From: an uncultured Candidatus Saccharibacteria bacterium
GTDB lineage: Bacteria > Patescibacteriota > Minisyncoccia > Phycocordibacterales > PALSA-1337
Direction: 5' to 3'
DNA: 64,000 nt
NCBI GenBank assembly: GCA_964646515.1
Contig: CAZYES010000001.1
Coordinates: 7,582 to 71,581 of the forward strand
Shown: positions 1 through 64,000 of the stretch, piece after piece
How positions within the stretch are numbered: the first letter of the stretch is position 1
Layout of the letters: every line of letters begins with the position of its first letter
Translations under genes and position numbers: made by a program
The notes under the pieces: generated by a model
Told to the model about the DNA's origin: nothing
The model's database searches: none
What the model saw: the letters and a program-made list of their open reading frames with translations, nothing else

Positions 1-292
1 ACGTGGCCGAGCACCATTCTTAACGAAAATGTTCGCCAACGGGCGAACAGTTACTTAACGGGAAGAGTATAACACAATTTATTTTATCTTGATATTGACA
101 GTCTCTTCTTTTAGATGTCTGCTGTTGAGCGGATTTATAAATTTATGGAACGTAGTTTTTTGATTGATATCGTAGGTTGATATCATTTTGCAGTACTTTG
201 TTGGTTTATATCGAGATTGTTGTGTGTGAAATAGGATCCACGTGGGTTCAGAGATACCTGGTAATTCCGAAATTTTCTTTTTTATATAACAT

Positions 293-324
293 ATTGAGTA
301 AGTTTAGTAATGATTTGCTATAAT
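293..324 (+). promoter_or_regulatory. candidate sigma70 promoter with extended -10 (TGcTATAAT) overlapping the annotated pilB start
   Basis: TGCTATAAT at 316-324 with weak -35 TTGAGT about 19 nt upstream. This suggests the true pilB start is the in-frame ATG at 334. Confidence 0.3.
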
Positions 325-2082
325 ATATGCAATATGTTTGTTGAAGATACCCAACTCTATAAATTTATTCTTGATTCTGGTCTTGTGGCCAAGTCCGATC
401 TCGACAATGCCAAGGAGGAGAGTGAGAAGCACAACAAACGTATAGGGGAAATTTTGGTCTCTCAGGGTAAGATTGACCCAGACAATTTACGGCGCATGCA
501 GGCTTATGTTTTAGGTATACCTTTTGTCGACTTGAAAAATTCAAAAATACCTTTTGAAACATTGTCACTCATTCCCGAACCAATCGCCAGGAGTCACAAT
601 ATTGTTGCCTTCAAAAAAAATGATGTGTCCCTAGAAGTAGCCATGTTAGATGTCAACGATCTGTCAGCTATTGATTTCATAAAAAAGAAAGTCAACCTGA
701 AGATTATGCCACGCATGACAGACACTGATTCGATGAAAGATGTGCTAGTTCAGTATCAAAAAAGCCTAAAAGCCGAATTTGGAGATATTATCCAAAAAGA
801 GACAGAGAGTTTGAAGATGATCTCTGAAGAAAAAGGCAAGCCAGTCTCAGAGAGTGATCTAAAGAAAATCGCAGAAGATCTACCTGTGGTACGCATCGTC
901 GACACCCTGATCAAGCACGCTATATTACAAAACGCTTCAGATATTCACATAGAACCCATGGAGGATCAAACTTTGGTCAGGTATCGTATCGATGGTTTGC
1001 TTCATGATGCCATGGTTCTTCCGAAACAAGCTGGGCCATCGGTAGTGGCGCGTATCAAAGTACTTTCCAATCTAAAGCTTGACGAAAAGCGATTGCCACA
1101 AGATGGAAGATTCAAAGTAGATATGAATAATGAGAAAGTCTCTTTTCGTGTTTCTATCTTGCCGACATATTATGGAGAAAAGACCGTGATGCGTCTTTTG
1201 AGGGAAGATATTACGGGATTTACTCTGGAATACCTAACTTTACATGGAGAAGGCTTGGAAAATATACACGAAGCACTTACGCGAACGACTGGCATGATTT
1301 TGACCACAGGTCCTACTGGCTCTGGAAAGACTACTACGCTTTACACTATGCTCGATATCTTGAATACACCAGATGTCAATATCTCTACTATTGAGGATCC
1401 TATAGAATATCAGGTAGCGCGCATCAATCAGACGCAAGTCAAACCAGAGATAGGTTTTTCCTTTGCCCAAGGGATACGCACTCTGGTTCGACAAGACCCT
1501 GATATTATTATGGTTGGTGAGATCCGCGATAATGAGACTGCTTCTTTGGCCGTGAACGCATCTCTTACTGGTCACCTTGTGCTTTCTACTTTGCACACAA
1601 ATTCTGCGGCTGGAGCTATTCCTCGACTAATAGACATGAAAGTTGAGCCGTTCTTATTGGTCTCTACACTTGATATATTGATTGGGCAAAGACTAGTTCG
1701 TCGTCTTACGGAATCAAAGAGAGAATATAAACTTTCCAAACCACAATTTGCCCAGTTGGAAAAAAAGGTCGATTTGGACCGCGTGTTACAATCACTAAAA
1801 GCAGAAAAAATAGTCAAACCAGATGATTCCTGGGACAAAATCTCGTTTTACAAAGATGTGCCTGGTCCAGAAAATGATGGGTTCAAGGGTCGTGTTGGTA
1901 TTCATGAAGTCATGAAGGTAACGCAACCAATAAAAGATCTCATTATGAAAAATGCAACGTCAGTAGATATCGAAAATCAAGCCAAGAAGGAGGGTATGCT
2001 TACTATGATCGAAGATGGCGTATTCAAGTGCGTACAGGGATTGACCACCATAGAAGAAGTTTTGAGGGTAGTATCAGAATAA
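310..2082 (+). CDS. pilB: type IV pilus assembly ATPase PilB (GspE family secretion ATPase)
   Basis: N-terminal T2SSE_N-like domain (KRIGEILVSQGKI...LGIPFVDL), Walker A GPTGSGKTTTLY, and the GspE/PilB core. An alternative start is the ATG at 334 (MFVEDTQ). Confidence 0.9.
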   Translation: MICYNICNMFVEDTQLYKFILDSGLVAKSDLDNAKEESEKHNKRIGEILVSQGKIDPDNLRRMQAYVLGIPFVDLKNSKIPFETLSLIPEPIARSHNIVAFKKNDVSLEVAMLDVNDLSAIDFIKKKVNLKIMPRMTDTDSMKDVLVQYQKSLKAEFGDIIQKETESLKMISEEKGKPVSESDLKKIAEDLPVVRIVDTLIKHAILQNASDIHIEPMEDQTLVRYRIDGLLHDAMVLPKQAGPSVVARIKVLSNLKLDEKRLPQDGRFKVDMNNEKVSFRVSILPTYYGEKTVMRLLREDITGFTLEYLTLHGEGLENIHEALTRTTGMILTTGPTGSGKTTTLYTMLDILNTPDVNISTIEDPIEYQVARINQTQVKPEIGFSFAQGIRTLVRQDPDIIMVGEIRDNETASLAVNASLTGHLVLSTLHTNSAAGAIPRLIDMKVEPFLLVSTLDILIGQRLVRRLTESKREYKLSKPQFAQLEKKVDLDRVLQSLKAEKIVKPDDSWDKISFYKDVPGPENDGFKGRVGIHEVMKVTQPIKDLIMKNATSVDIENQAKKEGMLTMIEDGVFKCVQGLTTIEEVLRVVSE

Positions 2083-2083
2083 T

Positions 2084-3304
2084 ATGTCACATTTTGTTTT
2101 CAAAGCAAAAAAACCTAGTGGCGAAATATATTCGGGCCAAAAGGACGTGGCTGATCGCTATGAACTTTATAAGATACTTCGTGGAAGCAATGAAGAACTT
2201 GTCTCTTTCAAGGAGAAGAAAGCTTCTCGAGGTATGAATATGAATATTTCATTTGGTAATATTTTTTCTCGTGTGAAAACAATAGAGAAGATAAATCTTG
2301 CCAGAAATCTAGGCTCTATGTTGGAAGCAGGACTAGATCTGTCTCGCGCTCTTTCTGTTTTGGAGCGCCAAACGAAAAATAGGGCCACGAGGGATGTTCT
2401 CACTGATCTTATTAGTGAGATAAGCAAGGGGGCAACATTTTCTGGATCACTGACCAAACATAGCAAAGTTTTTCCGCCTTTGTTTATATCGATGGTTCAT
2501 GCTGGTGAGCAATCTGGCACATTGTCTGATTCTCTGAAAGCAATTGCTGTTCAGATGGACAATACTTATTCTCTAGAGCGGCGTGTTCGTGGTGCTATGA
2601 CATATCCGGCAGTCATTGTCACTGCAATGGCAGTGATAGGTGTTCTCATGTTCATCTTTGTTGTGCCAACACTTCTCAAGACTTTTACTGATCTGAATGT
2701 TACTTTACCTTTTACGACGAAAGTGATCATTGCCGTCTCTGATATCATACAAAATTACGGTCTTTTGGTTTTGCTTGCCTTTGTCGTCTTGATCGGTGTT
2801 TTATATTGGTGGTCAAAGAAAGATATGGGGAAAAGATTTCTCCATATGATTGTTCTTAAAATTCCCGTTATAGGGACACTCATACAGGAAGTCAATACTG
2901 CGCGTACGGCTAGAACACTCTCGTCGCTTTTGGGGTCCGGCGTAGAGGTAGTCGAGGCGCTGGAGATAACGGCAAAGGTTGTCCAGAATGTCCACTTTCG
3001 CGCGGTACTAAATGAGGCTATTGCTACTATCAAAAAAGGCGATTTAATCTCGAAGACATTTTCTGAACATGAAAAATTGTACCCAGTATTTTTCTCCGAA
3101 ATGATAAACGTGGGTGAGGAGACTGGCAAAACAGGGGAAATGCTTCTCGGTGTAGCGAAATATTACGAAGAAGATGTTGGCCAAAAAACCAAAGATATGT
3201 CTGCTTTGATAGAGCCAGTCCTAATGATTGTAATCGGCGTGGCCGTAGGTTTCTTTGCTGTTTCCATGATCTCGCCTATATATTCGCTAGTGAATGTGAT
3301 CTAG
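2084..3304 (+). CDS. pilC: type IV pilus inner-membrane platform protein PilC (GspF family)
   Basis: Two GspF repeats separated by transmembrane segments, lying immediately downstream of pilB. Confidence 0.85.
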   Translation: MSHFVFKAKKPSGEIYSGQKDVADRYELYKILRGSNEELVSFKEKKASRGMNMNISFGNIFSRVKTIEKINLARNLGSMLEAGLDLSRALSVLERQTKNRATRDVLTDLISEISKGATFSGSLTKHSKVFPPLFISMVHAGEQSGTLSDSLKAIAVQMDNTYSLERRVRGAMTYPAVIVTAMAVIGVLMFIFVVPTLLKTFTDLNVTLPFTTKVIIAVSDIIQNYGLLVLLAFVVLIGVLYWWSKKDMGKRFLHMIVLKIPVIGTLIQEVNTARTARTLSSLLGSGVEVVEALEITAKVVQNVHFRAVLNEAIATIKKGDLISKTFSEHEKLYPVFFSEMINVGEETGKTGEMLLGVAKYYEEDVGQKTKDMSALIEPVLMIVIGVAVGFFAVSMISPIYSLVNVI

Positions 3305-3320
3305 ATTATTCTTTTTAGAC

Positions 3321-4625
3321 TCAAATCTCAATCCAATCTAGGATATCATATCCTCCTCCTGGCCCAGCAGAAAAAAGTGTGCTCGGAAGACCCGTGTCAT
3401 AAGTTACATTGGCGGTATTTTGCAGAACAATTTTGTAGGCGGTAACTTCTTTGGCGCTTACTCTTTGACCGAGGGTGATCTGTCCATGGTTGGCATAAGC
3501 AACTAGTGCCCCAGCGGATTGGCCCATGGCAACTGCGTTTGTGGATCCACCATTCTCAGCACTTCCATTTTGAGAAATGCAGAAGACAAATGAGTTTGGC
3601 GCGCCCGAACCCTGGAATTGAGTATTTTGTCCCACGGAAATAATACCACTAGTCGTGGAAGCCGATGGATTGTCGGCGATCAAAGCCACGTTTTGGCTCC
3701 CTAGGCTCGGATTTATCTTAATTATTGGGCCAGTTTGTGTATATATATTACCAACGACCCAAACTGGACCAGACATGGTCATCGTGACGCCGTTTCCTTT
3801 GATATAAAGATCGCAAGGTATTTTCGCTGGCCCGATGTCTTCATCCGATTCAATGGTATATTTGCCGCTAGTACATACGATTATATCGCCATTACTTGCT
3901 TGATCTTCCCACTCGGCTATTTGCGTGTCAGAAATTGGCATAGAGGCTTCAGGCAGATCAGCGCTATTTGGGAAGCAGTTTACGTTAGGGCATGGAGAGC
4001 CACCAACATCTGTGTTGCTAATAGTTTTATAAAAGGCCTTTTTTTCGATTGTAGAGTTTCTGATTGTGTGAGCATAGGCTGTGCCAGTAGCGTGAATTCC
4101 ATCTATCGATCCTGTTGCTTCTGCGGATATGGCGTCCCCATATATATAATTGCCCGCCCCGGTTATGGTGCCGTTGGAGAAAACATTTCCCGTAACACTG
4201 GATCGGTTTTGCATGACAAATCCACCTCGTCCCGACTGAATGCCATAATGGAAAGCTATCCCTGTTCCAAGAGAAAGATCAATTTGAAGTTTTCTTTGGT
4301 ACCCATTCACTTGTGCGTTGGTAGAAATTTTTTTGCCATTTTGCGTATTTTCAATGGTGACATTTGTTATGTTGGAATTGAGGCTGATGTTTAATGATGG
4401 CCCGATATTTTTGCCAGTCTTCAAACGGTATAGTGCTTCCTCAATGGCGCTATTGGCAGAGATGTATGATTGCTTTGAACTGATGGACCCTTTTGTTGAG
4501 GCAAAGTGGGCGAGTACGATATTAACCACGCCGATGATTATCACTATCACAATGGAAATAAATAAAAGAGTATTCAGGATGATTATATAGCCACCTTGCT
4601 TCTTGTTGTTGAGTCTATTTGTCAT
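3321..4625 (-). CDS. PilX-like minor pilin / pilus-associated protein with N-terminal hydrophobic anchor
   Basis: The N-terminus KKQGGYIIILNTLLFISIVIVIIIG resembles the PilX_N signal-anchor. The rest is a long Gly/Thr/Asn-rich ectodomain, last in the minus-strand pilin operon. Confidence 0.55.
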   Translation of the reverse strand: MTNRLNNKKQGGYIIILNTLLFISIVIVIIIGVVNIVLAHFASTKGSISSKQSYISANSAIEEALYRLKTGKNIGPSLNISLNSNITNVTIENTQNGKKISTNAQVNGYQRKLQIDLSLGTGIAFHYGIQSGRGGFVMQNRSSVTGNVFSNGTITGAGNYIYGDAISAEATGSIDGIHATGTAYAHTIRNSTIEKKAFYKTISNTDVGGSPCPNVNCFPNSADLPEASMPISDTQIAEWEDQASNGDIIVCTSGKYTIESDEDIGPAKIPCDLYIKGNGVTMTMSGPVWVVGNIYTQTGPIIKINPSLGSQNVALIADNPSASTTSGIISVGQNTQFQGSGAPNSFVFCISQNGSAENGGSTNAVAMGQSAGALVAYANHGQITLGQRVSAKEVTAYKIVLQNTANVTYDTGLPSTLFSAGPGGGYDILDWIEI

Positions 4626-4627
4626 GG

Positions 4628-5212
4628 TTATTGGTATGAATTCCTAAGTGTTGTGAAGCCACTGAATGTGCTTGTGGCAGGACCACTTTTCGTCAGATAT
4701 GGAATGTCTATGATGAAGTGTACGGCAGATGAGACGGGTGAAACTAAATAGTCGAAATAAAGGTCGGCTATTTTTACGTCGGTTGGAGAAATGTATTGAA
4801 TTTCGCCGGTATTGTCCATGTAGGCGACTCGGTTATTTGAGATAAAATAGCGTCTATCTATGGTTGTTGTCGTACTAGTTAACATATTTATGGATAGGGC
4901 GCCATTATTTGATCCAAGAATGCTTTGACCAGTGTTTATTATTTTGCCAGATCGGATGGCGCTCTCTATTTGTCCCATGATTACGGTTCCAACTTGGTTT
5001 ACGCGAGATGGAATAGCTACTGCTCTGTACCAACTGATGGTGTAATACAGGAATCCGGCAATTGCTCCGATGAGAAGGACTACTATTATTACGTAGATCA
5101 AAGTTTCCACCAATGTAAAACCTTTATTTTTTTCGGAAATTCCTTTTGCAGTAGTAAGTTTCCGATGGGTGAGTATTTTTGTAAACATTTTGTGTATGTT
5201 CTGAAAGTGCAT
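4628..5212 (-). CDS. type IV pilin / pseudopilin (prepilin-type N-terminal cleavage/methylation domain)
   Basis: Class III signal KGFTLVETLIYVIIVVLLIGAIAG. The leader is long, so the start may be the internal Met nearer 5188. Confidence 0.75.
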   Translation of the reverse strand: MHFQNIHKMFTKILTHRKLTTAKGISEKNKGFTLVETLIYVIIVVLLIGAIAGFLYYTISWYRAVAIPSRVNQVGTVIMGQIESAIRSGKIINTGQSILGSNNGALSINMLTSTTTTIDRRYFISNNRVAYMDNTGEIQYISPTDVKIADLYFDYLVSPVSSAVHFIIDIPYLTKSGPATSTFSGFTTLRNSYQ

Positions 5213-5213
5213 G

Positions 5214-5699
5214 TTAATTTTGGAAGATATTGTGAAGTAGCATATTAGAGACTAGTAGCTCTTTGGGGGGACTTCCAGTAGAAGATATAGTGATGGTTAC
5301 GCTTCTTGTATCAGGATCAACAGTTCCTCCAGACGAGACTATGTCTTTTGATAAGTCGTCTCTTTGGACGGTGTTCATGACAAAAGAGACAGTAAATGCG
5401 TTGTTTACAGTAATTGGCGATAGAGAAACTGAATAAGAGACATCACTCCAATACAGATAGTAAGTTGTGCCGATATTCAAGGTGTCTATTTTCTCATCCC
5501 AACTCATATCTCGATAAAATCTCAAAGCTTCGGCGGCTTCTTCTGTCAGCAAGGCAGCCTGTGTGCGCTCGTTACTCTCTCTGGATATTCTGAGATACAG
5601 CTGAAAAGCTCCAGCTCCAGCGGTGACAACCGATATGATAATTGCCGCGGCGACTATCGTTTCTACGAGGCTGAAACCTTTTTTTGTGTTTTTTGTCAT
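5214..5699 (-). CDS. type IV pilin / pseudopilin
   Basis: N-terminal KKGFSLVETIVAAAIIISVV prepilin motif. Confidence 0.8.
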   Translation of the reverse strand: MTKNTKKGFSLVETIVAAAIIISVVTAGAGAFQLYLRISRESNERTQAALLTEEAAEALRFYRDMSWDEKIDTLNIGTTYYLYWSDVSYSVSLSPITVNNAFTVSFVMNTVQRDDLSKDIVSSGGTVDPDTRSVTITISSTGSPPKELLVSNMLLHNIFQN

Positions 5700-6163
5700 T
5701 TTATGATGTTAATATCTCCTTGGCTGCCTATAAAAATATTTTTTACACGAGAAGGATCTGTAATATATTGTATAGTTATTGTGGCCATAGTCTGTGGTAT
5801 ACCAGAAAGTCTAGCGAAAACTACACTACCTAGACTGTTGGGAGTAGTGGCGATCATATAACCATTTGTGACAGCGTAATTTTCGTTGGTTGTTGCTGAG
5901 GGATTGAATGAATTGCCCACGAAGTATGTGTAAGTAGTACTACCAAAATCTATTCCTGCCCCTGTTCCATTTTTTCCGAATGTGGCATTGATTTTTGCTT
6001 GTTCTAACTTGGAAACAATCGCGTCTGTAAGCGTGTTTATCTCACTCGATCGTTTTGCATTTATAAAAGCTTGGGTACTAATGCCGAAAAGCACGACCAT
6101 TATAATCATAACGACCAAAATTTCTATGAGAGTAAATCCTCTGTTATTGATTTGATCCCGCAT
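5696..6163 (-). CDS. type IV pilin (likely major pilin)
   Basis: N-terminal NRGFTLIEILVVMIIMVVLFGI prepilin motif. It is the first gene of the minus-strand operon, with a 4-bp overlap onto the next pilin. Confidence 0.8.
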   Translation of the reverse strand: MRDQINNRGFTLIEILVVMIIMVVLFGISTQAFINAKRSSEINTLTDAIVSKLEQAKINATFGKNGTGAGIDFGSTTYTYFVGNSFNPSATTNENYAVTNGYMIATTPNSLGSVVFARLSGIPQTMATITIQYITDPSRVKNIFIGSQGDINIIK

Positions 6164-6198
6164 GCGTAGTTATTATATCATGATACAATACTGTTTAT

Positions 6199-6984
6199 AT
6201 GACTAATAAAAAATTGATTGTTGGCAATTGGAAAATGAACCCGGCAACACTGGATGAGGCCAAGAGAATCGCCAGAAAGACTAAGAGGGTTGCTACACAA
6301 CTCAAGTATACAGAAGCAATAATCTGTCCGCCGTTTGCTTTCATTTCTGCTTGTGCCTCGAGAAAAAAAATATCGGGTTTTGGTCTTGGCGCACAGAATG
6401 TCTCATATGAAGAAGACGGTGCTCATACTGGAGAAGTTGGCGCGGTAATGTTGAAAAATATTGGTGTTCAGTACGTGATTGTTGGGCATTCCGAAGAAAG
6501 AGCGCGGGGAGACTCCGATTCAATTGTCGCGAAAAAAATCAAGACACTTCTCGATTTTGGTCTTACGCCGATAGTTTGTGTTGGCGAGACTGTGCGCAAC
6601 GAAGATGGTTCGCATTTTGAATTTATAAAAGTACAAATAAAAAATAGTTTTGTGGATGTGCCAAAAAAATACGCTGATAAGATTATTCTAGCTTATGAAC
6701 CAGTTTGGGCGATTGGCGCCAAGGAGCCGATGTCACCGGAGAATATATATGAGATGTCGCTATTTGTGAAAAAGACTTTTGCTGATGTTTTTGGACAAAA
6801 GCCAGCGATGAAGATGACTATTTTATATGGGGGCTCAGTAAATTGCAGAAATGCGGTAGATATTATTTCTATCGGCAAGATTGATGGATTGTTGGTTGGA
6901 CGTGAAAGTGTGAATATTGTTGGTTTTGTTGAACTCTTGAAGGCGGTTGATGGTATTTATTCCGGTAGGCCATCTGATTGCTGA
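6199..6984 (+). CDS. tpiA: triosephosphate isomerase
   Basis: LIVGNWKMN and AYEPVWAIG signature motifs. Confidence 0.9.
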   Translation: MTNKKLIVGNWKMNPATLDEAKRIARKTKRVATQLKYTEAIICPPFAFISACASRKKISGFGLGAQNVSYEEDGAHTGEVGAVMLKNIGVQYVIVGHSEERARGDSDSIVAKKIKTLLDFGLTPIVCVGETVRNEDGSHFEFIKVQIKNSFVDVPKKYADKIILAYEPVWAIGAKEPMSPENIYEMSLFVKKTFADVFGQKPAMKMTILYGGSVNCRNAVDIISIGKIDGLLVGRESVNIVGFVELLKAVDGIYSGRPSDC

Positions 6985-8204
6985 TGATATATGTCGTTAG
7001 TCTTTTTGCTATAATTGTCCAATATATGAGAACGCTTCGAGATATAGAATTTTTGGAAAACGTAAAAGTATTATTACGTGCTGATTTCAATGTTCCTATA
7101 GAGAATGGCGCGATTGTTGACGATTTTAGGATTCGTGCCACTTTGCCTACGATAGATTATCTGACAAAAAAAGGCGCAAAAGTTATTCTTGTCAGTCATC
7201 TAGAATCGGCAGATGGTAAAAATCTATCGCTTGCGCCGATTGCTGATCATATAAATAGACTTGGGGTCAAGACAAGTTTTATAAAAGATATAAAGAAATC
7301 TTACGAAGTTATTGAAACTTGTGATCCGAAATCTAAAAACGGAGGCAGTTGTTTTTTGTTGGAGAATCTTCGCCTTTTTGAAGGCGAGAAGGCGAATGAT
7401 AGAAAATTTGCAAAAGAATTGGCTTCATTGGCAGACATTTTCGTAAACGACGCCTTTTCTGTTTGTCATCGTAAGCATGCTTCAATAATCGGCGTGACGG
7501 AGTTTTTACCGAGCTACGCAGGATTACAATTGGAAGAAGAGATCAGTCATCTTTCGATGGCTTTCAACCCCACTCGTCCATTTCTTTTTGTTTTGGGAGG
7601 AGCAAAATTCGAAACCAAGTTGCCATTATTGCAAAAATTTATTGATAAAGTCGATACGGTTTTTGTTGGTGGGGCGTTGGTTAATGATTTGTTAAAGTCA
7701 AAGGGTTATGAAGTGGGCAAGTCGATAACTTCAAAAACAGAAGTTGATCTTACTGATATTATAAATAGTCCAAATCTTTTGTTGCCAGTGGATATTGTTA
7801 ATCAAGATAAGGTCTGCAAGGCCGTTGGCAGGCTCTCGTCTGAAGATATTAACATGGATATTGGTCCAGAGACTTTGGCTTTACTTGTTGAGAAGATCAA
7901 ATCGGCCAGATTTATTCTTTGGAATGGCCCACTTGGTAAGTATGAAAGTGGTTTCAAAGAAGCAACGCTTCAATTTGCCAAGGCCTTAGGTGATATAACG
8001 GAAAAAAGTAAAAGTTATAATGACCAAGAAAAGGCTGTATCTATTGTTGGTGGCGGGGATACTTTGGCGACAATTTCTCTGTTGGGGATTGAGAGAGAAT
8101 TTACTTTTGTGTCTACAGGCGGTGGCGCTATGCTAGACTTTTTGGCCGAGGGAACGTTACCTGGTATTTTGGCACTGGAAAATTCACCTAAGCTTGTTCA
8201 TTAA
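6978..8204 (+). CDS. pgk: phosphoglycerate kinase
   Basis: VLLRADFNVP motif and GGGA hinge. The likely true start is the ATG at 7026 (MRTLRD). Confidence 0.9.
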   Translation: MLMIYVVSLFAIIVQYMRTLRDIEFLENVKVLLRADFNVPIENGAIVDDFRIRATLPTIDYLTKKGAKVILVSHLESADGKNLSLAPIADHINRLGVKTSFIKDIKKSYEVIETCDPKSKNGGSCFLLENLRLFEGEKANDRKFAKELASLADIFVNDAFSVCHRKHASIIGVTEFLPSYAGLQLEEEISHLSMAFNPTRPFLFVLGGAKFETKLPLLQKFIDKVDTVFVGGALVNDLLKSKGYEVGKSITSKTEVDLTDIINSPNLLLPVDIVNQDKVCKAVGRLSSEDINMDIGPETLALLVEKIKSARFILWNGPLGKYESGFKEATLQFAKALGDITEKSKSYNDQEKAVSIVGGGDTLATISLLGIEREFTFVSTGGGAMLDFLAEGTLPGILALENSPKLVH

Positions 8205-8261
8205 TGGATGTTGCGTGTGAAGAGCCTGGCGGTTTCGTGTTTGTAACTAGTAAAGACCTGT

Positions 8262-8648
8262 TTATTTTTCCAGTGAAGCAATTAGTTTTTTCTTGTTTGT
8301 CTCAAAATCTTTCTTATCTCCCTTTGTGTCTGATGCCGGGAATACCCAAATATGCGCATGGGGGACTTCTTCGCCCACGATTTTGCTCAAGATCACTTCT
8401 TGATTGAAAGCTTTTTTCTGTGCCAAAGCGATTTTGCTAACAATTTCGAAATATTGACCGATATTTGGGGATATTTTTTTGTCGGTTGTTATATCCCACA
8501 CCCAACGGTAGTGTTTTTTGGGAATTACCAATGAATGGCCGGGAGATTGTGGCCGTATGTCCAGAAATACTAGGAAGTCGTTGTCCTCGTACACTATATG
8601 AGCGGGAATTTCTTTTTTTACAATTTTGCAGAAGATACAATCATTCAT
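8262..8648 (-). CDS. HIT-family (histidine triad) nucleotide hydrolase
   Basis: CIFCKI N-terminus and the HAHIWVF histidine-triad motif. Confidence 0.8.
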
Positions 8649-8679
8649 ATAAATATCATATCATAGGCCAAGTCGTTTA

Positions 8680-10533
8680 GTGAGGTCGCGCACATGCTAT
8701 ACTCCATTTATGTTTTATAATACTCGTCGTCAAATCACCGCAGAAGAACGTGTCAAAGTTGGCGTGACATCCGATCTGATTGCGCACCTGCTGTTTCATC
8801 GTGGCCTAGCCGATTTGGCTTTGGCCAAGGATTTTCTGGAACCAAACTATGAAAAAGGCACCCATGACCCGTTTCTCTTGAAAGATGCAGAAAAGTGTGC
8901 GAGGAGACTTATTCAGGCTATAAAAAATAATGAAAGAACGGCAATATATGCCGACTATGACGCCGACGGCATACCAGGCGCCGTAATTTTCAATGATTTT
9001 TTCAAGAGAATTGGTTTCTCTAACTATCTGATTTATATTCCCCACCGTCACGAGGAAGGTTTTGGCTTGAATATGGGGGCGGTCAGGGATTTGGCTAGTC
9101 AAGGTGTAAAACTTTTGGTTACGGTTGATTGTGGAATCACCGATGTCACACAGATTTCGGTTGCCAACGATCTGGGTATGGATGTGATAGTAACGGATCA
9201 TCACGAACCGCCACAGTTGCCGTCTGGCCAATCTCATCCAGCTTTTGCCATTGTCGATCATAAACAGATTGGTTGCGAATATCCTGATAAAAATCTTTGT
9301 GGATCCGGTATAGTCTACAAAATCATTCAAGGGATATTGAAAATTGATCGTTTTGGCCTCAAAGAGGGTATGGAAAAGTGGTTTTTGGACTTAGTCGGCA
9401 TTGCCACGTTGTCCGATATGGTCCCTTTGGTCGGTGAGAATAGAGTCTTTGCTTATTATGGCTTGTCAGTTTTGAGGAAAAGTCCGAGGAAAGGTTTGAT
9501 GCAGTTATTTCGTAAGCTGAAAATTGATCAGAGACACCTTTCTGAAGACGATATAACTTTTATGGTTACGCCCAGGATCAATGCTGCTTCCAGAATGGGC
9601 GTGTCGAGGGACGCTTTCAATCTCCTTGCTACCGATAACGATGATGATGCTTATAAATATGTTGAACATCTCGATAAGATCAATAATGAAAGAAAAGGGG
9701 TTGTGTCTTCCTTGGTCAAGGAAGTAAAAAAAATAGTGCGTGAGAGACACCCTGGTGTCGTCGGCTCCGCAGAGAAATCTTCTACTGCAAATTCGGAGTC
9801 GTCTCTACCAAACGTGATCGTACTCGGTAATCCAGATTGGCGACCGTCCTTGCTTGGACTAGTCGCCAACTCTTGCGCGGAAGAATTCGATCGGCCTGTT
9901 TTTCTTTGGGGAAGAGATGGTGACAATATTATCAAGGGCTCATGTAGATCCGAAGGCAAGACCGATGTCGTCAGATTGATGCGTGCTGCGCCGGTGGAGT
10001 CGTTCAGTCAATTTGGAGGTCACCACTATTCTGGTGGTTTTGCGGTAAGTAATGAAGAGATACATTATTTAGAGGAGAGGCTGAATGATGCTCACAATAA
10101 AATATTTAATTCGAGTTCTGTAGTCGAGAACGATAAAGGGGTTACTGAAGTAACTAGTAATAGTAAAAGCATAATTGATATGGAGCTTTCAATCGATGAG
10201 GTCGATTTTGGTTTGTGTGCTGATATCAACAAGTTGGCGCCTTTTGGGGTGGGGAATTCCAAGCCCATTTTTCTCTTTAGAAAAATTATACCTGTCGGGA
10301 TAAAGATGTTTGGCAAAAGTAAAGATCATCTCGAATTGATATTCAAAAAGAAGGATAATTCTAGAATATCGGCGATTTCATTTTTTGGTGCAAATAATAA
10401 GTGGGCTAAAAAAGTGAAAACCAATGGTGAAATTGATCTTATTGCTTCGATAGAAAAATCGGTGTATCGTGGCAGGGAAGAACTTCGATTGAGAATTGTA
10501 GATGTGTTCTTGGGTCCGATTGGTTTAGATTAG
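8680..10533 (+). CDS. recJ: single-stranded-DNA-specific exonuclease RecJ
   Basis: DHH phosphoesterase motifs (VTVDCGITD, VIVTDHHEP) and a DHHA1-like C-terminal domain. Confidence 0.85.
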   Translation: MRSRTCYTPFMFYNTRRQITAEERVKVGVTSDLIAHLLFHRGLADLALAKDFLEPNYEKGTHDPFLLKDAEKCARRLIQAIKNNERTAIYADYDADGIPGAVIFNDFFKRIGFSNYLIYIPHRHEEGFGLNMGAVRDLASQGVKLLVTVDCGITDVTQISVANDLGMDVIVTDHHEPPQLPSGQSHPAFAIVDHKQIGCEYPDKNLCGSGIVYKIIQGILKIDRFGLKEGMEKWFLDLVGIATLSDMVPLVGENRVFAYYGLSVLRKSPRKGLMQLFRKLKIDQRHLSEDDITFMVTPRINAASRMGVSRDAFNLLATDNDDDAYKYVEHLDKINNERKGVVSSLVKEVKKIVRERHPGVVGSAEKSSTANSESSLPNVIVLGNPDWRPSLLGLVANSCAEEFDRPVFLWGRDGDNIIKGSCRSEGKTDVVRLMRAAPVESFSQFGGHHYSGGFAVSNEEIHYLEERLNDAHNKIFNSSSVVENDKGVTEVTSNSKSIIDMELSIDEVDFGLCADINKLAPFGVGNSKPIFLFRKIIPVGIKMFGKSKDHLELIFKKKDNSRISAISFFGANNKWAKKVKTNGEIDLIASIEKSVYRGREELRLRIVDVFLGPIGLD

Positions 10534-10557
10534 GTCTCAAAATGCTAGTATGTTTTT

Positions 10558-11301
10558 ATGAGAAAAAATCCTAGGATAATAATTTTTACAGATGGGTCTT
10601 CACGCGGTAATCCCGGTCCAGGAGGATGGGCCAGTGTTATAGTGACGGGTGTTTTGCCAAAAATAGAGAGTAGAAAAGCCACAGTGACAGAAATAGGTGG
10701 CGCAGAAAAGATGACGACAAATAATAGGATGGAACTTGTGGCGGCAATGCAAGGCATTTCACATACGCCACAAGGTTCAGAAGTAACCGTTTACACGGAT
10801 TCGTCATATTTGATCAATGGTATGACGAAATGGATCAAGAATTGGAAAAGAAATGGTTGGGTTACCAAGACCAAAGGTGATGTGTTGAATAAAGATATAT
10901 GGATAACGCTTGATCGATATGTTAACGAGAGAAGTATCAGTTGGAAATATGTTGGTGGGCACATTGGTATTGTGGGCAATGAAAGATGTGATCATATAGC
11001 CACTAGTTTTGCTGATGGTATAAAAATAGAATTATATAGGGGTTTTCTTTCTGGGTATGATTTGCCCAATATCGTGAATATATCGGAAGACGACAAAAAA
11101 GTTATGATAAAGGAAAACAAATCTTCTCGCTCGAGATTGAAAGCTTATTCATATGTGAGTTTGGTCAATGGCATCATCAAAATTGATCATTCTTGGGCGG
11201 AGTGTGAAAGACGCGTCAAGGGAGTCGGGGGCGCAAGATATAAAAAAGCGACAGATGCTAGTGACGAAGCTAAAATTATCGAGGGATTCAGTATGGCGTA
11301 A
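10558..11301 (+). CDS. rnhA: ribonuclease HI with a C-terminal hybrid-binding (HBD/Cauli_VI-like) domain
   Basis: RNase H catalytic residues (TDGSSRGNPG, MELVAA, YTDSSY, NERCDH), then AYSYVSLVNG...SWAECERRVKGVGGARYKKATDASDEAK, which matches the RNase H1 HBD consensus. Confidence 0.8.
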   Translation: MRKNPRIIIFTDGSSRGNPGPGGWASVIVTGVLPKIESRKATVTEIGGAEKMTTNNRMELVAAMQGISHTPQGSEVTVYTDSSYLINGMTKWIKNWKRNGWVTKTKGDVLNKDIWITLDRYVNERSISWKYVGGHIGIVGNERCDHIATSFADGIKIELYRGFLSGYDLPNIVNISEDDKKVMIKENKSSRSRLKAYSYVSLVNGIIKIDHSWAECERRVKGVGGARYKKATDASDEAKIIEGFSMA

Positions 11302-11413
11302 ATATGGTCGTAGAGTATGGTCGGGAGATTTCATCTGGATTTGATTTTTTATTTATCAAGATTTTAATCTTTTTTTATTGGGATTTTATCTAAGATGAGT
11401 ACGATTAACTCTC

Positions 11414-12841
11414 ATGAAGAGAGGGGTTTTTGTTTTTTGGAGTATTCTCGTTGCGGTCGCGCTTTTGCGTTTGTGGCAATCTTTCGATGTAAAGGCACCA
11501 GATCTTGGTATATGTGTGGGACAAAACGTCAATGGCACCGGTATAGTTTACGAGGAACCAGAACGCAAAGAAACAGGGCAGATCTTTATGGTGTCTGTCC
11601 ACAGATTGTCTGTTGCTAGCACCTCGGCTGGATGTCGTGGTGATTTTCTTATTCGTCTGAAGACCAAGTTGTATCCTAGGTTTGTTTATGGTGACCTAAT
11701 TGAGTTTAGTGGAAGACTTTCTTTGCCGATTAATTTTGGCGGTGCCACCGGAAGAACTTTTGATTACAAAGGGTATCTGGCCAAAGATGGTGTTTTCTAT
11801 GAAATCAAGAGTGCCACGGTCTCTACCGTAATAACGGGGTCGTCAACCCCCGAAAAGAACGTTGCAAATGATGGAGATTTAATTAAAGGTTTACATGCTA
11901 GTGACAATGGCGCAATTGGTTGGCTAGCTCCTACTCTTTATTCTCTAAAGAGAAACTTTGTAAAAAATTTAGAGAAGATTCTCGGTGAACCTCATGCCGC
12001 TTTGGCTTCTGGACTTGTTGTCGGAGAGAAAGCCGCTCTGGGTAAAGATTTACTGGATGATTTTCGAATAGTCGGGCTTATTCATATCGTCGTTTTATCT
12101 GGTTATAACATCACTATCGTCGGCGATGCCATGAGACGTGCTCTTTCGTTTTTCCCTAGGATCTGGGGAATTGGTCTGGGTGGTATAGGTATTGCTTTGT
12201 TTGGTGTCATGGTCGGCGGAGGCGCAACAGTGGTTCGTTCATGTCTTATGGCCGGCATTGCTTTGTCGGCAGATCTCATTCGCCGCGAATATAACGTTAT
12301 GCGTGCCCTTATTTTTGCGGGATTGGCCATGATAGTCCAAAATCCCATGATTCTTTTGCATGATCCTTCTTTTCAGTTATCATTTTTAGCTACAATAGGA
12401 CTTATATTACTTGCTGGTCCCATTGAGAGGCACCTAAGGTTTGTCCCAAAAAGATTTGGTCTACGTGGCATTGTTGCCTCTACCCTGGCCACACAGGTTT
12501 TTGTCTCTCCTTATATCTTGTACATGATGGGCCAGTTTTCAGTTATCGGGGTAGTCGTCAATATCTTGGTACTACCATTTGTTCCTATGACGATGTTTTT
12601 CGTTTTTGTAGCCGGAGTGGTTGGTTTTATATCGCTTTCTTTTGCACAAGTTTTCGGTTGGATTGCATACTCGTTGCTTTCATACGAATTATTTGTAGTA
12701 CGTCATTTTGCGCAGATGCCATTTGCTTCAGTCCATTTGCCATTATTTTCTGGTTGGTTAGTAGTTGGATTTTATAGCATGTTTTTTCTTATCTTATTAT
12801 TTGTCGCATGGAGAAGGAGAGTGCATGTAATATCACTATGA
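11414..12841 (+). CDS. comEC: ComEC/Rec2 competence protein, N-terminal DUF4131 plus competence membrane domain
   Basis: N-terminal signal-anchor, OB-like DUF4131 region, and a polytopic competence domain (HIVVLSGYNITIVG). Confidence 0.75.
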   Translation: MKRGVFVFWSILVAVALLRLWQSFDVKAPDLGICVGQNVNGTGIVYEEPERKETGQIFMVSVHRLSVASTSAGCRGDFLIRLKTKLYPRFVYGDLIEFSGRLSLPINFGGATGRTFDYKGYLAKDGVFYEIKSATVSTVITGSSTPEKNVANDGDLIKGLHASDNGAIGWLAPTLYSLKRNFVKNLEKILGEPHAALASGLVVGEKAALGKDLLDDFRIVGLIHIVVLSGYNITIVGDAMRRALSFFPRIWGIGLGGIGIALFGVMVGGGATVVRSCLMAGIALSADLIRREYNVMRALIFAGLAMIVQNPMILLHDPSFQLSFLATIGLILLAGPIERHLRFVPKRFGLRGIVASTLATQVFVSPYILYMMGQFSVIGVVVNILVLPFVPMTMFFVFVAGVVGFISLSFAQVFGWIAYSLLSYELFVVRHFAQMPFASVHLPLFSGWLVVGFYSMFFLILLFVAWRRRVHVISL

Positions 12842-13824
12842 GGATCGTGGCCAAAACATTTATCATAACTTTGATTGTAATTGTGGCTACATTTATTTTT
12901 GGTCTTTATATATGGCGCGATGAACATCGCCCATCTATTCTGGAAATTTATGTCTTTCCTATGAAAAGTGGGCGTTCTATGTTCGTGCGTACGCCAGATG
13001 ATGTGAGAGTACTGATCGATGGTGGCTCAAATTCGGAAATCGTGCGTAAAATTACCGAAATATTACCTTTTTATTCAAGACGGATTGACATTGTGATTGC
13101 TACGAATGGTGACGGCAAAAATGTGTCGGGGCTGATCGATGTCGTAGATCGATATAAAGTTGGTCATGTATATATTCCGGCGGTAACGCTTCAATCTCTG
13201 GGCATAGCAAGCTCGACTGATCAGATCTATGGTACATTTGAAAGTGATCTTGTCAACAAGGGCATTGCGACTACCAAATTGTTGGCTGGCGATACCATAG
13301 ATCTTGATTCCAGAACAAATATTCGCATTCTATTTCCATTTAAGGACAATCAATTTGTTTATTCCAAGGCCAGTGCGCCAGAGTTGCTATTTGAAATAAT
13401 GATTGGTAATAATTTTTTGACATTTCTCGGTAATGCTTCAAATAAAATACAGAAGGCTATCGCTTCTTCAACTTTTTCCTCGTTTGTTTCTTTGGAAACT
13501 TCGTCGGCAGTAAAATCGATTCATCAGTCTCGCGTTCTAGTCCTTTCCCATAGCGCTTTACCGGCAAATATGTCGCCACAGCTTATGGGTAAAATACGGC
13601 CAGAATATTTGGTTTATTCAAGAGTAATAAGTCGTACGGTGACATCATCGCCCAGTAAATCATCAGCTCCTGTGACGAGTTCATCTAGCAGTGCTCGAAA
13701 GAAAAAAATGGTTATCGATCCGCTTGTCTCTGTTACAAATGAAAAGAGATTTAACTTAAAAGAAGGGAGAACAGTGAAAGTTGTTCTTGATGAGAAAGAT
13801 ATCAAAGTTATCGATCAACTTTAG
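12808..13824 (+). CDS. ComEC C-terminal beta-lactamase-like domain protein (separate ORF, possibly degenerate)
   Basis: N-terminal TM then RVLIDGG...IVIATNGDGKN resembling the ComEC lactamase_B fold. The HxHxDH motif is not evident. It overlaps the upstream ORF by 34 bp in another frame. Confidence 0.5.
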   Translation: MEKESACNITMRIVAKTFIITLIVIVATFIFGLYIWRDEHRPSILEIYVFPMKSGRSMFVRTPDDVRVLIDGGSNSEIVRKITEILPFYSRRIDIVIATNGDGKNVSGLIDVVDRYKVGHVYIPAVTLQSLGIASSTDQIYGTFESDLVNKGIATTKLLAGDTIDLDSRTNIRILFPFKDNQFVYSKASAPELLFEIMIGNNFLTFLGNASNKIQKAIASSTFSSFVSLETSSAVKSIHQSRVLVLSHSALPANMSPQLMGKIRPEYLVYSRVISRTVTSSPSKSSAPVTSSSSSARKKKMVIDPLVSVTNEKRFNLKEGRTVKVVLDEKDIKVIDQL

Positions 13825-13844
13825 TTTTGCCCTATCCGTGTTTG

Positions 13845-14087
13845 CTAGATCAATCCAGCTTTTTTCAAGGTTTTGAGTGCGCCGTTTTTTTGGATTGTGC
13901 GCAGAGCTCTCGTAGACACATTCAAGACTATAGTTTTTTTCAGTTCGGGAACATAGATGCGCTTTTTTTGCAGGTTTGGGTACTTTCTAATTGTGCCACA
14001 AGGATTGAATTGTGTGGCACGAGTACGGTTCGAGTAGCGACCGCCTACGACCGATTTCTTCTGAGTTATAGCGCATATTTTTGCCAT
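13845..14087 (-). CDS. rpmB: 50S ribosomal protein L28
   Basis: MAKICAITQKKSVVGGRYSNRTRATQFNPCG matches the bL28 family. Confidence 0.85.
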   Translation of the reverse strand: MAKICAITQKKSVVGGRYSNRTRATQFNPCGTIRKYPNLQKKRIYVPELKKTIVLNVSTRALRTIQKNGALKTLKKAGLI

Positions 14088-14174
14088 GGTAGTATTGAGA
14101 AACTATGCTATCATAAATCGTCCCCTTAAATCAAGTGACAGGTTTCGAGGAGGGATGATCATAAGTGCCAAAAC

Positions 14175-14780
14175 ATGTTGCAGGTTTTATCTATAGTTAT
14201 TCTTATATTGTCAGTTATCATCCACGAAGTTTCCCACGGCTATATGGCTGATGTCTTGGGCGATCCTACGGCCAGACTGCAGGGTAGATTGACTCTGAAT
14301 CCAATAAAGCATATGGATCCGGTGGGTTCTGTGCTTATTCCACTGCTTACTACTTTTTTGGCCGGTTTTACTTTTGGCTGGGCGAAACCAGTTGTTTACA
14401 ATCCATATAATTTGAGAAATAAGAGGCAGGGAGAGTTTCTCATAGCTATCGCTGGTCCGTTTTCGAACCTATTACTCGCTTTAATTTTTGGGATGATTAT
14501 GCGGTTTACTATTGGTCCAGCGGGTATTATTACACCGTTTATAGAGATTGTCTCGTATATCGTTATTATCAATATAATTTTAGCGATCTTCAATTTGATT
14601 CCACTGCCGCCACTTGACGGCTCGAAACTTTTTTTGGCTTTTTTGCCAAATCAGTATGGCCAAATCCGTGTGGCTCTAGAAAGATACGGGTCAATTTTTG
14701 TTATCATCGCAGTACTTTTTCTCTGGCAATTGGTTGTGCCTATAGTGCCTTTCATCTTTAATTTATTCACTGGCTTATAA
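14175..14780 (+). CDS. M50-family (site-2 protease-like) zinc metalloprotease
   Basis: HEVSHGYMA HExxH motif in a transmembrane segment, in a polytopic membrane protein. Confidence 0.75.
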   Translation: MLQVLSIVILILSVIIHEVSHGYMADVLGDPTARLQGRLTLNPIKHMDPVGSVLIPLLTTFLAGFTFGWAKPVVYNPYNLRNKRQGEFLIAIAGPFSNLLLALIFGMIMRFTIGPAGIITPFIEIVSYIVIINIILAIFNLIPLPPLDGSKLFLAFLPNQYGQIRVALERYGSIFVIIAVLFLWQLVVPIVPFIFNLFTGL

Positions 14781-14837
14781 ATATGTAGCGGTAGTTTTTG
14801 TTGTTTTGTGCCATATGCGGTGGACCAGTACACAGAG

Positions 14838-15300
14838 TTGACAATTTTTTGCGTATATGTAAGGATTGACTACAGATTAGTCTTGTCTGGGTGTTGTCGT
14901 GGTGTCGATGATGTTTCCGCGACGTTGGCATTATTGGCAACATCCAGACCAAATTTAGGGCTTGCCTAGAACCCCATTCGCAGTTTTCCTCTGCTCGTGT
15001 GTTTGCTTCGATTGGTAGTTTGGCCAAGTCCATGGTGCCCCGACCGTCTTTCGTTGGCGTTTCAGCGGTCGGTGGCACCATTTACTCTTCCTGTTCTTTT
15101 ATTTTTATCACAGCGGTTGCTTTTGTCCTTTTGAGCCGTCTGTGATCAGGGTTGCCAGTGTTCCCCCCCCCCCCTCCCACAAACACTGGCACCCTGTCTC
15201 TTAGTCACCGTAAATGGGTTTATCGGACCTTTCTCCTTGTGTTCAATGCCCATTTGCCGTGGCACGCGCCGCAATCTTTCGTAGGTTGCGGCGTTTTTCT
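14838..15300 (+). ncRNA. candidate structured ncRNA of unknown class (candidate classes: RNase P RNA, tmRNA or other)
   Basis: A ~640-bp ORF-poor region, GC-enriched relative to its flanks. It has a TTGACA -35-like hexamer at 14838. Long hairpins include ATGGTGCCCCGACCG...CGGTCGGTGGCACCAT and GCCAGTGTT-C12TCCC loop-AACACTGGC. It ends in an intrinsic terminator at 15267-15300. Confidence 0.35.
15267..15300 (+). terminator. rho-independent terminator
   Basis: CGCCGCAA-tctttcgtagg-TTGCGGCG followed by TTTTTCTT. Confidence 0.7.
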
Positions 15301-15444
15301 TGCATAAAAAATCATTGCATGCTAAGTTGTTGTAATTACCCTTATAAGCAGGGTTTATTAAATAAATTTAGGCAATAATGAGTAATCGTCACAAGCAGTC
15401 CTTTTGGAGACGACTAAAGCTTGTGTGGTGAAGAATTTCAGTTT

Positions 15445-15864
15445 ATGCCAACGATCAATCAACTTACGAGATCTTATCGAAAGCGTTTCAAACAGAAATC
15501 CAAGTCTGTAGCCTTGACTCGTACCTTCAATACTATAAAAAATCGTCCAACCTTTTTTCCGGCACCGTTTAAGAGAGGTGTATGTACAAAAGTTACTACA
15601 AAAACTCCAAAGAAGCCCAACTCTGCCATTAGGAAGATTGCTCGCGTGAGGCTCACTAACGGGATGGAAGTTACGGCCTATATTCCTGGCGAAGGACACA
15701 ATTTGCAAGAGCATGCTGTGGTATTGCTTCGTGGCGGCCGTGTTAAGGATGTAGGTTTACGGTATTCCATTGTGCGTGGTGTTTTGGATTGTGCCGGAGT
15801 GGAGAAGCGTCGCAAAGGTCGTAGTCAGTATGGTAACAAGAAGCCAAAGACGGCCACAGCTTAA
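15445..15864 (+). CDS. rpsL: 30S ribosomal protein S12
   Basis: MPTINQL...KKPNSA(L/I)RK...[15 protein letters not shown] signature. The listed ORF begins 24 nt upstream, but the Met at 15445 is the canonical start. Confidence 0.95.
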
Positions 15865-15948
15865 TTGATTTTAAATATACTAGGAAAAACTTTAGGCAAC
15901 ATAAACTATTTTGGCAAAATTCAAAATAAATTATCATAAGCAAATACC

Positions 15949-16419
15949 ATGCGAAGAAAATTAAACATAAAGAGGGAATTGAGACCGGATGTAACATATA
16001 ATTCTCTTAAATTATCTAAGTTCACGAATTATATTATGCAATCTGGCAAAAAAAATATCGCCAGAAAGATTGTTGTTGATTGCATGAATGAAATCAAAGA
16101 GAAAGCCAAGGTCGAAAACCCTTTGGAAATATTTGAGTCGGCCCTGAAAAACACGACTCCATCTATGGAGGTAAGATCACGCCGAGTCGGCGGGGCCAAC
16201 TATCAGGTTCCACGAGAAGTTCGTCCAGAGCGCAAGCAAGCTTTGTCTATGAAGTGGATTATTGAGGCAGCGCGTAATAAGAAAGGCAAGCCTATTCATA
16301 TTAAGTTGGCAGAGGAGATCATCTCCGCCTCAAAGAACGAAGGTGAAGCAATCAAAAAACGTGAAAATGTACACAAAATGGCCGAGGCCAATAAAGCGTT
16401 TGCGCACTTTGCTTGGTAA
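15949..16419 (+). CDS. rpsG: 30S ribosomal protein S7
   Basis: uS7 family similarity ([11 protein letters not shown]..., [11 protein letters not shown]). Confidence 0.9.
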
Positions 16420-16478
16420 TAAGTCGTCTTTTATTATTAGGGAGTAATTGAGTGTTTGTATATTAACATTAAATATTT

Positions 16479-18623
16479 ATGAAACGTGACTACCCGTTAG
16501 AACAAGTAAGAAACTTTGGAATTATTGCTCATATCGACGCTGGTAAGACGACTACATCGGAACGTATCTTGTACTATACGGGTATGACCCATAAAATTGG
16601 GGAAGTTCACGAAGGTGAGACGGTCACTGATTGGATGGAGCAAGAAAGGGAGCGCGGTATTACGATCACAGCGGCTGCCATTACTTGTTTTTGGAATCCA
16701 ACATACATGCCACCGACAGACGTTTCCAAAAAAGTGCGTTTCAATATTATTGATACCCCAGGACACATCGACTTTACTGTTGAAGTGAAGCGTTCTCTTC
16801 GAGTTCTCGATGGGGCAGTTGTGGTATTCGATGGTGTGGCGGGTGTTGAACCACAGTCCGAGACCAATTGGAGGTATGCCGATGACGAAAAAGTCCCACG
16901 GCTTTGTTTTATCAACAAAATGGACCGTATAGGCGCTTCTTTTGATAAGTCGTTCAAATCGATTCTAGAAAGACTCAACAAAAAAGCAGTTAGATTTCAG
17001 ATTCCTATTGGCTTGGAGGGGGGTCATGTTGGCGTTGTCGATCTGATGCGTATGAAAGCTTATTATTTTGAGGGTGAATTGGGTAACAAAATTATTGAAA
17101 AAGACATTCCCGCGGAATTATTAGAAGATGCAAAGAAATATCACGCAGAAATGGTTGAGAAGATTGTCGAACATGACGACCTAGCTATGCAGAAGTATTT
17201 AGAGGGGCAAGAAATCACCATTGGTGAACTCAAGGCAATTACCAGAAAAGCGGTTATCAATAATGACATGTTTCCTGTCTTTACCGGCTCTGCTTTGAAA
17301 AATGTTGGTGTGCAATTGGTTTTGGATGCGGTCGTTGATTATCTGCCATCTCCTCTGGATATTCCTCCAGTAAAGGGAATAAATCCGGAAACCGGCGAAG
17401 AAGTTGTTCGTCACGCTTCCGATGATGAGCCTTTTTGCGCTTTGGCTTTCAAGTTGCAGAATGATCCATTTGTCGGGGCTTTGACTTTCTTTAGGGTCTA
17501 TTCAGGAACTATAGAAGCTGGTACCTACATTTACAATGTCTCTACAGGCAAGAGAGAACGTCTAGGGCGCATGGTGCGCTTGCAGGCAGATCAGAGGGAA
17601 GAAGTCAAAAAAGTTTTTGCCGGAGAGATTGCTGCCGCCGTTGGACTCAAAGACGCGTTAACTTCAAACACTTTTTGTGATGAAAAAAACCCGATTGTAC
17701 TCGAGATTATCAAGTTTATGGAGCCTGTTATTTCACTTAGGATTGAGCCAAAGACCAAGGCCGATCAAGAAAAAATGGGTTTGGCGCTACGCAAGTTGAG
17801 CAACGAAGATCCGACATTCAAGATTTCTTCCAACCAAGAGACGGGCGAGACTATTGTTTCCGGAATGGGCGAGCTTCATCTGGAGATTATGGTTGATCGC
17901 ATGAAGCGTGAATTTAGTGTAGAGGCCAATGTCGGCGAACCGCAGGTAGCATATCGAGAAACTATCCTTGGTAGTGCCGAAGCCGAGCATAAATATATCA
18001 AGCAGACTGGCGGTAAGGGTCAGTATGGCCATGTAAGGTTGAACTTGAAACCTATGGAACCGTGGCCAGAGGGCGAAAAAATACCAAAGACCGTTCATCG
18101 TTATGATGATTTTGAATTTATGAACTCTATAAAAGGTGGCGTTATCCCCAATGAATTTATTCCTGCGGTAGAAAAGGGTGTTCATGAAGCCATGGGCCGT
18201 GGCATTGTTGCTGGTTACAAAATGGTCAACATTTCTTGTGAATTGACATTTGGTTCTTATCACGATGTTGACTCTTCGGAGATAGCTTACAAGATTGCTG
18301 CTTCACAAGCTTTTCAAGATGCCGCCAAGCGCGCCAAGCCAGTTATTTTGGAGCCCATAATGAAATTAGAGGTTGTCGCCCCGGAAAAATATATGGGTGA
18401 TATCAATGGCTCCATTGCTTCCAAGCGTGGTCAGATAGAGGGTAGCCAACCAAAAGGTCAAGCCATTTCTATTATTGCCAAAGTACCTTTGGCGGAAATG
18501 TTCGGTTATACCACTCAACTTCGTTCTATGACCTCCGGACAAGGAAGTGCCATGATGGAATTTGATCACTATGAAGTCGTACCAGCTAATGTGGCGGAGG
18601 AGATTGTGGAGAAAAGAAAGTAG
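16479..18623 (+). CDS. fusA: elongation factor G
   Basis: G-domain AHIDAGKTT, DTPGHIDF, NKMDR, and EF-G domains II-V. Confidence 0.95.
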   Translation: MKRDYPLEQVRNFGIIAHIDAGKTTTSERILYYTGMTHKIGEVHEGETVTDWMEQERERGITITAAAITCFWNPTYMPPTDVSKKVRFNIIDTPGHIDFTVEVKRSLRVLDGAVVVFDGVAGVEPQSETNWRYADDEKVPRLCFINKMDRIGASFDKSFKSILERLNKKAVRFQIPIGLEGGHVGVVDLMRMKAYYFEGELGNKIIEKDIPAELLEDAKKYHAEMVEKIVEHDDLAMQKYLEGQEITIGELKAITRKAVINNDMFPVFTGSALKNVGVQLVLDAVVDYLPSPLDIPPVKGINPETGEEVVRHASDDEPFCALAFKLQNDPFVGALTFFRVYSGTIEAGTYIYNVSTGKRERLGRMVRLQADQREEVKKVFAGEIAAAVGLKDALTSNTFCDEKNPIVLEIIKFMEPVISLRIEPKTKADQEKMGLALRKLSNEDPTFKISSNQETGETIVSGMGELHLEIMVDRMKREFSVEANVGEPQVAYRETILGSAEAEHKYIKQTGGKGQYGHVRLNLKPMEPWPEGEKIPKTVHRYDDFEFMNSIKGGVIPNEFIPAVEKGVHEAMGRGIVAGYKMVNISCELTFGSYHDVDSSEIAYKIAASQAFQDAAKRAKPVILEPIMKLEVVAPEKYMGDINGSIASKRGQIEGSQPKGQAISIIAKVPLAEMFGYTTQLRSMTSGQGSAMMEFDHYEVVPANVAEEIVEKRK

Positions 18624-18974
18624 TAGACCAATCAAAATGGCGTCCGTGTATGTGTTATAATTCTAGATGTTAATTCTATGAGATCACGAAATGTCACATA
18701 TATTATATATGTAGTGTTGTTGCTAATCTTGGCTCTAATGACTTTTTCACTTCCGGGCATGAATACGATACTTTCGGGTAAGGTTCTCGGTGCTTACTAG
18801 ATTTGTAGCCTGTGGATAACTTGCTTTTTATATATTTCTAACGTGATACAATTACTTGGCTATCCAAGATATGATCTCTCCGGAGACGTATCTTTTCTGT
18901 TTATTATAGATTCAGTATTATTAAATTTCATGAGCACCTAGTTGTTGGTGTTCATGAGCTAACTTGCAACAAAA

Positions 18975-20426
18975 ATGAAATTAGACAAATCTTTTTTTGG
19001 AAAGGAATTCAAGTATATTCTCATTCTTACTATTTTGGCCTGGATGGTTTATTCATTGCCACAAGTCAAGGAGTCTATGAGTAGACCGGTTGTTAGCGAT
19101 CCTGCCACAAGCAGTGTGGCGGCAGTAGGAGCGACTTCTGTGGCAACATGCCCCGGGGGATATATCTGTATACCTATTTCTCGGGCCAATAGTTATTGTC
19201 CAGCAGGATATACATGTACTCAAACGGCGACTACTTCACAGCCGTATATTAGTCTGAACGCTTCCTCGACCAATATCGGTCTAGGCCAATCTACAGTCGT
19301 ATTTTGGTCTACGAACAATGTGACCAATTGTGTCGGCACACAGGATGGCGGTGACGAGAAAGTGCCAGCCATATTCAGTGCTCCAGCCACAAGGGGCTCA
19401 TTTACTGTTACTCCATCACAAAGTGTCACTTATACATTGGCATGTTCTTTTGGGACAGTAGGTAAGATGTCAAAGAGTGTGACCATAAATGTGGGGCAAT
19501 ATCAATCATCTTGGCCAAGTTCTATTTCTGCGACTATAAATAGTGCGACTCCACTCAAGGGTCTTGTTCAAATATCAGAAACAGTGCCTACTTCCAATGT
19601 GTCATTGATGGTCTTCAATTTGAAATCGACGAACGGAACATCAACGCTTCGACAGATTAAGCTAAGTGTACAGATGAGCACATCTTCTCCCGATGCACGT
19701 TTATTTAACAACATGAAACTTAAGGCAGGTGGCAATATTTACTCGGCATTTTATATATATGAGCATAATAATATTGCAGATGTTGTATTCTCTGATATGT
19801 CAATAACATTGCCAAGCAATGCCACTGTCGCATTTATCTTAACTGCCGACATAGCTGCGGATTTACAGCGCAGGTTTGACGGTGTTGGTATTCGTGCGTA
19901 TCTTCAAGCAGATAAATCAAGTATATATGCCGAATATGGTGCTCGACAGTTACCAGTAAATATGGCGAATATTACAGGGAATACTCTTACACTTGTTAGT
20001 AATTCTCCTATCGTTAGTAATTTGTCGACCTTGTATGGCGTTCCCACTACTAACGGATATGGCTCTACTACCCAAAAATTTTCTTTCCGCTTTGCGATCA
20101 CGGCTAATGCAGATCCGATCTATTTGTCGAGATCATTGAATAGCGCTATTAGTACTTCAACTGTGCCCAATCCTAGTAATATATTTATTTCCCCTATCAG
20201 CTTTTCTGATACTGATGCGAGTGGCGATGGCCCAGGATATTTATATATTGCTCCTGGCCAAACGAAGACCTTCACTGCTATCTACTCAGGTTCTGGTCAG
20301 AGTTCAGCAGTTGGTACGTTCAACGTAAGTGCTATCAACTACGGAACGTCATCAGATGCTCTTACCTCGGCATCTATAACTTCGTCGCAGATCACCAACG
20401 GATTAAAAGCAGTCTTGTTTCATTAG
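18975..20426 (+). CDS. secreted/membrane-anchored hypothetical protein with CPxGYxC double motif (paralog of the 62234 ORF)
   Basis: N-terminal TM, CPGGYICIP...CPAGYTCTQ, and Ser/Thr-rich beta-rich repeats. VSLMVFNLKSTNGTSTLRQIKLS aligns with ELTMQAFDLKSTTGASKVTKICAS of the 62234 ORF. Confidence 0.6.
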   Translation: MKLDKSFFGKEFKYILILTILAWMVYSLPQVKESMSRPVVSDPATSSVAAVGATSVATCPGGYICIPISRANSYCPAGYTCTQTATTSQPYISLNASSTNIGLGQSTVVFWSTNNVTNCVGTQDGGDEKVPAIFSAPATRGSFTVTPSQSVTYTLACSFGTVGKMSKSVTINVGQYQSSWPSSISATINSATPLKGLVQISETVPTSNVSLMVFNLKSTNGTSTLRQIKLSVQMSTSSPDARLFNNMKLKAGGNIYSAFYIYEHNNIADVVFSDMSITLPSNATVAFILTADIAADLQRRFDGVGIRAYLQADKSSIYAEYGARQLPVNMANITGNTLTLVSNSPIVSNLSTLYGVPTTNGYGSTTQKFSFRFAITANADPIYLSRSLNSAISTSTVPNPSNIFISPISFSDTDASGDGPGYLYIAPGQTKTFTAIYSGSGQSSAVGTFNVSAINYGTSSDALTSASITSSQITNGLKAVLFH

Positions 20427-20458
20427 TTATTAATTATTAGTCACGGTAATAACGAACA

Positions 20459-20492
20459 AAATGCCTCTTTCAGGGGCATTTTGTCTATTTGA
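20459..20492 (+). terminator. rho-independent terminator
   Basis: AATGCCTCT-ttc-AGGGGCATT followed by a T-rich tract. Confidence 0.6.
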
Positions 20493-20718
20493 GGGAAAAT
20501 TTGCGACTTTTTTGACTCTGTGCTAGTCTAGTTGGTACGCGCTATCCTGCGTTTTCATATTGTTCTTCATCAGTCAATTAACTTGAAATGATGGAGGAAT
20601 GTGGAGGTAACTATTAATAATTTATCCCCTTTTTGGGCATGTATCGTTAGTGTTCATACGCACAAGCATTAACGATAATGTCCAAGGACTGGGGCAATAA
20701 AATAATAACAAAAATATT

Positions 20719-21906
20719 ATGGCAGCAGAATTCAATCGTTCCAAGCCACATGTCAATGTAGGCACAATTGGTCACATTGACCACGGCAAATCTACTTTGA
20801 CCGCCGCTATTTTGGCTGTTCAAGCCAAAAAGGGGTTGGCCAAGATGAAAGCTTACGCGGATATTACCAAAGGTGGTACTGTACGCGATGCTACAAAGAC
20901 CGTTACTATTTCTCTCTCACACGTCGAGTATGAGAGTCCAAATCGTCACTATGCGCATATCGATTGTCCAGGGCACGCTGATTTTATAAAAAACATGATT
21001 ACTGGTGCCGCTCAGATGGACGGTGCCATCCTCGTAGTTTCTGCTACTGACGGTGTTATGCCACAGACTCGCGAACATGTACTTTTGGCTTTTCAAGTCG
21101 GAGTACCAAAGATCATTGTATTTTTGAACAAGTGTGATCTCGTTCCAGAAACCGATCTTATCGATCTCGTAGAGGAAGAAGTGCGTGAACTTCTCACCAA
21201 AAATAAGTTCGATGGAAAGAATACCCCGGTTATTAGAGGCTCGGCTTCCAAGGCTCTCGAGGGTGATGCGACTTGGTCTACCAAGATAGACGAACTCATG
21301 AATGCTCTCGATACCTATATTCCTACCCCCGTACGTGAAGTTGATAAACCTTTCCTTATGCCGATCGAAGACATCTTTTCTATCGAAGGTCGTGGGACAG
21401 TTGTCACCGGTCGCATCGAACGTGGCAGTATCAAACTCAATGACGAAGTAGAGATTGTCGGGTTCAAAGATACTACCAAGACAGTTGTCACTGGCATAGA
21501 AATGTTCAACAAATCTCTAAAGGAAGGTATGGCAGGGGATAATGCTGGTCTACTTCTCCGTGGTACAGCCAAGGATGCTGTCTCTCGCGGGCAAGTTCTC
21601 TCAAAACCAGGTTCAGTAAAACCGCATAGCGAGTTTGAGTCTGAAGTTTATGTTTTGAAGAAAGAAGAGGGCGGACGCCATACGCCGTTCTTTACTGGCT
21701 ATAAACCGCAGTTTTATATTCGTACTACTGATGTAACTGGTGAGGTGACTCTTCCTGAGAAAGTAGAAATGGTCATGCCTGGGGATACAGTTACGTTCAA
21801 GGTGAAATTGGTTGCTCCAGTTGCCCTAGAAGCACAACAGCGTTTTGCCGTTCGTGAAGGAGGCAAGACAGTCGGTGCCGGTGTCGTGACTAAGGTTATT
21901 GCCTAG
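20719..21906 (+). CDS. tuf: elongation factor Tu
   Basis: [21 protein letters not shown], and full EF-Tu length. Confidence 0.95.
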
Positions 21907-21987
21907 TTGCATTTGTCATTATCGTTAGCTCTAAATTCATACAGGCTCGGAAGCAAAGTCATGTAACAAAAGCCAGTCTTTGCTTCC

Positions 21988-22401
21988 ATGATAATGATAA
22001 GAAAAAATATGTCGACAACAAAAACAACAATCAAAAAAGACACAACTTCAAAGGCCAAATCGCCACGTGTCCGCAAAGCCAAGGTATCGGGCGAAGTACC
22101 GCATCTTCGTATCCGCGTGCGTGCATATGAGCACAAGATTCTCGACGCATCGCTCAAGCAAATCATGGATACCGCCAATCGCTATGATGCGGAGATCCAT
22201 GGTCCGGTGCCACTGCCGACGGAGATCAAGAAGTATACTGTCAATCGTTCTTCGTTTATTGACAAAAATTCTCGCGAGCAATTTGAGATGAGAGTACATA
22301 AACGACTGATCGATATTATCAATCCAAATGCCAAAGTTATCGAAGCGCTTACCAACATGAGCTTGCCGTCGGGAGTGAATATCGATGTAAAGATGATGTA
22401 A
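21988..22401 (+). CDS. rpsJ: 30S ribosomal protein S10 with N-terminal Lys/Thr-rich extension
   Basis: The IRVRAYEHKILD...GPVPLPT core is uS10. About 35 extra N-terminal residues are lysine/threonine-rich; the start may be the internal Met. Confidence 0.85.
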   Translation: MIMIRKNMSTTKTTIKKDTTSKAKSPRVRKAKVSGEVPHLRIRVRAYEHKILDASLKQIMDTANRYDAEIHGPVPLPTEIKKYTVNRSSFIDKNSREQFEMRVHKRLIDIINPNAKVIEALTNMSLPSGVNIDVKMM

Positions 22402-22402
22402 T

Positions 22403-23032
22403 ATGAAATTCATTTTAGGTAGAAAGCTGAATATGACACAGATTTTTGATGCTTCTGGAAAAGCTATTCCGGCCACGGTTGTTTCTGCGCAGGGGAATGT
22501 GGTGACCCAGGTCAAATCAAAAGAGGTTGATGGTTATGAGGCTATTCAAGTAGGTGAGGGATCTATCAATCCGGGTCGTATTAACAAGGCTCAAAAGGGG
22601 CACATGAAAGAACTCGGTTCATTTTCTTCACTCTGCGAATTTCGTACGGATGGTTGTGAGACATCGACCGAGGCCAAACCACTTTTCAAAGTCGGTGACA
22701 AAATAGACGTCTCCCAATTCAAAGTTGGCGATACTGTTACAATTAGGGCCGTGTCCAAGGGCAAAGGGTTTCAAGGTGTTGTGAAGAGACACGGTTTTGG
22801 TGGTGGTCCCAGATCTCACGGTCAGAAACATTCCGAGCGCGAGCCGGGCTCTATTGGTGGCGGTCTTCGTACGCATGTGCCTGTAGGTATGCGCATGGCG
22901 GGTAGGATGGGTAGCGATCGTGTGACCGTTGCCAATCTCAAGATTGCGCATATAGACCAAGAAGAAAATGTCATATATGTTTCCGGTGCCATTCCTGGAA
23001 AAAGGGGAACGTTGGTAGAAATTATAGGATAA
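22403..23032 (+). CDS. rplC: 50S ribosomal protein L3
   Basis: uL3 family similarity (GRKLNMTQIFD..., FKVGD, GKGFQGVVKRHGF). Confidence 0.9.
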   Translation: MKFILGRKLNMTQIFDASGKAIPATVVSAQGNVVTQVKSKEVDGYEAIQVGEGSINPGRINKAQKGHMKELGSFSSLCEFRTDGCETSTEAKPLFKVGDKIDVSQFKVGDTVTIRAVSKGKGFQGVVKRHGFGGGPRSHGQKHSEREPGSIGGGLRTHVPVGMRMAGRMGSDRVTVANLKIAHIDQEENVIYVSGAIPGKRGTLVEIIG

Positions 23033-23040
23033 CAATAAAT

Positions 23041-24567
23041 ATGCGACGATTTAATGTTAAAAAGTTTATAAAAAACAAGTACTTTATTGGTGCGTTTGTT
23101 ATTGCTGTTATAGTTATTTGTTTTGTTTTTTGTAAGGGTGATTCTTCGTTGGGCTTCGAATTTGCAAAAGTGAAAACGGGTGATGTTGTCCAGAAAATTA
23201 GCGTTACTGGTAGAATTTTGGCTATGAATAACGCTGACTTGGCTTTTGGTAAATCCGGTATCGTTGCCATAGTTAACGTAAAAGTAGGTGATCATGTGAA
23301 AAAGGGAGAAGTTATTGCTTCATTGGATAGTTCTTCCGATAGGGCCAATCTAGCTTCTGCTCAAGCCAAACTTGATGATATGACGCGTAGTTTGAGGCCA
23401 GAGGAATCGCAAGTTGAGCAATCAAAAGTTGATCTTGCCAAAGTAGTACTTGATAATGCCAAGAGAGATGCTCTAGATGCTGTACGCGCAGGTTATGCTC
23501 AAGCGATGAATGCGGTTAATAATTATGTTGATAATTTTTTTACCAATCCTCAAAGCGTCAATCCCACGGTCAATATTTATACGCAATCTGATAATGAGAA
23601 AAATTCAGTTTCCTTAAAACGCATTGTAGTATCCGAATCTTTTGTTAAATGGAAAAAGGCTATTGATGTAACGACTAGTACAGATAACGTGTCCGATTTG
23701 GTCTCGCAGGCTAGTGGATATCTAGACCGTGTCAAGGATCTGATGGACACTATGTCTGTCGTGATCAGCAACTTAAATCCCGGCAATTCTGGCTTAGTCC
23801 AATCAGCGATCGATATGCATGTCTCCAATATGAATTCTGGTTTAATTGCCTTAAATCAAGCTATTACTTCTGTTTCTAGTGCTAGGGCGGAATTAGAGAG
23901 CGCTTCTTCTAGTTATGATCAAGCCAATGACAATTACACATTGAAGCTAGCGGGTAATTCTTCAGACTCCATCAAGGCTCAGTCTGCTTCATTAGATTCG
24001 TTCAGAGCAGAGTTAAATAAAGGCGTGATTTTTGCCCCCTTTGATGGGATTATTACGCGTGTTGAACCTACTATAGGTGAATTTGCCTCTTTGGGCCAGA
24101 CAGCGTTCAGTATCATTGAAGATAATGGTTACAAAATTGAAGCTTTTGTACCAGAGGCTGACATTGCCAAGATCAATTTGAACGATCTGGCCTCTACGAC
24201 TCTTGATGCTTACGGCCAGAATGTTGATTTTCCCTCGGTAGTTACCACGATTGATCCAGCAGAAACTATTCTTGAGGGAGTGCCTACATATAAAGTGACA
24301 TTGAGATTTATAGAAAGCGATTCTCGTCTTCGCCCGGGGATGACTGCTAATTTGGAGATTTTAACCGATGAACGTAGTAATGTGCTTATAGTTCCAGCGC
24401 GTGCGGTAGTCGATGACGATGGTTCCAAGACCGTACGTGTTTTGAACTCTGATGGTAAGACTTTCACCCCTGTTTCGGTGAGGGTTGGATTAAAGGGTTC
24501 AGACGGTGTGATTGAAATTATTTCTGGTGTCTCGGAGGGCGAAGAAGTAGTGACCTATATCAAATAA
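23041..24567 (+). CDS. HlyD-family periplasmic adaptor (MacA-like membrane fusion protein)
   Basis: N-terminal TM, biotin-lipoyl-like hairpin domain (VKVGDHVKKGEVIASLD), a long coiled-coil, and a C-terminal beta-barrel. Confidence 0.75.
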   Translation: MRRFNVKKFIKNKYFIGAFVIAVIVICFVFCKGDSSLGFEFAKVKTGDVVQKISVTGRILAMNNADLAFGKSGIVAIVNVKVGDHVKKGEVIASLDSSSDRANLASAQAKLDDMTRSLRPEESQVEQSKVDLAKVVLDNAKRDALDAVRAGYAQAMNAVNNYVDNFFTNPQSVNPTVNIYTQSDNEKNSVSLKRIVVSESFVKWKKAIDVTTSTDNVSDLVSQASGYLDRVKDLMDTMSVVISNLNPGNSGLVQSAIDMHVSNMNSGLIALNQAITSVSSARAELESASSSYDQANDNYTLKLAGNSSDSIKAQSASLDSFRAELNKGVIFAPFDGIITRVEPTIGEFASLGQTAFSIIEDNGYKIEAFVPEADIAKINLNDLASTTLDAYGQNVDFPSVVTTIDPAETILEGVPTYKVTLRFIESDSRLRPGMTANLEILTDERSNVLIVPARAVVDDDGSKTVRVLNSDGKTFTPVSVRVGLKGSDGVIEIISGVSEGEEVVTYIK

Positions 24568-24651
24568 ATGGTTTTGAAGACGTAATTACTCTGGGAAGGC
24601 CCCAATCGGGGGATATGGTATGGGTATTTCTGTCAAAATCCAATTAGCATT

Positions 24652-25368
24652 ATGAATATAATTGAAGTCACTAAATTAAAAAAATCATATCGCGATGGTT
24701 CCGATACTGTTGCCTTAGATGGCGTCACATTTTCCGTTAGAAAGGGTGAGTTTATGGCTATCATGGGACCATCTGGCAGTGGCAAGTCTACACTTTTGCA
24801 TATTCTTGGGCTTTTAGATTTACCAACTGGTGGGCAATATGTTTTTGATGGCAGGAATATTTCCACATATTCTGATTATGAACTAGCCAATTTGCGTAAT
24901 CGTAAGATTGGCTTTGTTTTTCAGATGTTCAATCTTTTACCACGTACATCCGTTTTGGCGAATGTAAAATTGCCTCTATACTATTCAGCTGTACCTGAAA
25001 GCGAGTGGGATGATAGGGCCAGAAAAGCGATAGAAGATGTGGGTCTTGGTCATCGTCTAGGCCATCAACCCTCTGAGCTTTCTGGTGGTGAAAGGCAACG
25101 TGTGGCAATAGCTAGGGCTTTGGTTACTAATCCGGAGATTATTTTTGCCGATGAGCCCACTGGCAATCTCGATTCCAAGTCAGGGAAGAAGGTTATGAGT
25201 ATCATTCAACATTTGAACGAAGAATATGGGAAAACCATTATTCTCATTACCCACGAGACTTCAACGGCTGAACATTCCGAACGGATTATTCGTCTATTAG
25301 ATGGTCAGATAGAGAGTGATGTCAAAGTGGCAAAGAGGCTGTCCGCTAGTGATGAGTTTGTGAAATGA
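24652..25368 (+). CDS. ABC transporter ATP-binding protein (MacB/LolD-type)
   Basis: Walker [13 protein letters not shown] signature [15 protein letters not shown], Walker B IIFADEPT. Confidence 0.9.
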
Positions 25369-25404
25369 TAAAATTACAACGTATAGTCTAATAATCAAGA
25401 AAAA

Positions 25405-26640
25405 ATGACTTGGCGACATCTGTTCAAAACTTCATTAAAGGGACTTACTACCAATAGATCCAGATCTTCTCTTACTATTCTTGGTATAGTTATTGGTATT
25501 ACGGCGATAATACTAGTGGTATCTTTGGGTGCTGGTGCCAAGGCGTTGATCTTGGGACAAGTACAGGGACTGGGCACGAATACGATTGCCATAATTCCTG
25601 GCAGGGAACCGACGGGGATGTCGGACATTTCTTCTTTATTCGGCGATTCATTGAAGGAAAAAGATTTGGTAGCACTTCGCAATAGGGCCAATGTTCCTGG
25701 ATTGAAGTCGATTATGCCAACGGTTATGGGGGCAGGTTCAGCCTCTTATGGTTCCAACACTTATCAAGTTTCAGTTTTCGGAGGCACCGAATTGTTGGCG
25801 GAGATCTTTGATTTGCACCCTAAGGGAGAATTTTTCACTACGGACGATGTTATCTCTAAGAATGACGTTGTAGTTTTGGGGTCAAAAATTAATGAAAAAC
25901 TTTTCAATTATGATAATGCCGTCGGACAGAAGTTAAAAATAAAGAACCGCAATTTCAAAGTCGTGGGTGTTCTGCCGGCCACTGGAGGTGGATCGCTTTT
26001 TAATTTTGATGATATGGTTCTGATGCCATATACTACCGCGCAAGATTATATTTTTGGGCAGAAATATTTCAGCAGGTTAATTATCCAAGCGATAGATGAC
26101 GCATCTGTGAAAGCTACGACTTATGATATTGAAGTAACACTTCGTGAATCTCACGGTATTACTGATCCTGACAAAGATGATTTCACAGTGCAGACTCAAC
26201 AAGATTTGGCAGATCGACTTTCAACTATTACTAATATCTTGACTTACTTTTTGGTAGCGGTGGCTTCAATCGCTCTTTTCGTGGGCGGTGTTGGTATCAT
26301 GAACATCATGCTTGTGGCTGTGACCGAGCGTACGCGCGAAATCGGTTTACGCAAAGCCTTGGGCGCAACAGATAAGGATATTTTAAAACAATTTCTTTTA
26401 GAGGCGGTTCTTTTGACAATCATTGGTGGCATTATAGGCATAGTTCTCGGTGCGTCCCTAGCATTTTTAACTGCTATAATATTATCTAAAGGTCTTAGTG
26501 TTAATTGGCAATTTATTTTTCCATGGGGCGGTGCGGCTCTCGGTTTTTGTGTCTCTGCAATAATTGGTCTTGTTTTTGGCGGTTATCCCGCTAAACAAGC
26601 TTCAAAGAAAAGCCCTATTGAAGCACTACGATATGAATAG
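25405..26640 (+). CDS. ABC transporter permease with periplasmic MacB_PCD and FtsX domain
   Basis: N-terminal TM, a large periplasmic domain, and a C-terminal FtsX-like 3-TM bundle. Confidence 0.8.
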   Translation: MTWRHLFKTSLKGLTTNRSRSSLTILGIVIGITAIILVVSLGAGAKALILGQVQGLGTNTIAIIPGREPTGMSDISSLFGDSLKEKDLVALRNRANVPGLKSIMPTVMGAGSASYGSNTYQVSVFGGTELLAEIFDLHPKGEFFTTDDVISKNDVVVLGSKINEKLFNYDNAVGQKLKIKNRNFKVVGVLPATGGGSLFNFDDMVLMPYTTAQDYIFGQKYFSRLIIQAIDDASVKATTYDIEVTLRESHGITDPDKDDFTVQTQQDLADRLSTITNILTYFLVAVASIALFVGGVGIMNIMLVAVTERTREIGLRKALGATDKDILKQFLLEAVLLTIIGGIIGIVLGASLAFLTAIILSKGLSVNWQFIFPWGGAALGFCVSAIIGLVFGGYPAKQASKKSPIEALRYE

Positions 26641-26833
26641 CAGTGTTTATTGGGATGTGTCTATTTATGGTAGTTTGATTTGAATAAGGGGCTAGAATCT
26701 CTCGAGAGATTTTGTTATTATTGATTAGCTGGGATGTATATAGGCATTTGACTTCGAGGGGTTGCTTTGTTAGCATACCCCATAAGCTCCGCGGAGCTTA
26801 TTTTCTTCATTTTCTCGTAAATTTTTTAATATA

Positions 26834-27184
26834 ATGCCACGATCACTAAAAAAAGGGCCATATCTTGATGAGAATCTTTTGAAGAAGATTTCTGGCAAAA
26901 AGCCTGCAACAACTGGTACCATCAAGACCTGGGCGCGTCGTTCACAAATATCGCCGGAAATGGTCGGCTTTACCTTTGGTGTACACAATGGCAAGACGCA
27001 TATAGATGTATTTATAACCGAGGACATGGTTGGGCACCGCCTCGGTGAATTTTCGCCAACTAGAAAGTTCTTGCGTCATGGAGGCAAGATGCAGAAGGAG
27101 ATCGAAATGAAGGCCAAAGAAGCTGAAATGGCCGCGGCCAAATCTGCAAAAGAAGCCGCAACTGCTGTAGCTACCAAAAAATAA
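26834..27184 (+). CDS. rpsS: 30S ribosomal protein S19 with C-terminal Ala/Lys-rich extension
   Basis: [10 protein letters not shown]...[13 protein letters not shown] uS19 core, plus a ~30-aa extension. Confidence 0.9.
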
Positions 27185-27193
27185 TTTACTTTT

Positions 27194-27607
27194 ATGATAA
27201 CCGCTTCACTCAAAAACTATAGGATCTCGCCCAGAAAGGTTCGTTTGGTTGCGGATATGATTCGTGGTAAAAATGTTGTGGAAGCCAAAGATATCCTTGG
27301 TCATGTTATCAAAAGAGCCAAGCACCCCATATCTAATCTTCTCGATTCTGCTGTTGCCAATGCTTCTCACAATCACAAGATAGACAAAGAGACTCTTTTT
27401 GTAAAGGAGATCCGTGTAGATCAAGGTTATGTTTTGAAACGTAGTCAACCAATGGCAAGAGGATCAGCTTTCCCAATCAAAAAGAGAACAAGCCACGTTG
27501 TTATTGTTTTGTCTCCGAAGTTGGATAATGCAAAGGTGGTGAAGTCATCCAAAGTCAAGAAATCGGTAGACAAGAAAGACAATAAAAAGACAACAGCTGT
27601 TAAATAA
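27194..27607 (+). CDS. rplV: 50S ribosomal protein L22 with Lys-rich C-terminal tail
   Basis: uL22 core (ISPRKVRLVADMIRGK). Confidence 0.85.
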   Translation: MITASLKNYRISPRKVRLVADMIRGKNVVEAKDILGHVIKRAKHPISNLLDSAVANASHNHKIDKETLFVKEIRVDQGYVLKRSQPMARGSAFPIKKRTSHVVIVLSPKLDNAKVVKSSKVKKSVDKKDNKKTTAVK

Positions 27608-27616
27608 TATATTCAC

Positions 27617-28291
27617 ATGTCCCACACCGTTCACCCATATTCACATAGGCTAGGAGTTATACGCGATTGGAAAAGTCGTTGGTTTAACACCGACCGAGAT
27701 TATCGCAAAGCTCTCAAGGGCGATTTGCTCATTCGTGAATTCTTACAAAAAGAACTTCGTTCCAATTATATTGGCGGGCTAGATATTGAGCGTAATCAAA
27801 AAACCTTAAAGGTAATTGTAAAGACTTCTCGACCGGGTATGCTTATTGGTAAAGCTGGTGATGGGGTGACCAAGCTCCGTGCCAAAATACTAAAACTTTT
27901 GAATAACAACAAGATCAAACTTGATGGGCAAGAGCTCAAAGTTGAGATCGAAGAAGTGCGTAGCCCAGAGTCAAATGCCATGATAGTGGGCATGATGGTT
28001 GCCGAATCATTGGAAAAACGTCTACCATTCCGACGCGTCATGAAACAGACGATAGAAAAAGTCATGGCCAACAAAGATGTCAAAGGGGTTCGTATCCGTC
28101 TGGGTGGCCGTCTCGGAGGTGCCGAGATCGCTCGTAGCGAAGAGTTGAAAAAAGGCCAAATTCCTTTGCAAACGTTACGCGCTGATATAGATTTTGCTCG
28201 TGAGAAAGCACATATGACCTATGGTGATATTGGCATAAAGGTTTGGATTTATAGGGGTGAGATTTTTAAAAAAGACGTAAAAAGTAATTAA
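27617..28291 (+). CDS. rpsC: 30S ribosomal protein S3
   Basis: KH domain and uS3 C-terminal domain (GGRLGGAEIAR). Confidence 0.9.
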   Translation: MSHTVHPYSHRLGVIRDWKSRWFNTDRDYRKALKGDLLIREFLQKELRSNYIGGLDIERNQKTLKVIVKTSRPGMLIGKAGDGVTKLRAKILKLLNNNKIKLDGQELKVEIEEVRSPESNAMIVGMMVAESLEKRLPFRRVMKQTIEKVMANKDVKGVRIRLGGRLGGAEIARSEELKKGQIPLQTLRADIDFAREKAHMTYGDIGIKVWIYRGEIFKKDVKSN

Positions 28292-28309
28292 TTCCATACT
28301 TCCAATACC

Positions 28310-28732
28310 ATGCTATTTCCAAAGAAAGTAAAACATCGCAAGTGGTTTACCATGCGTATGCATCCAGAAAAGGAAGCGTCACATTGCGATACCCGAGGCG
28401 TTGATTTGGCCTTTGGTTCTTTTGGTCTGAAAGCAATGAAGTATGGTCGTATTACTTCCAACCAAATTGAGGCCGCCAGGAAAGTCATGGCTCGTTATGC
28501 CACAAAATCTGGCAAGGTGTGGGTTAGGATTTTCCCAGATCATCCCTTTACGCAAAAGCCGGCAGAAGTAAAAATGGGCAAGGGCAAGGGTGATCCTGTT
28601 GGATTTATTGCCGAGGTCAAACCGGGGCGTATTGTTTTTGAGATTGATGGCGTTGAGCAAAAGATCGCTTCGGAGGCTCTCAGGAAGGCTGGCACAAAAT
28701 TACCTATCAAAACAAAAGTAGTCAGTCGATAA
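28310..28732 (+). CDS. rplP: 50S ribosomal protein L16
   Basis: uL16 family similarity ([11 protein letters not shown]..., KMGKGKG). Confidence 0.9.
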
Positions 28733-28759
28733 TAGGTATACAGAAATACTTTTATTAAC

Positions 28760-28957
28760 ATGAAAATGAAAGAAATTACAAATAAAACTACGACAGATTT
28801 GAGTAAGCTTATTTCCGAAAAACGTGAAGCTCTCAGGGTTTTTCGTTTTGGTGGGGCAGGAGCAAAGACCAAGAACGTGAAAGAGGGCCGCGCGATCAAA
28901 AAAGATATAGCAAGAATGATGACGGCGTTAACAGATAAAAAACATAGGGGCGAGTAA
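28760..28957 (+). CDS. rpmC: 50S ribosomal protein L29
   Basis: Size, position and a helical Lys-rich sequence typical of uL29. Confidence 0.7.
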
Positions 28958-29025
28958 TCTTTGTATATGATCCAAAATACGAATCCTCGACAAATTGTAG
29001 TAATTCAAGTAATATCACCAATCAC

Positions 29026-29283
29026 ATGATGCCAAACAAAACAACTGAAAAAAAGCTAAAGCGCCAGATGTTCGATGGCGTGGTTGTTTCTGACAAGATG
29101 AAAGATACCAGTGTGGTCGAGATTGAAAGATATGTAAGACATGCGAAGTATCATAAGTTTCAAATAAAAAGGACGAAATTGATGGCACATGACCCGGGCA
29201 ATACGAAAAAGATAGGTGATAAAGCAAAGATCGAGTCATGCAGACCGATTTCGAAGAGGAAAGCGTTCAGGGTTATTGGTTAG
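29026..29283 (+). CDS. rpsQ: 30S ribosomal protein S17
   Basis: GVVVSDKMKDT...HDP uS17 pattern. Confidence 0.85.
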   Translation: MMPNKTTEKKLKRQMFDGVVVSDKMKDTSVVEIERYVRHAKYHKFQIKRTKLMAHDPGNTKKIGDKAKIESCRPISKRKAFRVIG

Positions 29284-29304
29284 ATATTAAATTGCATTAC
29301 CAAA

Positions 29305-29676
29305 ATGATACAACCGCGTACAATAGTGAATATAGCAGACAATTCTGGAGCCAAAATAGGGCGTATTTTCAAAGTACTTGGTTCCTCTAAAAAACGCTAC
29401 GCAGGACTTGGCGAAGTGGTTGTACTTTCTGTACAAAAAGCTGAGCCACGAAAAACGATCAAAAAGAAAGATGTTTTGCATGCCGTAGTTGTGCGTCAGA
29501 CCAAGCCGGTTCGTAGAAAGGATGGTTCTTACATCCGCTTCGACGAAAATGCCGTAGTAATTATCGAAAAAGAGAAGAAAGAGCCTGTTGCGGGACGTAT
29601 TTTTGGGCCCATCCCTCGTGAAGTTGGTGAGGCGGGATTCAAGACCATTGCTTCCAAAGCGGCTGAGATTGTGTAA
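29305..29676 (+). CDS. rplN: 50S ribosomal protein L14
   Basis: MIQPRTIVNIADNSGAK uL14 N-terminus. Confidence 0.9.
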   Translation: MIQPRTIVNIADNSGAKIGRIFKVLGSSKKRYAGLGEVVVLSVQKAEPRKTIKKKDVLHAVVVRQTKPVRRKDGSYIRFDENAVVIIEKEKKEPVAGRIFGPIPREVGEAGFKTIASKAAEIV

Positions 29677-29710
29677 TTTTGATTTTTCAATTCAATTTAA
29701 TTTAACCACT

Positions 29711-29929
29711 ATGCATGTAAAAAAAGGAGATATTGTTCAAATATTATCAGGTGACAATAAAGGTAAGACGGGCAAGATCGTTAAGGTATTTCCGCGTGAA
29801 AATAAAATAGTCGTAGAAGGCGTGAATGTTATCAAAAAACATCAACGCGCAAGAAAAGAAGGCCAAAAAGGTCAGACGGTAGAGATAGCGATGCCTTTTG
29901 ATGCTTCAAAAGTCAAAATTAAAGTCTAA
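29711..29929 (+). CDS. rplX: 50S ribosomal protein L24
   Basis: MHVKKGDIVQILSGDNKGKTGKI KOW motif. The listed ORF 29588-29929 is an in-frame upstream extension. Confidence 0.85.
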   Translation: MHVKKGDIVQILSGDNKGKTGKIVKVFPRENKIVVEGVNVIKKHQRARKEGQKGQTVEIAMPFDASKVKIKV

Positions 29930-29934
29930 AAATC

Positions 29935-30489
29935 ATGTCATACAAAACAATTTACGAACTCAATAAGAACTCTTTTGAAACTTTGAAGACTCCTCTGGCT
30001 ATAGAGAATCCTATGCAGACGCCAAAGTTGGTGAAAGTGGTTGTTTCCAGTAGTTTTGGTTCGATCAAAGATAAAAAGAAGATCGAACTTATTGCCGATA
30101 GATTGGCGAAAATCACTGGGCAGAAACCTGCTGTTCGTGTAGCCAAGAAAGCTATTGCCACATTCAAGACTCGCACGGGCGATCCCATTGGTTATCAAGT
30201 AACTCTACGTGGCAAGCGGATGACAGAATTTTTAGATCGCCTGATTCATATCGCTCTGCCTCGTACCAAAGATTTTCGAGGACTTTCTAGAGATTCAGTC
30301 GATGCCATGGGTAATTTTACTATAGGTATAAAAGAGCATACGATTTTTGCAGAGACTGCTGACGAGGATCTAAAAGATGTTTTTGGCATGGCCGTTACTA
30401 TCGTTACTACCTCTAGCGACAAAAAATCTACTTTAGCGTTTCTCGAGTGTATAGGTTTGCCCCTAAAAAGGGTAGGAGCAAAGAGATAA
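29935..30489 (+). CDS. rplE: 50S ribosomal protein L5
   Basis: uL5 family similarity (NPMQTPKLVKVVVS..., LTLRGKRM). Confidence 0.9.
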   Translation: MSYKTIYELNKNSFETLKTPLAIENPMQTPKLVKVVVSSSFGSIKDKKKIELIADRLAKITGQKPAVRVAKKAIATFKTRTGDPIGYQVTLRGKRMTEFLDRLIHIALPRTKDFRGLSRDSVDAMGNFTIGIKEHTIFAETADEDLKDVFGMAVTIVTTSSDKKSTLAFLECIGLPLKRVGAKR

Positions 30490-30570
30490 TCGATAACCAT
30501 ATTGCTTTATAATACATGGGGCTCTTTTATTTCCCATGAATTGTGATAGTCTGATGAAACGATACTAACC

Positions 30571-31401
30571 ATGATTATTGATGGCCGTGTAACTAGAGAA
30601 GCTTTGTTTCCAGGACTTGAGCGAAGAGCCCAGGCGCTTTCTTTTAGACCGACATTGGCGATCGTCCAAGTGGGCAATAGACCTGACTCCACAGCTTTTA
30701 TTCGTGCCAAGAGGGCGTTTGCCAAGAGGGTTGGTGTCAACGAGAAACATATACAGGTGCCAGAAAATATTTCACAGAACGAACTTATTGATATTATAAA
30801 GAAATGTAATATTGATCTTTCTATTCATGGGATAATAATACAGTTACCTTTGCCTATACATATTGGAAGGGACACGGTAATCGATGCCATAGATCCGAAA
30901 AAAGATGCCGACGGTTTGACTGCTACCAATGTGAAACTTTGGTTAGAAGGCAGAGAAGATTGCATAATGCCCGCTACGGCTCGAGGTATCAAACATTTAC
31001 TGAATTATTACAAGATAGATCTATTTGGCAAGCACGTAACAGTTGTCGGTCGCTCGATGCTTGTAGGTAAGCCGATTGTCGCTATGTGCTTGAATGAAAA
31101 TGCCACAGTTACAGTTGGTCACAGCAAAACCAAACATCTTGCAGAGGAGACAAAAAATGCGGATGTTTTGGTTGTGGCTGTTGGAAAACCGGGTTTAATT
31201 GATGAAAAGTATGTAAAGAAGGGGCAAGTTGTTATTGATGTTGGCATTAGTCGCACCCAGGACAACAAACTTATTGGTGATGTTGATTTTAATTCAGTTT
31301 CAAAGAAAGTATCTGCCATTACTCCCGTACCAGGTGGCGTTGGTCCCATGACGGTATTTTCATTATTTGAGAATCTTATTGGTCTATGTGAGAAATGGTA
31401 G
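30571..31401 (+). CDS. folD: bifunctional methylenetetrahydrofolate dehydrogenase/cyclohydrolase
   Basis: MIIDGRV..., PTLAIVQVG, VTVVGRSMLVGKP, PVPGGVGPMT motifs. Confidence 0.9.
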   Translation: MIIDGRVTREALFPGLERRAQALSFRPTLAIVQVGNRPDSTAFIRAKRAFAKRVGVNEKHIQVPENISQNELIDIIKKCNIDLSIHGIIIQLPLPIHIGRDTVIDAIDPKKDADGLTATNVKLWLEGREDCIMPATARGIKHLLNYYKIDLFGKHVTVVGRSMLVGKPIVAMCLNENATVTVGHSKTKHLAEETKNADVLVVAVGKPGLIDEKYVKKGQVVIDVGISRTQDNKLIGDVDFNSVSKKVSAITPVPGGVGPMTVFSLFENLIGLCEKW

Positions 31402-31480
31402 AGGCCTATATTGGCTTATTTGCTCTATAATCAATAAGACGATACCATGTATTTATTATTAATAATTTATATTAAACAAT

Positions 31481-32266
31481 ATGAATAACATACCTGAAAA
31501 TTTTTGGAAGTTAGCTCGAGTCCTGACTGTTGTTTTGATGGTACTTCTGGCTGTAGTGGCGATAAAAGAATTCAAAGCTATTGGTTACGTTGGTGCCAAT
31601 CCAAATATGATGAATACGATTACGGTAGATGGCAGTGGAGATGTCGTGGCAATGCCTGATCTTGCAACCTTTTCATTTACGGTGACTGAAAATTCCAAGA
31701 CTGTAGCGGAGGCCCAAGCCAAGCAAGCAACCAAGGTTAACGCTGCTCTGAAAGCTGTACGGGATAGTGGTGTGGCTGATAAAGACATAAAAACACAGTC
31801 TTACAGTATAAATCCGCATTATGAATACCAAAATAGTGTTTGTACAGCCTATAGTTGTCCTCCTTCAAAGTCTATTTTGACTGGGTACGATGTGAGTCAA
31901 AGTATTCTAGTTAAGGTGCGCGATCTTGAAAAAGCCGGAGCGTTGTTTACTTCAATAGGTTCGCTCGGCGTAGACAATGTTGGCGGTCTTGATTTCTCTG
32001 TTGATGGTCCAGACACCATAAAAGCTCAAGCTCGTAGGGAGGCGATCAAGGACGCGCAAGCCAAAGCCGATGAATTGGCAGAGCAACTAGGCGTACGTTT
32101 GGTCCGTATTACCAGTTTCTACGAATCCGGCAACCCCACTCCGATAGTCTATGGTATGGGCGGAGCAAAAGATGAAGTAGTTAGAGTGCAAACAGCCACG
32201 CCGGAAGTACCAACAGGAGAGCAAAAAGTGACGAGTAATGTGACGATTACTTACGAAATAAAATAG
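31481..32266 (+). CDS. SIMPL/DUF541-family secreted protein
   Basis: N-terminal TM, and TITVDGSGDVVAMPDLATFSFTV...SYSINP, typical of the SIMPL fold. Confidence 0.6.
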   Translation: MNNIPENFWKLARVLTVVLMVLLAVVAIKEFKAIGYVGANPNMMNTITVDGSGDVVAMPDLATFSFTVTENSKTVAEAQAKQATKVNAALKAVRDSGVADKDIKTQSYSINPHYEYQNSVCTAYSCPPSKSILTGYDVSQSILVKVRDLEKAGALFTSIGSLGVDNVGGLDFSVDGPDTIKAQARREAIKDAQAKADELAEQLGVRLVRITSFYESGNPTPIVYGMGGAKDEVVRVQTATPEVPTGEQKVTSNVTITYEIK

Positions 32267-32379
32267 ATCTGGCTTTGAGATCACGGCCGATTTAATGTGA
32301 GCAGTAGTTGCCAATAAGGTGGTTGTTATTTTTGCGTAGACTGTGTATATTTTGGGGTAGAGCTTTGAAATTTTGAATT

Positions 32380-32913
32380 ATGAAAACTATATATGTCTAC
32401 TTTGGCAATGTTGCTACGCTTAGTCAGACACAAAGAGAGGTTCTTGATCAACTCCAACGTCACTTGGAATATAGTCTGAATAAAGGTTGTATCCCAGATA
32501 ATACGTACTGTGAGTTAGTAATGGCCAATTCAGTACTTGTTAGTGGCGGTGGTTCTAATGGTCAATATCAATCTTGGCAAACCAATCATATTGTTTGTGA
32601 CGGCCTGATTGTTGTGCCAGTGTGTCCGTGTGATATAAAGACGGTGATCGAAGCCGAGGTCGCTGTTTCTGGGATCACTCCTCCTGATGCCGTAGTCGAT
32701 GATTACGGTCGCTTCAAGAGGCCGATACCTGTAGTAGATTTCTGTTTTGGCAGAAAGGCCAATGCGATGATCGAAATCCATGCCAATAGGGATTTCCATT
32801 TACAGTGCAAGGCTAGTTCGTTTGAACTTGTACCTGAGGCAAATGTTGAAAAATTGGCAGAAGAAGTTGCCCAAAAGTATCGCAGGTTTGCTGACTTCTT
32901 CTGTGCTTGCTGA
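32380..32913 (+). CDS. hypothetical Cys-rich protein
   Basis: Compact ORF with a coding-like composition and a CDGLIVVPVCPCD motif. No family recognised. Confidence 0.4.
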   Translation: MKTIYVYFGNVATLSQTQREVLDQLQRHLEYSLNKGCIPDNTYCELVMANSVLVSGGGSNGQYQSWQTNHIVCDGLIVVPVCPCDIKTVIEAEVAVSGITPPDAVVDDYGRFKRPIPVVDFCFGRKANAMIEIHANRDFHLQCKASSFELVPEANVEKLAEEVAQKYRRFADFFCAC

Positions 32914-32933
32914 TATAGGCACCTGTCTCCTGA

Positions 32934-32962
32934 GCGCGTTTGTGATAACGCGCTTTTTGTTT
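32934..32962 (+). terminator. rho-independent terminator
   Basis: GCGCGTT-tgtgat-AACGCGC followed by TTTTTGTTTG. Confidence 0.75.
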
Positions 32963-33050
32963 GATACTCTGGATGTGGCTGTCTGGGTGGTGTCTGATTG
33001 GTTCCGGATACATTTTGTATTCATTAACAAATCTAACCCAACACATCTCC

Positions 33051-33079
33051 TTGACTTTGTAGTTAAGGGGGTGTATATT
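33051..33079 (+). promoter_or_regulatory. sigma70-type promoter for secE-nusG-rplK
   Basis: TTGACT (33051-33056), a 17-nt spacer, TATATT (33074-33079). A short CCCC-agca-GGGG hairpin plus T-run follows in the 5' UTR. Confidence 0.6.
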
Positions 33080-33128
33080 TCTCCACAAGTTATCCCCAGC
33101 AGGGGTTTTTTAATAAAATAGAAATATC

Positions 33129-33305
33129 ATGAAAATCATCGAGTATATCAAAGAGACAAGATCGGAAATGAGCCATGTTAATTGGCCGACTAGACAACAG
33201 ACTATCAGATTTACTGCTCTTGTTATTATTGTCTCATTGGCAGTGGCGGCTTTGCTTGGGGTCTCGGATTTTGTGTTCTCAAAGCTACTCACATTACTAT
33301 TCTAA
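33129..33305 (+). CDS. secE: preprotein translocase subunit SecE (58 aa; below the ORF-track length cutoff)
   Basis: MKIIEYIKETRSEMSHVNWPTRQQTIRFTALVIIVSLAVAALLG: the WP(T/S)R motif plus a single TM, directly upstream of nusG. Confidence 0.8.
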   Translation: MKIIEYIKETRSEMSHVNWPTRQQTIRFTALVIIVSLAVAALLGVSDFVFSKLLTLLF

Positions 33306-33326
33306 TTAAAAATACAAGCTTACGTT

Positions 33327-33899
33327 TTGAGTCTTTGTATACTTATCTTATATATGACCAAACAACATACAACAGGCGAGCGGAATTGGTACGCGATACA
33401 CACATACGCGGGTTATGAGAATGCTGTTGCCCGTAATCTCAAACAACGTATCGAGTCTTTGGGTATGGAGGACAAGATTTTTAATGTAATCGTGCCGACT
33501 GAAAAAAAATTCAAGATCAAAAATGGCAAACGAGTAGAGGAAGAAGAGAAAATCTATCCCGGTTATGTCTTGGTAGAAATGATTGTTACCGATGATTCTT
33601 GGTATATAGTACGCAATACTCCAAGGGTTACAGGTTTTGTCGGTGCCGGTATATCGCCAGTACCACTTGATGATCGTGAGGTGGCTACCTTATTTGATCG
33701 TATGCAAAAAGGTAATACAGAACATTCTATTGATCTTATCCAAGGAGACTTGGTCAAAGTTGCCGATGGCCCATTTAAGGATTTTGAAGGCAAAGTCGCT
33801 GAAGTTGATACGCAGAGAGGCAAGATCAAAGTTCTAGTATCGATGTTCGGCAGAGAAACACCCGTGGAGCTCGACTTCTTGCAAGTTAAAAAAGTTTAA
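33327..33899 (+). CDS. nusG: transcription termination/antitermination factor NusG
   Basis: NWYAIHTYAGYENAV NGN domain and a C-terminal KOW (GDLVKVADGPFKDFEGKVAEVD). Confidence 0.9.
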   Translation: MSLCILILYMTKQHTTGERNWYAIHTYAGYENAVARNLKQRIESLGMEDKIFNVIVPTEKKFKIKNGKRVEEEEKIYPGYVLVEMIVTDDSWYIVRNTPRVTGFVGAGISPVPLDDREVATLFDRMQKGNTEHSIDLIQGDLVKVADGPFKDFEGKVAEVDTQRGKIKVLVSMFGRETPVELDFLQVKKV

Positions 33900-33916
33900 T
33901 ATAATATCCACTTACT

Positions 33917-34339
33917 ATGGCAAAAAAAATTATCAAGAAAGTAAAGGTTATTGCTCCAGCAGGGAAAGCTACCCCAGCCCCACCATTGGGGCCAACGCTT
34001 GGTCAAGCGGGTGTCAACATAGGTGACTTTACCAAGAAGTTTAATGATGCTACCAAAACAATGGTTGGTGACATGATACCTGTGCTCATCACTGTATATG
34101 AGGACCGTACATATAGTTTTGTTTTGAAGACTCCTCCTGCTTCAGCCCTTATTTTAAAGGCGCTAAAACAAGAAAAAGGCTCAGGTAAACCGAATACCAA
34201 GAAGATTGGCTCAATTACCAAGGCACAACTCAAGGATATTGCTGAGAAAAAGATGCAAGATCTGAACGCAAATACAGTAGAGATGGCGATGAAAATAGTG
34301 TCGGGATCTGCCAAATCCATGGGGGTAGAGATAAAATAG
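33917..34339 (+). CDS. rplK: 50S ribosomal protein L11
   Basis: [26 protein letters not shown] uL11 signature. Confidence 0.9.
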
Positions 34340-34361
34340 AGTGGATTTTTACTATTCTTTT

Positions 34362-34871
34362 TTAGTGATTTATAGCAACTTCATACTCCAATAGAATTGT
34401 TCCACTTTCTGTTTTTTGCAGGTTGATTAATTTCAGCTTAAAATCCATCTCTTTCTGAAATAATTTTATTCCGCTTCCGAAAATAACTGGCTCGATTGTC
34501 AGGTACATTTTCTTTACCAGTCCAGACTCCATAAACATCGTATAGATCTGTGAACCACCACAGATAGCGATTTCTTTGTAACCACGCGCTTCAAGATCTT
34601 TGATAAGGTCAATGGGTGATTTGGCGGTGATTTCGACACCGGCCGGTAGATCATGTAGAGGCGTTGGTGAATATACTATATTTAGTCGATCTTTCAGGGG
34701 TTTATTGAGAGTGAGCCAAGTATTCTGGCCCATGACGACAACGCCCGCGCGTTTAGTTATTTCCACAAATCTTTTCTTGTCTTCTTTACTTGTCCACGTG
34801 GCGGTATGGGTAGAGTTTTTGCCAATATATCCGTCTGCGGTTAAGGCGGCGGTTATGAAACAAGTGATCAT
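34362..34871 (-). CDS. folA: dihydrofolate reductase (DHFR / RibD_C-like)
   Basis: MITCFITAALTADGYIGK...VVMGQNTW...ICGGSQIY pattern. Confidence 0.7.
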   Translation of the reverse strand: MITCFITAALTADGYIGKNSTHTATWTSKEDKKRFVEITKRAGVVVMGQNTWLTLNKPLKDRLNIVYSPTPLHDLPAGVEITAKSPIDLIKDLEARGYKEIAICGGSQIYTMFMESGLVKKMYLTIEPVIFGSGIKLFQKEMDFKLKLINLQKTESGTILLEYEVAINH

Positions 34872-34875
34872 GTAA

Positions 34876-35505
34876 TTATATTTTATGTCTTTCTTTTAGT
34901 GTTTTTATATCTCCTTTGTTGATTAGATCAATTTCGTCCTGCTCCTCCATCATTATGCCTTCGATAATGTCTTTTTTGTGATACTTGCTTGGTTTTGGTT
35001 TTACTTCGTTTTTTAATTCCTCGAATACTACTTGGCAAAGGCGCTCGCCGGGGAAGAGGCGAACAGCCTGAGAGCGAGTGTTGTTTCTTATGGGAAGTAC
35101 CAATTGACCATCGTAGCCCGCATCAATAATGCCCGTTAGATCTAGCGATAGACCTTTTCTATTGGTTGATGAGCGGGGATACAGGACGCCCATAATATCG
35201 TTCGGCATCTTTATCGATTCAAGTGTCGAGACTAATATATATTCACTGGGTAAAAGGTCAAAATATTGGCCCTGTTCCAGTTCCACGACGTCGAAATATT
35301 CATGATTACGTTTGTCAAAATGTGTTATATCGAGCGATTCGCGTCCGCGTGGGGTCATATGCCACATTTTTGGCAACATGAACGTGTAGCCCAAACGGAG
35401 GTCTACAGAGTGTTCTTGTAATTGGAATTGGTCGAGATTGGGCTTGAAAATGAGGTTGCCAGATTCCACGAGTTTCGTTATTTGTTTTTTAGTAATTATT
35501 GACAT
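34876..35505 (-). CDS. dcd: dCTP deaminase (Dcd/dUTPase superfamily)
   Basis: SVDLRLGYTF N-terminal motif and the beta-barrel trimeric dUTPase-like core. Confidence 0.75.
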   Translation of the reverse strand: MSIITKKQITKLVESGNLIFKPNLDQFQLQEHSVDLRLGYTFMLPKMWHMTPRGRESLDITHFDKRNHEYFDVVELEQGQYFDLLPSEYILVSTLESIKMPNDIMGVLYPRSSTNRKGLSLDLTGIIDAGYDGQLVLPIRNNTRSQAVRLFPGERLCQVVFEELKNEVKPKPSKYHKKDIIEGIMMEEQDEIDLINKGDIKTLKERHKI

Positions 35506-35551
35506 GACGGAGATATGAGATTGAAATTGGGAATAAAGACAAAATTTTTAA

Positions 35552-36388
35552 TCAAAGTATTAATTTCAGGCCCTTTATTGGTTCCATAGGATTATACTGC
35601 TTTGAAAGGTTTTCTACTATCTCGTCCAAAAGTTTTGGGTCTTTCTCTTCTGCTCTGTCAAATGAGTCCTGTGGAAGTCTCAGTTCGATCATCGGGTGAT
35701 CGTTGGTCCTTTGGATCAATTCTTGGGCACCTTCATAATGTGAGTCATAAATGTGCGCATTGGAGATTGAATGAGAGTAAATACCTGTTTTAACCCCAAG
35801 TTTTTGTGCTAGCATACATTGGAGTAGCGCAAAACCTGATACATCCGCTGAGAAACCAAGCATTACGTCGTTGGAGCGAACGATATTATGCAGATGTAGA
35901 CGTCCGGCGACAATATTAACTGTAAATGTGTAGGGACAAGGTACATTTTTCTTTTTTATCAAAGAAAGACCGTCTTGGGCTGGATCCCAAGTGACAACCA
36001 CGGCTTGTCTGGAGCTCGATTCTTTTTCTAACAATTTAACGAGCAGGCCCAGTTGGTCACGTCCGAAATGCTTCCTCCATCGGTATCCGTAGGCGACGGT
36101 AACGACGTCTCCTGGATTGGTAAAGTCATCCCAAATGTGTGTATAGTTGCGTAGAAAATCTTCCGGCTTCCTGGACCCGGAAATGAACCAGATCTGTTCG
36201 GCGACGAACATCTTGATAGGTGATTTTCGCAAAGTGAGTATGGGGAAACCATCTTTCTCTATATCTAGTTGGAAATGCACGCCGACCTTGACTCTGGTTT
36301 CATGCCCCGTACGTTCGCTAAATTCAACCATGCCATTTTTCATAATATCATGTACGATGTTTTGGTATATTTGGTCGAACTTGGTCAT
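35552..36388 (-). CDS. thyA: thymidylate synthase (ThyA type)
   Basis: FPILTLRK..., PCPYTFTVNIV...RSNDVMLGF (catalytic Cys in PCP(Y/H)). Confidence 0.85.
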   Translation of the reverse strand: MTKFDQIYQNIVHDIMKNGMVEFSERTGHETRVKVGVHFQLDIEKDGFPILTLRKSPIKMFVAEQIWFISGSRKPEDFLRNYTHIWDDFTNPGDVVTVAYGYRWRKHFGRDQLGLLVKLLEKESSSRQAVVVTWDPAQDGLSLIKKKNVPCPYTFTVNIVAGRLHLHNIVRSNDVMLGFSADVSGFALLQCMLAQKLGVKTGIYSHSISNAHIYDSHYEGAQELIQRTNDHPMIELRLPQDSFDRAEEKDPKLLDEIVENLSKQYNPMEPIKGLKLIL

Positions 36389-36444
36389 GAGAATATCATT
36401 GTATATAATTACCGAGAGATTAACAATCTCGTATTCTAAAAATA

Positions 36445-36951
36445 ATGTCGCAAATTATTGAAAGTAGTGTCATGCAATATCCATATCTCCCAATAGGGAG
36501 GGCAATACAATATGTGCCAGCTAGCAATCGATTCATGGTTGAAGCCACACGGCTCCGAAATGAATGTTCGACTGATATCCACCATCCAACTGGCGCTGTT
36601 GTTGTTAAAGATGGCAAGATTATTGGTCGGGGAGCGAATCAATCGTCAATTAAGAGTAAAAAGTTGTTGGCCTTCCATAGGGATAAGTTTTGCATGAGGC
36701 GTTTTTTGAAGGTTTCTTCTGGTCATAAGTATTGGCTATGTCCTGGATGCGCATCATCCAAGCATCATGCCGAAGCGAGGGCAGTCAGAGATGCTCTAAA
36801 AACAAATAAATTATTAGTTGCCGGTGCCGACTTATATCTCTGTGGCCACTGGTGGTGCTGTAAGCCGTGTTGGGATGTTATGATAGGGGCGGGTATCAGA
36901 AATGTTTATTTGATTAATGATGCCAAGATGATGTTTGAGTTGAAAAGATGA
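36445..36951 (+). CDS. dCMP/cytidine deaminase family zinc enzyme
   Basis: HAEARAV and CKPCWDVMIGAGI zinc-binding motifs. Confidence 0.8.
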   Translation: MSQIIESSVMQYPYLPIGRAIQYVPASNRFMVEATRLRNECSTDIHHPTGAVVVKDGKIIGRGANQSSIKSKKLLAFHRDKFCMRRFLKVSSGHKYWLCPGCASSKHHAEARAVRDALKTNKLLVAGADLYLCGHWWCCKPCWDVMIGAGIRNVYLINDAKMMFELKR

Positions 36952-37001
36952 TTGGCGATTCGAAACATCGTTAGCGGACCGAGTAACCGTTAGTAAAAAT
37001 C

Positions 37002-37655
37002 ATGAGTCGCGGGATAAAAAACAAAACAAAGTTTATTGCCATAGAAGGGGGAGAGGGCTCTGGAAAGTCCTCTCTTCTTATTGCGCTCAAAGAAGTTTTG
37101 GGAAACTCGATTGTCTTGACTCGAGAACCTGGGGGTTCGCCATATGCGGAAGCCATACGTATGGCTACGCTCAAGAATCCTCTGGCCAAAACCGCGCCAG
37201 CTGAGACGACACTTTGTCTCATGTTTGCGGCTCGATTTGATAATACAGTTAATATGATAGTACCAGCTTTAAAGTCTGGATTGCCTGTAATAGCTGACCG
37301 TTTTGACGCTTCCTCTTATGCTTATAATGTTATAGCGCAATCGGACGGCGCGCTTGAAGATGTTTTTTGGAATTTACGAGAGAGATTGGCATCCGTTCCA
37401 GATCTTTATGTTTTTGTTGATGTTGATCCGGAGGAAGGTATTCGTCGAGCATATTCACGCAACCAGTCATTGCTCAAAGATCAGCAGTATGACCACTTCG
37501 ATGATCGCGAGATAATATTTCACAAAAAAGTTAGAAGTGGATATGTAAAATTTCTCAAAAAAGTACCACATGTGATTATCGATGCCAATCGTCCTTTTGA
37601 TATGGTAAAGAGGGATTTTATCTTGGAAATCAAAAAACAGTTGAAGATGTCCTGA
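37002..37655 (+). CDS. tmk: thymidylate kinase
   Basis: FIAIEGGEGSGKSS P-loop and TREPGGS motif. Confidence 0.9.
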   Translation: MSRGIKNKTKFIAIEGGEGSGKSSLLIALKEVLGNSIVLTREPGGSPYAEAIRMATLKNPLAKTAPAETTLCLMFAARFDNTVNMIVPALKSGLPVIADRFDASSYAYNVIAQSDGALEDVFWNLRERLASVPDLYVFVDVDPEEGIRRAYSRNQSLLKDQQYDHFDDREIIFHKKVRSGYVKFLKKVPHVIIDANRPFDMVKRDFILEIKKQLKMS

Positions 37656-37725
37656 TTTCCATTAGGAAATGTTTGACTTCCATAGTCATGGTAGATCTTT
37701 ACTCTTTTTGTGTTAGGATTTACTT

Positions 37726-38943
37726 ATGAAAGATACACAATTAAAAAGACTTATAGATGCGGAGAAAAAGCGTCAGAAAAAAGTAGTCAATTTGATAGCT
37801 TCTGAAAATTACGTATCTAAAGATGTTTTGAGTGCACTTGGTTCGGAATTGACCAACAAATATGCCGAAGGATATTCTGGCAAAAGATACTATGGTGGCA
37901 ATGAGATCGTTGACAAGATCGAGGATTTATGTAAAGACAGGGCATTGGAATTGTTTGGTTTGGACAAAAATGAATGGCATGTCAATGTCCAGCCATTGTC
38001 TGGATCACCAGCCAATCTTGCCGTCTATACAGCTTTGATACCACAGGGAGGAAAGATTATGGGGATGTCATTGGATCATGGTGGTCATCTCACTCATGGT
38101 CACAAAGTTTCCGCCACTGGCAAGTTTTGGGTACAAGTTCCTTACGGATTGGATAGGACTACAGAAGTTTTGAACTATGATCAACTTCGTGATAAGGCAA
38201 TGTTTGAAAGACCGGCTATTATCGTTGCTGGTTATACTGCATATCCTAGAATTATTGACTGGGCCAGGATGAGAGAAATAGTTGATGTTGCAAACAATAT
38301 AGGTACCAAGTCCAATAGCCCACTTCTAATGGTAGACATGTCTCACATTGCTGGGTTGGTCGCTGGTAATGTATATCCCTCGCCTTTTCCTTATGCTGAT
38401 ATTGTTACCACTACGACCCACAAAACACTTCGTGGTCCGCGTGCGGCATTGATTTTTGTGAAAAAAGACGCGCGTGAGCTTGACAAGAAAATCGATAAAG
38501 CAGTTTTTCCTGGTTTACAGGGTGGACCACATATCAACCAAATAGCCGGAGTTGCGGTGGCGTTGAGGGAAGCCAAGATGCCCTCATTCAAGAGGTATGC
38601 TTCGCAAGTAGTGAAGAATGCCGCAATCTTATCTGAAGAACTGCGCACTCGTGGCTGGCGTCTGATTTCTGGTGGAACAGATTCACACCTAGTTTTGGTT
38701 GATACTTGGAACGATGGAAAGAAAAATGATCATGGCTCAGGCGGTGTCTCTGGTAAAGAAGCTAGCGATAGATTGGAAAGAGAGGGGATTATTGTTAATA
38801 AGAACGCTATACCATTCGATTCGAGACCGCCAGCTGATCCTTCGGGAATAAGATTGGGTACGGCAGCCGAGACAACTAGGGGGAAAAAAGAGAAAGATTT
38901 CAAAAAAATCGCAGAGAGAATCGATAAGATTTTGAAAAAATAA
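37726..38943 (+). CDS. glyA: serine hydroxymethyltransferase
   Basis: LIASENYVSKDVL, and the PLP Lys in TTTHKTLRGPR. Confidence 0.95.
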   Translation: MKDTQLKRLIDAEKKRQKKVVNLIASENYVSKDVLSALGSELTNKYAEGYSGKRYYGGNEIVDKIEDLCKDRALELFGLDKNEWHVNVQPLSGSPANLAVYTALIPQGGKIMGMSLDHGGHLTHGHKVSATGKFWVQVPYGLDRTTEVLNYDQLRDKAMFERPAIIVAGYTAYPRIIDWARMREIVDVANNIGTKSNSPLLMVDMSHIAGLVAGNVYPSPFPYADIVTTTTHKTLRGPRAALIFVKKDARELDKKIDKAVFPGLQGGPHINQIAGVAVALREAKMPSFKRYASQVVKNAAILSEELRTRGWRLISGGTDSHLVLVDTWNDGKKNDHGSGGVSGKEASDRLEREGIIVNKNAIPFDSRPPADPSGIRLGTAAETTRGKKEKDFKKIAERIDKILKK

Positions 38944-38986
38944 AAAGTGCGGAAAGGTCAGAGCCTGAGCTCTAACTATCCCGCAC
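38942..38986 (-). terminator. intrinsic terminator oriented for a minus-strand transcript (A-run / compound hairpin on plus strand)
   Basis: AAAAA-GTGCGG...(inner AGAGC/GCTCT hairpin)...CCGCAC. On the minus strand this reads hairpin then UUUUU. Confidence 0.55.
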
Positions 38987-39460
38987 AATGTAGTCTATAT
39001 CTCCAGGTGAGCCGAAACGAGTGGCTTTTGTAACGTTAGCCGGCAGTACTCTCGGAATCGAGTCAGGGTGGAAAAAAGGAAGGATGCCGTAGAATTGCCA
39101 TGTGGACCTATGGCGTAGACGCAAATGAACGATGGAGGAACCGATCTTTCTCTACGGAGAGGAGTCACTACATACTCGCTCTAGACTCTTCTTACTTTTG
39201 CATTTTCAAGCATCAAGTAGAAAAGAGACGACATGATTGGGACTGGAGCCACATTACCTCAATGTGTAGTCCTTTGACCTTCTTTTATCATGTTGAAGTG
39301 CGTCATCTGTTGTTTAGCGTGATCTATTTTGAGCTTTTTGTCAAGGGTTTTAATTTGCTACGTTGGTAAAATCGTGTTACTGTGAGAGGAGACTGATACA
39401 ACCACATCGAATTAGAAAGGATATTGTATTAAATGGATTTATACGAAGGCTTGCGCCTTC

Positions 39461-39988
39461 TTGCTCACAATATTTGCTTTTGTCCGTCTGGGCGGAACAT
39501 TATATTTAGAAAAAATTGTTGTAGCCCCATACTATTGGGTATACTTCCCGCACTGCATCAACACAGATGGTTTATTGATGGCCATCCCATTATTGTATGT
39601 AGAACAATTGGCGTTTTCCGTATTACTTTTGCTGTTCTACGACTTTATTGGGATTGACATCATTGGATTGGCTCACATCAAACACAAGATGTCTGGTAAG
39701 GGAGAGAAAATGAAGTTGCGCTTTCCTAGGTTTAGCAAGTTTCTCGGTAATCACAAGAATAGCGCCAAGGTAGTCAAGTTTTCTTTCTTGTCTTGGCAAC
39801 TTATCGCTTTTCTTGTCTTACTATGTATGCGTGTTGATGGCAAGAAAGGTCCGCGAGCCAAAGAATTCGCCATGTTATGCGGTAGCGTTATCATATCCAC
39901 CGCATGGTGGACACTTTTTTCGTTCTGGCTGTATAAGCCATCTTTGATCTTTATAAAGTCAATGGCTGATTACATAAAATTACATTAG
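39461..39988 (+). CDS. hypothetical small membrane protein (3 predicted TM segments)
   Basis: Only the hydrophobicity pattern supports it, so the call is weak. Confidence 0.3.
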   Translation: MLTIFAFVRLGGTLYLEKIVVAPYYWVYFPHCINTDGLLMAIPLLYVEQLAFSVLLLLFYDFIGIDIIGLAHIKHKMSGKGEKMKLRFPRFSKFLGNHKNSAKVVKFSFLSWQLIAFLVLLCMRVDGKKGPRAKEFAMLCGSVIISTAWWTLFSFWLYKPSLIFIKSMADYIKLH

Positions 39989-40086
39989 TAATTATTCGCA
40001 AAGCGTCTTCGTTTATCGTTGGCGCTTTTTATATTGGTTATGGCCACAATACTCGCTATTTTTCATTTTCTTGATACAATAAATTC

Positions 40087-41868
40087 ATGAAGGAAGAACT
40101 TATCAGTTTATTGAAGAGTGCCACAATCAGTTGTGGTATTCACGATACTTCTATCAAGATCGATTACCCAGAAAATCCAGACCATGGTGATTTTTCGACG
40201 AATGTTGCTATGATTAACGCCAAAAAACTGGGAACTTCGCCGAAAGATTTGGCAGACAAAATTATTGGTGAATTTAATAATCATTTACCTGATTTTGTTC
40301 AAAGCGTGGACGTTGCTGGTCCGGGTTTTATCAATTTTTTTGTGAAAGACGCAGAATTTGCCAGAGAAATATTGAAGATAAACAGTTCGATGAAAGACCC
40401 CTCATTTTCTTATGGTAGATTGAACGCCAGTGTTGGAGAAAAAATAATGGTGGAATACACGGACCCAAATACATTCAAGGTTTTTCATATTGGCCATTTG
40501 ATGTCAAATGCTATTGGAGAGTCCATTGTCAGATTGGCCGAATATTCTGGAGCGAAAATGATCAGATTATGTTATTCATCAGACATAGGTTTGCATATTG
40601 CCAAGGCGGTTTGGGCACTGCAAAAACATTTCGATGAAATGCCCAGTGATTCGGCCTCTATCCAGAGCAAAACTGAATTTTTAGGAAAAATGTATGTAGA
40701 AGGAGTCAAAAAGTATGACGAAGACGAAGATACAAAAATGGAAATAGATATTCTCAATAAGGTTATTTATGAGAGATCTGATCCTACGGTGATTGGACTC
40801 TATGAAAAAGGTAGACGATGGAGCCTAGAACATTTCGAAATGCTGTATAAAACATTGGGAACTTCGTTTGATGATATGATTTTTGAAAGCGACATGGCGC
40901 CAATCGGTCTAGAGATCGTTCGGGAATATATGAAAAAAGGCGTGTTTGAAGAGAGTCAAAATGCTGTAGTCTTCAGTGGTGAGAAGTTTGGATTGCATAC
41001 CAGAGTATTCGTGAACTCCAGAGGTATACCGACTTATGAAGCCAAAGATATCGGCCTGAACGTGACGAAATTTAAAAAATACCCAGATGCTTCGCAGTCG
41101 GTCATCATAACGGCCAATGAGCAAGATGATTATTTCAAGGTACTTATCAAGGTCTTGTCTCTAATTGATGAGAAAAATGGTTCGAAGACCAGGCATATCG
41201 GTCATGGAATGATGAGATTTATTGACGGGAAGATGTCATCACGCACCGGCAACGTGATTACGGCCGAGTCACTTTTTTCTGATATAAAAGAGATAGTTTC
41301 AGAGAAGATTGCTGACAGAAAATTTACCAAAGAAGAGGCAGATGAGATTTCTGATATTATCGTTGTTGGGGCCATCAAATATACGATCTTGAGACAATCA
41401 ATCGGTAGTGATGTGGCGTTCGACTCTGCCACCTCAGTCTCGTTTGAAGGAGACTCTGGTCCATATTTGCAGTATTCAGCAGTGAGGGCACGATCGATTA
41501 TCGAAAAGGCGAGAGAGGAGGGGATGATAGGGGCGCAAAAATCAGATACCGAATTTTTAGGAGCCAAGAATTTCAGAGAGGGAGATATATTATCGATAAA
41601 AATCGCAGAGAAAGTCGGAATGTTAGAGAAACTGATTGTCAGGTTTCCTCATGTTGTCGAAAGGTCTAGAGTTGAGTATGCGCCTCAGAATGTCGCCAAT
41701 TATTTGACATCTCTGGCTGGCGCCTTCAACAATTTTTATGCAACGCAGACGATTGTCGACAGGAGGGATGAGTTGTCGCCTTATTATTTGGCGCTAGTGA
41801 GGACGTTTTTGGAGACCATGACCAATGGCTTATGGTTATTGGGGATCAAGGTGCCAGATAAGATGTGA
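40087..41868 (+). CDS. argS: arginyl-tRNA synthetase
   Basis: HIGH-like FHIGHLMSNAIGESI, a DALR anticodon-binding C-terminus, and a terminal Met. Confidence 0.9.
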   Translation: MKEELISLLKSATISCGIHDTSIKIDYPENPDHGDFSTNVAMINAKKLGTSPKDLADKIIGEFNNHLPDFVQSVDVAGPGFINFFVKDAEFAREILKINSSMKDPSFSYGRLNASVGEKIMVEYTDPNTFKVFHIGHLMSNAIGESIVRLAEYSGAKMIRLCYSSDIGLHIAKAVWALQKHFDEMPSDSASIQSKTEFLGKMYVEGVKKYDEDEDTKMEIDILNKVIYERSDPTVIGLYEKGRRWSLEHFEMLYKTLGTSFDDMIFESDMAPIGLEIVREYMKKGVFEESQNAVVFSGEKFGLHTRVFVNSRGIPTYEAKDIGLNVTKFKKYPDASQSVIITANEQDDYFKVLIKVLSLIDEKNGSKTRHIGHGMMRFIDGKMSSRTGNVITAESLFSDIKEIVSEKIADRKFTKEEADEISDIIVVGAIKYTILRQSIGSDVAFDSATSVSFEGDSGPYLQYSAVRARSIIEKAREEGMIGAQKSDTEFLGAKNFREGDILSIKIAEKVGMLEKLIVRFPHVVERSRVEYAPQNVANYLTSLAGAFNNFYATQTIVDRRDELSPYYLALVRTFLETMTNGLWLLGIKVPDKM

Positions 41869-41899
41869 TTCTAGATAATAAAATGTTATAACTACTTCA

Positions 41900-44800
41900 A
41901 TGAATCCAGTTAATGTGGAGAAAAATAATATAGAGGATAAGAAAATTGCAAAGACATCTCACGCCGAACGCGAAGAGCGCATTTTGGCTTTTTGGAAAGA
42001 GAATCATATTTTCGAAAAGTCTTTGACCAAACCGTCGCCAAAAGGTGAATACATTTTTTATGATGGTCCACCATTCGCCAACGGTTTACCTCATTATGGC
42101 CATCTACTTGCCGGGATTATCAAAGATGTTGTGCCAAGATTCAAGACTATGCGAGGTTATCATGTTCCAAGACGCTGGGGTTGGGATTGCCACGGTCTAC
42201 CAGTGGAAAATTTGGTTGAAAAAGAGCTTGGGCTGAAAAGTAAAAAAGACATTGTCAATTACGGTATTGAAAAATTCAATGAGGTAGCGCGCCAGAGTGT
42301 TATGCGTTATGCCGATGAGTGGAGAACGATAGTTCCGCGCTTGGGACGTTTTATCGATATGGATTCTTCCACAAACTCAGGCAAGGGGCATGATTATCGT
42401 ACCATGGACGCCTCTTACACGGAGACGGTCTGGTGGATATTCAAGCGGTTACATGACAAACATTTGATTTACGAAGGTTTCAAGTCTATGAATCTGTGTC
42501 CACGGTGCGAGACGACACTTTCGAACTTTGAGGTGGCACAGGGATACAAAGACATCACGGATATTTCCGTTACGGTTAAATTTAGAGTTAAAGATGAAAA
42601 ATTTGGGGGCAAAGACAGTTCAGACACATTCTTGTTGGCGTGGACAACGACTCCGTGGACTTTGCCAGGTAATGTTGCTCTGGCAGTTAATTCAAAAATT
42701 GATTATATAAAAGTTAGAATTGCCGAACAGGGCACTTTTATTCTTGCAAAGGACAGATTGTCGATCTTAAAAGATGCCAAATATGAAGTTGTCGAGACGA
42801 TTCGAGGTACAGCACTTATTGGAATAGGTTACGAACCATTATTTGACTACTATTCAAATAATACAAATCTTAAAGATCGTGCCAATGGTTGGAAAGTATA
42901 TGGCGCAGATTTTGTGACTACAGAAGACGGGACAGGTATCGTTCATATTGCTCCAGCTTTTGGGGCCGATGATTATATGTTATTGCAAAGATATAAACTT
43001 CCATTTGTCCAACACGTTACGACTGACGGCAAGTTCAAGAAAGAGGTTTCTGATTTCTCGGGAATGAGCGTGAAACCAATCGATACTAAAGATGAAAAAG
43101 ATGCTCATCAAAAAGCAGATGTAGAGATTATCAAATGGTTGGCGCACCACGATCTTTTATTTGCAAAAGAGAAATTGATCCACTCATATCCGCACTGTTG
43201 GAGATGCGATACGCCACTTTTGAATTATGCCTCTTCTTCATGGTTCGTGAAAGTGACAGACTTAAAAGGTAAATTAGTGGCGGAGAATAAGAAAGTTACT
43301 TGGGTACCGCCAGAGGTTGGTGAGGGTAGATTTGGTAATTGGCTCGAGGGGGCTCGTGATTGGGCGATCTCTAGAAGCAGGTTTTGGGGAGCACCAATAC
43401 CAGTGTGGAGAGAGGAATATCTGGAAAAAGATGGTAAAAACCTGTCGGCAGGTAAAACCAATTATAGAGCTGATGGTGATACGGAAAAGATTCACGTTGT
43501 TGGTTCAGTCGAAGATTTGAAAAAATACAGTAAAGCCAAAAATACCTATTATGTAATGAGACATGGTGAAGCAGAGAATAATGAAAAAGGTGTGCTCGAT
43601 GGTTCTGTATCGTCAGTTTTCAGATTGACCGATAAAGGCAGACAGCAAGTTGCCGATTCAGCTAAAAATTTCAAGAAATTACACGAAGATGTACTTATTG
43701 ATCTAGTCATTGTGTCGCCAATACTACGGACCCGCGAAACAGCCGACATTTTCATAGAGAACTTTGGGCTTACCAAAGATAAGATAGTTATTGACGAGCG
43801 TATCCGAGAGTACGATCCTGGCATTCTTGATGGTCACAAAATATCCGAATTAAAAGATATCATCAATGGCCAGGATAGGTTCACGTGGAAACCAGACGGT
43901 GGAGAGAATTATCAAGATATCAAAAAACGCATGGGAGATTTCCTGTATGAAATGGAAAACAAATATTCCAATAAATCAATCTTGATCGTTACGCACGAGA
44001 CACCGGCCTTACTCCTTTTTTCTTCGGCTTACGGACTGACTCTCTCAGATACCAAGTCTTTGCGCCCTTCCGGAGATTTCATCGCCAATGCAGAGATTCG
44101 GAAATTGGATTTTACGCCCCTACCGCACAATGATAGGCATGAACTCGATTTGCATCGACCATTTATCGATGATCTTCAGTTGAGGACGGACGAAGGTAAT
44201 AGGTTGGTTAGAGTGCCAGATGTATTCGATTGTTGGTTCGAATCGGGAGCCATGCCATATGCGTCAAATCATTATCCTTTTGAGAATGTTGGCTTTGAGC
44301 CAAAGCCCGGACCATTTAAAAAACCCAGAGGTTATCCTGCGGATTTTATTGCCGAAGGGCTAGATCAGACCAGAGGTTGGTTTTATTCGATGATGGTTTT
44401 GGGTGTAGCACTTTTTGGTAAGACTCCTTATAAAAAAGTCATCGTAAATGGGCTGGTTTTGGCGGAAGATGGTCAGAAGATGTCCAAACGCAAACAGAAT
44501 TATCCAGATCCGATGCGATTGGTAGACAAATATGGCGCAGATTCTCTCAGATTTTATCTTCTTTCATCTCCAGTGGTACATGGCGAGGATCTTTGCTTTA
44601 GCGAGAGGGGAGTTGACGAAGTCACAAAGAAGATAGTCAATCGATTGCTCAACGTAGTCTCATTTTACGAAATGTATGTCGGCGGGCTGAAGGCTCGTGA
44701 TATATTATCTAAAGTCAGCTCTAGTAATGTTCTTGACTTGTGGATATTGAACAGACTCAACGAGACTATCTCCATAGTAACAAAAGCGCTTGAAGCAGGT

Positions 44801-45580
44801 GAGCTAGATAAAGCAGTGAGGCCATTTATGGATTTTACAGATGATCTTTCCACTTGGTATATTCGACGCTCTCGTGACAGATTCAAGGCTCTTGCCGACA
44901 AGACAGCAAAAGTCGATTATCCTAATGATGAGGACAAAGACTCGGCACTTGCTACCACTTGTTTTGTGCTACTGACAACCGCAAAAATACTAGCTCCATT
45001 TATGCCTTTTTTGTCGGAAGAAATCTATTCGAGAGTTGGTGGTGATCTAGAGTCGGTACATCTCGAAGAATGGCCGACGGCGAATGCGGTCGATTCAACA
45101 TCGATCGGCTCCATGAATATAGTACGAGGCATTTCTTCCAAGGCGTTAGAGGCGCGCATGAAGGTGAAGATAAATGTGAGACAACCACTTGCAAAATTGA
45201 AAGTCAGAGACACAAATCTAAAGGATCTGGGCGCATCGCTTATTGGTCTGATCAAAGACGAAGTAAATATCAAAGAAGTATCTTTTGATTCCACTATTGT
45301 GAATGATATAGAATTGGACACAGTTATTACCCCTGAATTGAAGGAAGAGGGCATAGTCCGTGAGCTGATTCGTATTATCCAAGATTTGCGTAAGAAAAAA
45401 GGATTGACCATGAATGATAGGGTGGTGCTTTTCGTCGGCACCGATAATGTGGGAAAGGATCTGGTTGAAAAGAATCGTTCGAAGTTGATGGCCACGACGT
45501 CGCTAAGAGAGATAAAATATGACGGCACCGGTTCTGAAGAATTTAGGATTGGTGACTTGGTCTTTAGGCTATCTATATAA
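41900..45580 (+). CDS. ileS: isoleucyl-tRNA synthetase (eukaryote-like type) carrying an inserted histidine-phosphatase domain
   Basis: GPPFANGLPHYGH, the CP1 editing region, WAISRSRFWGAPIP, DVFDCWFESG, KMSKRKQN. Residues ~550-750 (nt ~43547-44140) contain RHGEAENN, VIVSPILRTRETA and LIVTHET motifs of the PGAM/CobC/SixA histidine-phosphatase superfamily. Confidence 0.9.
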   Translation: MNPVNVEKNNIEDKKIAKTSHAEREERILAFWKENHIFEKSLTKPSPKGEYIFYDGPPFANGLPHYGHLLAGIIKDVVPRFKTMRGYHVPRRWGWDCHGLPVENLVEKELGLKSKKDIVNYGIEKFNEVARQSVMRYADEWRTIVPRLGRFIDMDSSTNSGKGHDYRTMDASYTETVWWIFKRLHDKHLIYEGFKSMNLCPRCETTLSNFEVAQGYKDITDISVTVKFRVKDEKFGGKDSSDTFLLAWTTTPWTLPGNVALAVNSKIDYIKVRIAEQGTFILAKDRLSILKDAKYEVVETIRGTALIGIGYEPLFDYYSNNTNLKDRANGWKVYGADFVTTEDGTGIVHIAPAFGADDYMLLQRYKLPFVQHVTTDGKFKKEVSDFSGMSVKPIDTKDEKDAHQKADVEIIKWLAHHDLLFAKEKLIHSYPHCWRCDTPLLNYASSSWFVKVTDLKGKLVAENKKVTWVPPEVGEGRFGNWLEGARDWAISRSRFWGAPIPVWREEYLEKDGKNLSAGKTNYRADGDTEKIHVVGSVEDLKKYSKAKNTYYVMRHGEAENNEKGVLDGSVSSVFRLTDKGRQQVADSAKNFKKLHEDVLIDLVIVSPILRTRETADIFIENFGLTKDKIVIDERIREYDPGILDGHKISELKDIINGQDRFTWKPDGGENYQDIKKRMGDFLYEMENKYSNKSILIVTHETPALLLFSSAYGLTLSDTKSLRPSGDFIANAEIRKLDFTPLPHNDRHELDLHRPFIDDLQLRTDEGNRLVRVPDVFDCWFESGAMPYASNHYPFENVGFEPKPGPFKKPRGYPADFIAEGLDQTRGWFYSMMVLGVALFGKTPYKKVIVNGLVLAEDGQKMSKRKQNYPDPMRLVDKYGADSLRFYLLSSPVVHGEDLCFSERGVDEVTKKIVNRLLNVVSFYEMYVGGLKARDILSKVSSSNVLDLWILNRLNETISIVTKALEAGELDKAVRPFMDFTDDLSTWYIRRSRDRFKALADKTAKVDYPNDEDKDSALATTCFVLLTTAKILAPFMPFLSEEIYSRVGGDLESVHLEEWPTANAVDSTSIGSMNIVRGISSKALEARMKVKINVRQPLAKLKVRDTNLKDLGASLIGLIKDEVNIKEVSFDSTIVNDIELDTVITPELKEEGIVRELIRIIQDLRKKKGLTMNDRVVLFVGTDNVGKDLVEKNRSKLMATTSLREIKYDGTGSEEFRIGDLVFRLSI

Positions 45581-46213
45581 ATGTACTCGATTGTTACCAC
45601 TTACGGATTTGTCATCGATTCGCGACCACATGGCGAGGCGGGTCGAATATTGTCGATATTTACGCGTGATCTCGGGCTCGTCTTTGTAACTGCGCAAGGC
45701 ATACGTCTAGAAAAGTCGAAACTCCGTTATTATACACAGGAGTATTCATTTGGACGATATTCATTGGTAAGAGGAAAGGAATTTTGGCGATTAACAAGTG
45801 CGCAAGATGTTGATTCAAGGATAAAAATGTCTGTCTCCCCGGTCTCTCTTGCCGAGACAACGTGGGCTATAAAATACGTTAACCACAGACAAGAATTGAT
45901 TGCGCGTATCGCTTTATTATTGAAGAGGTTACTTCATGGCGAAGAGGCGCATGCAGAATTATTCGAGTGTGTCTATTCTTGTGCCGGATTTTTGTATGAG
46001 CAACCACATTTTACGGCTGAACGGTTAGAAACTTTCGAGTCGGTTGTAGTCTTGAGGATTCTACGTTTACTTGGTTACATAGGCGATGATCCATTACTCG
46101 GCGAAAAAATGCAATCGTCAAATATCACAGTCAAATTGTTGGATGACTTGGCAATGAAAAGAGTGTTGATCAATCAGCACATCAACAAGGCCCTGAGAGA
46201 ATCTCATCTATGA
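45581..46213 (+). CDS. recO: DNA repair protein RecO-like
   Basis: An N-terminal OB-fold pattern (GFVIDSRPHGEAGRILSIFTRDLGLVFVTAQG) and helical C-terminus. Start codon overlaps the ileS stop codon by 1 nt. Confidence 0.5.
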   Translation: MYSIVTTYGFVIDSRPHGEAGRILSIFTRDLGLVFVTAQGIRLEKSKLRYYTQEYSFGRYSLVRGKEFWRLTSAQDVDSRIKMSVSPVSLAETTWAIKYVNHRQELIARIALLLKRLLHGEEAHAELFECVYSCAGFLYEQPHFTAERLETFESVVVLRILRLLGYIGDDPLLGEKMQSSNITVKLLDDLAMKRVLINQHINKALRESHL

Positions 46214-46245
46214 TTGGGAATAAGCAATTTCACTAAATAAGTTTT

Positions 46246-48204
46246 TTGTCATATAATATATTGGTGTCTACGTCAGATGATAAAAGTCATATCGATGAAT
46301 TGAAGAGTTCGCTATATTCGCGTACGGCGCCAGACGTTCGTACTAGAAGGAAACTCCGATTTTCCGAGGATACCCCCGAGATAAAGACCGATTGGGACCA
46401 TCCTGGAGAAATGGTAGAACCACCAGTAGAACTAAATAAAAAACACAAAGATCATTCCATGTCATTTTTTACCAAGTTACTTATCGGCTCTGTAGTTTTC
46501 TGTCTGATTGCCGTTGGGGTTGGCGCTTATCTGTTTTTCAATGGTTCCAATCTCATTTCTGCTGACAATATTGATATAAATATAGACGGTCCAGTATCTA
46601 TCTCAGGCGGAACCCCTGTTTCTTTCGATATTTCAATAATAAATAAAAACAACGTCAATTTGCAGTTGGTAGACATGACGGTTGATTTTCCTGTTGGCAC
46701 TACAGATCCGAATGATACCTCGGAGATTTTGCAGAATTACACTAAACTTATTGGTAATTTGCCAGCAGGCGGTTCCGCGCGCGAGACCATAAAGGCGATC
46801 ATCTTTGGTGAAGAAAATCTACAAAAAGAGATTACCGTGACGTTGACATACGGAGTAGAAGGTTCTACATCAGTTTTTACCAAGAGACGTACCTATGAAG
46901 TTCTTATCAATTCATCGCCAATCAACGTCTCAGTTTCTTCATTCAAGGAAATAACTTCTGGGCAAGAGTTTGATCTCAAAGTAAGTCTGAAGTCCAATTC
47001 TCAAGAAGCCTTGAGAAATGTTATGCTCAAAGCTTCATATCCCTTTGGTTATAGCTTTATTTCGGCAAATTTACAGCCACTTGTTGGAGATGCCATCTGG
47101 AAGGTTGGTGACATTCCCGCTGGAGGTGAACGCATCATAATTATTCATGGAAAAATTTCTGGAGAAGATAACGACACTCGAGTATTTCATTTTAGCGTCG
47201 GGGCACAAAGTATTAGTGACCCAAAAAACATTGGTACACAGTATATGGCGGTAGATCATAGTATGACTGTGGAAAAACCTTTTATATCTCTCAGCATATC
47301 AGTTGACAATGAAAGAGGTACCGAGGATTATGTCGGCCAATTTGGCAGATCATTGCGCGTAACTTTGACATGGTTTAACAATCTATCTAACTCTGTATCC
47401 AATGTGAATATCAGTACGAAATTGTCTGGCTCCGCTTATGACAAGACAACAGTTTTTCCTGATTTGGGTTTTTTCAATTCTGCTAATGATGAAATCGTTT
47501 GGAGCCAGAAAACCAATCCTGATTTGGCCTCGATCGGTGCTGGCGGTAGTGGAACGGTTTCTTTTACTATTACTCCCAAAAACAAAGGCACATCAATAAA
47601 CTTGATTACAAATCCGGTCATCACTCTGACCGCCAACGTGTCTGGGAATCGCACGCAAGAATCTGATGTTCCACGCTCGATTTCTTCGGCGGTCACTCGT
47701 AATATTCTTATCTCTTCAGACGTCTCTCTTTCTGGGCGAATTGTACGAACCATTGGCCCCTTCTTGAATACTGGACCGATCCCGCCAAAAGCTGAGAGAT
47801 CGACTACTTATACAGTAGTTTGGGATGTTGACAACACTTCCAATGCACTGAGCGGAGCACAAGTCACTGCTACTTTACCGTCGTATGTTAAATGGCAAAA
47901 CATGGTTAGTCCTAATACTGAAGATGTGACTTATGATCAGAACAGTGGCTTGGTCACATGGAAGATAGGGAACGTGGATGCTCACACCCTAAGTTCTTTG
48001 CGGAGAAAGGAAGTGGCTTTTCAAGTATCGTTTACGCCTAGTATCAATCAGGTCGGGCAATTCCCAACTATAGTCAATCAGGCTACTCTGGTTGCTACTG
48101 ACAGTTTCACCAATACCGCGCTTCAAAGCTCGCAAGGTTATTTGACCACTAGATTTAGCACAGACCCAGGATATAAGAGTGGTCAGGACATGGTCACGAA
48201 ATAA
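46246..48204 (+). CDS. hypothetical membrane-anchored protein with large beta-rich ectodomain
   Basis: A ~75-aa cytoplasmic N-terminus, one TM (FFTKLLIGSVVFCLIAVGVGAYLFF), then ~550 aa of repetitive Ig-like/CARDB-like sequence. The listed ORF starts at TTG; the true start is uncertain. Confidence 0.5.
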   Translation: MSYNILVSTSDDKSHIDELKSSLYSRTAPDVRTRRKLRFSEDTPEIKTDWDHPGEMVEPPVELNKKHKDHSMSFFTKLLIGSVVFCLIAVGVGAYLFFNGSNLISADNIDINIDGPVSISGGTPVSFDISIINKNNVNLQLVDMTVDFPVGTTDPNDTSEILQNYTKLIGNLPAGGSARETIKAIIFGEENLQKEITVTLTYGVEGSTSVFTKRRTYEVLINSSPINVSVSSFKEITSGQEFDLKVSLKSNSQEALRNVMLKASYPFGYSFISANLQPLVGDAIWKVGDIPAGGERIIIIHGKISGEDNDTRVFHFSVGAQSISDPKNIGTQYMAVDHSMTVEKPFISLSISVDNERGTEDYVGQFGRSLRVTLTWFNNLSNSVSNVNISTKLSGSAYDKTTVFPDLGFFNSANDEIVWSQKTNPDLASIGAGGSGTVSFTITPKNKGTSINLITNPVITLTANVSGNRTQESDVPRSISSAVTRNILISSDVSLSGRIVRTIGPFLNTGPIPPKAERSTTYTVVWDVDNTSNALSGAQVTATLPSYVKWQNMVSPNTEDVTYDQNSGLVTWKIGNVDAHTLSSLRRKEVAFQVSFTPSINQVGQFPTIVNQATLVATDSFTNTALQSSQGYLTTRFSTDPGYKSGQDMVTK

Positions 48205-48292
48205 TAAATAACAAAGAAGCGTGCTTTTAAATGTCTACTCTTGGTGGATTTTATCATTTGTTGGCTTTGTACATTTGAGGTAATATACTGTC

Positions 48293-49609
48293 ATGAATAA
48301 AAAGGAAAACATTATGGAGTCTATTACCTCTTTGGCCAAGAGAAGAGGTTTTATTTACCCGAGTTTTGAGATTTATGGCGGTTTGGCTGGTTTTTTCGAT
48401 TATGGTCCATATGGATTGGCCCTCAAGAATAATGTCAAGAATATCTGGTGGAAACAGTTTGTAACAGATCGTGAGGATATTTATGGTATCGATGGGGCTA
48501 TTGTCACAAAAAGAGATGTATTACAAGCCAGTGGACACGCTAGAGGATTTGCCGATATGCTCACAGAGTGTGAAAAATGCAAGCGTCGTTTTCGTCTAGA
48601 TCATCTTTCGGACAGGGTGAAATGTCCGGAGTGCGGAGGACGATTGGGCGAAGCTAGGCAGTTTTACATGATGCTTGAGACTCATATTGGCGCAGTAGAC
48701 GACGAATCTTCTCTGGCATATCTGCGTCCGGAGACTGCACAAAGTATTTTTACCAATTTTAAGAACATTATCGATTCTTTTCATCCTAAATTGCCTTTTG
48801 GCATTGCTCAGATCGGTAAGGCCTTTCGTAATGAGATTGCGCCGAGAGATTTTTTGTTTCGTATTCGAGAGATAGAACAAATGGAGGTCGAATACTTCGC
48901 AGAATCACAATCATGGCAAGAGCATTTTGCGGTATGGCAGAATGAAATAATGAAGTTTATCCATTCAGTAGGAATTGATCCAAACAAGGTCTCTCAGCTC
49001 GAGATTGCCGATGCTGACCGTGCTCATTATTCGAAACGCACCGTGGATTTTGAGTTTGATTTCCCATTTGGCAAAAAAGAACTTTACGGACTAGCGTATA
49101 GGACAGATTATGATCTTAACAATCATATGAAGGCTAGTGGCGTGGACATGTCGTACCTAGACGCAGAGACAAATAAAAAAATTATTGCACACGTGATCGA
49201 ACCGTCTCTTGGGGTCGATAGAACAATATTGGCTATTCTTTGCAGTGTATACACAGAAGATAATCTTGGCGGAGAAAAACGAATTCTTCTGAAGTTTCCA
49301 GCAAAGGTCGCACCAGTGAAAGTGGCAGTTTTTCCACTTCTTCGAAACAAACCACAATTGGTTGAAAAAGCAAGGGAAATTTACAAGATGATTAAAGGTA
49401 TTTTCCCAGCGACAGTTTTTGATGATAATGGAAATATCGGCAAACGCTACCGCCGACAAGATGAAATTGGCACCCCATTTTGTGTGACTGTCGATTTTGA
49501 GACGATTGAAAAAGGCGCAGGTGTCACTATTCGTGATCGTGATTCTGGTAGACAAGAGAGAGTGGAAGAAAAAGATCTGGTTCAATTTCTTGAACAAAAG
49601 CTTGGGTAG
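48293..49609 (+). CDS. glyS: glycyl-tRNA synthetase (alpha2 dimeric, archaeal/eukaryote-like type)
   Basis: YGGLAGFFDYGPYG, CxxC...CxxC zinc ribbon, and class II motif FRNEIAPRDFLFRIREIEQMEVEYF. Confidence 0.9.
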   Translation: MNKKENIMESITSLAKRRGFIYPSFEIYGGLAGFFDYGPYGLALKNNVKNIWWKQFVTDREDIYGIDGAIVTKRDVLQASGHARGFADMLTECEKCKRRFRLDHLSDRVKCPECGGRLGEARQFYMMLETHIGAVDDESSLAYLRPETAQSIFTNFKNIIDSFHPKLPFGIAQIGKAFRNEIAPRDFLFRIREIEQMEVEYFAESQSWQEHFAVWQNEIMKFIHSVGIDPNKVSQLEIADADRAHYSKRTVDFEFDFPFGKKELYGLAYRTDYDLNNHMKASGVDMSYLDAETNKKIIAHVIEPSLGVDRTILAILCSVYTEDNLGGEKRILLKFPAKVAPVKVAVFPLLRNKPQLVEKAREIYKMIKGIFPATVFDDNGNIGKRYRRQDEIGTPFCVTVDFETIEKGAGVTIRDRDSGRQERVEEKDLVQFLEQKLG

Positions 49610-49664
49610 TCGGTCATAGTGCATCTCATGTTCAATTTCTGGATGGTATGTTACATTTAGAAAC

Positions 49665-50936
49665 ATGAAATTTAATAGAGTAACTCTCTCAAATGGAGTA
49701 CGTGTCATTACGGTGCCAATGACTGACAATCCATCGGTGACTATTCTTGTATTAGTTGGCGCTGGTTCTAAATATGAGACTAAAGAAATAAATGGTCTTT
49801 CTCATTTTCTAGAACACATGGTTTTTAAGGGCACTACCAATAGACCAAAGACCATAGACATTTCTAGAGAATTGGACTCGATTGGTGCCCAGTACAATGC
49901 CTTTACGGGGCAAGAACTTACGGGTTATTATGCCAAATCAGATGCCCGTCATCTAGACAAGATTATCGACGTTGTCTCTGATATGTATTTGAACCCGCTT
50001 TTTGACGCCAAGGAAATAGAAAAAGAAAAAGGGGTAATTGTTGAGGAAATTCGTATGTACCAAGACCTGCCTCAGCGGCGCGTGGACAATGTACTTATGT
50101 CACTTGTTTATGGCGATCAGCCTGCTGGTTGGGATGTGGCGGGCACAGAGGATAATGTTCGCTCATTCAATCGTGAACAACTTATTGATTATCGCAGTAA
50201 ACATTATGTGAGTAGGTCAACCACGGTCGTCATTGCCGGTTCGTTTGATGAAGAAAAAACAATCGAGGCTATCGGAAAGGCTTTTTTGAAAGTGCCCAAA
50301 GCAAATGCGGGGAGTAAGTTGGCTGTAACCGAATCACAGAGCGCTCCACAGATAAAAACCGAATTTAAAGAAACTGATCAGACCCACATTGTCATTGGTC
50401 TCAGAACTTTTTCTGTATTTGATGATAGGATTCCGGCTATGCATGTGCTCTCAACTATTTTGGGGAAGGGAATGAGCTCAAGACTTTTTTCTAAAATGAG
50501 AGACGACCTTGGGATCTGTTATTACATCAAGACAGAACACAGTCCGCTCACCGATCATGGGATATTGACGATCTCCGCTGGTCTTGATAATTCTAGGGTT
50601 GAAGAGGGAGTCAGACAGATCGTCGTTGAGTGCGAAAAGATCAAGGACGAATTGGTCAATGATGTGGAGCTTAAAAAGGCCAAAGATTATATTTCTGGCA
50701 CGACAATGCTCGAATTGGAGACTTCAGAAGCACGCGCCGAGTACTGCGGTCTCCAAGAGATCTTAAAGCGCGACATCGAGACCCCAGAAGAGATTATTGC
50801 CAAGATTAACAAAGTTACTGCTGGAGATGTGCGAAAGTTAGCTAGAGAGGTTTTTGTTAATGAGGGGTTGAATATGGCGATAATTGGTAAATTGAAAAAC
50901 GGCGATGGTCTCAAAGATTGTTTTAGGTTTGGTTAA
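49665..50936 (+). CDS. M16-family zinc peptidase (insulinase-like)
   Basis: Inverted zincin motif HFLEHMVFKGT. Confidence 0.8.
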   Translation: MKFNRVTLSNGVRVITVPMTDNPSVTILVLVGAGSKYETKEINGLSHFLEHMVFKGTTNRPKTIDISRELDSIGAQYNAFTGQELTGYYAKSDARHLDKIIDVVSDMYLNPLFDAKEIEKEKGVIVEEIRMYQDLPQRRVDNVLMSLVYGDQPAGWDVAGTEDNVRSFNREQLIDYRSKHYVSRSTTVVIAGSFDEEKTIEAIGKAFLKVPKANAGSKLAVTESQSAPQIKTEFKETDQTHIVIGLRTFSVFDDRIPAMHVLSTILGKGMSSRLFSKMRDDLGICYYIKTEHSPLTDHGILTISAGLDNSRVEEGVRQIVVECEKIKDELVNDVELKKAKDYISGTTMLELETSEARAEYCGLQEILKRDIETPEEIIAKINKVTAGDVRKLAREVFVNEGLNMAIIGKLKNGDGLKDCFRFG

Positions 50937-50989
50937 TGACAAGTCATGATTTTGTTGTGCATCGCTAATAATAGCGGTATACTTTTGTC

Positions 50990-52087
50990 ATGAATGAGTC
51001 AAAAAACACCCATGTAGTAGTCAATACGGGTACTCTCATACGTTTTTTTCTCATTACAGTTTTGCTTTTGGTGTTGTACTACATCTCTGATGTCATCCTA
51101 GTGATTGTCGCTGCCATAGTCATCGCTTCGGCCATTGAACCCTTGATACGCAGATTGAAGAGGCGAAAGATACATCGGATTGTTAGCGTCATAGTCATAT
51201 ATGTACTTCTGGCACTTGCCCTTGCAGGGATTCTAATATTTTTCTTACCATTGGTCGTAAATGATATGGTGACTTTTCTTAATGGTCTACCGCATACGAT
51301 TTCACTGGGCAATCTCTGGAGTCCCTTATCTTCTGTTGGCGGTGACACTGTAGCCACTTCCCAGTCATTGTCAGGGAATACAATCTCCATATATGATTTT
51401 GTTGATGAGCTCAAATCTCTCATTGCTGGTACTAGTGCCGAAGTCTTCAAGACAGCTAGTGTGCTCTTTGGTGGTGTTCTTAGCTTTCTTCTGATTGTGA
51501 TTCTCTCATTTTATTTGGCGGTTCAAGAAGACGGAGTCGGTGATTTTTTACGCATTGTGGCTCCAGTCAAGCATCATGACTATGTTGTCGATCTTTGGGC
51601 TCGTTCTCAGCGTAAGATGGCCCTGTGGTTGCAAGGTCAGATTGTTTTGGGAATAATTGTGGGTATTTTGGTCTACATTGTCTTGTTGATTGTTGGTATC
51701 CCTCACGCGCTTTTGCTTGCTGTGCTTGCCGGTCTGTTCGAGATCATACCTGTTTTTGGACCAATCATTTCAGCTATTCCGGCAGTTGCTACGGCTTTTG
51801 CAGAACGTGGCCTAGGTATAGGTCTTTTGTTGGTTGGTCTGTATATTGTCATACAGCAACTCGAGGGTCAGCTTTTTTATCCTTTGGTAGTAAAGAAAGT
51901 TGTCGGCATTTCTCCTATTGTAGTTATCCTTGCTCTTGTTATTGGTGCCAAGCTCGCCGGTGTCTTGGGGGCATTGATTGCTGTACCGCTGTCGGCTGCT
52001 TTGATGGAGTATATTCATGATATTGAAAAGTATAAAAATGCAGAAAGAGCCGAGAGGGCCGTGATCAATAAGAAAACAAATGCATAA
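50990..52087 (+). CDS. AI-2E family transporter (PerM/UPF0118)
   Basis: Polytopic membrane protein of AI-2E-family size and topology. Confidence 0.5.
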   Translation: MNESKNTHVVVNTGTLIRFFLITVLLLVLYYISDVILVIVAAIVIASAIEPLIRRLKRRKIHRIVSVIVIYVLLALALAGILIFFLPLVVNDMVTFLNGLPHTISLGNLWSPLSSVGGDTVATSQSLSGNTISIYDFVDELKSLIAGTSAEVFKTASVLFGGVLSFLLIVILSFYLAVQEDGVGDFLRIVAPVKHHDYVVDLWARSQRKMALWLQGQIVLGIIVGILVYIVLLIVGIPHALLLAVLAGLFEIIPVFGPIISAIPAVATAFAERGLGIGLLLVGLYIVIQQLEGQLFYPLVVKKVVGISPIVVILALVIGAKLAGVLGALIAVPLSAALMEYIHDIEKYKNAERAERAVINKKTNA

Positions 52088-53552
52088 TACATCTAGATCA
52101 TTTTATATAACGACGACTTTGCCGTATGTCAATGCCGATCCTCATATTGGTTATGCCATGGAGCTTATTCGAGCCGATGTCATAGCTAGAGCAAAGAGGC
52201 TGGCTGGTTTTGAAGTATTTTTCAATATGGGTACCGATGAGCATGGCGTGAAAGTCTATCGTAAAGCCAAAGAGCAGGGCATTGATCCGCAAAAGTACGT
52301 GGATATTCTCGCAGAAAAATACAAACAACTTATTTCTGCCCTCAATATCATGAAAGAGGTCTGTTTTATTCGCACGACAGACCCACGTCATATGAAAGCG
52401 GCGCAAGAATTTTGGAGAGTCGTGAACAAGAACGGGTTGATTTACAAAAAAAATTATTCGGTCAAATATTGCGTGGGCTGTGAATTGGAAAAGACAGAGT
52501 CGGAACTTGTAGATGGCAAGTGCCCTCTGCATCCACTTACGGAATTGGACATTATTGAAGAAGAGAATTACTTTTTTAGGTTTAGTATTTTCCAGAGACA
52601 ACTTATGGAGCTGTATGAAAAAGACATTTTTGTTATTCCAAATTCACGGTTAAATGAAATACGCGCTTTTGTCGAACGGGGCATTGAAGATTTTAGTATA
52701 TCTAGATTGGCCAGCAAAATGCCCTGGGGCGTGCCAGTACCAGATGATGATGAGCATGTCATGTATGTGTGGTTTGACGCTTTGGTTAATTACATTTCTG
52801 TTATTGGTTGGCCAGATAGGGTAGACGATTTCAAGAAATGGTGGATCGATAGTGGCGGTGTTGTGCAATACTGTGGCAAAGATAATCTGCGTCAACAATC
52901 GGCTATGTGGCAGGCCATGCTCATGGCCGCAAAAATACCACCTTCGAAAGCCATTGTTATCAATGGATTTATCACTGGCGATGGTGGAGTTAAGATGTCC
53001 AAATCTCTGGGCAATACTGTTGACCCCTTTGCAATCATAAAGGAGTATGGCACTGACGCTTTGCGTTACTACGTCATACGTGAATTGAGTCCGCATGAAG
53101 ATAGTCCATTTACCATGGAGAAATTCAAAGAGGCTTATAATGCCCATCTGGCCAATGGTCTCGGCAACTTGGTTTCGAGAGTGATGAAGATGTCAGAGGC
53201 TAACTCGGTTAAATTCGACACGCAAATTTTTGATAGTCTTTCCGAATTTGCAGAAGTAAAAACCATGCGCAAAAAATATGATGAAGGCTTGGACAAGTAT
53301 GATCTGGCGCAATCTGCCAATGCTGTCTGGGAGTTTATTGCCAATACGGATAAGATTGTCCAGGAACGCGCGCCGTTCAAGAAAATAAAGACAGATAAAA
53401 TTGGGGCAGAGAGTGATATAAAAGAGCTATTGGCTAGGCTAAAATTGGTCGGTCTCATGCTCGCTCCTATATTGCCAGAAACTAGCACAAATATTATCAA
53501 TCTTGTCGAAAACAATAAGATGCCTGAAACGCCGTTGTTTATTAGAAAATAA
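52080..53552 (+). CDS. metG: methionyl-tRNA synthetase (short form)
   Basis: PYVNADPHIGYA, zinc knuckle CVGCELEK...CPLH, KMSKS as VKMSKSLGN. Confidence 0.9.
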   Translation: MHNTSRSFYITTTLPYVNADPHIGYAMELIRADVIARAKRLAGFEVFFNMGTDEHGVKVYRKAKEQGIDPQKYVDILAEKYKQLISALNIMKEVCFIRTTDPRHMKAAQEFWRVVNKNGLIYKKNYSVKYCVGCELEKTESELVDGKCPLHPLTELDIIEEENYFFRFSIFQRQLMELYEKDIFVIPNSRLNEIRAFVERGIEDFSISRLASKMPWGVPVPDDDEHVMYVWFDALVNYISVIGWPDRVDDFKKWWIDSGGVVQYCGKDNLRQQSAMWQAMLMAAKIPPSKAIVINGFITGDGGVKMSKSLGNTVDPFAIIKEYGTDALRYYVIRELSPHEDSPFTMEKFKEAYNAHLANGLGNLVSRVMKMSEANSVKFDTQIFDSLSEFAEVKTMRKKYDEGLDKYDLAQSANAVWEFIANTDKIVQERAPFKKIKTDKIGAESDIKELLARLKLVGLMLAPILPETSTNIINLVENNKMPETPLFIRK

Positions 53553-53588
53553 TTTTTTGTTCGCCAATATTCCTCTGATTATTTTTTA

Positions 53589-54434
53589 TTGCAGGAGAAC
53601 GTTATGAAATACGTAGATATACACGGTCATGTAAATTTTGCCACCTATGATGAAGACCGAGAGGCGGTTATTAATCGGGCGCAGGAAGCGGGGGTTGGGA
53701 TTGTCAGTGTTGGCGTGGATCTTCAATCATCAAAAAAGGCGCTTGAATTGGCCGAATCTCACCCAAACATGTGGGCTGTTGTGGGTATGCACCCGACCAA
53801 TGTCGCCGAATTTTCCAATAAAATTGGTAAAGACGATTTAAAATGCAGGGAGGCTAACTTAATGCAGGTTTTTGATTATGATGAATTCAAAAAGTTGGCA
53901 TTTCATCCAAAAGTTATTGCTATCGGCGAGTGCGGGCTCGATTACTTTCATTCCAAGACAGGAGATATGGATGGAGAAAGGGAAGTTTTTATCGAGCATA
54001 TAAATCTGGCCAACGAGGTCAACAAACCACTTATGCTACATGTAAGAAATGGTTCCACAGGATCCGCCTATCAAGAAACAATCGCTATTTTGAAGAGATA
54101 TGCAAAAGTGCGAGCGAATTTTCATTTTTTTGCCGGTACGCTCGAAGACATGAAGAGTGCTCTTGAAATCGATGCCATGTTTTCTTTTACGGGAGTAGTT
54201 ACTTTTGCTAGGAGTTATGATGAGCTAGTGAGGGCCTTGCCGGCCGATCGTATCATGTCGGAGACGGATTGTCCCTATGTGGCGCCTGTGCCATATCGTG
54301 GCCGTAGAAACGAGCCAACCTATGTCGTCGAAGTGGTCAAAGCGATTGCAGAGATCAGGGGAGAAAGATTCGAAGCATTAAGTGAGCAGTTATTGCAAAA
54401 CGCGCGTGATTTTTTTACTTGCATATCTCATTGA
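53589..54434 (+). CDS. tatD: TatD-family metal-dependent DNase/hydrolase
   Basis: IHGHVNF, ECGLDY and SETDCPY motifs. The start is probably the ATG at 53604. Confidence 0.85.
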   Translation: MQENVMKYVDIHGHVNFATYDEDREAVINRAQEAGVGIVSVGVDLQSSKKALELAESHPNMWAVVGMHPTNVAEFSNKIGKDDLKCREANLMQVFDYDEFKKLAFHPKVIAIGECGLDYFHSKTGDMDGEREVFIEHINLANEVNKPLMLHVRNGSTGSAYQETIAILKRYAKVRANFHFFAGTLEDMKSALEIDAMFSFTGVVTFARSYDELVRALPADRIMSETDCPYVAPVPYRGRRNEPTYVVEVVKAIAEIRGERFEALSEQLLQNARDFFTCISH

Positions 54435-54599
54435 GGAGCGTATAATTGTTGCGTGGATTAGAAATTTGCCTGCCCACCACAATATCTTTAACTAATATTC
54501 GTACTCTTGCGTGAACGTTATTATTGTGTTAGCCTCATTACACATTATAAGTAATCGTAACTAGTTCCTCGGTTTGCCCGTCCCATTGAGCGTTACTCT

Positions 54600-55166
54600 A
54601 TGAGAATGGTAGACAAGGATCTCGCTGTCAATCATCCGAAGCGAGCCACTGGTTGCAAACAAACTATGGAAGAAAATATTCATGATGGACATTTGACAAC
54701 TTACGAAGTAGGGTATCTTTTGTCTATTGCTATTACCGAAGAGCATATTTTAGCCGAGGTTGATAAGATAAGAGAGATAATCACACTGGCTGGTGCCTCG
54801 ATCGTTACTGAAGGAGCGCCTCATCGTCAGGAGCTCTCTTATACCATGAGGATCAAAACAGTCTCTGGTTCCTATCAAAAATTCGATGAGGCATATTTCG
54901 GCTGGATCAAGTTCGAACTTGAATCTAGCAAGGTGGAGCTGGTCAAAAAGTCGATTGAAGATTTACCCTCGATCATTCGCATATTACTCGTCACCACTGT
55001 CAAAGAAAATACTTATTTGGGCAAGTCCGCCCCAGCTATCTCTACAGGTTTTGTCTCGAAACGCGCCACGATAGAAGGGCCAGTCAACATAGAAAAGAAA
55101 GATGTTACTCTGGCGACTCTAGAAGAAATGGACAAGAGTATCGATGAAATGGTTAAGGAGGCATAG
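54600..55166 (+). CDS. rpsF: 30S ribosomal protein S6 (with C-terminal extension)
   Basis: YEVGYLLSI...QELSYTMRIKTV bS6 core. The start may be the ATG at ~54663. Conserved rpsF-ssb-rpsR order. Confidence 0.75.
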   Translation: MRMVDKDLAVNHPKRATGCKQTMEENIHDGHLTTYEVGYLLSIAITEEHILAEVDKIREIITLAGASIVTEGAPHRQELSYTMRIKTVSGSYQKFDEAYFGWIKFELESSKVELVKKSIEDLPSIIRILLVTTVKENTYLGKSAPAISTGFVSKRATIEGPVNIEKKDVTLATLEEMDKSIDEMVKEA

Positions 55167-55234
55167 TTACGCTATGTATATTCTAGGACCGATGTCCTAG
55201 AACAAAAATAAAACTATTAATTAACCATAAAAAC

Positions 55235-55741
55235 ATGTACCTAAACAAAACGTTTATTATAGGGAATTTAACAAGGGATCCAGAGATTAGAATGTTGCCG
55301 TCAGGTATCAAAGTCTGTAGTTTTGGCGTTGCCATCAATCGTTTCTTTAAAGATAAAGATGGCATGAAGCAAGAAGCTACCGATTTTGAGAATGTCACGG
55401 CCTTTGGTAAGATAGGCGAACTCGCTGGTCAGTATCTCAAAAAAGGACAACAAGTTCTCGTTGAGGGCCGTTTGCAGACCAGATCTTGGGAATCAAATGG
55501 CGAAAAAAAGTATCGTACAGAAATTATCGCCGATAATATCCAATTTGGCCCCAAGGCCAGTGGTAATTATCAGAAATCTGCAAATACGGTCGGTACATCT
55601 TCTGAAACTCCTGGTCTACAGTCGCAGACCGAGCCACAGAGTGGAGAAGTGGGTGGGGAGTTGACTGGTGGAGCGGTAGAGAAAGATAATAAGATCGAAT
55701 ATCCGAGCGAAGAGATCAATCCGGATGATATTCCATTTTAA
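55235..55741 (+). CDS. ssb: single-stranded DNA-binding protein
   Basis: NKTFIIGNLTRDPE OB-fold, an acidic C-terminal tail ending DDIPF. Confidence 0.9.
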   Translation: MYLNKTFIIGNLTRDPEIRMLPSGIKVCSFGVAINRFFKDKDGMKQEATDFENVTAFGKIGELAGQYLKKGQQVLVEGRLQTRSWESNGEKKYRTEIIADNIQFGPKASGNYQKSANTVGTSSETPGLQSQTEPQSGEVGGELTGGAVEKDNKIEYPSEEINPDDIPF

Positions 55742-55783
55742 CGATTAATCACGAAGTTTATAATTCACTGATTTGTATTAAAT

Positions 55784-55990
55784 ATGATGAAAAAACAATG
55801 TTATTTTAACCAGCATAATATCAAGTATATCGATTACAAAGATACGGAGATCTTAAAAAAGTTTCTCAATCCACACGGTCGTATTTTGAGTCGCAAACGC
55901 ACGGGTATATCGGCAAAATATCAGCGCCAGCTTGGTGTTGCTGTCAAAAGAGCAAGATTCATGGGACTTTTGCCGTATGTCGCTAGATAA
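55784..55990 (+). CDS. rpsR: 30S ribosomal protein S18
   Basis: YIDYKD...[14 protein letters not shown] bS18 signature. Confidence 0.9.
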
Positions 55991-55995
55991 TCTGG

Positions 55996-56034
55996 CCTAA
56001 GAGTGAAAAAAGAAAGCGGATTTTTTTACCCGCT
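55996..56034. terminator. bidirectional rho-independent terminator between convergent rpsR and efp
   Basis: AAAAA-GAAAGCGG-atttttttac-CCGCTTTC-TTTT. Confidence 0.75.
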
Positions 56035-56046
56035 TTCTTTTGTTCA

Positions 56047-56616
56047 TTATTTGACTCTCTCACGGTATTCTCCAGTTTCAGTGTTGATACGGATGGTGTC
56101 TCCTTGGTTGACGAATAGGGGAACGTTGATAGTCGCGCCAGTCTCGAGAGTAATATTCTTTTGACCACCTGTGGCGGTGTCGCCCTTGACGTTAGGTGGT
56201 GCCTCGGTGACTTTCAGTTCTGCGATAATTGGCATTCTGAAACCTATTGGCTGATCTTTGAATAGGTACTGAGTGACAATAGTATTTGGTTTTAGGAATC
56301 TCCCCTGAGGTCCAACAATCTCTTCGCTTACTTTGAAACGATTGGCCGGATTTTCTGGATCAGAGAACCACCATTCGCCACGGTTATTATAAAGATACTT
56401 CATCTCCCTTTCTTCTATTTCGGCCTCTTCTACTTTTTCAGATTGATGGAATGAATATTCTGTGACTTTACCAGTCATGAGGTTTTTGAGTTTGGTGGCA
56501 TTTACCGGTTTCCTCTGTTGTTTGCGGAAAACGTGAGATGAGATGACCTCGAAAGGTTGACCATCGAGGACTATGTATTTTTTCTCGGTGATTTCGTTAT
56601 ATTCCAAAAGAGACAT
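56047..56616 (-). CDS. efp: elongation factor P (non-canonical loop lacking the KPGKG lysine)
   Basis: Aligns full-length with EF-P. The region aligned to E. coli KPGK34GQ reads RKQQRK. Confidence 0.85.
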   Translation of the reverse strand: MSLLEYNEITEKKYIVLDGQPFEVISSHVFRKQQRKPVNATKLKNLMTGKVTEYSFHQSEKVEEAEIEEREMKYLYNNRGEWWFSDPENPANRFKVSEEIVGPQGRFLKPNTIVTQYLFKDQPIGFRMPIIAELKVTEAPPNVKGDTATGGQKNITLETGATINVPLFVNQGDTIRINTETGEYRERVK

Positions 56617-56700
56617 GGCGTTGGATGTTAGATTACTGGATAATTCAAATGTTAAATTGGCCCATGTGGCCTTGTAACTTGGTGATATTTCTTTGTTGTT

Positions 56701-57801
56701 CTACTGTTCGTTAAGTCTGATGCGAATTTGTTTCAAGATCTCATCGCGTACCTTAGCATTTTCTTTGAGAAATTGTCTAGTGGCATCATAACCGCGTCCG
56801 AGTTTTGTCTCGCCGAATGAATACGAAGAACCGGATTTTTGTAATATAGAGTATTTCTCGCCCAAGGCAATGATTTCTCCTTCTTGTGATATGCCTTCAT
56901 TGTACATCAGGTCAAATTCCGTCTGTTTGAATGGCGCTGCGACCTTGTTTTTGACTACTTTGACACGCACTCGACCACCCATGATCTCTTCACCTTTTTT
57001 TATCTGAGCGATACGGCGAATGTCGAGACGTACTGAAGCATAGAATTTCAAGGCTTTGCCACCTGGTGTTGTTTCTGGATTGCCGAACATTACACCGATT
57101 TGCATACGGATCTGGTTGATGAAGATGACGATAGTTTTTGACCTGGCGACAATAGCGGTCAATTTGCGCAGGGCCTGTGACATCAGTCGCGCTTGTGTGC
57201 CTACATGATGTGCTCCCATATCTCCCTCGATTTCTGCCTTGGGTGTCAGCGCTGCGACCGAATCGATAACTACTACATCCATTTTGTTGGTGCGAATCAG
57301 GCTGTCTACGATCTCTAGCGCCTGTTCACCAGTGTCTGGTTGGGAAATGAGCAACTCGTCGATCTTTACGCCAAGACGTTTGGCATATTCTGGGTCCATG
57401 GCATGTTCAGCATCTATGTATGCGCAAATGCCATTACGTTTTTGTGCTTCGGCCACGATATGTAAGGCCAATGTGGTTTTGCCAGACGATTCTGGGCCGA
57501 AGATCTCGATAATACGTCCACGGGGGACTCCTCCTATTCCTAGTGCCCAATCGAGTCCGAGTGAACCAGTTGGTATAGCATTCACATTGACTCTGGGCTT
57601 TTCTCCGAGCTTCATTATCGAGTCTTCTCCGAATTTTGTACGGATAGTATCTAGGGCGTCACGGATGCTATCGGATGATTTCTTTTTTTCGTCTTCTTTT
57701 TTCGTATGTGGTTTTGTTTCTGTTACGCCATATTCTTCTTTTTGCGGTAGGTCCTGTTCTACTTTGGCCTCGTTTTTGTCTTTAGTTTTTTTAATAGACA
57801 T
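56701..57801 (-). CDS. recA: recombinase RecA
   Basis: [13 protein letters not shown] Walker A and the RecA core, with a ~40-aa Lys/Glu-rich N-terminal extension. Confidence 0.95.
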
Positions 57802-57862
57802 GTTTATTAATTCAATAAATTATTTTGATAATATGCAGGTGTGTCGGTATGATACCACAAAT

Positions 57863-58222
57863 CTATAATGTGCCAACGAGATCGAGCTCCTCACTTACAC
57901 TTCGTCCAAATTGATCATCTGCTTCGAATGTCAAAACATTCAAACCGGGCAGGACAATGATGACTTCGCTGAAATTTCCAAGTTCGTCTACTGATATAGC
58001 TTTCCCATTCATGGAGAGATTTTTTACTCTTTCGGCTTGACCACGGATAGTGATGATAGGGGATGATGTGCCTGTACCATTGGCTGGTTCATATATTTTG
58101 ATACTCGGTCCTTTGACATAATTGATTGAACGCCAAACTGCGTAGGTTACAATGAAACCAACGAGGAGTATTATACCTACCAGTCTTATAAATCTGATGG
58201 CCGTAGTTCGAGTCAGGGACAT
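57863..58222 (-). CDS. hypothetical single-pass membrane protein
   Basis: N-terminal TM (AIRFIRLVGIILLVGFIV) and a small extracytoplasmic domain, lying between ftsK and recA. Confidence 0.4.
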   Translation of the reverse strand: MSLTRTTAIRFIRLVGIILLVGFIVTYAVWRSINYVKGPSIKIYEPANGTGTSSPIITIRGQAERVKNLSMNGKAISVDELGNFSEVIIVLPGLNVLTFEADDQFGRSVSEELDLVGTL

Positions 58223-58241
58223 GATTGATAGAAATTACAAA

Positions 58242-60539
58242 TCAGATTATTGATCCGTTTTGTTCGCTTGATGTCTCGATAGTGTCATCTTTTGTTTCTG
58301 CTCCGACCCCGATAATTTCTCGTGGTTTTGTGCCATGGGCTTTACCAACAACTCCTTTTTCTTCCAGCATATCTATAAGTTTGGCTGCTCGTGAATATCC
58401 TATGCCCAATTTTCTTTGTATATACGATGTCGAGGCCTTGCCAGCAGAAATGACTTCTTCACGCGCTTTCTCGTATAATTCATCCTTTTCTTTTTCCTCT
58501 ATTGAGTCGTCTTCTGTCATAGAATCAAAAACAGCGTTTGCACCAGCTTCTGTCGGCGTCAGATTTATTTCGTCAATGATTTCGTCCTTATATGAATCTA
58601 TCAAGTATTTGACCACTTTCTTTACTTCTGATTCGGAAATGAAAGCAGATTGTAGGCGTACTGGCTTGGACATTTCACCTCCGAGGTAAAGCATATCTCC
58701 TGCGCCGAGAAGTTTTTCTGCCCCCATTTGATCTAGAATAGTTCTAGAGTCTATTTGTGAAGCCACTTGCAACGCGACACGAGTGGGAATATTGGCTTTT
58801 ATCAGTCCAGTTATGACATTGACGCTTGGTCGTTGTGTCGAGATAACGAGATGAATACCGGTGGCACGACTCATCTGGGCTAGACGTACTATGGCCGATT
58901 CCAGTTCTCGTGGATATGATTGCATGATGTCGGCAAGCTCATCTATTACTATAACAATGAATGGCATTGTTTCTGGCATTCTAGATGGCGAGGTCTCATA
59001 TTTGTCGGCGTCTTTCTTGTATTTTTCTATTGCCGGTAGCAGGACGCTCTTGTGATATGAGTCTATGTCTCGCGAACCATATTTTTGCAACACTTCGAAT
59101 CTCCGGATCATCTCTTTTGATGCCCATCTCAAGGCAAGGATGGATTTTTTTGGATCGGTAATAACCGGAGTCAAAAGATGCGGGATTTTGTTATACATTG
59201 TCAGTTCTACGCGCTTTGGATCGATCATGATGAATTTCAGATTTTCTGGAGAGTTGCGGTAGAGAAGGGAAGTAATAAGGGCGTGAATAGATACAGACTT
59301 TCCGGCCCCAGTGGCTCCGGCGATGAGGATGTGCGGTGCTTTGCCGAGATTGCTAAAATGTGCTCGACCAGCAATATCTTTGCCCAGCGAAATAAGTAAG
59401 GGCTTTTCTGATTCTTGAAAATCGGATGAAGCCAAGAGAGTTGCCAAGCCGACAGTAGTTTTTGCCGTATTCGGTACCTCTATACCAACCAGAGACTTAC
59501 CTGGAATGGGGGCCTCAATACGTATGGGGTGCGCTGCCAAAGCTAGAGCCAAGTCGTTATTCAGAGCAACGATTCTTGATAGCTTTACGCCTTCTGCTGG
59601 CTTTAGCGCATATCGTGTGACCGATGGGCCGATAGAGATCTCATCCATCTCTACGGTGATGCCGAAATTTTTCAAAGTGCGCTTGATGATATTGGCATTG
59701 GCTTTGATATCACCTGTTTCTGGTTTACCACGGTCTTTTTCTAGGAGCGACAACGGCGGGGCGGTGTACGGTCTCAGATGAGGTACTACTACAGATGAAG
59801 CAAAACCGTATTCTTCATCATCCGTGAAGTCTAGAGAATTTCCTCTTTTATTTTTCATTTCTTGATTTTTGTCGGTTTCTTTATTTGAATTTGACCTTAC
59901 GCCGTCGACGTCTTTTGAATCTTTGGAAACATTTGTTACCGCTTTCAAGATAGCCGCTTCTTCATGGGCATCCATCTTGCCGTCCTTTTTAGTTTCTAAG
60001 ATTTTTTCCTTCTTGGCGAATAGTGAGAATATATCTTTCCAGGTAAAATATATATTGAACATCATCACAATCGAGACGACGAATATAGCAATAAGCAAAG
60101 TGGTGGTTGCCCAGTAATCGATTGTTTTTATCAGTGGGGTGGCGATCCAACGTCCAAAGATACCTCCCGCTCCGGCGTAGCAAATATGGATAATACCCAA
60201 ACCAGAGACTAGGAATAATATTGCCCCGACGCCTTTGGACATTTCAAATTTTTTCTTGAGTCCCTGCAGAAGTGATATACCTAACATGGCGAATATGGTA
60301 GGAATGAGATAGTAACCAATGCCGAAGAATTTGAAAGAAAACATAAATACATATTTTCCCACTTCACCGGCTTTGTCTATGGCAGCCAATAAGGAAAGTA
60401 TAGTTATCAAAAAACATAATATCGATAAGATAAGGTGTACGGTTTCGTCGCGCATTTCCTCCCAGAATCGAATCTTTTTTGGTATATCAAAGTCTTTTTT
60501 CTTTGCCATGGTAATGATTATAGCATTTTTTATTATCAC
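58242..60539 (-). CDS. ftsK: DNA translocase FtsK/SpoIIIE
   Basis: N-terminal TMs, the motor domain GATGAGKSV, and a C-terminal gamma winged-helix. Confidence 0.9.
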   Translation of the reverse strand: MIIKNAIIITMAKKKDFDIPKKIRFWEEMRDETVHLILSILCFLITILSLLAAIDKAGEVGKYVFMFSFKFFGIGYYLIPTIFAMLGISLLQGLKKKFEMSKGVGAILFLVSGLGIIHICYAGAGGIFGRWIATPLIKTIDYWATTTLLIAIFVVSIVMMFNIYFTWKDIFSLFAKKEKILETKKDGKMDAHEEAAILKAVTNVSKDSKDVDGVRSNSNKETDKNQEMKNKRGNSLDFTDDEEYGFASSVVVPHLRPYTAPPLSLLEKDRGKPETGDIKANANIIKRTLKNFGITVEMDEISIGPSVTRYALKPAEGVKLSRIVALNNDLALALAAHPIRIEAPIPGKSLVGIEVPNTAKTTVGLATLLASSDFQESEKPLLISLGKDIAGRAHFSNLGKAPHILIAGATGAGKSVSIHALITSLLYRNSPENLKFIMIDPKRVELTMYNKIPHLLTPVITDPKKSILALRWASKEMIRRFEVLQKYGSRDIDSYHKSVLLPAIEKYKKDADKYETSPSRMPETMPFIVIVIDELADIMQSYPRELESAIVRLAQMSRATGIHLVISTQRPSVNVITGLIKANIPTRVALQVASQIDSRTILDQMGAEKLLGAGDMLYLGGEMSKPVRLQSAFISESEVKKVVKYLIDSYKDEIIDEINLTPTEAGANAVFDSMTEDDSIEEKEKDELYEKAREEVISAGKASTSYIQRKLGIGYSRAAKLIDMLEEKGVVGKAHGTKPREIIGVGAETKDDTIETSSEQNGSII

Positions 60540-60751
60540 CGCGAAAACTTATTGGGGTTAACATTGAATGGGATTAAAATCTCAGGATAGTAGAAGTATG
60601 TTGCGTGAAACTACTTGTGGTAATTGGCGTTATATTAGAAGCGTCTGGCCCCCATTTTGGTCATTTGAAAGTGGTACAAAAAGTTGTTCCTTGCATTGTC
60701 TAGTTACCCAAGTATTTTAGCTGGACGATTTTCTGATGGCGAGTTTTGTGC

Positions 60752-60779
60752 TTGCAAATAAAAGTCACAGGATTATAAT
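60752..60779 (+). promoter_or_regulatory. sigma70-type promoter
   Basis: TTGCAA, a 16-nt spacer, TATAAT. Confidence 0.5.
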
Positions 60780-60856
60780 AGACATGTCAAAGACATACGA
60801 GTGTAGATCCCCTAAAGGACGCACAGGAAGTCTTCAAGGTCATATATTTAACTATA

Positions 60857-61657
60857 ATGGACAAAAAAAATACAAACAACAGTGAGTCCTTTAATGATCC
60901 ATTAAAGTGGAGATCGTTGGGTTTTTTCTCTGCTGAAGATTATCTGATATACATTTTCAAAAAGACAGAAAAAATCACGGCTGCTCTTTATTTGGTTTCT
61001 GGACTTCTCAAGGACGATGAACCTATCAAATGGGAATTGCGTGATAGGGGCATAGATCTCCTGTCTTCGTCTTTTATGGCATCGAGTTCTACTCCTGGAG
61101 ATAAAAATATGATTATACAGTCACTTTTTACCGCTGCCCTGGAAACACTTTCGCTTTTGAATGTAGCTAGGATTTCCAATCTTGTTACAGAGATGAATCA
61201 CAAGATTCTAGTGCGTGAAATTGATATGATTGTCAGTATGCTCCGCGATCGTTTGGCACAGAATGCGGAAAATGCCGGATATGTTTTGTCAGAGTCCTTC
61301 TTTAGGACACCAGATCTGTTTTCTTCTGGTTTTAGATCGGACAATAAGGACAGAGGGAAACGCGGAGTATTTAACTCTGTTGAAGGGGTTGCGGATAGCA
61401 ATCTCGGATCTTTGAAAAATGTAGATAATTCAAGGGTTATTCAAGGACATGTCAGTACTCAAGTAAAAAAGACACAGAGACAAGAGGCGATTCTGATCGC
61501 CCTCAGGGAACAGTCCAATCTGACTATAAAGGACTTTTCGAAAGTCATAAAAGACTGCAGTGAAAAGACGATACAACGTGAACTGTTGGAGTTGGTTGAT
61601 AGGGGGGTGATAAAAAGGGAGGGGGAAAGGAGGTGGAGTAGGTACTCATTGAAGTAG
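60857..61657 (+). CDS. hypothetical protein with C-terminal winged helix-turn-helix DNA-binding domain (putative transcription regulator)
   Basis: C-terminal QEAILIALREQSNLTIKDFSKVIKDCSEKTIQRELLELVDRGVIKREG resembles DeoR/HTH_11-type wHTH domains. The N-terminal ~190 aa is unassigned. Confidence 0.5.
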   Translation: MDKKNTNNSESFNDPLKWRSLGFFSAEDYLIYIFKKTEKITAALYLVSGLLKDDEPIKWELRDRGIDLLSSSFMASSSTPGDKNMIIQSLFTAALETLSLLNVARISNLVTEMNHKILVREIDMIVSMLRDRLAQNAENAGYVLSESFFRTPDLFSSGFRSDNKDRGKRGVFNSVEGVADSNLGSLKNVDNSRVIQGHVSTQVKKTQRQEAILIALREQSNLTIKDFSKVIKDCSEKTIQRELLELVDRGVIKREGERRWSRYSLK

Positions 61658-62233
61658 TGCCTCGCTCGATGTTTGGCCACCCATAATTTGGAGTAAGGAT
61701 ATGGGAAAAATGTAGGGAATTGACTTTTGGGTCTTTTTACACTAATATGGCTCTGTTAGTGGCTGTTGTCGGAAAATCTTAATTTTATGGATTTTTTAAC
61801 GGATTACCCCTTAATTTTACGTTTAATAATTTTGTGAATTTAACAATATGTGGTTATCCACAAGTTCTTTTGCTTTACATCCCGTAGATGAGATATAATG
61901 TTTTGTAACGAGTGTGCAATCAGGTCGTCTAGTATTGCATACTTGTCCCAGAGCAGTAGTGCTTAGGGAAAATTTCTCTGCTTTGCTCCTAGAGTTTGAG
62001 TAGAGAAAAAGTCCGCTTTAGTTTTTAATAAAAAGTTAGAGCGTGACAAGTCGAACTTTGACAACTTAATAATATGTCACAAGTTCGTTTAGATTAGCCA
62101 CAAACTCTTTTTACTTTGCGTGTCGATAGCGCATTTTGTAAAAAGAAGTGGATTATTAGTTAGTTTATAAATCGCATTAACTTCTCCCTCATTATTAATA
62201 ATCGGAGAAGGTGCGTTAATTATTAAATCAAAA

Positions 62234-64000
62234 ATGAAAAAGTTTCTTATTGCATCTGGCGTTACTTTCTTAGCTTTCGCCACGATCGTAGGAGCACAGA
62301 CTCAGACCTTCAATTCCAACTTGACTGTTGGTTCGACAGGTTCCGAGGTTGTTGCTCTTCAGGAAGTTCTCTTGAATGCAGGATACGATATTCCGGCTCT
62401 TAGCAGTGGTACGGCTACCAAAGGTTATTTTGGTTCACAAACCAAATCAGCCGTTATGAAGTACCAAGCCGAAAACGGTATTCCTAACACAGGTTTCGTA
62501 GGTCCTCTTACTAGAGCAGCTTTGAATGCTGGTGGTCCAGTAGCTGGTGGTTCAGTAGTTTGCCCAGCGGGCTTCGATTGTACCCCGAACACCCCAGTAG
62601 TTGTTAATTGCCCAGTTGGATATACATGTATACCTAAGGGCAGTACAGTTCCTCCAGTTACCACAATAGGTGCTGAAGGTGTAATGACTACCAAGTTGGC
62701 CTCATCTCCTATTGCAGATTCGAACATAGTTATTTCGTCAAATGTTCCTGTGTATGGAATTGATGTCAAGGCACAAGGATCAGATATGGTCGTTGACCGC
62801 GTTCTTCTTCAGATGTCAGTCGGTGTGGGTACTGAAACTGGTAGCCCTAGCAACCCGGCTACTTTTGTGAGAACACTTTATGCTTATGATGGTTCTACTC
62901 TTTTGAAGAGTTGGAATCTTTCGCCTGCTGACTTCAACAAAGATTCATCCGATCGTTACTATGTAATAGCTTCAGGTATGCGTTTTGTTGTTCCTAAGGA
63001 CACAACCAAGACACTCACCTTTGCTGTTGACACCAGTGGTGTAGCGGCAGATATGAGTTCTCGTTATCTCAGAATTCAAGGTTATGCAGGAAACACCCAG
63101 AACGTACGTGCAGTTGATGGTGCCGGCTTGAGCAATTACACAGATATGTCTGGAACCAGCAATAGTCGTTTGCAAGTTTTTGCCACATCTGGCAACTCAA
63201 CGGTAACAGCTACGGTAAATTCAGCTCTTTCGCCAAAGTCCACAAATAACAAAGTTGACTCTACGGATGGTGTAAAGGAGCTAACTATGCAAGCTTTTGA
63301 TCTCAAGTCAACAACTGGTGCTTCAAAGGTCACAAAGATCTGTGCTTCAGCTGCTGCTACAACGACAGACAATCTTCCAACAACTTTGTATCTTTATGAT
63401 GGTTCATCTAGACTCGCTTCTGTTTCTGCATCAGCCAGTATTGGTGGGGTGGCCTGCTTTACTGACCTGACCATAAACATTGCGAAAGATGCCACCAAGA
63501 CGCTTTTGTTGAAAGCTGATTTTCCAAAAACAGTTCTTAACGCTTCGGCTTCAACTACGATCATAGCAAGTGGTGTAGTTTGGGAGAAACCAGATAGCAC
63601 TACTGCATCTAGTACTCCTTCTGCAGCTATTGCTAGTAACAATCAACGCTTTTACTCAGCGGCCCCTCAATGGAAGCTGGTTAGCGCGACTGCTGTAGCA
63701 AATGGCGCTGGATATAGTGGAGCAACTAGCTCGGTTACTGCCACCATGGTGTTAAGCGCAAAGGCTGTTGGTGGTGCTATGACAAAACCGGTTTTGACAG
63801 ACTTCGATATGGTCTTCGCTTCTAGTACGGTTGCCAATGGTGGTTATGTGGATGGTACTACCAGTATTGCTACTACTCCAGGAATTCAGGTCAGTCCTTC
63901 TGATGCCACGATCGGAGAGGATGGTACTTACACGGTCACATTGACTGGTACATTGTATTCAAACAGTGTTTCTGCAAGTGCTCCGTACTTCATGGCTGTT
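62234..64000 (+). CDS. large secreted protein (3' partial at window edge): signal peptide, PG_binding_1 peptidoglycan-binding domain, CPxGFxC/CPVGYTC motifs, repeated beta-rich domains
   Basis: Open plus-strand frame from the ATG at 62234 to the window end. It is absent from the ORF track, which shows only antisense ORFs here. N-terminal signal peptide MKKFLIASGVTFLAFATIVGAQT, followed by a peptidoglycan-binding domain beginning VGSTGSEVVALQEVLLNAGYDIPA. Confidence 0.75.
   Translation, partial: MKKFLIASGVTFLAFATIVGAQTQTFNSNLTVGSTGSEVVALQEVLLNAGYDIPALSSGTATKGYFGSQTKSAVMKYQAENGIPNTGFVGPLTRAALNAGGPVAGGSVVCPAGFDCTPNTPVVVNCPVGYTCIPKGSTVPPVTTIGAEGVMTTKLASSPIADSNIVISSNVPVYGIDVKAQGSDMVVDRVLLQMSVGVGTETGSPSNPATFVRTLYAYDGSTLLKSWNLSPADFNKDSSDRYYVIASGMRFVVPKDTTKTLTFAVDTSGVAADMSSRYLRIQGYAGNTQNVRAVDGAGLSNYTDMSGTSNSRLQVFATSGNSTVTATVNSALSPKSTNNKVDSTDGVKELTMQAFDLKSTTGASKVTKICASAAATTTDNLPTTLYLYDGSSRLASVSASASIGGVACFTDLTINIAKDATKTLLLKADFPKTVLNASASTTIIASGVVWEKPDSTTASSTPSAAIASNNQRFYSAAPQWKLVSATAVANGAGYSGATSSVTATMVLSAKAVGGAMTKPVLTDFDMVFASSTVANGGYVDGTTSIATTPGIQVSPSDATIGEDGTYTVTLTGTLYSNSVSASAPYFMAV

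Follow-up and report, generated by a model that had tools for sequence, protein, structure and literature searches.

A strongly structured, strand-specific non-coding segment upstream of rpsL as a candidate lineage-specific RNA gene in an uncultured patescibacterium

Introduction

What occupies the long spacer between a site-2 protease (M50) gene and rpsL in an uncultured Candidatus Saccharibacteria bacterium? In the 64-kb stretch of DNA analyzed here (the window), positions 14838–15300 had been proposed to hold an unclassified structured RNA, either a housekeeping RNA or a lineage-specific non-coding RNA (ncRNA). All features described in this original prediction were located within 1–2 nt of the positions given for them. 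Our analysis supports a real, strand-specific, strongly structured non-coding segment ending in an intrinsic terminator. As to what the segment is, we regard as about evenly balanced the proposal that it is a self-contained, lineage-specific plus-strand gene for a highly structured RNA of ~430 nt, situated in the variable M50–rpsL spacer.

Boundaries and predicted fold of the segment

The segment and its flanks are listed in Table 1. The TTGACA hexamer noted at the start of the interval is present at 14838–14843, and the two long imperfect helices named in the original prediction were recovered in both the sequence and the fold. The reported GC enrichment was also reproduced (0.49–0.56 over 14900–15300 compared with ~0.41 for the window). 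At the 3′ end, the clean intrinsic terminator (stem 15266–15294, T tail to 15300) lies, as described, 145 nt before the rpsL ATG (15445), and provides the Rho-independent terminator expected of a small RNA (sRNA) gene. No terminator separates the M50 gene from the element, as 14781–14837 contains no stem plus T-run. Elsewhere in the window, 61.7–62.4 kb was considered as oriC; DnaA boxes are not enriched there.

Table 1. Features of the M50–rpsL interval and its flanks in the window.
Feature	Positions	Strand	Basis or remark
Site-2 protease (Peptidase_M50) gene, upstream flank	14175–14780	+	Pfam PF02163, ORF list
Candidate sigma70-type promoter	14838–14866	+	−35 TTGACA (14838–43), 17-nt spacer, TG (14858–59), −10 AAGGAT (14861–66)
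Hairpin 1, ~30 bp, G-U-rich, one bulge	14885–14949	+	−36.3 kcal/mol, z −7.4; in MFE and centroid
Hairpin 2, weak, irregular	14958–15030	+	z −0.5, no better than shuffles
Hairpin 3, 16-bp GC-rich helix	15031–15082	+	−30.4 kcal/mol, z −6.3
Hairpin 4, 15-nt U/C-rich loop	15107–15146	+	−14.5 kcal/mol, z −4.2
Hairpin 5, 15-bp stem, 19-nt loop C12-UCCCACA	15147–15196	+	−22.6 kcal/mol, z −5.5; inverted repeat I2
C12 homopolymer in hairpin 5 loop	15163–15174	+	Length varies among assemblies
Hairpin 6, apical region with CUUUCUCCUU	15204–15263	+	−22.0 kcal/mol, z −4.5
Intrinsic terminator, 12-bp stem, 5-nt loop, T tail	15266–15300	+	Terminator scan; −20.2 kcal/mol, z −5.8
rpsL-operon promoter, bounding the element, not part of it	15300–15328	+	−35 TTGCAT (15300–05), 17-nt spacer, TGC-TAAGTT −10 (15323–28)
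rpsL leader, 16S helix-43 mimic, separate from the element	15360–15456	+	Alignment A1; CM R1; fold
rpsL (S12), downstream flank, then rpsG and fusA	15445–15864	+	Pfam PF00164; L081 gene table

In a composition-corrected scan, no other region of the window was as strong a fold outlier. The plus strand of 14860–15300 folded at −180.3 kcal/mol, whereas its dinucleotide shuffles gave −123 ± 5.7 kcal/mol (z −9.96). The minus strand, at −146.2 kcal/mol (z −5.3), was less stable by 34 kcal/mol. The centroid of the plus-strand fold was almost equal to the minimum free energy (MFE) structure, and both described a string of seven independent hairpins. Individually, six of the seven scored between z −4.2 and −7.4, the exception being that at 14958–15030 (z −0.5), whose apical region carries UUUUCCUCU (14984–14992). 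Hairpin 3, formed by ATGGTGCCCCGACCG (15032–15046) and CGGTCGGTGGCACCAT (15066–15081), is followed directly by a U-rich linker (15083–15106) and may therefore represent an internal terminator. The core of hairpin 5, GCCAGTGTT (15154–15162) paired with AACACTGGC (15182–15190) within an extended stem spanning 15147–15196, encloses C12 followed by TCCCACA. The pyrimidine-rich character of the loops follows in part from composition, since the strand is poor in purines and those it has are consumed in the stems.

Agreement among assemblies and the C12 tract

The segment was identical in four independent assemblies of the organism except for the length of its C-run, and is therefore not an assembly chimera. 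These four assemblies are clonal, and over up to 6.6 kb the C-run (10, 11 or 12 nt) was the sole difference among them; one contig ends 2 nt into the tract. Being the only differing site among otherwise identical assemblies, C12 appears prone to slippage or error. The original prediction had called the tract unusual and placed it in a hairpin loop, and indeed it is the only run of at least seven G or C in the 64 kb and lies inside the loop of hairpin 5. Its further suggestion of a slippage-prone site or an artefact holds for the length instability, seen in both the variable counts and the contig break, which may reflect either real slippage or sequencing or assembly error.

Hypermutable poly-G/C tracts are known at phase-variable loci of Campylobacter, Neisseria and Haemophilus. 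C12 resembles these in being a 12-nt run unique in the window and the sole site of difference among assemblies, and differs in lying in an RNA hairpin loop rather than in a supported ORF or a promoter spacing. An expression switch acting through an ORF or promoter spacing was not found at C12, the overlapping ORFs being without support.

Coding potential

The original view that the interval contains no convincing ORF was borne out by Pfam, by protein database searches and by simulation of ORF lengths. No ORF of the segment matched Pfam, the only database match of the minus-strand ORFs was the organism's own gene call, and the longest stop-free stretch (104 codons) equaled the mean of dinucleotide shuffles. 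Neither a Shine-Dalgarno (SD) sequence nor an A-rich start context was found for the segment's ORFs, and no peptide was shared among the corresponding spacers of related genomes. With no Pfam match, homologue, excess ORF length or start-site context, the segment is non-coding in the sense expected of an sRNA gene.

These results bear on the idea of a small-protein or type I toxin–antitoxin locus in which RNA structure controls translation, which we consider highly improbable. The candidate proteins, no more probable than the idea itself, would be a hydrophobic plus-strand ORF of 37 or 48 aa (15032 or 14999 to 15145) or a minus-strand ORF with its frame set by the length of the G/C run (56 aa with 11 C, L081). 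Type I toxin mRNAs are highly structured, and the plus-strand ORF encodes the hydrophobic stretch CSFIFITAVAFVLL; however, a T-rich strand gives hydrophobic "peptides" by default, and the ATG at 15032 is buried in the 16-bp GC-rich stem of hairpin 3, without the A/U-rich context in which genuine genes of this organism start. On the minus strand, C11 brings 56 and 104 codons into the same reading frame, with just one stop, the 56-aa ORF was called by JGI, and homopolymer length would switch the frame; against this stand the missing Pfam match, the stop-free length no greater than that of shuffles, the database match confined to the organism's own gene call and the lack of any peptide common to the relatives' spacers. 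The original prediction had also allowed that the 37-aa ORF might be the conserved element, an option that fails because nothing upstream of the terminator is conserved.

Comparison with known RNA families

The original prediction had considered, beside a lineage-specific ncRNA, a housekeeping RNA (RNase P RNA or tmRNA); 6S and SRP RNA were examined together with these. Rfam yielded no match in the window at the gathering score and nothing relevant over 14600–15600 at E ≤ 10, and ARAGORN found no gene in the window and none in the M50–rpsL gap of 60 related loci. The individual families were rejected as follows. For RNase P RNA, Rfam gave no match and the P4/CR-I (GAGGAAAGUCC) and CR-V cores are absent from the sequence. 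tmRNA combines a tRNA-like domain, built from its 5′ and 3′ ends, with a tag-peptide reading frame; ARAGORN and Rfam were empty and no tRNA-like sequence is present. 6S RNA is rod-like, with paired 5′ and 3′ ends around a large central bubble, unlike the seven independent hairpins here, and Rfam was again empty. SRP RNA (4.5S) carries conserved symmetric and asymmetric loops in its domain IV helix; Rfam gave no match and no domain IV sequence occurs.

RNAs of the Candidate Phyla Radiation (CPR) can be divergent, and a housekeeping RNA missed by the models would fit the element in size (~430 nt), in its candidate promoter and its terminator, and in having translation genes nearby in the form of the adjacent ribosomal operon. 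Such an RNA would, however, be conserved, whereas the syntenic spacers of relatives are unrelated or absent; the element lacks the defining cores (P4/CR-I, tRNA-like or domain IV sequence), matches no Rfam model even at E ≤ 10 and nothing in ARAGORN, and folds as a string of hairpins instead of a rod or a P1–P18 core. This idea can be dropped as effectively refuted.

Searches for homologues of the element by blastn and nhmmer in syntenic loci from genomes (80) and metagenomes (31), ~620 kb in all, were negative. A covariance model (CM R2) of hairpins 5–6, the 3′ domain, had no match in the ~620 kb of syntenic loci, the exact hairpin pattern was not found in metagenome and viral contigs, and blastn under "distant" settings revealed no similarity to phages and plasmids. 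Comparison with 16S rRNA gave only chance 7–9-mers, apart from the rpsL leader described below. The closest relatives have M50 proteins that are only 75% identical, and none falls between 75% and 100%. Homologues with compensatory base changes, as expected of a conserved ncRNA family, were not found in these collections. The original prediction had named as evidence against a conserved RNA the joint absence of covariance-model matches and of helix conservation in related genomes; this is the outcome obtained (blastn, nhmmer and the 3′-domain model), and the notion of a conserved RNA is abandoned.

The M50–rpsL spacer in related genomes

Across 80 syntenic loci, the M50–rpsL gap ranged from 18 to 1690 nt, and in several of them it was occupied by unrelated accessory ORFs. 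A cassette laid out like that in the window, with a sigma70-like promoter, hairpins biased to the plus strand, a terminator and then the conserved rpsL promoter, is present in at least nine Paceibacteria relatives (L002, L003, L004, L010, L011, L013, L021, L024 and L086). In other relatives, the gap holds accessory genes or nothing. The plus strand was the more stable in nine of the 10 spacers tested, the window included; the L021 cassette was not folded on the minus strand. No conservation upstream of the terminator was detected in syntenic relatives by blastn, nhmmer or covariance model, and the relatives' cassettes could not be aligned to one another, which suggests that they may have arisen by separate insertions and not form a single family. 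The fallback of the original prediction, a lineage-specific ncRNA, survives, with indirect support from analogous but non-homologous promoter–hairpins–terminator cassettes at the same locus. The UUCCUC-type motif of hairpin 2 recurs in these cassettes: GUUCCUC(C) was found in five of nine, a count reached by one of 200 shuffles. As it keeps no consistent position or structural context and does not occur in L086, it constitutes a weak, unexplained lead.

One reading of this variability is that the segment is non-functional insertion debris, a decayed mobile element or inverted duplications in an insertion-tolerant hotspot whose hairpins have no role. The wide range of gap lengths, the unrelated accessory ORFs, the orphan status of the sequence and the lack of homology between the cassettes of different genomes would all fit. 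Like REP/BIME or MITE palindromes, the element consists of stable imperfect palindromes located 3′ of a gene, and the spacer holding them differs from genome to genome. Unlike them, it is single copy in the 64 kb examined and has no terminal inverted repeats (TIR) or target-site duplications (TSD), and its helices are specific to the RNA strand. The plus-strand fold contains 22 G-U pairs (30 over the whole spacer) and no A-C 1×1 mismatch, whereas neutral palindrome decay predicts A-C mismatches as frequent as G-U pairs; strand-biased C-to-T mutation could account for part of the G-U excess. Together with the absence of phage or plasmid similarity and of a local duplication source, and with a functional-looking promoter and terminator framing the segment, these observations make the debris reading unlikely.

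A second reading takes the segment as a structured extension of the M50 mRNA, a long 3′ UTR that also acts as an insulator: its hairpins would block exonucleases and its terminator would hold M50 read-through back from the rpsL promoter, with neither an independent RNA product nor a function in trans. We judge it somewhat unlikely. It draws on the M50 gene, which lacks a terminator before 15082 or 15300, and on the candidate internal promoter, which has only nine of 12 consensus matches (equaled by 11% of shuffles, p ~0.11) and was absent from the consensus promoter scan. Moreover, the terminator tail abuts the rpsL −35 both here and in relatives, and poor conservation would suit a role that needs merely "some stable hairpins plus a terminator". 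However, 520 nt and seven hairpins far exceed the needs of termination or 3′ protection, and relatives with short spacers cope without the cassette and without any M50 terminator, indicating that the cassette comes and goes as a unit. A 3′ UTR would also have no need of the promoter-like sites found within ~60 nt of the M50 stop in the nine relatives, where matches range from nine to all 12 of the consensus positions; in six of these nine, ≤0.7% of shuffles equaled the score.

A candidate structured RNA gene

Weighed against these readings, a lineage-specific RNA gene remains our preferred explanation, and from the parts of the segment we infer promoter use, a stable RNA product, its processing and any function in trans. 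Transcription would start near 14872 from TTGACA-17-(TG)AAGGAT, the start site being placed from the sequence of the candidate promoter. As regards a promoter of its own, the segment offers nine of 12 matches with an upstream TG, equaled by 11% of shuffles, alongside the stronger sites of the nine relatives. Transcription may also enter from M50, given its missing terminator. The RNA would fold co-transcriptionally into the string of independent hairpins, of which the ~30-bp hairpin 1 is long enough for an RNase III substrate and a probable RNase III processing site, and would end at the 15266–15300 terminator. Because the T tail abuts the rpsL −35, the ribosomal operon would be insulated from upstream transcription. 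The product would most likely be a trans-acting riboregulator or a protein-titrating RNA exposing the pyrimidine-rich loops C12UCCCACA, UUUUCCUCU and CUUUCUCCUU.

Promoter-to-terminator sRNA genes include those embedded in 3′ UTRs with an internal promoter (MicL and DapZ type) and the C-rich-loop sRNAs of Firmicutes (RsaE and RoxS type), and species-restricted sequence is common among sRNAs. The element shares with them its non-coding nature, strand-specific structure, location at the 3′ end of a protein gene, candidate sigma70 promoter, Rho-independent terminator, unpaired C/U-rich loops and species-restricted sequence. It differs in its length (~430 nt, several-fold longer than a typical sRNA) and in having no recognizable Hfq/ProQ-type module. 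The classic mechanism of a C-rich loop pairing with an SD sequence is unlikely because the organism does not use SD sequences; an anti-SD role of the C/U-rich loops was set aside on the same ground. Base pairing between the sRNA and the rpsL leader, considered on account of a 12/15 complementarity of 14929–43 to 15366–80, was likewise rejected: across genomes, duplexes with the own leader (−71.6) equaled those with foreign leaders (−71.4), as computed by RNAduplex, which is ill-suited to inputs of this length.

Large structured ncRNAs such as OLE, GOLLD, HEARO, ROOL and raiA came to light in AT-rich genomes as long intergenic regions of high GC (PMC6429828, PMC8632094). The element is likewise a long GC-enriched intergenic region in a ~41% GC genome, with extreme predicted stability and no coding potential, but these are conserved families with covariation and Rfam models, whereas the element has no Rfam match or homologue in the collections searched. 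Our literature search found no paper on regulatory RNAs of the CPR. In genomes as small and densely packed as these, a non-coding stretch of 520 nt with gene-like boundaries and so exceptional a structure probably serves some role. Should it be expressed, the element would be among the first candidate sRNAs of Patescibacteria, and the analogous cassettes of relatives would suggest a hotspot in which RNAs of this kind arise or are exchanged.

A broader proposal, which we hold to be decidedly unlikely, is that the M50–rpsL junction of this Paceibacteria clade is the home of strongly promoted structured RNAs of 80–430 nt that stay constant in position, strand, promoter and terminator while their sequence turns over beyond alignment. 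Diversifying selection, exerted for example by hosts or phages of episymbionts, would drive this turnover, and the hypermutable poly-C loop would here generate variants of the RNA within the population.

The rpsL promoter and leader

The conserved part of the interval lies outside the coordinates originally proposed and comprises the rpsL promoter and leader (15300–15456). By blastn, only the promoter part of the M50–rpsL gap was conserved. The −35 of this promoter abuts the terminator tail, and its layout is kept in relatives (a T-run, TTGCCx or TTGCAT, ~17 nt, TGnTAAGGT or TGCTAAnnT, then CCACTG). As the conserved promoter and leader lie downstream of the element's terminator, the element is not an rpsL leader. 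It is therefore very improbable that the segment serves the rpsL operon in cis as a leader or attenuator, with transcription from 14838 reading into rpsL and 15266–15300 serving as the regulated attenuator. The shared strand, the position directly upstream of rpsL and the terminal terminator would suit such a device, but a conserved promoter intervenes between terminator and rpsL, the conserved leader begins only after that promoter, no anti-terminator alternative is evident, and relatives keep promoter and leader yet lack the segment.

The leader hairpin is flanked by GAGUAAUCG (15380–88) and GGUGAA (15427–32), and its outer stem, GGCA (15371–74) paired with UGCC (15446–49), overlaps the rpsL AUG (15445–47). 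A covariance model of the leader (CM R1) matched the window at 46 bits (E 8e-9) and located the leader in front of rpsL in 23 loci from genomes and 19 contigs from metagenomes; the leader is restricted to one Paceibacteria clade. In the alignment, 87% of cells were paired compared with 25–46% in slid controls, and compensatory changes occurred in all five pairs of the outer stem. In E. coli 16S rRNA, AGUAAUCG (1346–1353)–helix 43–CGGUGAA (1369–1375) matches the invariant GAGUAAUCG...GGUGAA; in the 30S structure this region is the site of S7. By this resemblance, the leader at 15360–15456 is probably an S7 operator, for which it is a candidate. It is not in Rfam 15.

Other ribosomal protein leaders that mimic rRNA have been described (PMC7247131), and the present one is not among the 20 leaders of that study. 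In the window, its outer stem covers a start codon. The E. coli str operon has an S7 translational operator (PMC3616713), and both are structured mRNA elements in an rpsL–rpsG–fusA operon that resemble the S7 region of 16S rRNA. Unlike the E. coli operator, the leader lies upstream of rpsL instead of between rpsL and rpsG, has a different fold and carries a literal copy of the helix-43 flanks. With this helix-43 mimic before rpsL, possible S7 autoregulation through rRNA mimicry becomes directly testable in an uncultured phylum.

Structure and sequence features of the element

A structured RNA had been proposed in the gap between the Peptidase_M50 gene and rpsL, and all features described in this original prediction were found within 1–2 nt of where it had placed them. 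The GC enrichment was reproduced (0.49–0.56 across 14900–15300 vs ~0.41 for the window), and the terminator at 15266–15300 was the best terminator-like site in the scanned interval 14000–16500. A composition-corrected sliding-window scan showed that the element was the top structural outlier of the 64 kb. The + strand of 14860–15300 folded at −180.3 kcal/mol (z −9.96), with nearly identical MFE and centroid structures, compared with −146.2 (z −5.3) for the minus strand. The overall fold was a series of independent hairpins, six of seven being significant when folded singly (z −4.2 to −7.4); the hairpin at 14958–15030 was not. The + strand fold contained 22–30 G-U pairs and zero A-C mismatches, the signature expected if RNA rather than DNA is kept paired; debris is a less likely explanation of the element.

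Coordinates of features around the M50-rpsL gap (window positions)
Feature	Position	Strand	Description
Peptidase_M50 gene	14175–14780		
M50-rpsL gap			664 nt
Element	14838–15300	+	structured, non-coding
Candidate element promoter			TTGACA, 17 nt, TG-n-AAGGAT; 9/12 matches, p ~0.11
Hairpin 1	14885–14949		
Hairpin 5	15147–15196		
C12 tract	15163–15174		in 19-nt hairpin loop
Hairpin 6	15204–15263		
rpsL promoter	15300–15328	+	pattern conserved across relatives
rpsL leader	15360–15456	+	alignment, covariance model
rpsL	ATG at 15445		

Four independent assemblies of the organism agreed throughout the segment apart from the C tract, the sole run of seven or more G or C residues in the window. Its length was 10, 11, or 12 across these assemblies, which otherwise showed no mismatch for up to 6.6 kb, and one contig stopped 2 nt inside the tract. 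These differences, together with the contig end, indicate a tract prone to slippage in vivo, to sequencing error, or to both; the suggestion of slippage or artefact stands as regards variable length. The frame of a minus-strand ORF across the tract depends on its length, and this ORF was unsupported by protein-database search and by a shuffle test of its length.

Exclusion of known RNA classes, coding sequences, and repeats

The housekeeping RNA suggested initially (RNase P RNA or tmRNA) is refuted as a conserved RNA by the criterion proposed with it, since no covariance model matched and the helices were not conserved in relatives. Rfam gave no match at gathering score over the entire 64 kb and nothing meaningful at E ≤ 10 over 14600–15600, and ARAGORN detected no tRNA or tmRNA in the window, though translation genes abound there. 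Rfam likewise gave no match on the loci of the twenty closest relatives, and no tRNA or tmRNA was found in the gap of sixty loci. The string of independent hairpins resembled neither a 6S-like rod nor an RNase P-like core, and a divergent housekeeping RNA is accordingly less likely.

The element is not coding, in agreement with the claim that it holds no convincing ORF. None of its ORFs matched Pfam, the sole protein-database match of the minus-strand ORFs was the organism's own gene call, and a 104-codon open stretch equaled the mean of dinucleotide shuffles. The ATG of the small ORF from 15032 lies inside a 16-bp GC-rich stem, without the A/U-rich context seen at real starts of this genome, which lacks Shine-Dalgarno sequences. 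No peptide common to the cassettes of relatives was found, and a small protein or type I toxin is a less likely reading. Nor does the element look like mobile DNA or belong to a repeat: the window held no further copy of it, and it had no terminal repeats, no similarity to phages or plasmids, and no local source for a duplication.

Genomic context and analogous cassettes in relatives

The source organism is an uncultured bacterium in the Paceibacteria/Parcubacteria group of the Patescibacteria; its nearest relatives in the genome collection are labeled Taylorbacteria, Paceibacterota, or Parcubacteria. Locally, ComEC is followed by a 338-aa protein, L28 (− strand), Peptidase_M50, the gap, rpsL, rpsG, and fusA. 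At 40 start sites (310–60857), the upstream sequence was A/U-rich without a Shine-Dalgarno sequence.

The order M50-then-rpsL was kept in 80 syntenic loci with gaps of 18 to 1690 nt, and all-against-all comparison showed that only the final 150–200 nt ahead of rpsL were conserved. No homologue of the element was found in ~620 kb of syntenic DNA by blastn, nhmmer, or a covariance model of hairpins 5–6. Among 5.8 billion clustered proteins, none had an identity between 75% and 100% with the window M50, indicating no close relatives. In short-spacer relatives, the M50 stop leads directly to the rpsL promoter without a terminator, and relatives with spacers >1 kb carry unrelated accessory ORFs. 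Such ORFs (110–370 aa) in the gaps of L005, L012, L018, L019, L021, L067, and L075 (related loci) mark the junction as an insertion hotspot. In a more distant Paceibacteria group (L031, L034, L037, and L073), the gap held a different conserved element of ~130 nt (78–89% identity), which may be another leader type.

Nine intermediate-spacer relatives (L002, L003, L004, L010, L011, L013, L021, L024, and L086) contained a cassette with a window-like layout. Each began with a sigma70-like promoter ≤~60 nt from the M50 stop (9–12 of 12 positions matched; ≤0.7% of shuffles equaled the match in six of nine), followed by 80–400 nt of hairpins and an intrinsic terminator with its tail adjoining the rpsL −35. 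The element promoter of the window was weaker than these. The + strand fold was more stable in 9 of 10 spacers tested, including that of the window; the L021 cassette was folded on the + strand only. The cassettes were mutually unalignable. A GUUCCUC(C) motif recurred in five of nine otherwise unrelated cassettes, a frequency reached by 1 of 200 shuffles; sites of this type occurred in L003, L004, L011, L013, L021, and L024 and at 14984–14992 of the window, lay in an apical loop in some cases, and were absent from the opposite strand of those cassettes.

The element is best explained as a gene for a structured RNA, ~430 nt long and read on the + strand, that is specific to this lineage and lies in a variable hotspot between genes. 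Transcription would start at its own promoter and also enter by read-through from M50, which lacks a terminator; the RNA would end at 15300, where the terminator would also shield the rpsL promoter. Exposed pyrimidine-rich loops might confer a trans-acting role, and hairpin 1 (30 bp) could be processed by RNase III. The leading alternative is that it acts solely in cis, as 3′ UTR of M50 and insulator. The original observation is confirmed and its interpretation partly supported, and the element is best filed as an orphan lineage-specific structured sRNA or 3′-UTR RNA.

A conserved leader of rpsL

The leader of rpsL is a better-supported discovery than the neighboring element. The conserved rpsL promoter comprises a T-run, TTGCCx or TTGCAT, ~17 nt, and an extended-type −10, TGnTAAGGT, TGCTAAnnT, or TGCTAAGTT. 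Its −35 directly adjoins the T tail with which the upstream terminator ends, and the leader follows. The element thus sits upstream of the rpsL promoter and was rejected as rpsL leader or attenuator, the latter being among the less likely readings.

Alignment of 19 leader sequences showed invariant GAGUAAUCG and GGUGAA around a variable hairpin, with a closing outer stem. The covariance model placed the leader ahead of rpsL in 23 genome loci, four of them outside the model-building set, and in 19 metagenome contigs at 41–88 bits, compared with ≤25 bits for chance sequence-pattern matches. In the model-fitted alignment, 87% of cells were paired (25–46% with slid partners), double-change cells numbered 49 (15 ± 4 in shuffles), and all five outer-stem pairs covaried. 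The motif was absent from Rfam 15 and from the leaders of PMC7247131.

The invariant strands correspond to the flanks of 16S rRNA helix 43 (E. coli 1346–1375: AGUAAUCG-hairpin-CGGUGAA), a junction that is part of the S7 site on the 30S subunit. The second gene of the operon is rpsG, and in E. coli the str operon is known to be repressed by S7 (PMC3616713). On this sequence likeness, the leader is probably an S7 autoregulatory operator. In the predicted fold of the window leader, the rpsL AUG lies inside the 3′ strand of the outer stem, which suggests translational repression of rpsL.

In L001, L002, L006, L011, and L024, the leader is separated from the rpsL start by 40–110 nt bearing three to six repeats of AAAGU or UAAGAG, a stretch absent from the window. 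In L102, a metagenome contig from a distantly related lineage with 63% identical S12, the exact leader pattern occurs between rpsL and rpsG (6553–6610), at the position of the S7 operator in E. coli; this candidate is a sequence-pattern match not scored by the covariance model.

Other structured intergenic regions

A second long non-coding, strongly structured region was found at 61658–62230 (+; z down to −4.9), with several hairpins and, at 61720, a site resembling a promoter (TTGACT-17-TAATAT). It includes a perfect TTATCCACA at 61854, despite which DnaA boxes were not enriched in the window. The structured region upstream of tuf (EF-Tu, 20719) at 20427–20718 (+) contains a terminator belonging to the preceding gene and, after it, two long hairpins on the + strand, and folded at −88.5 kcal/mol on the + strand vs −59.6 on the − strand.

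What the first reader, a model, noticed from the sequence alone, without database searches (positions are those of the whole stretch)
23041..26640. MacAB-like tripartite ABC efflux module occupies the rplD-rplW-rplB position inside the S10 ribosomal operon
The gene order here is tuf-rpsJ-rplC-[HlyD adaptor - ABC ATPase - FtsX/MacB permease]-rpsS-rplV-rpsC-rplP-rpmC-rpsQ-rplN-rplX-rplE. In nearly all bacteria rplC is followed by rplD-rplW-rplB, which encode the universal proteins L4, L23 and L2. Those three genes are absent from this window, and a three-gene export system sits exactly in their place. Two perfect palindromes plus T-runs lie between the permease gene and rpsS. This is either a lineage-specific rearrangement that puts an exporter under ribosomal-operon control, or an insertion that displaced L4/L23/L2 elsewhere.
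Basis: partly seen in the sequence, partly recalled or inferred. Interest (0 to 1): 0.6.

Follow-up and report, generated by a model that had tools for sequence, protein, structure and literature searches.

The report
Exporter genes inside split ribosomal operon
In this uncultivated Paceibacteria (CPR) bacterium a native three-gene MacAB-like exporter follows rplC, and the L4-L23-L2 genes have moved as their own unit to another locus, a real but modest lineage-specific operon rearrangement.

Summary
The order is tuf-rpsJ-rplC-[MacA-like adaptor, ABC ATPase, MacB/FtsX permease]-rpsS...rplE. No rplD, rplW or rplB lies in the window or in the rest of the 79-84 kb contig. The junctions recur in more than 20 independent assemblies, so this is not a misjoin.

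The exporter did not replace the three genes. Four related lineages (L189, L097/L098, L100/L101, L191) carry rplC-[exporter]-rplD-rplW-rplB-histidine kinase(minus strand)-rpsS. The window is the derived state, with the rplD-rplW-rplB-kinase block removed.

An orphan copy of exactly that block lies between transketolase and uvrB on contigs from the same sample series. Its composition matches the window (GC 41.2 vs 41.6%; tetranucleotide r 0.97).

The exporter is native: its GC and codon usage are typical, and its permease is 74-81% identical across the clade.

The two palindromes differ in role. The first may be a weak terminator. The second is a leader hairpin downstream of a phylogenetically conserved promoter for rpsS. 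The same promoter-hairpin cassette precedes rplD in relatives and in the orphan block. This clade's S10 operon is therefore already modular, which explains why the move was tolerated.

Interest is modest.

The parts
20501..20552 (+). Candidate tuf promoter (TTGCGA-17-TGCTAGTCT) followed by a short hairpin plus T-run (20537-20552). This is the probable start of the tuf-rpsJ-rplC-exporter transcript.
   Evidence: Sequence read. The hairpin is listed. The same promoter-hairpin layout lies upstream of tuf in many relatives. Inferred, not demonstrated.
20719..23032 (+). tuf (20719-21906), rpsJ (21994-22401) and rplC (22403-23032).
   Evidence: Pfam. Gene calls on the public contig.
23041..24567 (+). 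MacA/HlyD-type membrane-fusion adaptor, 508 aa. It has an N-terminal TM helix (residues 13-30) and an unusually long helical domain of about 230 aa (residues 98-326). It starts 8 nt after the rplC stop codon.
   Evidence: Pfam HlyD_3, HlyD_D23 and Biotin_lipoyl_2. TIGR01730 scores 166 bits against a cut-off of 94.9. PDB MacA 5nik_D, 7e-17. AF2 model with pLDDT 89. Best Foldseek hits are MacA in MacAB-TolC.
24652..25368 (+). ABC ATPase subunit of the MacB/LolD/FtsE type, with Walker A GPSGSGKS, signature LSGGERQR and Walker B IIFADEPT.
   Evidence: Pfam ABC_tran, 7e-34. NCBIfam best hits are LolD, the MacB NBD and DarD, all below their equivalog cut-offs. The motifs were read from the translation.
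25405..26640 (+). MacB-type permease: MacB_PCD extracytoplasmic domain plus FtsX 4-TM domain, without a fused ATPase.
   Evidence: Pfam, 2e-42 and 6e-22. PDB MacB 5gko 3e-54, 5nik_J 3e-54 and 5xu1_M 4e-38. 74-81% identical to more than 100 Paceibacteria proteins.
26696..26722 (+). Palindrome AATCTCTCGAGAGATT plus TTGTTATTATT. Candidate weak intrinsic terminator of the tuf...permease transcript.
   Evidence: unique in the window. RNAfold -7.5 kcal/mol. Not listed by the terminator scan because it is GC-poor. No relative shares this junction, so conservation could not be tested.
26748..26776 (+). rpsS promoter: -35 TTGACT, 17-nt spacer, extended -10 TGTTAGCAT.
   Evidence: TTGAC and TGnTAnnAT are invariant in the 5-species alignment A1, while the surrounding intergenic DNA has diverged. 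The motif occurs once in the 64 kb window.
26782..26815 (+). Leader hairpin ATAAGCTCCGCGGAGCTTAT plus T-rich tract, 5 nt after the -10 element and 33 nt before the rpsS ATG.
   Evidence: -9.8 kcal/mol. The stem AGCTC/GAGCT and the T-run are conserved upstream of rpsS in L097, L100, L109 and L014, and in L020, L027, L029, L031 and L032. In L014, L097 and L100 the upstream gene is divergent, so the hairpin cannot be that gene's terminator.
26834..30489 (+). rpsS-rplV-rpsC-rplP-rpmC-rpsQ-rplN-rplX-rplE, an independent transcription unit. folD follows rplE instead of rpsN/rpsH.

Best explanation
The window comes from an uncultivated Paceibacteria (Parcubacteria, CPR/Patescibacteria) genome. In this lineage the S10 ribosomal operon is no longer one operon. 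It is a chain of separately promoted units.

Step 1 (shown by comparison). In the ancestor of a subclade, a native three-gene MacAB-like exporter came to lie between rplC and rplD. The exporter consists of a membrane-anchored MacA-type adaptor, an ATPase and a MacB/FtsX permease. A histidine-kinase gene on the opposite strand already sat between rplB and rpsS.

Step 2 (shown for gene order; inferred for genome identity). In the lineage of this window the block [promoter cassette-rplD-rplW-rplB-kinase] left this site. It now lies between transketolase and uvrB on another contig. What remains is rplC-exporter-rpsS.

Why the move was tolerated (partly shown). rplD and rpsS each carry their own conserved promoter-plus-leader-hairpin cassette. 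Neither the departing block nor rpsS...rplE therefore depended on transcription from upstream.

How the block left (inferred, weak). Possibly by recombination between the two directly repeated cassettes. This would excise exactly this block and leave one cassette in front of rpsS.

Transcription in this organism (inferred). The exporter is most likely co-transcribed with tuf-rpsJ-rplC. The spacer is 8 nt, and the terminator and own promoter seen in relatives are both absent. The transcript probably ends near the first palindrome, and rpsS...rplE restarts from the promoter at 26748.

Mechanism of the exporter (inferred from family). It is a type VII, mechanotransmission ABC exporter. It expels a substrate from the outer face of the membrane through a channel formed by the long adaptor. 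The cell probably has no outer membrane. The substrate is unknown.
For: Identity of the genes.

Not a misjoin: (24 contigs from different JGI and Logan assemblies).

Ancestral arrangement rplC-exporter-rplD-rplW-rplB-kinase(-)-rpsS:
- L097/L098
- L100/L101
- L191, with 5 kb of extra cargo before rplD
- L189 is consistent: its contig starts just before the adaptor gene, so rplC is not seen, but exporter-rplD-rplW-rplB-kinase(-)-orf140-rpsS is present
These are the closest relatives found: L3 73-75% and tuf 93% for L097 and L100, permease 81% for L189, adaptor 59% for L191.

Kinase(-) between rplB and rpsS is also present in L014, which lacks the exporter.

Orphan block: L105-L108 read tkt-59 aa ORF-rplD-rplW-rplB-kinase(-)-uvrB. 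They come from the same sample series, and SRR12447079 holds both contigs. The block's prevalence is 34 index blocks, against 31-45 for window genes.

Composition of the orphan block: GC 41.2 vs 41.6%. Tetranucleotide r is 0.969, against 0.964-0.975 between window halves and 0.88-0.90 for the closest relatives. Its L4, L23 and L2 are closest to L097 and L100 (78/61/88%), as are the window's proteins.

Native composition of the exporter: GC 40.6-41.7%, and codon-usage r 0.81-0.84 against a median of 0.84.

Promoter cassettes.

Relatives have a terminator after rplC and their own extended -10 element before the adaptor gene. The window has neither.
Against: - There is no physical link between the window contig and the orphan L4-L23-L2 contig. 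The assignment rests on co-occurrence, composition and complementary gene content.
- No transcript data exist. Co-transcription with rplC, termination at 26696-26722 and initiation at 26748 are all inferred.
- The first palindrome is a weak hairpin (-7.5 kcal/mol, 2-3 G-C pairs).
- The L015/L109 lineage has the exporter after rplB, not before rplD. The exporter or the L4 block therefore moved more than once, and the polarity of events rests on parsimony without a formal tree.
- The remaining cassette shows no clear hybrid signature that would prove repeat-mediated excision.
Confidence: 0.78

Rival explanations
1. Assembly chimera: the contig wrongly joins rplC to an exporter locus and the exporter to rpsS.
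For: Ribosomal operons are conserved and shared among co-occurring relatives, which can cause misjoins in metagenome assemblies. This is general knowledge.
Against: Identical junctions occur in all 24 contigs read for the adaptor and for L3. They come from separate JGI assemblies and separate Logan single-run assemblies. Four related lineages show the same rplC-exporter adjacency. A complementary orphan L4-L23-L2 contig exists.
Confidence: 0.02
2. Recent horizontal insertion of a resistance or efflux island that deleted or displaced rplD-rplW-rplB in a single event.
For: macB-type genes have been reported among horizontally transferred and island genes in groundwater Patescibacteria (PMC12455944). 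One relative, L099, carries the module in a non-ribosomal context next to restriction-modification genes.
Against: GC and codon usage are indistinguishable from the genome. The permease is as conserved across the clade as the ribosomal proteins, and its identity tracks theirs. Relatives carry the exporter and rplD-rplW-rplB together. No integrase, transposase or flanking repeats lie at the junctions.
Confidence: 0.05
3. The organism really lacks L4/L23/L2 genes at any conventional locus (loss or extreme divergence), and the orphan contig belongs to another co-occurring Paceibacteria.
For: There is no physical linkage between the contigs. CPR lineages are known to lack some ribosomal proteins (general knowledge: L30 in all CPR, L9 and L1 in some).
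Against: L2, L4 and L23 are universal and essential. The orphan block lacks rplC upstream and rpsS downstream, exactly the complement of the window. Its composition matches the window as well as the window matches itself. It occurs in the same runs. Its proteins have the same nearest relatives.
Confidence: 0.08
4. Functional coupling: the exporter is kept next to rplC by selection, for example growth-rate-coupled expression of an essential envelope exporter. The rearrangement tightened that coupling by fusing it to the tuf-rpsJ-rplC transcript.
For: The exporter stays within the S10 region in 5 of 6 lineages examined despite repeated local rearrangement. The permease is 74-81% conserved, similar to ribosomal proteins. 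In the window the spacer has shrunk to 8 nt, with the terminator and promoter seen in relatives both lost.
Against: Relatives insulate the exporter with a terminator and its own promoter. L099 has it elsewhere. The neighbouring rplB|rpsS junction collects unrelated cargo in most Paceibacteria. Mere tolerance of insertions is therefore sufficient to explain the location.
Confidence: 0.2

Closest known systems
E. coli MacAB-TolC tripartite ABC efflux pump (PDB 5NIK, 5GKO, 9QGY)
   Same: The permease has the MacB_PCD plus FtsX 4-TM architecture (3e-54 to MacB). The adaptor has the lipoyl, beta-barrel, membrane-proximal and helical domains of MacA, which is the best sequence and fold match. The ATPase is of the MacB/LolD type.
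   Different: The ATPase is a separate polypeptide and is not fused to the permease. No TolC-like partner was seen on the annotated parts of the contig, and CPR cells are thought to lack an outer membrane (general knowledge). The adaptor's helical domain is about 230 aa, far longer than MacA's hairpin, and the adaptor is anchored by a TM helix. All NCBIfam MacA and MacB equivalog scores lie far below their cut-offs.
Gram-positive MacAB-like pumps: S. pneumoniae Spr0693-0694-0695 (PDB 5XU1; organism and gene names from memory) and B. subtilis YknXYZ (PDB 5F9Q, YknZ domain)
   Same: Three separate genes in the order adaptor-ATPase-permease, in a cell without an outer membrane. The permease matches 5xu1_M at 4e-38 and the YknZ domain at 8e-6. 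A faint YknX-type adaptor Pfam hit occurs in relatives.
   Different: Sequence similarity is lower than to proteobacterial MacB. The substrates known for those pumps (antimicrobial peptides, SDP toxin; from memory) cannot be transferred to this exporter. Neither of those pumps lies within a ribosomal operon.
Canonical bacterial S10 operon (rpsJ-rplC-rplD-rplW-rplB-rpsS-rplV-rpsC-rplP-rpmC-rpsQ) and the conserved str-S10-spc-alpha cluster (PMC6735719, PMC8046335)
   Same: The same genes occur in the same relative order on the same strand on both sides of the exporter. tuf lies directly upstream of rpsJ.
   Different: Those studies describe insertions between operons. Here the operon itself is cut at rplC|rplD and at rplB|rpsS, three genes are relocated, and each fragment has its own promoter cassette. 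All 27 non-CPR loci sampled and 52 CPR loci sampled keep rplC next to rplD.
L4-mediated attenuation in the E. coli S10 leader (general knowledge; PMC3616713 shows such leaders are narrowly distributed)
   Same: A hairpin plus U-tract lies in the 5' leader of ribosomal-protein transcription units, including the unit that encodes L4.
   Different: There is no sequence or Rfam similarity. The hairpin is only 5-8 bp and starts about 5 nt after the -10 element, leaving no room for an alternative structure. No evidence for protein binding exists, and it could simply be a 5' stabilising stem-loop.

Membership tests
MacB-type (type VII) ABC exporter with membrane-fusion adaptor | Permease with four TM helices (FtsX domain) and a large extracytoplasmic MacB_PCD domain between TM1 and TM2. 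| tested here: met
   Pfam MacB_PCD residues 21-239 (2e-42) and FtsX residues 285-404 (6e-22). Full-length alignment to the MacB transmembrane part in 5gko, 5nik and 5lil.
MacB-type (type VII) ABC exporter with membrane-fusion adaptor | Cognate ABC ATPase with Walker A, ABC signature and Walker B motifs, encoded adjacent to or fused with the permease. | tested here: met
   ABC_tran 7e-34. [16 protein letters not shown] and IIFADEPT are seen in the translation. The gene lies 36 nt upstream of the permease gene. It is a separate polypeptide, not fused.
MacB-type (type VII) ABC exporter with membrane-fusion adaptor | Adaptor with lipoyl, beta-barrel, membrane-proximal and alpha-helical domains. 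| tested here: met
   TIGR01730 above its cut-off. AF2 model with pLDDT 89 shows all four domains. Best fold hits are MacA chains, E 3e-20.
MacB-type (type VII) ABC exporter with membrane-fusion adaptor | Outer-membrane channel (TolC/OEP), which makes the pump tripartite. | tested here: not met
   No OEP/TolC Pfam family occurs among the called genes of the contig parts that were listed. The whole genome was not examined. Such a channel is not expected in a CPR cell (general knowledge).
MacB-type (type VII) ABC exporter with membrane-fusion adaptor | Orthology to MacA/MacB proper (macrolide or enterotoxin export). | tested here: not met
   NCBIfam equivalog scores are 83 against a cut-off of 342 (MacA) and 235 against 966 (MacB). 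The system belongs to the superfamily only, and its substrate is unknown.
Canonical S10 ribosomal-protein operon | Contiguous rpsJ-rplC-rplD-rplW-rplB-rpsS-rplV-rpsC-rplP-rpmC-rpsQ. | tested here: not met
   rplD, rplW and rplB are absent from the window and from the contig. 3.6 kb of exporter genes lie between rplC and rpsS.
Canonical S10 ribosomal-protein operon | A single transcription unit driven from upstream of rpsJ. | tested here: inconclusive
   A conserved promoter-like cassette directly upstream of rpsS argues for at least two units. No transcript data are available.

The most novel reading that the evidence does not exclude
There are two linked readings. First, the short promoter-hairpin-U-tract cassette that precedes both rplD and rpsS (and, in variant form, tuf and rpsH) in these Paceibacteria could be a previously undescribed ribosomal-protein autoregulatory attenuator. 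It would coordinate the separated fragments of the S10 operon, and it would be what permits universal ribosomal genes to disperse in CPR genomes. Second, the MacAB-like exporter could be retained next to rplC, and in this organism fused to its transcript, because it is an essential, growth-rate-coupled envelope exporter of CPR cells.
Probability: 0.12. Interest if true: 0.6.

Novelty: new variant of a known kind. Interest (0 to 1): 0.36.

Why it matters
The S10 operon is among the most stable gene arrangements in bacteria. Its 16-protein neighbourhood is also the standard marker set for placing and binning uncultivated lineages.

This case shows that one CPR class has an operon cut into independently promoted modules. 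Cargo is routinely inserted at rplB|rpsS, and in one subclade at rplC|rplD. In at least one species L4-L23-L2 have left altogether.

There are two practical consequences. Marker-gene pipelines that assume synteny can score such genomes as incomplete or chimeric. Contigs carrying only L4-L23-L2 can be binned wrongly.

Biologically it offers a natural series of intermediates, with a gap between the exporter and rplD of 82 nt, 0.55 kb, 1.5 kb, 5 kb and finally a different locus. This series can be used to study how an essential operon is dismantled.

The exporter itself is an ordinary family member with an unknown substrate.

Tried and rejected
- Looked for L2/L4/L23 in the window by tblastn and in both unseen contig ends. 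Found none. The look-up with the first window ORF failed because its start differs from the public gene call.
- First candidate for the organism's L2 was P0221, chosen for similar source and contig counts. It proved to be a different organism with a conventional operon.
- The metagenome scan with the permease was swamped by one conserved peptide pattern. It yielded only one close relative, L109; the remainder were 35-63% homologs without ribosomal context.
- blastn-short between the window junction and the flanks of the block in L105, L097 and L100 found no homology beyond the rpsS start. A blastn of L189 against window 20000-31000 aligned only coding regions. The exact breakpoints therefore cannot be mapped.
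- Rfam found nothing between 15 and 35 kb.
- My first promoter pattern had the wrong spacing and gave zero hits. It was corrected.
- Four literature searches found no description of this arrangement. A MacB mention in a Parcubacteria paper turned out to be the author name 'Macbeth'.
- The hypothesis of a mobile-element footprint at the window junction was rejected. The first palindrome is unique. The dRS3-like repeat seen after ftsX in L097 and L191 is absent from the window and from L105.


Full report
WHAT IS THERE

The window is part of a 79-84 kb metagenomic contig. It was assembled repeatedly from one sample series (JGI 3300076256/266/298/584/591/594 and Logan SRR12447077-105). L3-based relatives in GTDB genomes are all Patescibacteria of the Parcubacteria/Paceibacteria group. 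The best is only 70% identical, so the species is not among the GTDB representatives.

ORF listing and Pfam confirm this gene order:
- rpsL-rpsG-fusA-[483-aa protein with no Pfam family]-tuf-rpsJ-rplC
- adaptor (23041-24567), ABC ATPase (24652-25368), MacB_PCD+FtsX permease (25405-26640)
- rpsS-rplV-rpsC-rplP-rpmC-rpsQ-rplN-rplX-rplE
- folD-SIMPL-hypothetical-secE-nusG-rplK

L2, L4 and L23 queries find nothing in the window. The same queries detect these genes in every one of about 80 comparison loci. The 7.6 kb upstream and the roughly 12-15 kb downstream of the window also lack them. The two perfect palindromes are at 26696-26711 and 26782-26801.

NOT AN ARTEFACT AND NOT FOREIGN DNA

All 24 contigs read for the exact adaptor protein show the same junctions, and so do all 24 read for the exact L3 protein. 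They come from different assemblies.

GC of the three exporter genes is 40.6-41.7%, against a window mean of 41.6%. Their codon usage correlates with the rest of the window at 0.81-0.84, where the median gene scores 0.84.

The permease has more than 100 homologs at 74-81% identity in Paceibacteria. This is as conserved as the ribosomal proteins of the same relatives: L3 73-75%, S3 79-80% and L16 86-87% for L097 and L100. The exporter is therefore an old, vertically inherited resident.

WHAT THE RELATIVES SHOW

(a) All 52 CPR and 27 non-CPR species loci retrieved with L3 keep rplD directly after rplC. The gap is 75-107 nt at the median and 394 nt at most.

(b) The closest relatives found through the permease and the adaptor have the exporter between rplC and rplD:
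- L097/L098 (L3 75%, tuf 93%, permease 80%): rplC-adaptor-2 small ORFs-ATPase-permease-2 small ORFs-rplD-rplW-rplB-histidine kinase(minus)-rpsS...
- L100/L101: the same with different small ORFs
- L189 (permease 81%, the closest): adaptor-ATPase-permease, then 82 nt, then rplD-rplW-rplB-kinase(minus)-orf140-rpsS.... The contig begins just before the adaptor gene, so rplC is not seen.
- L191 (adaptor 59%, the closest): rplC-exporter-purD-EamA-DKNYY-NYN-rplD-rplW-rplB

(c) L014 lacks the exporter but has rplB-kinase(minus)-rpsS. The kinase insertion is therefore older than the exporter insertion.

(d) L015 has rplC-rplD-rplW-rplB-exporter. The high-GC contig L109 has exporter-[424-aa ORF, minus]-rpsS. 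It shares with L015 a 338-aa ORF inserted between the adaptor and the ATPase. That lineage therefore probably carries the exporter at the rplB|rpsS junction.

(e) L099 has the exporter in a non-ribosomal context.

The simplest reading is that rplC-exporter-rplD-rplW-rplB-kinase(-)-rpsS is ancestral for the window's nearest relatives. The window is then the derived state, with rplD-rplW-rplB-kinase removed. I did not compute a formal tree.

WHERE L4-L23-L2 WENT

I searched with the L2 of L097 and inspected cluster members. This turned up P0307, an L2 with the same source profile as the window's proteins (NCBI, JGI and Logan; 18 contigs).

Its contigs L105-L108 come from the same sample series (JGI 3300076261; SRR12447079, 81 and 97). 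SRR12447079 also holds a window-type contig.

The gene order there is rpiB-rpe-tkt-tkt-59 aa ORF-rplD-rplW-rplB-kinase(minus)-uvrB-response regulator-uvrA-uvrC-ddl. This is an orphan copy of exactly the block missing from the window, including the antisense kinase.

Composition supports the assignment:
- GC is 41.2% against 41.6% for the window.
- Tetranucleotide correlation with the window is 0.969.
- The window's own halves correlate at 0.964-0.975.
- The nearest relatives correlate at 0.88-0.90.

Its L4, L23 and L2 are 78%, 61% and 88% identical to those of L097, the same nearest relative as for the window's proteins. There is no physical linkage. I put the assignment at roughly 0.8.

THE INTERGENIC REGION AND THE PALINDROMES

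A sigma-70-type promoter with an extended -10 element (TTGACT-17 nt-TGTTAGCAT) lies at 26748-26776, between the two palindromes.

I aligned the region upstream of rpsS from five species: the window, L097, L100, L109 and L014. TTGAC, TGnTAnnAT, a hairpin with stem AGCTC/GAGCT and the following T-run are conserved, while the rest of the spacer has diverged. In L014, L097 and L100 the upstream gene is the divergently oriented kinase. The hairpin therefore cannot be a terminator for an upstream gene. It is a 5' leader element of the rpsS unit.

The strict motif TTGAC-N14-16-TGnTAnnAT occurs as follows:
- once in the 64 kb window, before rpsS
- once in L105, before rplD
- exactly twice each in L189, L097 and L100, before rplD and before rpsS

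Across 49 loci an rpsS-proximal promoter motif is present in 21. All but one of these have an rplB-rpsS distance of at least 450 nt. It is absent from 12 of the 13 loci with a distance under 200 nt. No Rfam family matches.

The first palindrome (26696-26711, -7.5 kcal/mol, then TTGTTATTATT) lies 55 nt after the permease stop codon. It is the only candidate terminator for the upstream transcript. This is an inference, because no relative shares that junction.

HOW THE EXPORTER IS PROBABLY EXPRESSED

In L097 and L100 a strong hairpin plus T-run follows rplC (-26 and -14 kcal/mol). An extended -10 element, TGCTATAAT, lies 8 nt before the adaptor ATG. L191 has TGTTATAAT 7 nt before it. These relatives thus insulate the exporter and may produce a leaderless transcript.

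In the window, rplC and the adaptor gene are 8 nt apart, with neither a terminator nor such a -10 element. A promoter-hairpin cassette of the same style lies upstream of tuf at about 20501-20552.

My inference is one transcript covering tuf-rpsJ-rplC-adaptor-ATPase-permease in this organism. This is not shown.

WHY THE REARRANGEMENT WAS POSSIBLE

In 40 CPR loci the rplB-to-rpsS distance has a median of 830 nt, and 23 of 40 exceed 700 nt. In 24 non-CPR loci the median is 34 nt and the maximum 143 nt.

The inserted genes are heterogeneous: a kinase, pyrF/pyrD, aldehyde dehydrogenase, and large Big_7/PKD/CARDB surface proteins. The fusA|tuf and rplE|rpsH junctions also carry cargo.

The ribosomal super-cluster in this class is therefore a string of autonomous units. 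Insertions between them, and relocation of a whole unit, need not disturb expression.

The rplD and rpsS cassettes are direct repeats that flank exactly the block that moved. Recombination between them would excise the block and leave one cassette in front of rpsS, which is what is seen. The homology is short, about 9-nt runs, and the surviving cassette is not demonstrably a hybrid. This remains a hypothesis.

WHAT THE EXPORTER IS

- Permease: MacB_PCD+FtsX. It matches MacB structures at 3e-54 and 5xu1_M at 4e-38.
- ATPase: MacB/LolD/FtsE type with intact motifs.
- Adaptor: passes TIGR01730. An AlphaFold2 model built from 40 homologs (pLDDT 89) shows an N-terminal TM helix, lipoyl, beta-barrel and membrane-proximal domains, and a helical domain of about 230 aa. 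The best fold matches are MacA chains in MacAB-TolC.

The system fails the equivalog thresholds for MacA, MacB, LolCDE, FtsEX and DarBCD. No TolC-like gene was seen on the annotated contig parts. It works like a MacB-type mechanotransmission exporter of the split, Gram-positive style. It is a superfamily member with an unknown substrate.

VERDICT

- The novelty lies in the operon architecture, not in the genes.
- I found no published description.
- Interest is modest: a clear, well-documented exception to S10 operon conservation, with practical relevance for marker-gene-based binning of CPR genomes. A promoter-leader cassette deserves follow-up.

Noticed in passing
window 26748-26815; L105 8663-8745; L189 3531-3592 and 7081-7148; L097 12663-12724 and 15779-15847; L100 11728-11789 and 14695-14762: A conserved cassette precedes both rplD and rpsS in this clade: TTGACTTC-N10-CTCTGTTAnnAT, then about 8 nt, then a 5-8 bp hairpin (A/G)(C/A)GCTC...GAGC(C/T) and a T-run. 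Variants precede tuf, rplC and rpsH in many other Paceibacteria. It has no Rfam match. It could be an attenuator or a 5' stabilising stem-loop.
   Followed up: partly
L014-L069 (genome-contig loci), rplB-rpsS junction: In CPR relatives the rplB|rpsS junction is a general insertion site. The median distance is 830 nt, and 23 of 40 loci exceed 700 nt, with a maximum of 7.4 kb. The cargo is unrelated from one locus to the next (histidine kinase, pyrF/pyrD, aldehyde dehydrogenase, Big_7/PKD/CARDB surface proteins). In 24 non-CPR loci the maximum distance is 143 nt.
   Followed up: partly
window 18975-20426: A 483-aa protein with no Pfam family and an N-terminal hydrophobic segment is inserted between fusA and tuf. 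It has the least typical codon usage in the window (r 0.51). Relatives carry other cargo at this junction: a RelB/YafQ toxin-antitoxin pair in L097, a 1014-aa PG_binding protein on the minus strand in L191, and a 1394-aa ORF in L100.
   Followed up: no
window 30489-34339, and about 7 kb beyond the window end (L010 16704-17614): rplE is followed by folD-SIMPL-hypothetical-secE-nusG-rplK rather than by rpsN/rpsH...secY. No rplA follows rplK. rplJ-rplL lie far away on the opposite strand. The whole ribosomal super-cluster of this genome is fragmented.
   Followed up: no
L097 11268-11287 and 11352-11371; L191 13492-13511: A palindromic repeat GTCATTCCCGCGAAGGCGGGAATC (pattern ATTCCC-N8-GGGAAT, like Neisseria dRS3 repeats; the resemblance is from memory) sits directly after the permease gene in two relatives. 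This is the junction where the L4-L23-L2 block was lost in the window's lineage. It is absent from the window and from L105.
   Followed up: partly
L097 6169-6274; L100 6948-7035 and 7552-7638; L191 9979-10000: Relatives have a strong terminator after rplC. They also have an extended -10 element (TGCTATAAT or TGTTATAAT) only 7-8 nt upstream of the adaptor ATG, which suggests a leaderless exporter mRNA. The window has lost both features.
   Followed up: partly
window 21948-21986: A 10-bp hairpin GGAAGCAAAG-N19-CTTTGCTTCC (-16.9 kcal/mol) abuts the rpsJ start codon region in the tuf-rpsJ spacer. It may be a translational or processing element.
   Followed up: no
L105 9428-9913; L097 13430-13894; L189 4271-4738: L23 in this clade is 154-161 aa, about 60 aa longer than typical bacterial L23. 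S10 in the window is also extended at its N terminus (135 aa).
   Followed up: no
L015 8156-9335 and 13294-14815: This GTDB representative MAG has tuf and the adaptor gene each split across two reading frames. These are probably long-read sequencing frameshifts rather than pseudogenes.
   Followed up: no

Follow-up and report, generated by a model that had tools for sequence, protein, structure and literature searches.

The window, i.e. the whole stretch of 64,000 nucleotides that was analysed, carries an ileS gene flanked by argS and a recO-like gene. The neighbourhood consists of housekeeping genes only, including those for dCMP deaminase, Tmk and SHMT (a one-carbon/nucleotide cluster), and neither tRNA genes nor Rfam families were found within the 64 kb. 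[quoted passage not shown] This is indeed what the gene encodes: it is a single unbroken ORF, and the Pfam matches of the protein are tRNA-synt_1 (E = 5.6e-132), Anticodon_1, DUF5915 and His_Phos_1 (PF00300), the latter in aa 551-738. The features of the locus are collected in Table 1.

Judged by its sequence, the synthetase is otherwise a normal type 2 enzyme, in which HIGH, KMSKR, the editing motifs and the anticodon-binding domains are intact. Both class I signatures, PHYGH and KMSKR, are present and are kept in homologues. The whole-protein HMM TIGR00392 (ileS) gives 868.2 bits against a cutoff of 621.4, which places the protein within type 2 IleRS, and in structure it matches IleRS2 and eukaryotic IleRS best. 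The CP1 editing domain shows both the Thr-rich peptide and the GTG.VH..P..G..D motif, and the editing-domain structures 1wk8 and 1ue0 align to aa 215-432. The C-terminus is also of type 2, as it lacks the C-terminal zinc-binding domain and has an ARD3/DUF5915-type end (PF19302).

Table 1. Positions of the ileS features and of the flanking genes in the window (aa numbering refers to the 1226-aa IleRS)
Feature	Coordinates	Strand	Basis or remark
argS, conserved upstream neighbour	40087..41868	+	Pfam Arg_tRNA_synt_N, tRNA-synt_1d, DALR_1; synteny
ileS, type 2 (eukaryote-like) IleRS with nested phosphatase, 1226 aa	41900..45580	+	single unbroken ORF
HIGH signature, PHYGH, aa 64-68, canonical	42089..42103	+	P64, H65, G67, H68 invariant (46-sequence alignment)
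CP1 editing-domain hallmarks, WTTTPWTLPGN (aa 248-258) and GTGIVHIAPAFGADD (aa 344-358)	42641..42973	+	invariant columns (46-sequence alignment)
WGAPIPVW, start of CP3 subdomain, aa 496-506	43385..43417	+	CP3 definition PMC7191050
22-aa loop, aa 507-528, EYLEKDGKNLSAGKTNYRADGD, predicted disordered	43418..43483	+	found in this IleRS, absent from relatives
N-side CP3 element and junction, aa 529-547, ..VVGSVEDLKKYSKAK	43484..43540	+	GS..ELKK junction conserved
Histidine phosphatase branch 1 domain, aa 548-738 (191 aa)	43541..44113	+	Pfam PF00300
R554-H555, RHG motif; H555 predicted phospho-accepting nucleophile	43559..43564	+	invariant 85/85 nested, 43/43 free-standing
R610, phosphate-binding Arg of SPxxR	43727..43729	+	invariant 85/85 nested, 43/43 free-standing
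E637, predicted general acid/base	43808..43810	+	E in 85/85 nested; free-standing: E 33, D 10
H699, second catalytic His	43994..43996	+	invariant 85/85 nested, 43/43 free-standing
C-side linker TPLPHNDRHE, aa 739-748, nested form only	44114..44143	+	P742 and N744 invariant (46-sequence alignment)
C-side CP3 half and return to Rossmann fold (LDLHRPFID...DVFDCWFESG), aa 749-783	44144..44248	+	comparison with 8c8u, motif positions
KMSKR signature loop, aa 860-864	44477..44491	+	K860, M861, K863 invariant (46-sequence alignment)
Anticodon-binding domain, aa 946-1098	44735..45193	+	Pfam PF08264, E = 1.5e-29
Type 2 C-terminal domain DUF5915, aa 1137-1225	45308..45574	+	Pfam PF19302, E = 1.5e-16
recO-like gene, conserved downstream neighbour	45581..46213	+	Pfam RecO_N, E = 3.5e-13; synteny

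The phosphatase domain and its site in CP3

The phosphatase domain sits in CP3, a variable and peripheral subdomain of IleRS, which has been defined from residues 473-534 of the C. albicans enzyme (PMC7191050). In the comparison with the IleRS2 of P. megaterium (8c8u), aa 507-745 stand where that chain has a linker of ~22 residues (460-483). This alignment and the motif positions (WGAPIP starts at aa 496, GSVEDLKK at 535, LDLHRPF at 749 and DVFDCWFESG at 774) bear out the earlier placement of the insert between the WGAPIP...GSVEDLKK and the LDLHRPF...DVFDCWFESG segments. The limits first assigned to it, 43540-44145, enclosed the right region but began one base too early to coincide with a codon; the domain itself occupies 43541-44113. 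The description of the excess as one contiguous block holds for the main block only, as the protein has in addition the 22-aa loop (aa 507-528) and an insertion of ~9 aa near aa 156-164. In the 22-aa loop, the pLDDT of the model is 48-55 across residues ~491-510, with values <50 at 500-504 and 506-509, and relatives have a CxxC (the first Zn knuckle) in its place. While CP3 of P. megaterium IleRS2 and of T. thermophilus IleRS (1ile) comprises ~45-60 aa and is Zn-binding in T. thermophilus, here it is devoid of Cys ligands and hosts the 191-aa phosphatase with its linkers. The LPHN motif of the C-side linker is missing from insert-less CP3 loops.

The PF00300 profile matches the insert with E = 1.8e-27 and 96.7 bits (gathering cutoff 21.7) over profile positions 2-181 of 194, and the assignment to the branch 1 histidine phosphatases (HP) is thereby confirmed. 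All the motifs quoted in the initial annotation are present (RHGEAENN starts at aa 554, SPILRTRETA at 606 and IVTHET at 696) and the catalytic residues are intact, being invariant in 85/85 nested sequences. The branch-1 catalytic core, i.e. the RHG His, two Arg, the second His and the acidic donor, is complete (H555, R554 and R610, H699, E637, respectively), and structure comparison revealed the alpha/beta fold of the superfamily. To all appearances, then, HP is a complete and apparently active phosphatase.

It might be argued that the nested domain is not real, but results from a misassembly, a frameshifted gene pair, an intein or a decayed spacer. Four database entries (P0002, P0004, P0005 and P0009) are split, with pieces named 'histidine phosphatase family protein, partial', as would be expected of a gene pair. 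However, ~70 independent genomes have one continuous frame, the catalytic residues are invariant and the predicted structure is confident (pLDDT 90.5, pTM 0.87), and we give such an explanation practically no credence. The split loci show numerous frameshifts in each of their genes, as is typical of indel errors in long reads; in P0002/L086 and P0009/L001 all genes are broken up into overlapping frames, and a split gene was rejected. Misassembly or a chimera was rejected since hundreds of independent genomes share the architecture; there is no break in base composition at the insert (GC 0.39-0.45). An intein was rejected as well: Pfam finds no Hint domain, the insert begins with N-T-Y, without Cys or Ser, and its fold is that of a phosphatase. 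The HN at the junction is followed by D in this protein; 18 relatives have E at this position, 6 have D and 4 have A. With the frame continuous and both the Hint domain and the splice residues absent, the insert is neither an intein nor a separate gene, as was originally concluded. As a side observation, ileS fragments carry the label 'histidine phosphatase family protein' in databases.

HP belongs to none of the characterised phosphatase families, and its nearest folds are those of small-molecule phosphatases. Its scores are far under the curated cutoffs, and membership was rejected for dPGM (dPGM_arch 83.6 vs 225, PRK01295 28.4 vs 316, PRK14120 27 vs 366), GpmB (51.8 vs 261), CobC, the alpha-ribazole phosphatase (TIGR03162 61.5 vs 162.9, PRK15004 46.3 vs 250), the PspA-type phosphoserine phosphatase (NF045917 56.1 vs 350, PRK13463 46.6 vs 277) and SixA, a family recognised by a TIGR00249 score above cutoff and a compact, cap-less fold. 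PspA is the best fold match of HP despite these sub-cutoff scores. HP is only 21-25% identical to PspA (4ij5), PhoE (1h2e), glucosyl-3-phosphoglycerate phosphatase (6s2q), the riboflavin-pathway HFP (9mmh) and CobC (6e4b). From the small capped histidine phosphatases it is set apart by N-x-Y before RHG, which is a motif of the HP subfamily, and by its obligate association with ileS.

Two other systems in which a histidine phosphatase is joined to a different protein are of interest here. The RNase H/acid phosphatase of the M. tuberculosis Rv2228c type (NF005567) likewise joins a CobC-like branch-1 HP to a nucleic-acid-processing enzyme, but as an end-to-end fusion with another partner, whereas the HP described here is nested in IleRS. 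Among the NCBIfam models, NF005567 ranks second for the insert, which with 71.6 bits against a cutoff of 326 is no member of this family. The HP domain of TFIIIC tau55 (Tfc7; 2yn0) is eukaryotic and is an N-terminal fusion in a transcription factor, and not in a synthetase as in our case. An IleRS with an extra catalytic domain has also been curated as a distinct architecture, ileS_w_GNAT (NF040702); its extra domain is a GNAT, not a phosphatase, and the HP-bearing IleRS scores 320 against its cutoff of 1999. We found no equivalent curated model for the HP-bearing IleRS.

Nested and free-standing forms in the Parcubacteria

The initial annotation knew of no phosphatase in a synthetase core. 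A published description of the HP-bearing IleRS was not found in our literature search either, but the architecture is far from unique, being common across Parcubacteria. Hundreds of their species genomes contain orthologs with the same insert (at least 566 confirmed stretches in species-representative genomes), and IleRS with a nested HP is the usual ileS product across a large part of this group, to which the bacterium of the window was assigned. PF00300 is present in 120/120 of the best full-length homologues, 189 cluster representatives (50% identity) were obtained at E <= 1e-30, and ~70 of the 80 fetched loci consist of one unbroken frame of 1100-1270 aa. Public protein collections already include precomputed Pfam domains for these proteins; the joint role of IleRS and HP is, as far as we found, undescribed.

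Elsewhere in the Parcubacteria, members of this HP subfamily are encoded by a separate gene of ~188 aa, located between argS and ileS. The ileS gene lies downstream of the free-standing HP in 35 of the 36 loci with enough flank (~97%), in 30 of them within 250 nt, and argS lies upstream in 36 of 38; the adjacent ileS has no HP insert in 28/29 loci. As the search patterns were HP-internal, there is no ascertainment bias toward the HP-ileS adjacency. No fusions to partners other than IleRS occur among the best 120 of the 2,847 matches of the free-standing profile, all of which are single-domain proteins. The free-standing HP proteins carry the wrong label 'isoleucyl-tRNA synthetase' in databases.

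The two forms differ in charge. With kinship ignored, the mean charge per 100 aa is +6.8 for free-standing and -1.3 for nested HP, compared with +0.5 and -0.9 for the respective IleRS bodies. The free-standing forms are heterogeneous in this respect (from -2.4 to +16 per 100 aa), and the nested copies are non-basic at every insertion site. It is mainly the cap, the RHG loop and aa 621-636 on the active-site face that account for the shift, and in the nested forms acidic residues (E559, E613, E/D700) adjoin the catalytic ones.

In rarer lineages HP is found in three other IleRS loops (sites 1b, 2 and 3), with 1-3 copies per protein. These proteins are encoded on contigs of up to 1.06 Mb and were seen in several samples. 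The full catalytic set is kept in 13/13 HP copies at the other sites, and for this reason we disfavour the view that HP is a neutral passenger.

An NJ tree built from 128 HP sequences has the 43 free-standing and the 81 Paceibacteria-nested forms as sister clades, and the remaining four nested sequences (L114, L115, L126 and L127) fall outside both; in a second NJ tree, built from a subsample, L114 and L126 cluster with the free-standing forms instead. The HP copies from the other sites have long branches in a star-like NJ tree. The NJ tree of IleRS bodies shows nested and free states interleaved, with internal branches of 0.005-0.04. As the trees are without support values, we conclude only that there were several insertion/fission events. 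The existence of nested forms, of free forms flanked by argS and ileS, and of forms inserted repeatedly indicates that HP is evolutionarily tied to IleRS, whether tethered or co-transcribed; the contrast in charge strengthens this link further. Of the anatomy and evolutionary linkage of the nested HP, taken alone, we are in hardly any doubt.

Possible functions of the phosphatase

Aminoacyl-tRNA synthetases are among the best-studied enzymes, and their known extra catalytic activity is the editing of mis-acylated products. In IleRS, ValRS and LeuRS this is carried out by the CP1 domain. Like HP, it is a hydrolase that interrupts the Rossmann fold within the connective polypeptide; this region of the synthetase hosts both. 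CP1 is an extra active site visited by the CCA end of the tRNA, while for HP such access is only proposed. The two domains are unrelated in fold and chemistry (aminoacyl-ester versus phosphomonoester hydrolysis), and CP1, an ancient domain, is universally present, whereas HP is restricted to certain lineages and may alternatively be a separate gene.

We tentatively consider it a serious possibility that HP has phosphatase activity, that it is coupled to IleRS in function and that its substrate is a phosphorylated ligand of this enzyme, be it a tRNA end or a nucleotide. The substrates suggested in the initial annotation, a phosphorylated tRNA end, a nucleotide by-product or a regulatory substrate, are all still hypothetical. 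According to the established mechanism of the superfamily, H555 would attack the phosphomonoester to give a phospho-histidine intermediate, R554, R610, N561 and H699 would hold the phosphate, and E637 would protonate the leaving group and then activate water. The likeliest substrate would be tRNA(Ile) bearing a 2'/3'-phosphate or a pyrophosphate on the A76 ribose, which would be unable to accept isoleucine. It has been reported that tRNA 3' ends become (pyro)phosphorylated and un-chargeable through the action of toxSAS (PMC11559606, 10.1101/2021.04.30.441581). We suggest that tRNA binding would be supplied by the IleRS body. The flexible CCA end of the tRNA moves back and forth between the synthetic and the editing site in any case, and HP would give it a third, hydrolytic site to reach within the connective polypeptide; the tRNA(Ile) could be dephosphorylated there and then charged without leaving the enzyme. 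The free-standing HPs would have to bind RNA by themselves, and the basic character of their active-site face would be explained in this way.

That HP unblocks the 3' end of tRNA(Ile) by taking off a phosphate is our leading explanation, although we regard it as rather unlikely when taken by itself. Slightly more doubtful is the complete proposal, i.e. that the nested or co-encoded HP is a third active site of IleRS, which arose repeatedly via independent insertions and repairs or 'pre-proofreads' A76 of tRNA(Ile) before aminoacylation. Such repair might be a standing countermeasure against tRNA-end-modifying toxins. Although this is a speculation, the unblocking of the tRNA 3' end would be an activity shared with the T4/bacterial Pnkp 3'-phosphatases and with the small alarmone hydrolases, which reverse the toxSAS pyrophosphorylation of the CCA end. 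These enzymes differ from HP in their folds (HAD, calcineurin-like or HD) and occur as free-standing proteins, usually in connection with conflicts involving toxins or phages.

No branch-1 histidine phosphatase is known to us to act on an RNA end, and this counts against the tRNA-end reading. The acidic residues by the nested catalytic site also disfavour the binding of an RNA backbone, and the proposal gives no reason why IleRS, but not the adjacent ArgRS, should need HP activity. The nested-form electrostatics are typical of small-molecule phosphatases, and the main rival explanation is that HP is an ordinary small-molecule phosphomonoesterase (for phosphoserine, a sugar-phosphate, a nucleotide or a cofactor precursor), unrelated to aminoacylation, which began as a neighbour of ileS, was taken up repeatedly by surface loops of IleRS that tolerate insertions, and is co-expressed, carried along or stabilised there. 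The closest folds and sequence families, all of them capped small-molecule enzymes, point in the same direction, as do the housekeeping and one-carbon/nucleotide surroundings and the nature of the insertion sites, which are variable or lower-confidence surface loops. The position immediately upstream makes illegitimate recombination into ileS plausible; indeed, adjacency alone could ease mechanical insertion, which argues against functional coupling in general. On the other hand, adjacency alone would already give co-expression, and yet HP was fixed in IleRS at four or more positions. Redundant passengers should decay, yet the 2-3 copies per protein are all catalytically intact, and the linkage to ileS persists in ~97% of loci over deep divergence. 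The basic active-site face of the free-standing forms would be unexpected for a metabolite phosphatase, and HP falls under every characterised equivalog cutoff. All in all, we consider a captured metabolic enzyme possible, but somewhat improbable.

Two further roles seem less probable to us. HP could remove a phosphorylated nucleotide which occupies the active site of IleRS or inhibits it, such as a 3'-phosphorylated adenine nucleotide or a (p)ppApp/(p)ppGpp-like compound. Nucleotides of this kind are produced by toxSAS enzymes, the capped pocket resembles that of phosphatases with nucleotide-like substrates (CobC, riboflavin HFP, RosC), and tethering would raise the local activity, with several copies suiting a stepwise phosphate removal. 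However, we know of no phosphorylated-nucleotide inhibitor of IleRS and of no branch-1 phosphatase acting as an alarmone hydrolase, and the basic face of the free-standing forms is left unexplained, which makes this role improbable. Still more improbable is that HP is a regulatory switch or a protein phosphatase keeping IleRS or a partner unphosphorylated, e.g. by reversing the phosphorylation of Ser by Hip-like kinase toxins within the KMSKS loop or close to it. Kinase toxins do phosphorylate class I synthetases near this motif (HipA acts on GltX and HipT on TrpS), the protein phosphatases SixA, PGAM5 and Sts of the superfamily are among the fold matches of HP, and the tethering of such an enzyme to its target would be sensible.

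A whole bacterial radiation, consisting of ultra-small symbiotic bacteria, has a second, unrelated hydrolase in or beside IleRS, which has stayed catalytically intact over deep divergence, and its re-insertion at several positions points to an unrecognised need in isoleucine charging or tRNA(Ile) maintenance. If the substrate is a tRNA end, HP might represent a new kind of translational quality control or synthetase-linked substrate repair. If it is a metabolite, an essential enzyme would, strikingly, be used as a scaffold for another one, and metabolic reconstructions of Patescibacteria could overlook a phosphatase hidden in a gene annotated as ileS. The nested and free-standing HP might constitute a natural experiment on its function.

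A single metagenomic protein (P0222) nests a P-loop small-kinase-like domain beside the phosphatase. This domain has a generic small-kinase fold (AAA_18/AAA_33/Zeta/CPT), and its PDB matches are APS kinase, shikimate kinase and Pnkp1 (E = 0.02-0.06). The combination of a kinase-like domain and a phosphatase may recall RNA end-healing enzymes such as Pnkp, which we take as a weak lead.

The ileS gene of the window and its insert

The ileS gene of the window is a single uninterrupted open reading frame, and Pfam finds in its 1226-aa product tRNA-synt_1, the catalytic domain of class I synthetases (E = 5.6e-132), Anticodon_1 and DUF5915, together with His_Phos_1 (PF00300) at residues 551-738 (E = 1.8e-27; 96.7 bits, the gathering cutoff being 21.7). 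The in-frame histidine phosphatase domain (HP) that the initial annotation had proposed within this synthetase is thus confirmed, and every motif quoted there was found in its place; the start proposed for the insert lies one base off the codon boundary.

By NCBIfam the protein is an ileS product (TIGR00392, 868 bits; cutoff 621), and its top match among solved structures is IleRS2 of Priestia megaterium (8c8u; E = 2e-204). This alignment stops at query residue 506 (chain residue 460) and restarts at query residue 746 (chain residue 483), so that about 240 query residues stand in place of a linker of about 22. The excess length had been described as one contiguous block, which agrees with this replacement except that the latter includes a loop specific to the window and that about nine further residues are inserted separately. 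GC and base composition run without a break across the insert region. In the host, an ordinary type-2 IleRS belonging to IleRS2, the signature motifs, the motifs WTTTPWTLPGN and GTGIVHIAPAFGADD of the editing domain, the anticodon-binding domain and the type-2 C-terminus are all conserved in a 46-sequence alignment.

The insertion point (site 1) falls within the connective-polypeptide subdomain CP3, which in Candida albicans IleRS comprises residues 473-534, lies opposite CP2 and joins it to the second half of the Rossmann fold; the CP3 fold differs among all solved IleRS and is Zn-binding in T. thermophilus (PMC7191050). More distant relatives whose insert sits at this point still have two CxxC zinc knuckles flanking it, and the CP3 of the window has lost them, with zero Cys ligands. 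The loop found only in this genome and absent from relatives occupies the position of the relatives' first CP3 zinc knuckle, and its pLDDT drops to 48-55 (below 50 at residues ~517-526). The short insertion in the catalytic domain is found neither in P. megaterium IleRS2 nor in the homologue consensus, and model confidence is low there (model residues 140-144). An intein, already dismissed in the initial annotation, was ruled out, as the insert contains no Hint domain and lacks a Cys/Ser at its N-terminus, and the residue after the conserved junction 'HN' is in most cases E, D or A.

Features of the window around ileS, and loops of other IleRS that bear HP
Feature	Window position	IleRS residues	Remarks
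Conserved housekeeping cluster	36445-52087		
argS	40087-41868		upstream of ileS::HP
ileS::HP	41900-45580 (+)	1-1226	
PHYGH motif	42089-42103	64-68	
Short insertion	~42365-42391	~156-164	SSTNSGKGH
Window-specific loop	43418-43483	507-528	22 residues, EYLEKDGKNLSAGKTNYRADGD
HP (site 1)	43541-44113	548-738	within CP3
KMSKR motif		860-864	
recO	45581-46213		downstream of ileS::HP
Site 1b			after second Zn knuckle of CP3; P0234
Site 2			between F(F/L)xTYAxID helix and LDxWI helix, ahead of anticodon-binding domain; P0272, P0179, P0249, P0234
Site 3			between DCWFESG and ADFIAEGLDQTRGWF; P0249, P0234, P0264, P0233

Nested and free-standing forms

With the insert and its junctions as query, fragments of other IleRS carrying the same insert were recovered at 33-47% identity. 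A scan of one genome per bacterial species, with peptide patterns from the insert and its C-terminal junction, gave at least 566 stretches confirmed by tblastn. Both junctions are covered in every one of the best 80, which are Patescibacteria by record title (those with names being Taylor-, Nomura-, Kaiser-, Adler-, Campbell-, Vogel-, Zambryski- and Lloydbacteria, or 'Paceibacterota'/'Parcubacteria'; NCBI assigns Taylorbacteria to the Parcubacteria group). About 70 of these 80 loci hold one stop-free frame of 1100-1270 aa, in which RHG is followed by KMSK about 300 residues on, the rest being mostly cut by contig ends or missed by the motif filter. PF00300 and IleRS domains occur together in all of the 120 best full-length homologues (57-68% identity), which bear the source names 'class I tRNA ligase family protein' or 'isoleucyl-tRNA synthetase', and an exhaustive HMMER search over 1.84 billion cluster representatives returned 189 at E <= 1e-30, mostly as one stretch spanning both junctions. 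Orthologs with the same insert, which the initial annotation had left to be sought, are thus many.

HP is also encoded by a separate gene. Its closest free-standing relatives, the 188-aa proteins P0007 and P0008, are encoded between argS and ileS, a few bases apart from them or overlapping them. A metagenome scan with patterns internal to the free-standing HP, and hence unbiased toward any neighbour, gave 53 loci, which were mapped by tblastn; HP is free-standing in 47 of them, and at L114, L115, L126 and L127 it is nested at the site used in the window. Downstream of the free-standing gene lies ileS in 35 of the 36 loci whose downstream sequence extends for 700 nt or more (within 250 nt in 30), and upstream lies argS in 36 of the 38 with upstream sequence (within 60 nt in 32). 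Of the 29 neighbouring ileS genes that cover the insertion site, 28 lack the insert. There are therefore two near-exclusive arrangements, argS - HP - ileS - recO and argS - ileS::HP - recO, the window having the latter.

The N-terminal sequence MKLSNTYFLLRHGE of free HP and the junction KAKNTYYVMRHGE of nested HP align directly with each other, and in both forms N548 and Y550 (numbered as in the window IleRS) are 100% conserved. The free-standing family comprises 2,847 proteins at E <= 1e-10, with named members from Portnoybacteria and Staskawiczbacteria, also within the Parcubacteria group, and from 'Patescibacteria group'.

At L095, L117, L124/L125 and L096, 0.5-3.1 kb of other sequence separates the free-standing HP from ileS. 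A more distant stand-alone HP (P0010 at locus L082; 168 aa, 33% identity), which served as outgroup only, is not beside ileS, its neighbours being type IV secretion/conjugation-like genes (PrgI, TraC-like, DUF87/TraG). The housekeeping cluster of the window runs from dCMP deaminase, thymidylate kinase, SHMT and a hypothetical gene through argS, ileS::HP and a recO-like gene to a DUF11 surface protein, a class II synthetase (tRNA-synt_2b and HGTP_anticodon), an M16 peptidase and an AI-2E transporter; much of this order recurs at L001 (GCA_037975565.1). ARAGORN found no tRNA or tmRNA genes in window positions 1-64000, and nothing in the 64-kb window matched an Rfam family at its gathering threshold.

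Conservation, repeated insertion and possible function

R554, H555, N561, R610, E637 and H699 are invariant in nested HP (n = 85); in the free-standing form (n = 43) R554, H555, R610 and H699 are invariant and position 637 is E or D. With a mean pairwise identity of 42%, versus 51% for the IleRS body, HP evolves somewhat faster than its host, yet the full catalytic set is retained and, judged by these conserved residues, the domain is catalytically intact. It scores below the equivalog cutoffs of dPGM_arch (84 vs 225), RNase H/acid phosphatase (72 vs 326), CobC (61.5 vs 162.9), PspA (56 vs 350) and SixA (40 vs 74.5), and its sequence places it in branch 1 of the histidine phosphatase superfamily, outside all of the characterised families.

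The two forms differ in charge. Per 100 residues, nested HP has a net charge of -1.3 and free-standing HP one of +6.8; the corresponding values for the IleRS bodies of the same loci are -0.9 and +0.5 (HP-minus-IleRS difference, Mann-Whitney p = 8e-9, uncorrected for phylogeny and with a heterogeneous free group). The shift is centred on the cap subdomain (+3.5), residues 621-636 (+2.7) and the RHG loop (+1.9), which, judging from the known fold, make up the active-site face. HP copies nested at other sites are non-basic in all cases.

These other sites were read from the order of anchor motifs among more distant matches. Several IleRS carry two HP domains and P0234 carries three, the last truncated by the contig end. 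The P0249 cluster has six members of identical length, from several samples and on contigs of up to 1.06 Mb, and the contig of P0272, from NCBI, is 268 kb long; both are in ordinary chromosomal contexts. R, H, N, R, E and H are kept in all 13 HP copies examined at other sites; had they been redundant neutral passengers, decay would have been expected. Further HP at other sites were seen in P0280-P0284 (listed with P0249), in P0275 and at L140 and L141. P0222, a single metagenomic protein, has HP at site 1 and at site 3 (residues ~735-905, between DCWFESG and ADFIAEG) a small-kinase-like domain with a Walker-A P-loop (GACGAGKT), whose assignment is generic (AAA_18/AAA_33/Zeta/CPT-like); the pairing of kinase-like and phosphatase domains recalls Pnkp and PFK-2/FBPase-2.

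HP is evolutionarily tied to IleRS, being encoded directly upstream of ileS or tethered in one of several surface loops, and it is maintained across deep divergence. It is probably also coupled to IleRS functionally, because adjacency already gives co-expression and yet insertion has been fixed repeatedly, because multiple HP copies remain intact, and because the electrostatics shift systematically upon tethering. Following the established mechanism of the superfamily, H555 would form the phospho-enzyme intermediate and E637 would serve as acid/base. As the leading specific mechanism we tentatively suggest that HP may strip a blocking 2'/3'-phosphate or pyrophosphate from the acceptor end of tRNA(Ile), tRNA binding being supplied by IleRS in the nested form and by the basic face in the free form. 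Bacteria do have phosphorylated, un-chargeable tRNA ends (toxSAS; PMC11559606, 10.1101/2021.04.30.441581). Against this mechanism stand the nearest folds, which are small-molecule phosphatases with a cap, and the acidic residues beside the catalytic ones in nested forms; moreover, we know of no RNA-end-directed member of branch 1. The main rival, a small-molecule phosphatase merely carried by IleRS, is about as probable as the leading mechanism; a nucleotide or alarmone phosphatase seems improbable, and a protein phosphatase that protects IleRS very improbable.

The closest architectural analogues of IleRS::HP are the CP1 editing domain, itself a hydrolase nested in a connective polypeptide, the actinobacterial RNase H/acid-phosphatase fusions and the curated 'ileS with GNAT domain' architecture. 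The literature searched, among it a 2026 preprint on how the domains of IleRS evolved, yielded no report of an IleRS with a phosphatase, and PF00300 matches in IleRS already exist as unremarked precomputed annotations. IleRS::HP is thereby one more synthetase with an accessory catalytic domain.

Annotation and signature motifs in related loci

Split genes were considered at L001 and L086 (ERZ25039472 contig_37099) and rejected, every gene there being broken by overlapping frames. Since argS, ileS and their neighbours all lie in many short overlapping ORFs, giving spurious 'split' synthetase and phosphatase genes, these look like long-read assemblies rich in indel errors rather than a truly split ileS. 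Annotation transfer between phosphatase and ileS has run both ways: JGI labels the stand-alone phosphatases P0312 (189 aa) and P0387 (202 aa) 'isoleucyl-tRNA synthetase', and NCBI labels the ileS fragments P0004 and P0005 'histidine phosphatase family protein, partial'.

The canonical HxGH motif, retained in the window, is replaced by GxHH (PGIHH, PGMHH, PAIHH, PGLHH or PGVHH) in about 25 of 57 related IleRS genes, e.g. at L002, L027, L050, L059 and L140. Brkic et al. (2023) reportedly tied this swapped motif to mupirocin hyper-resistance in IleRS2, and the frequency of GxHH in Parcubacteria seems worth attention.
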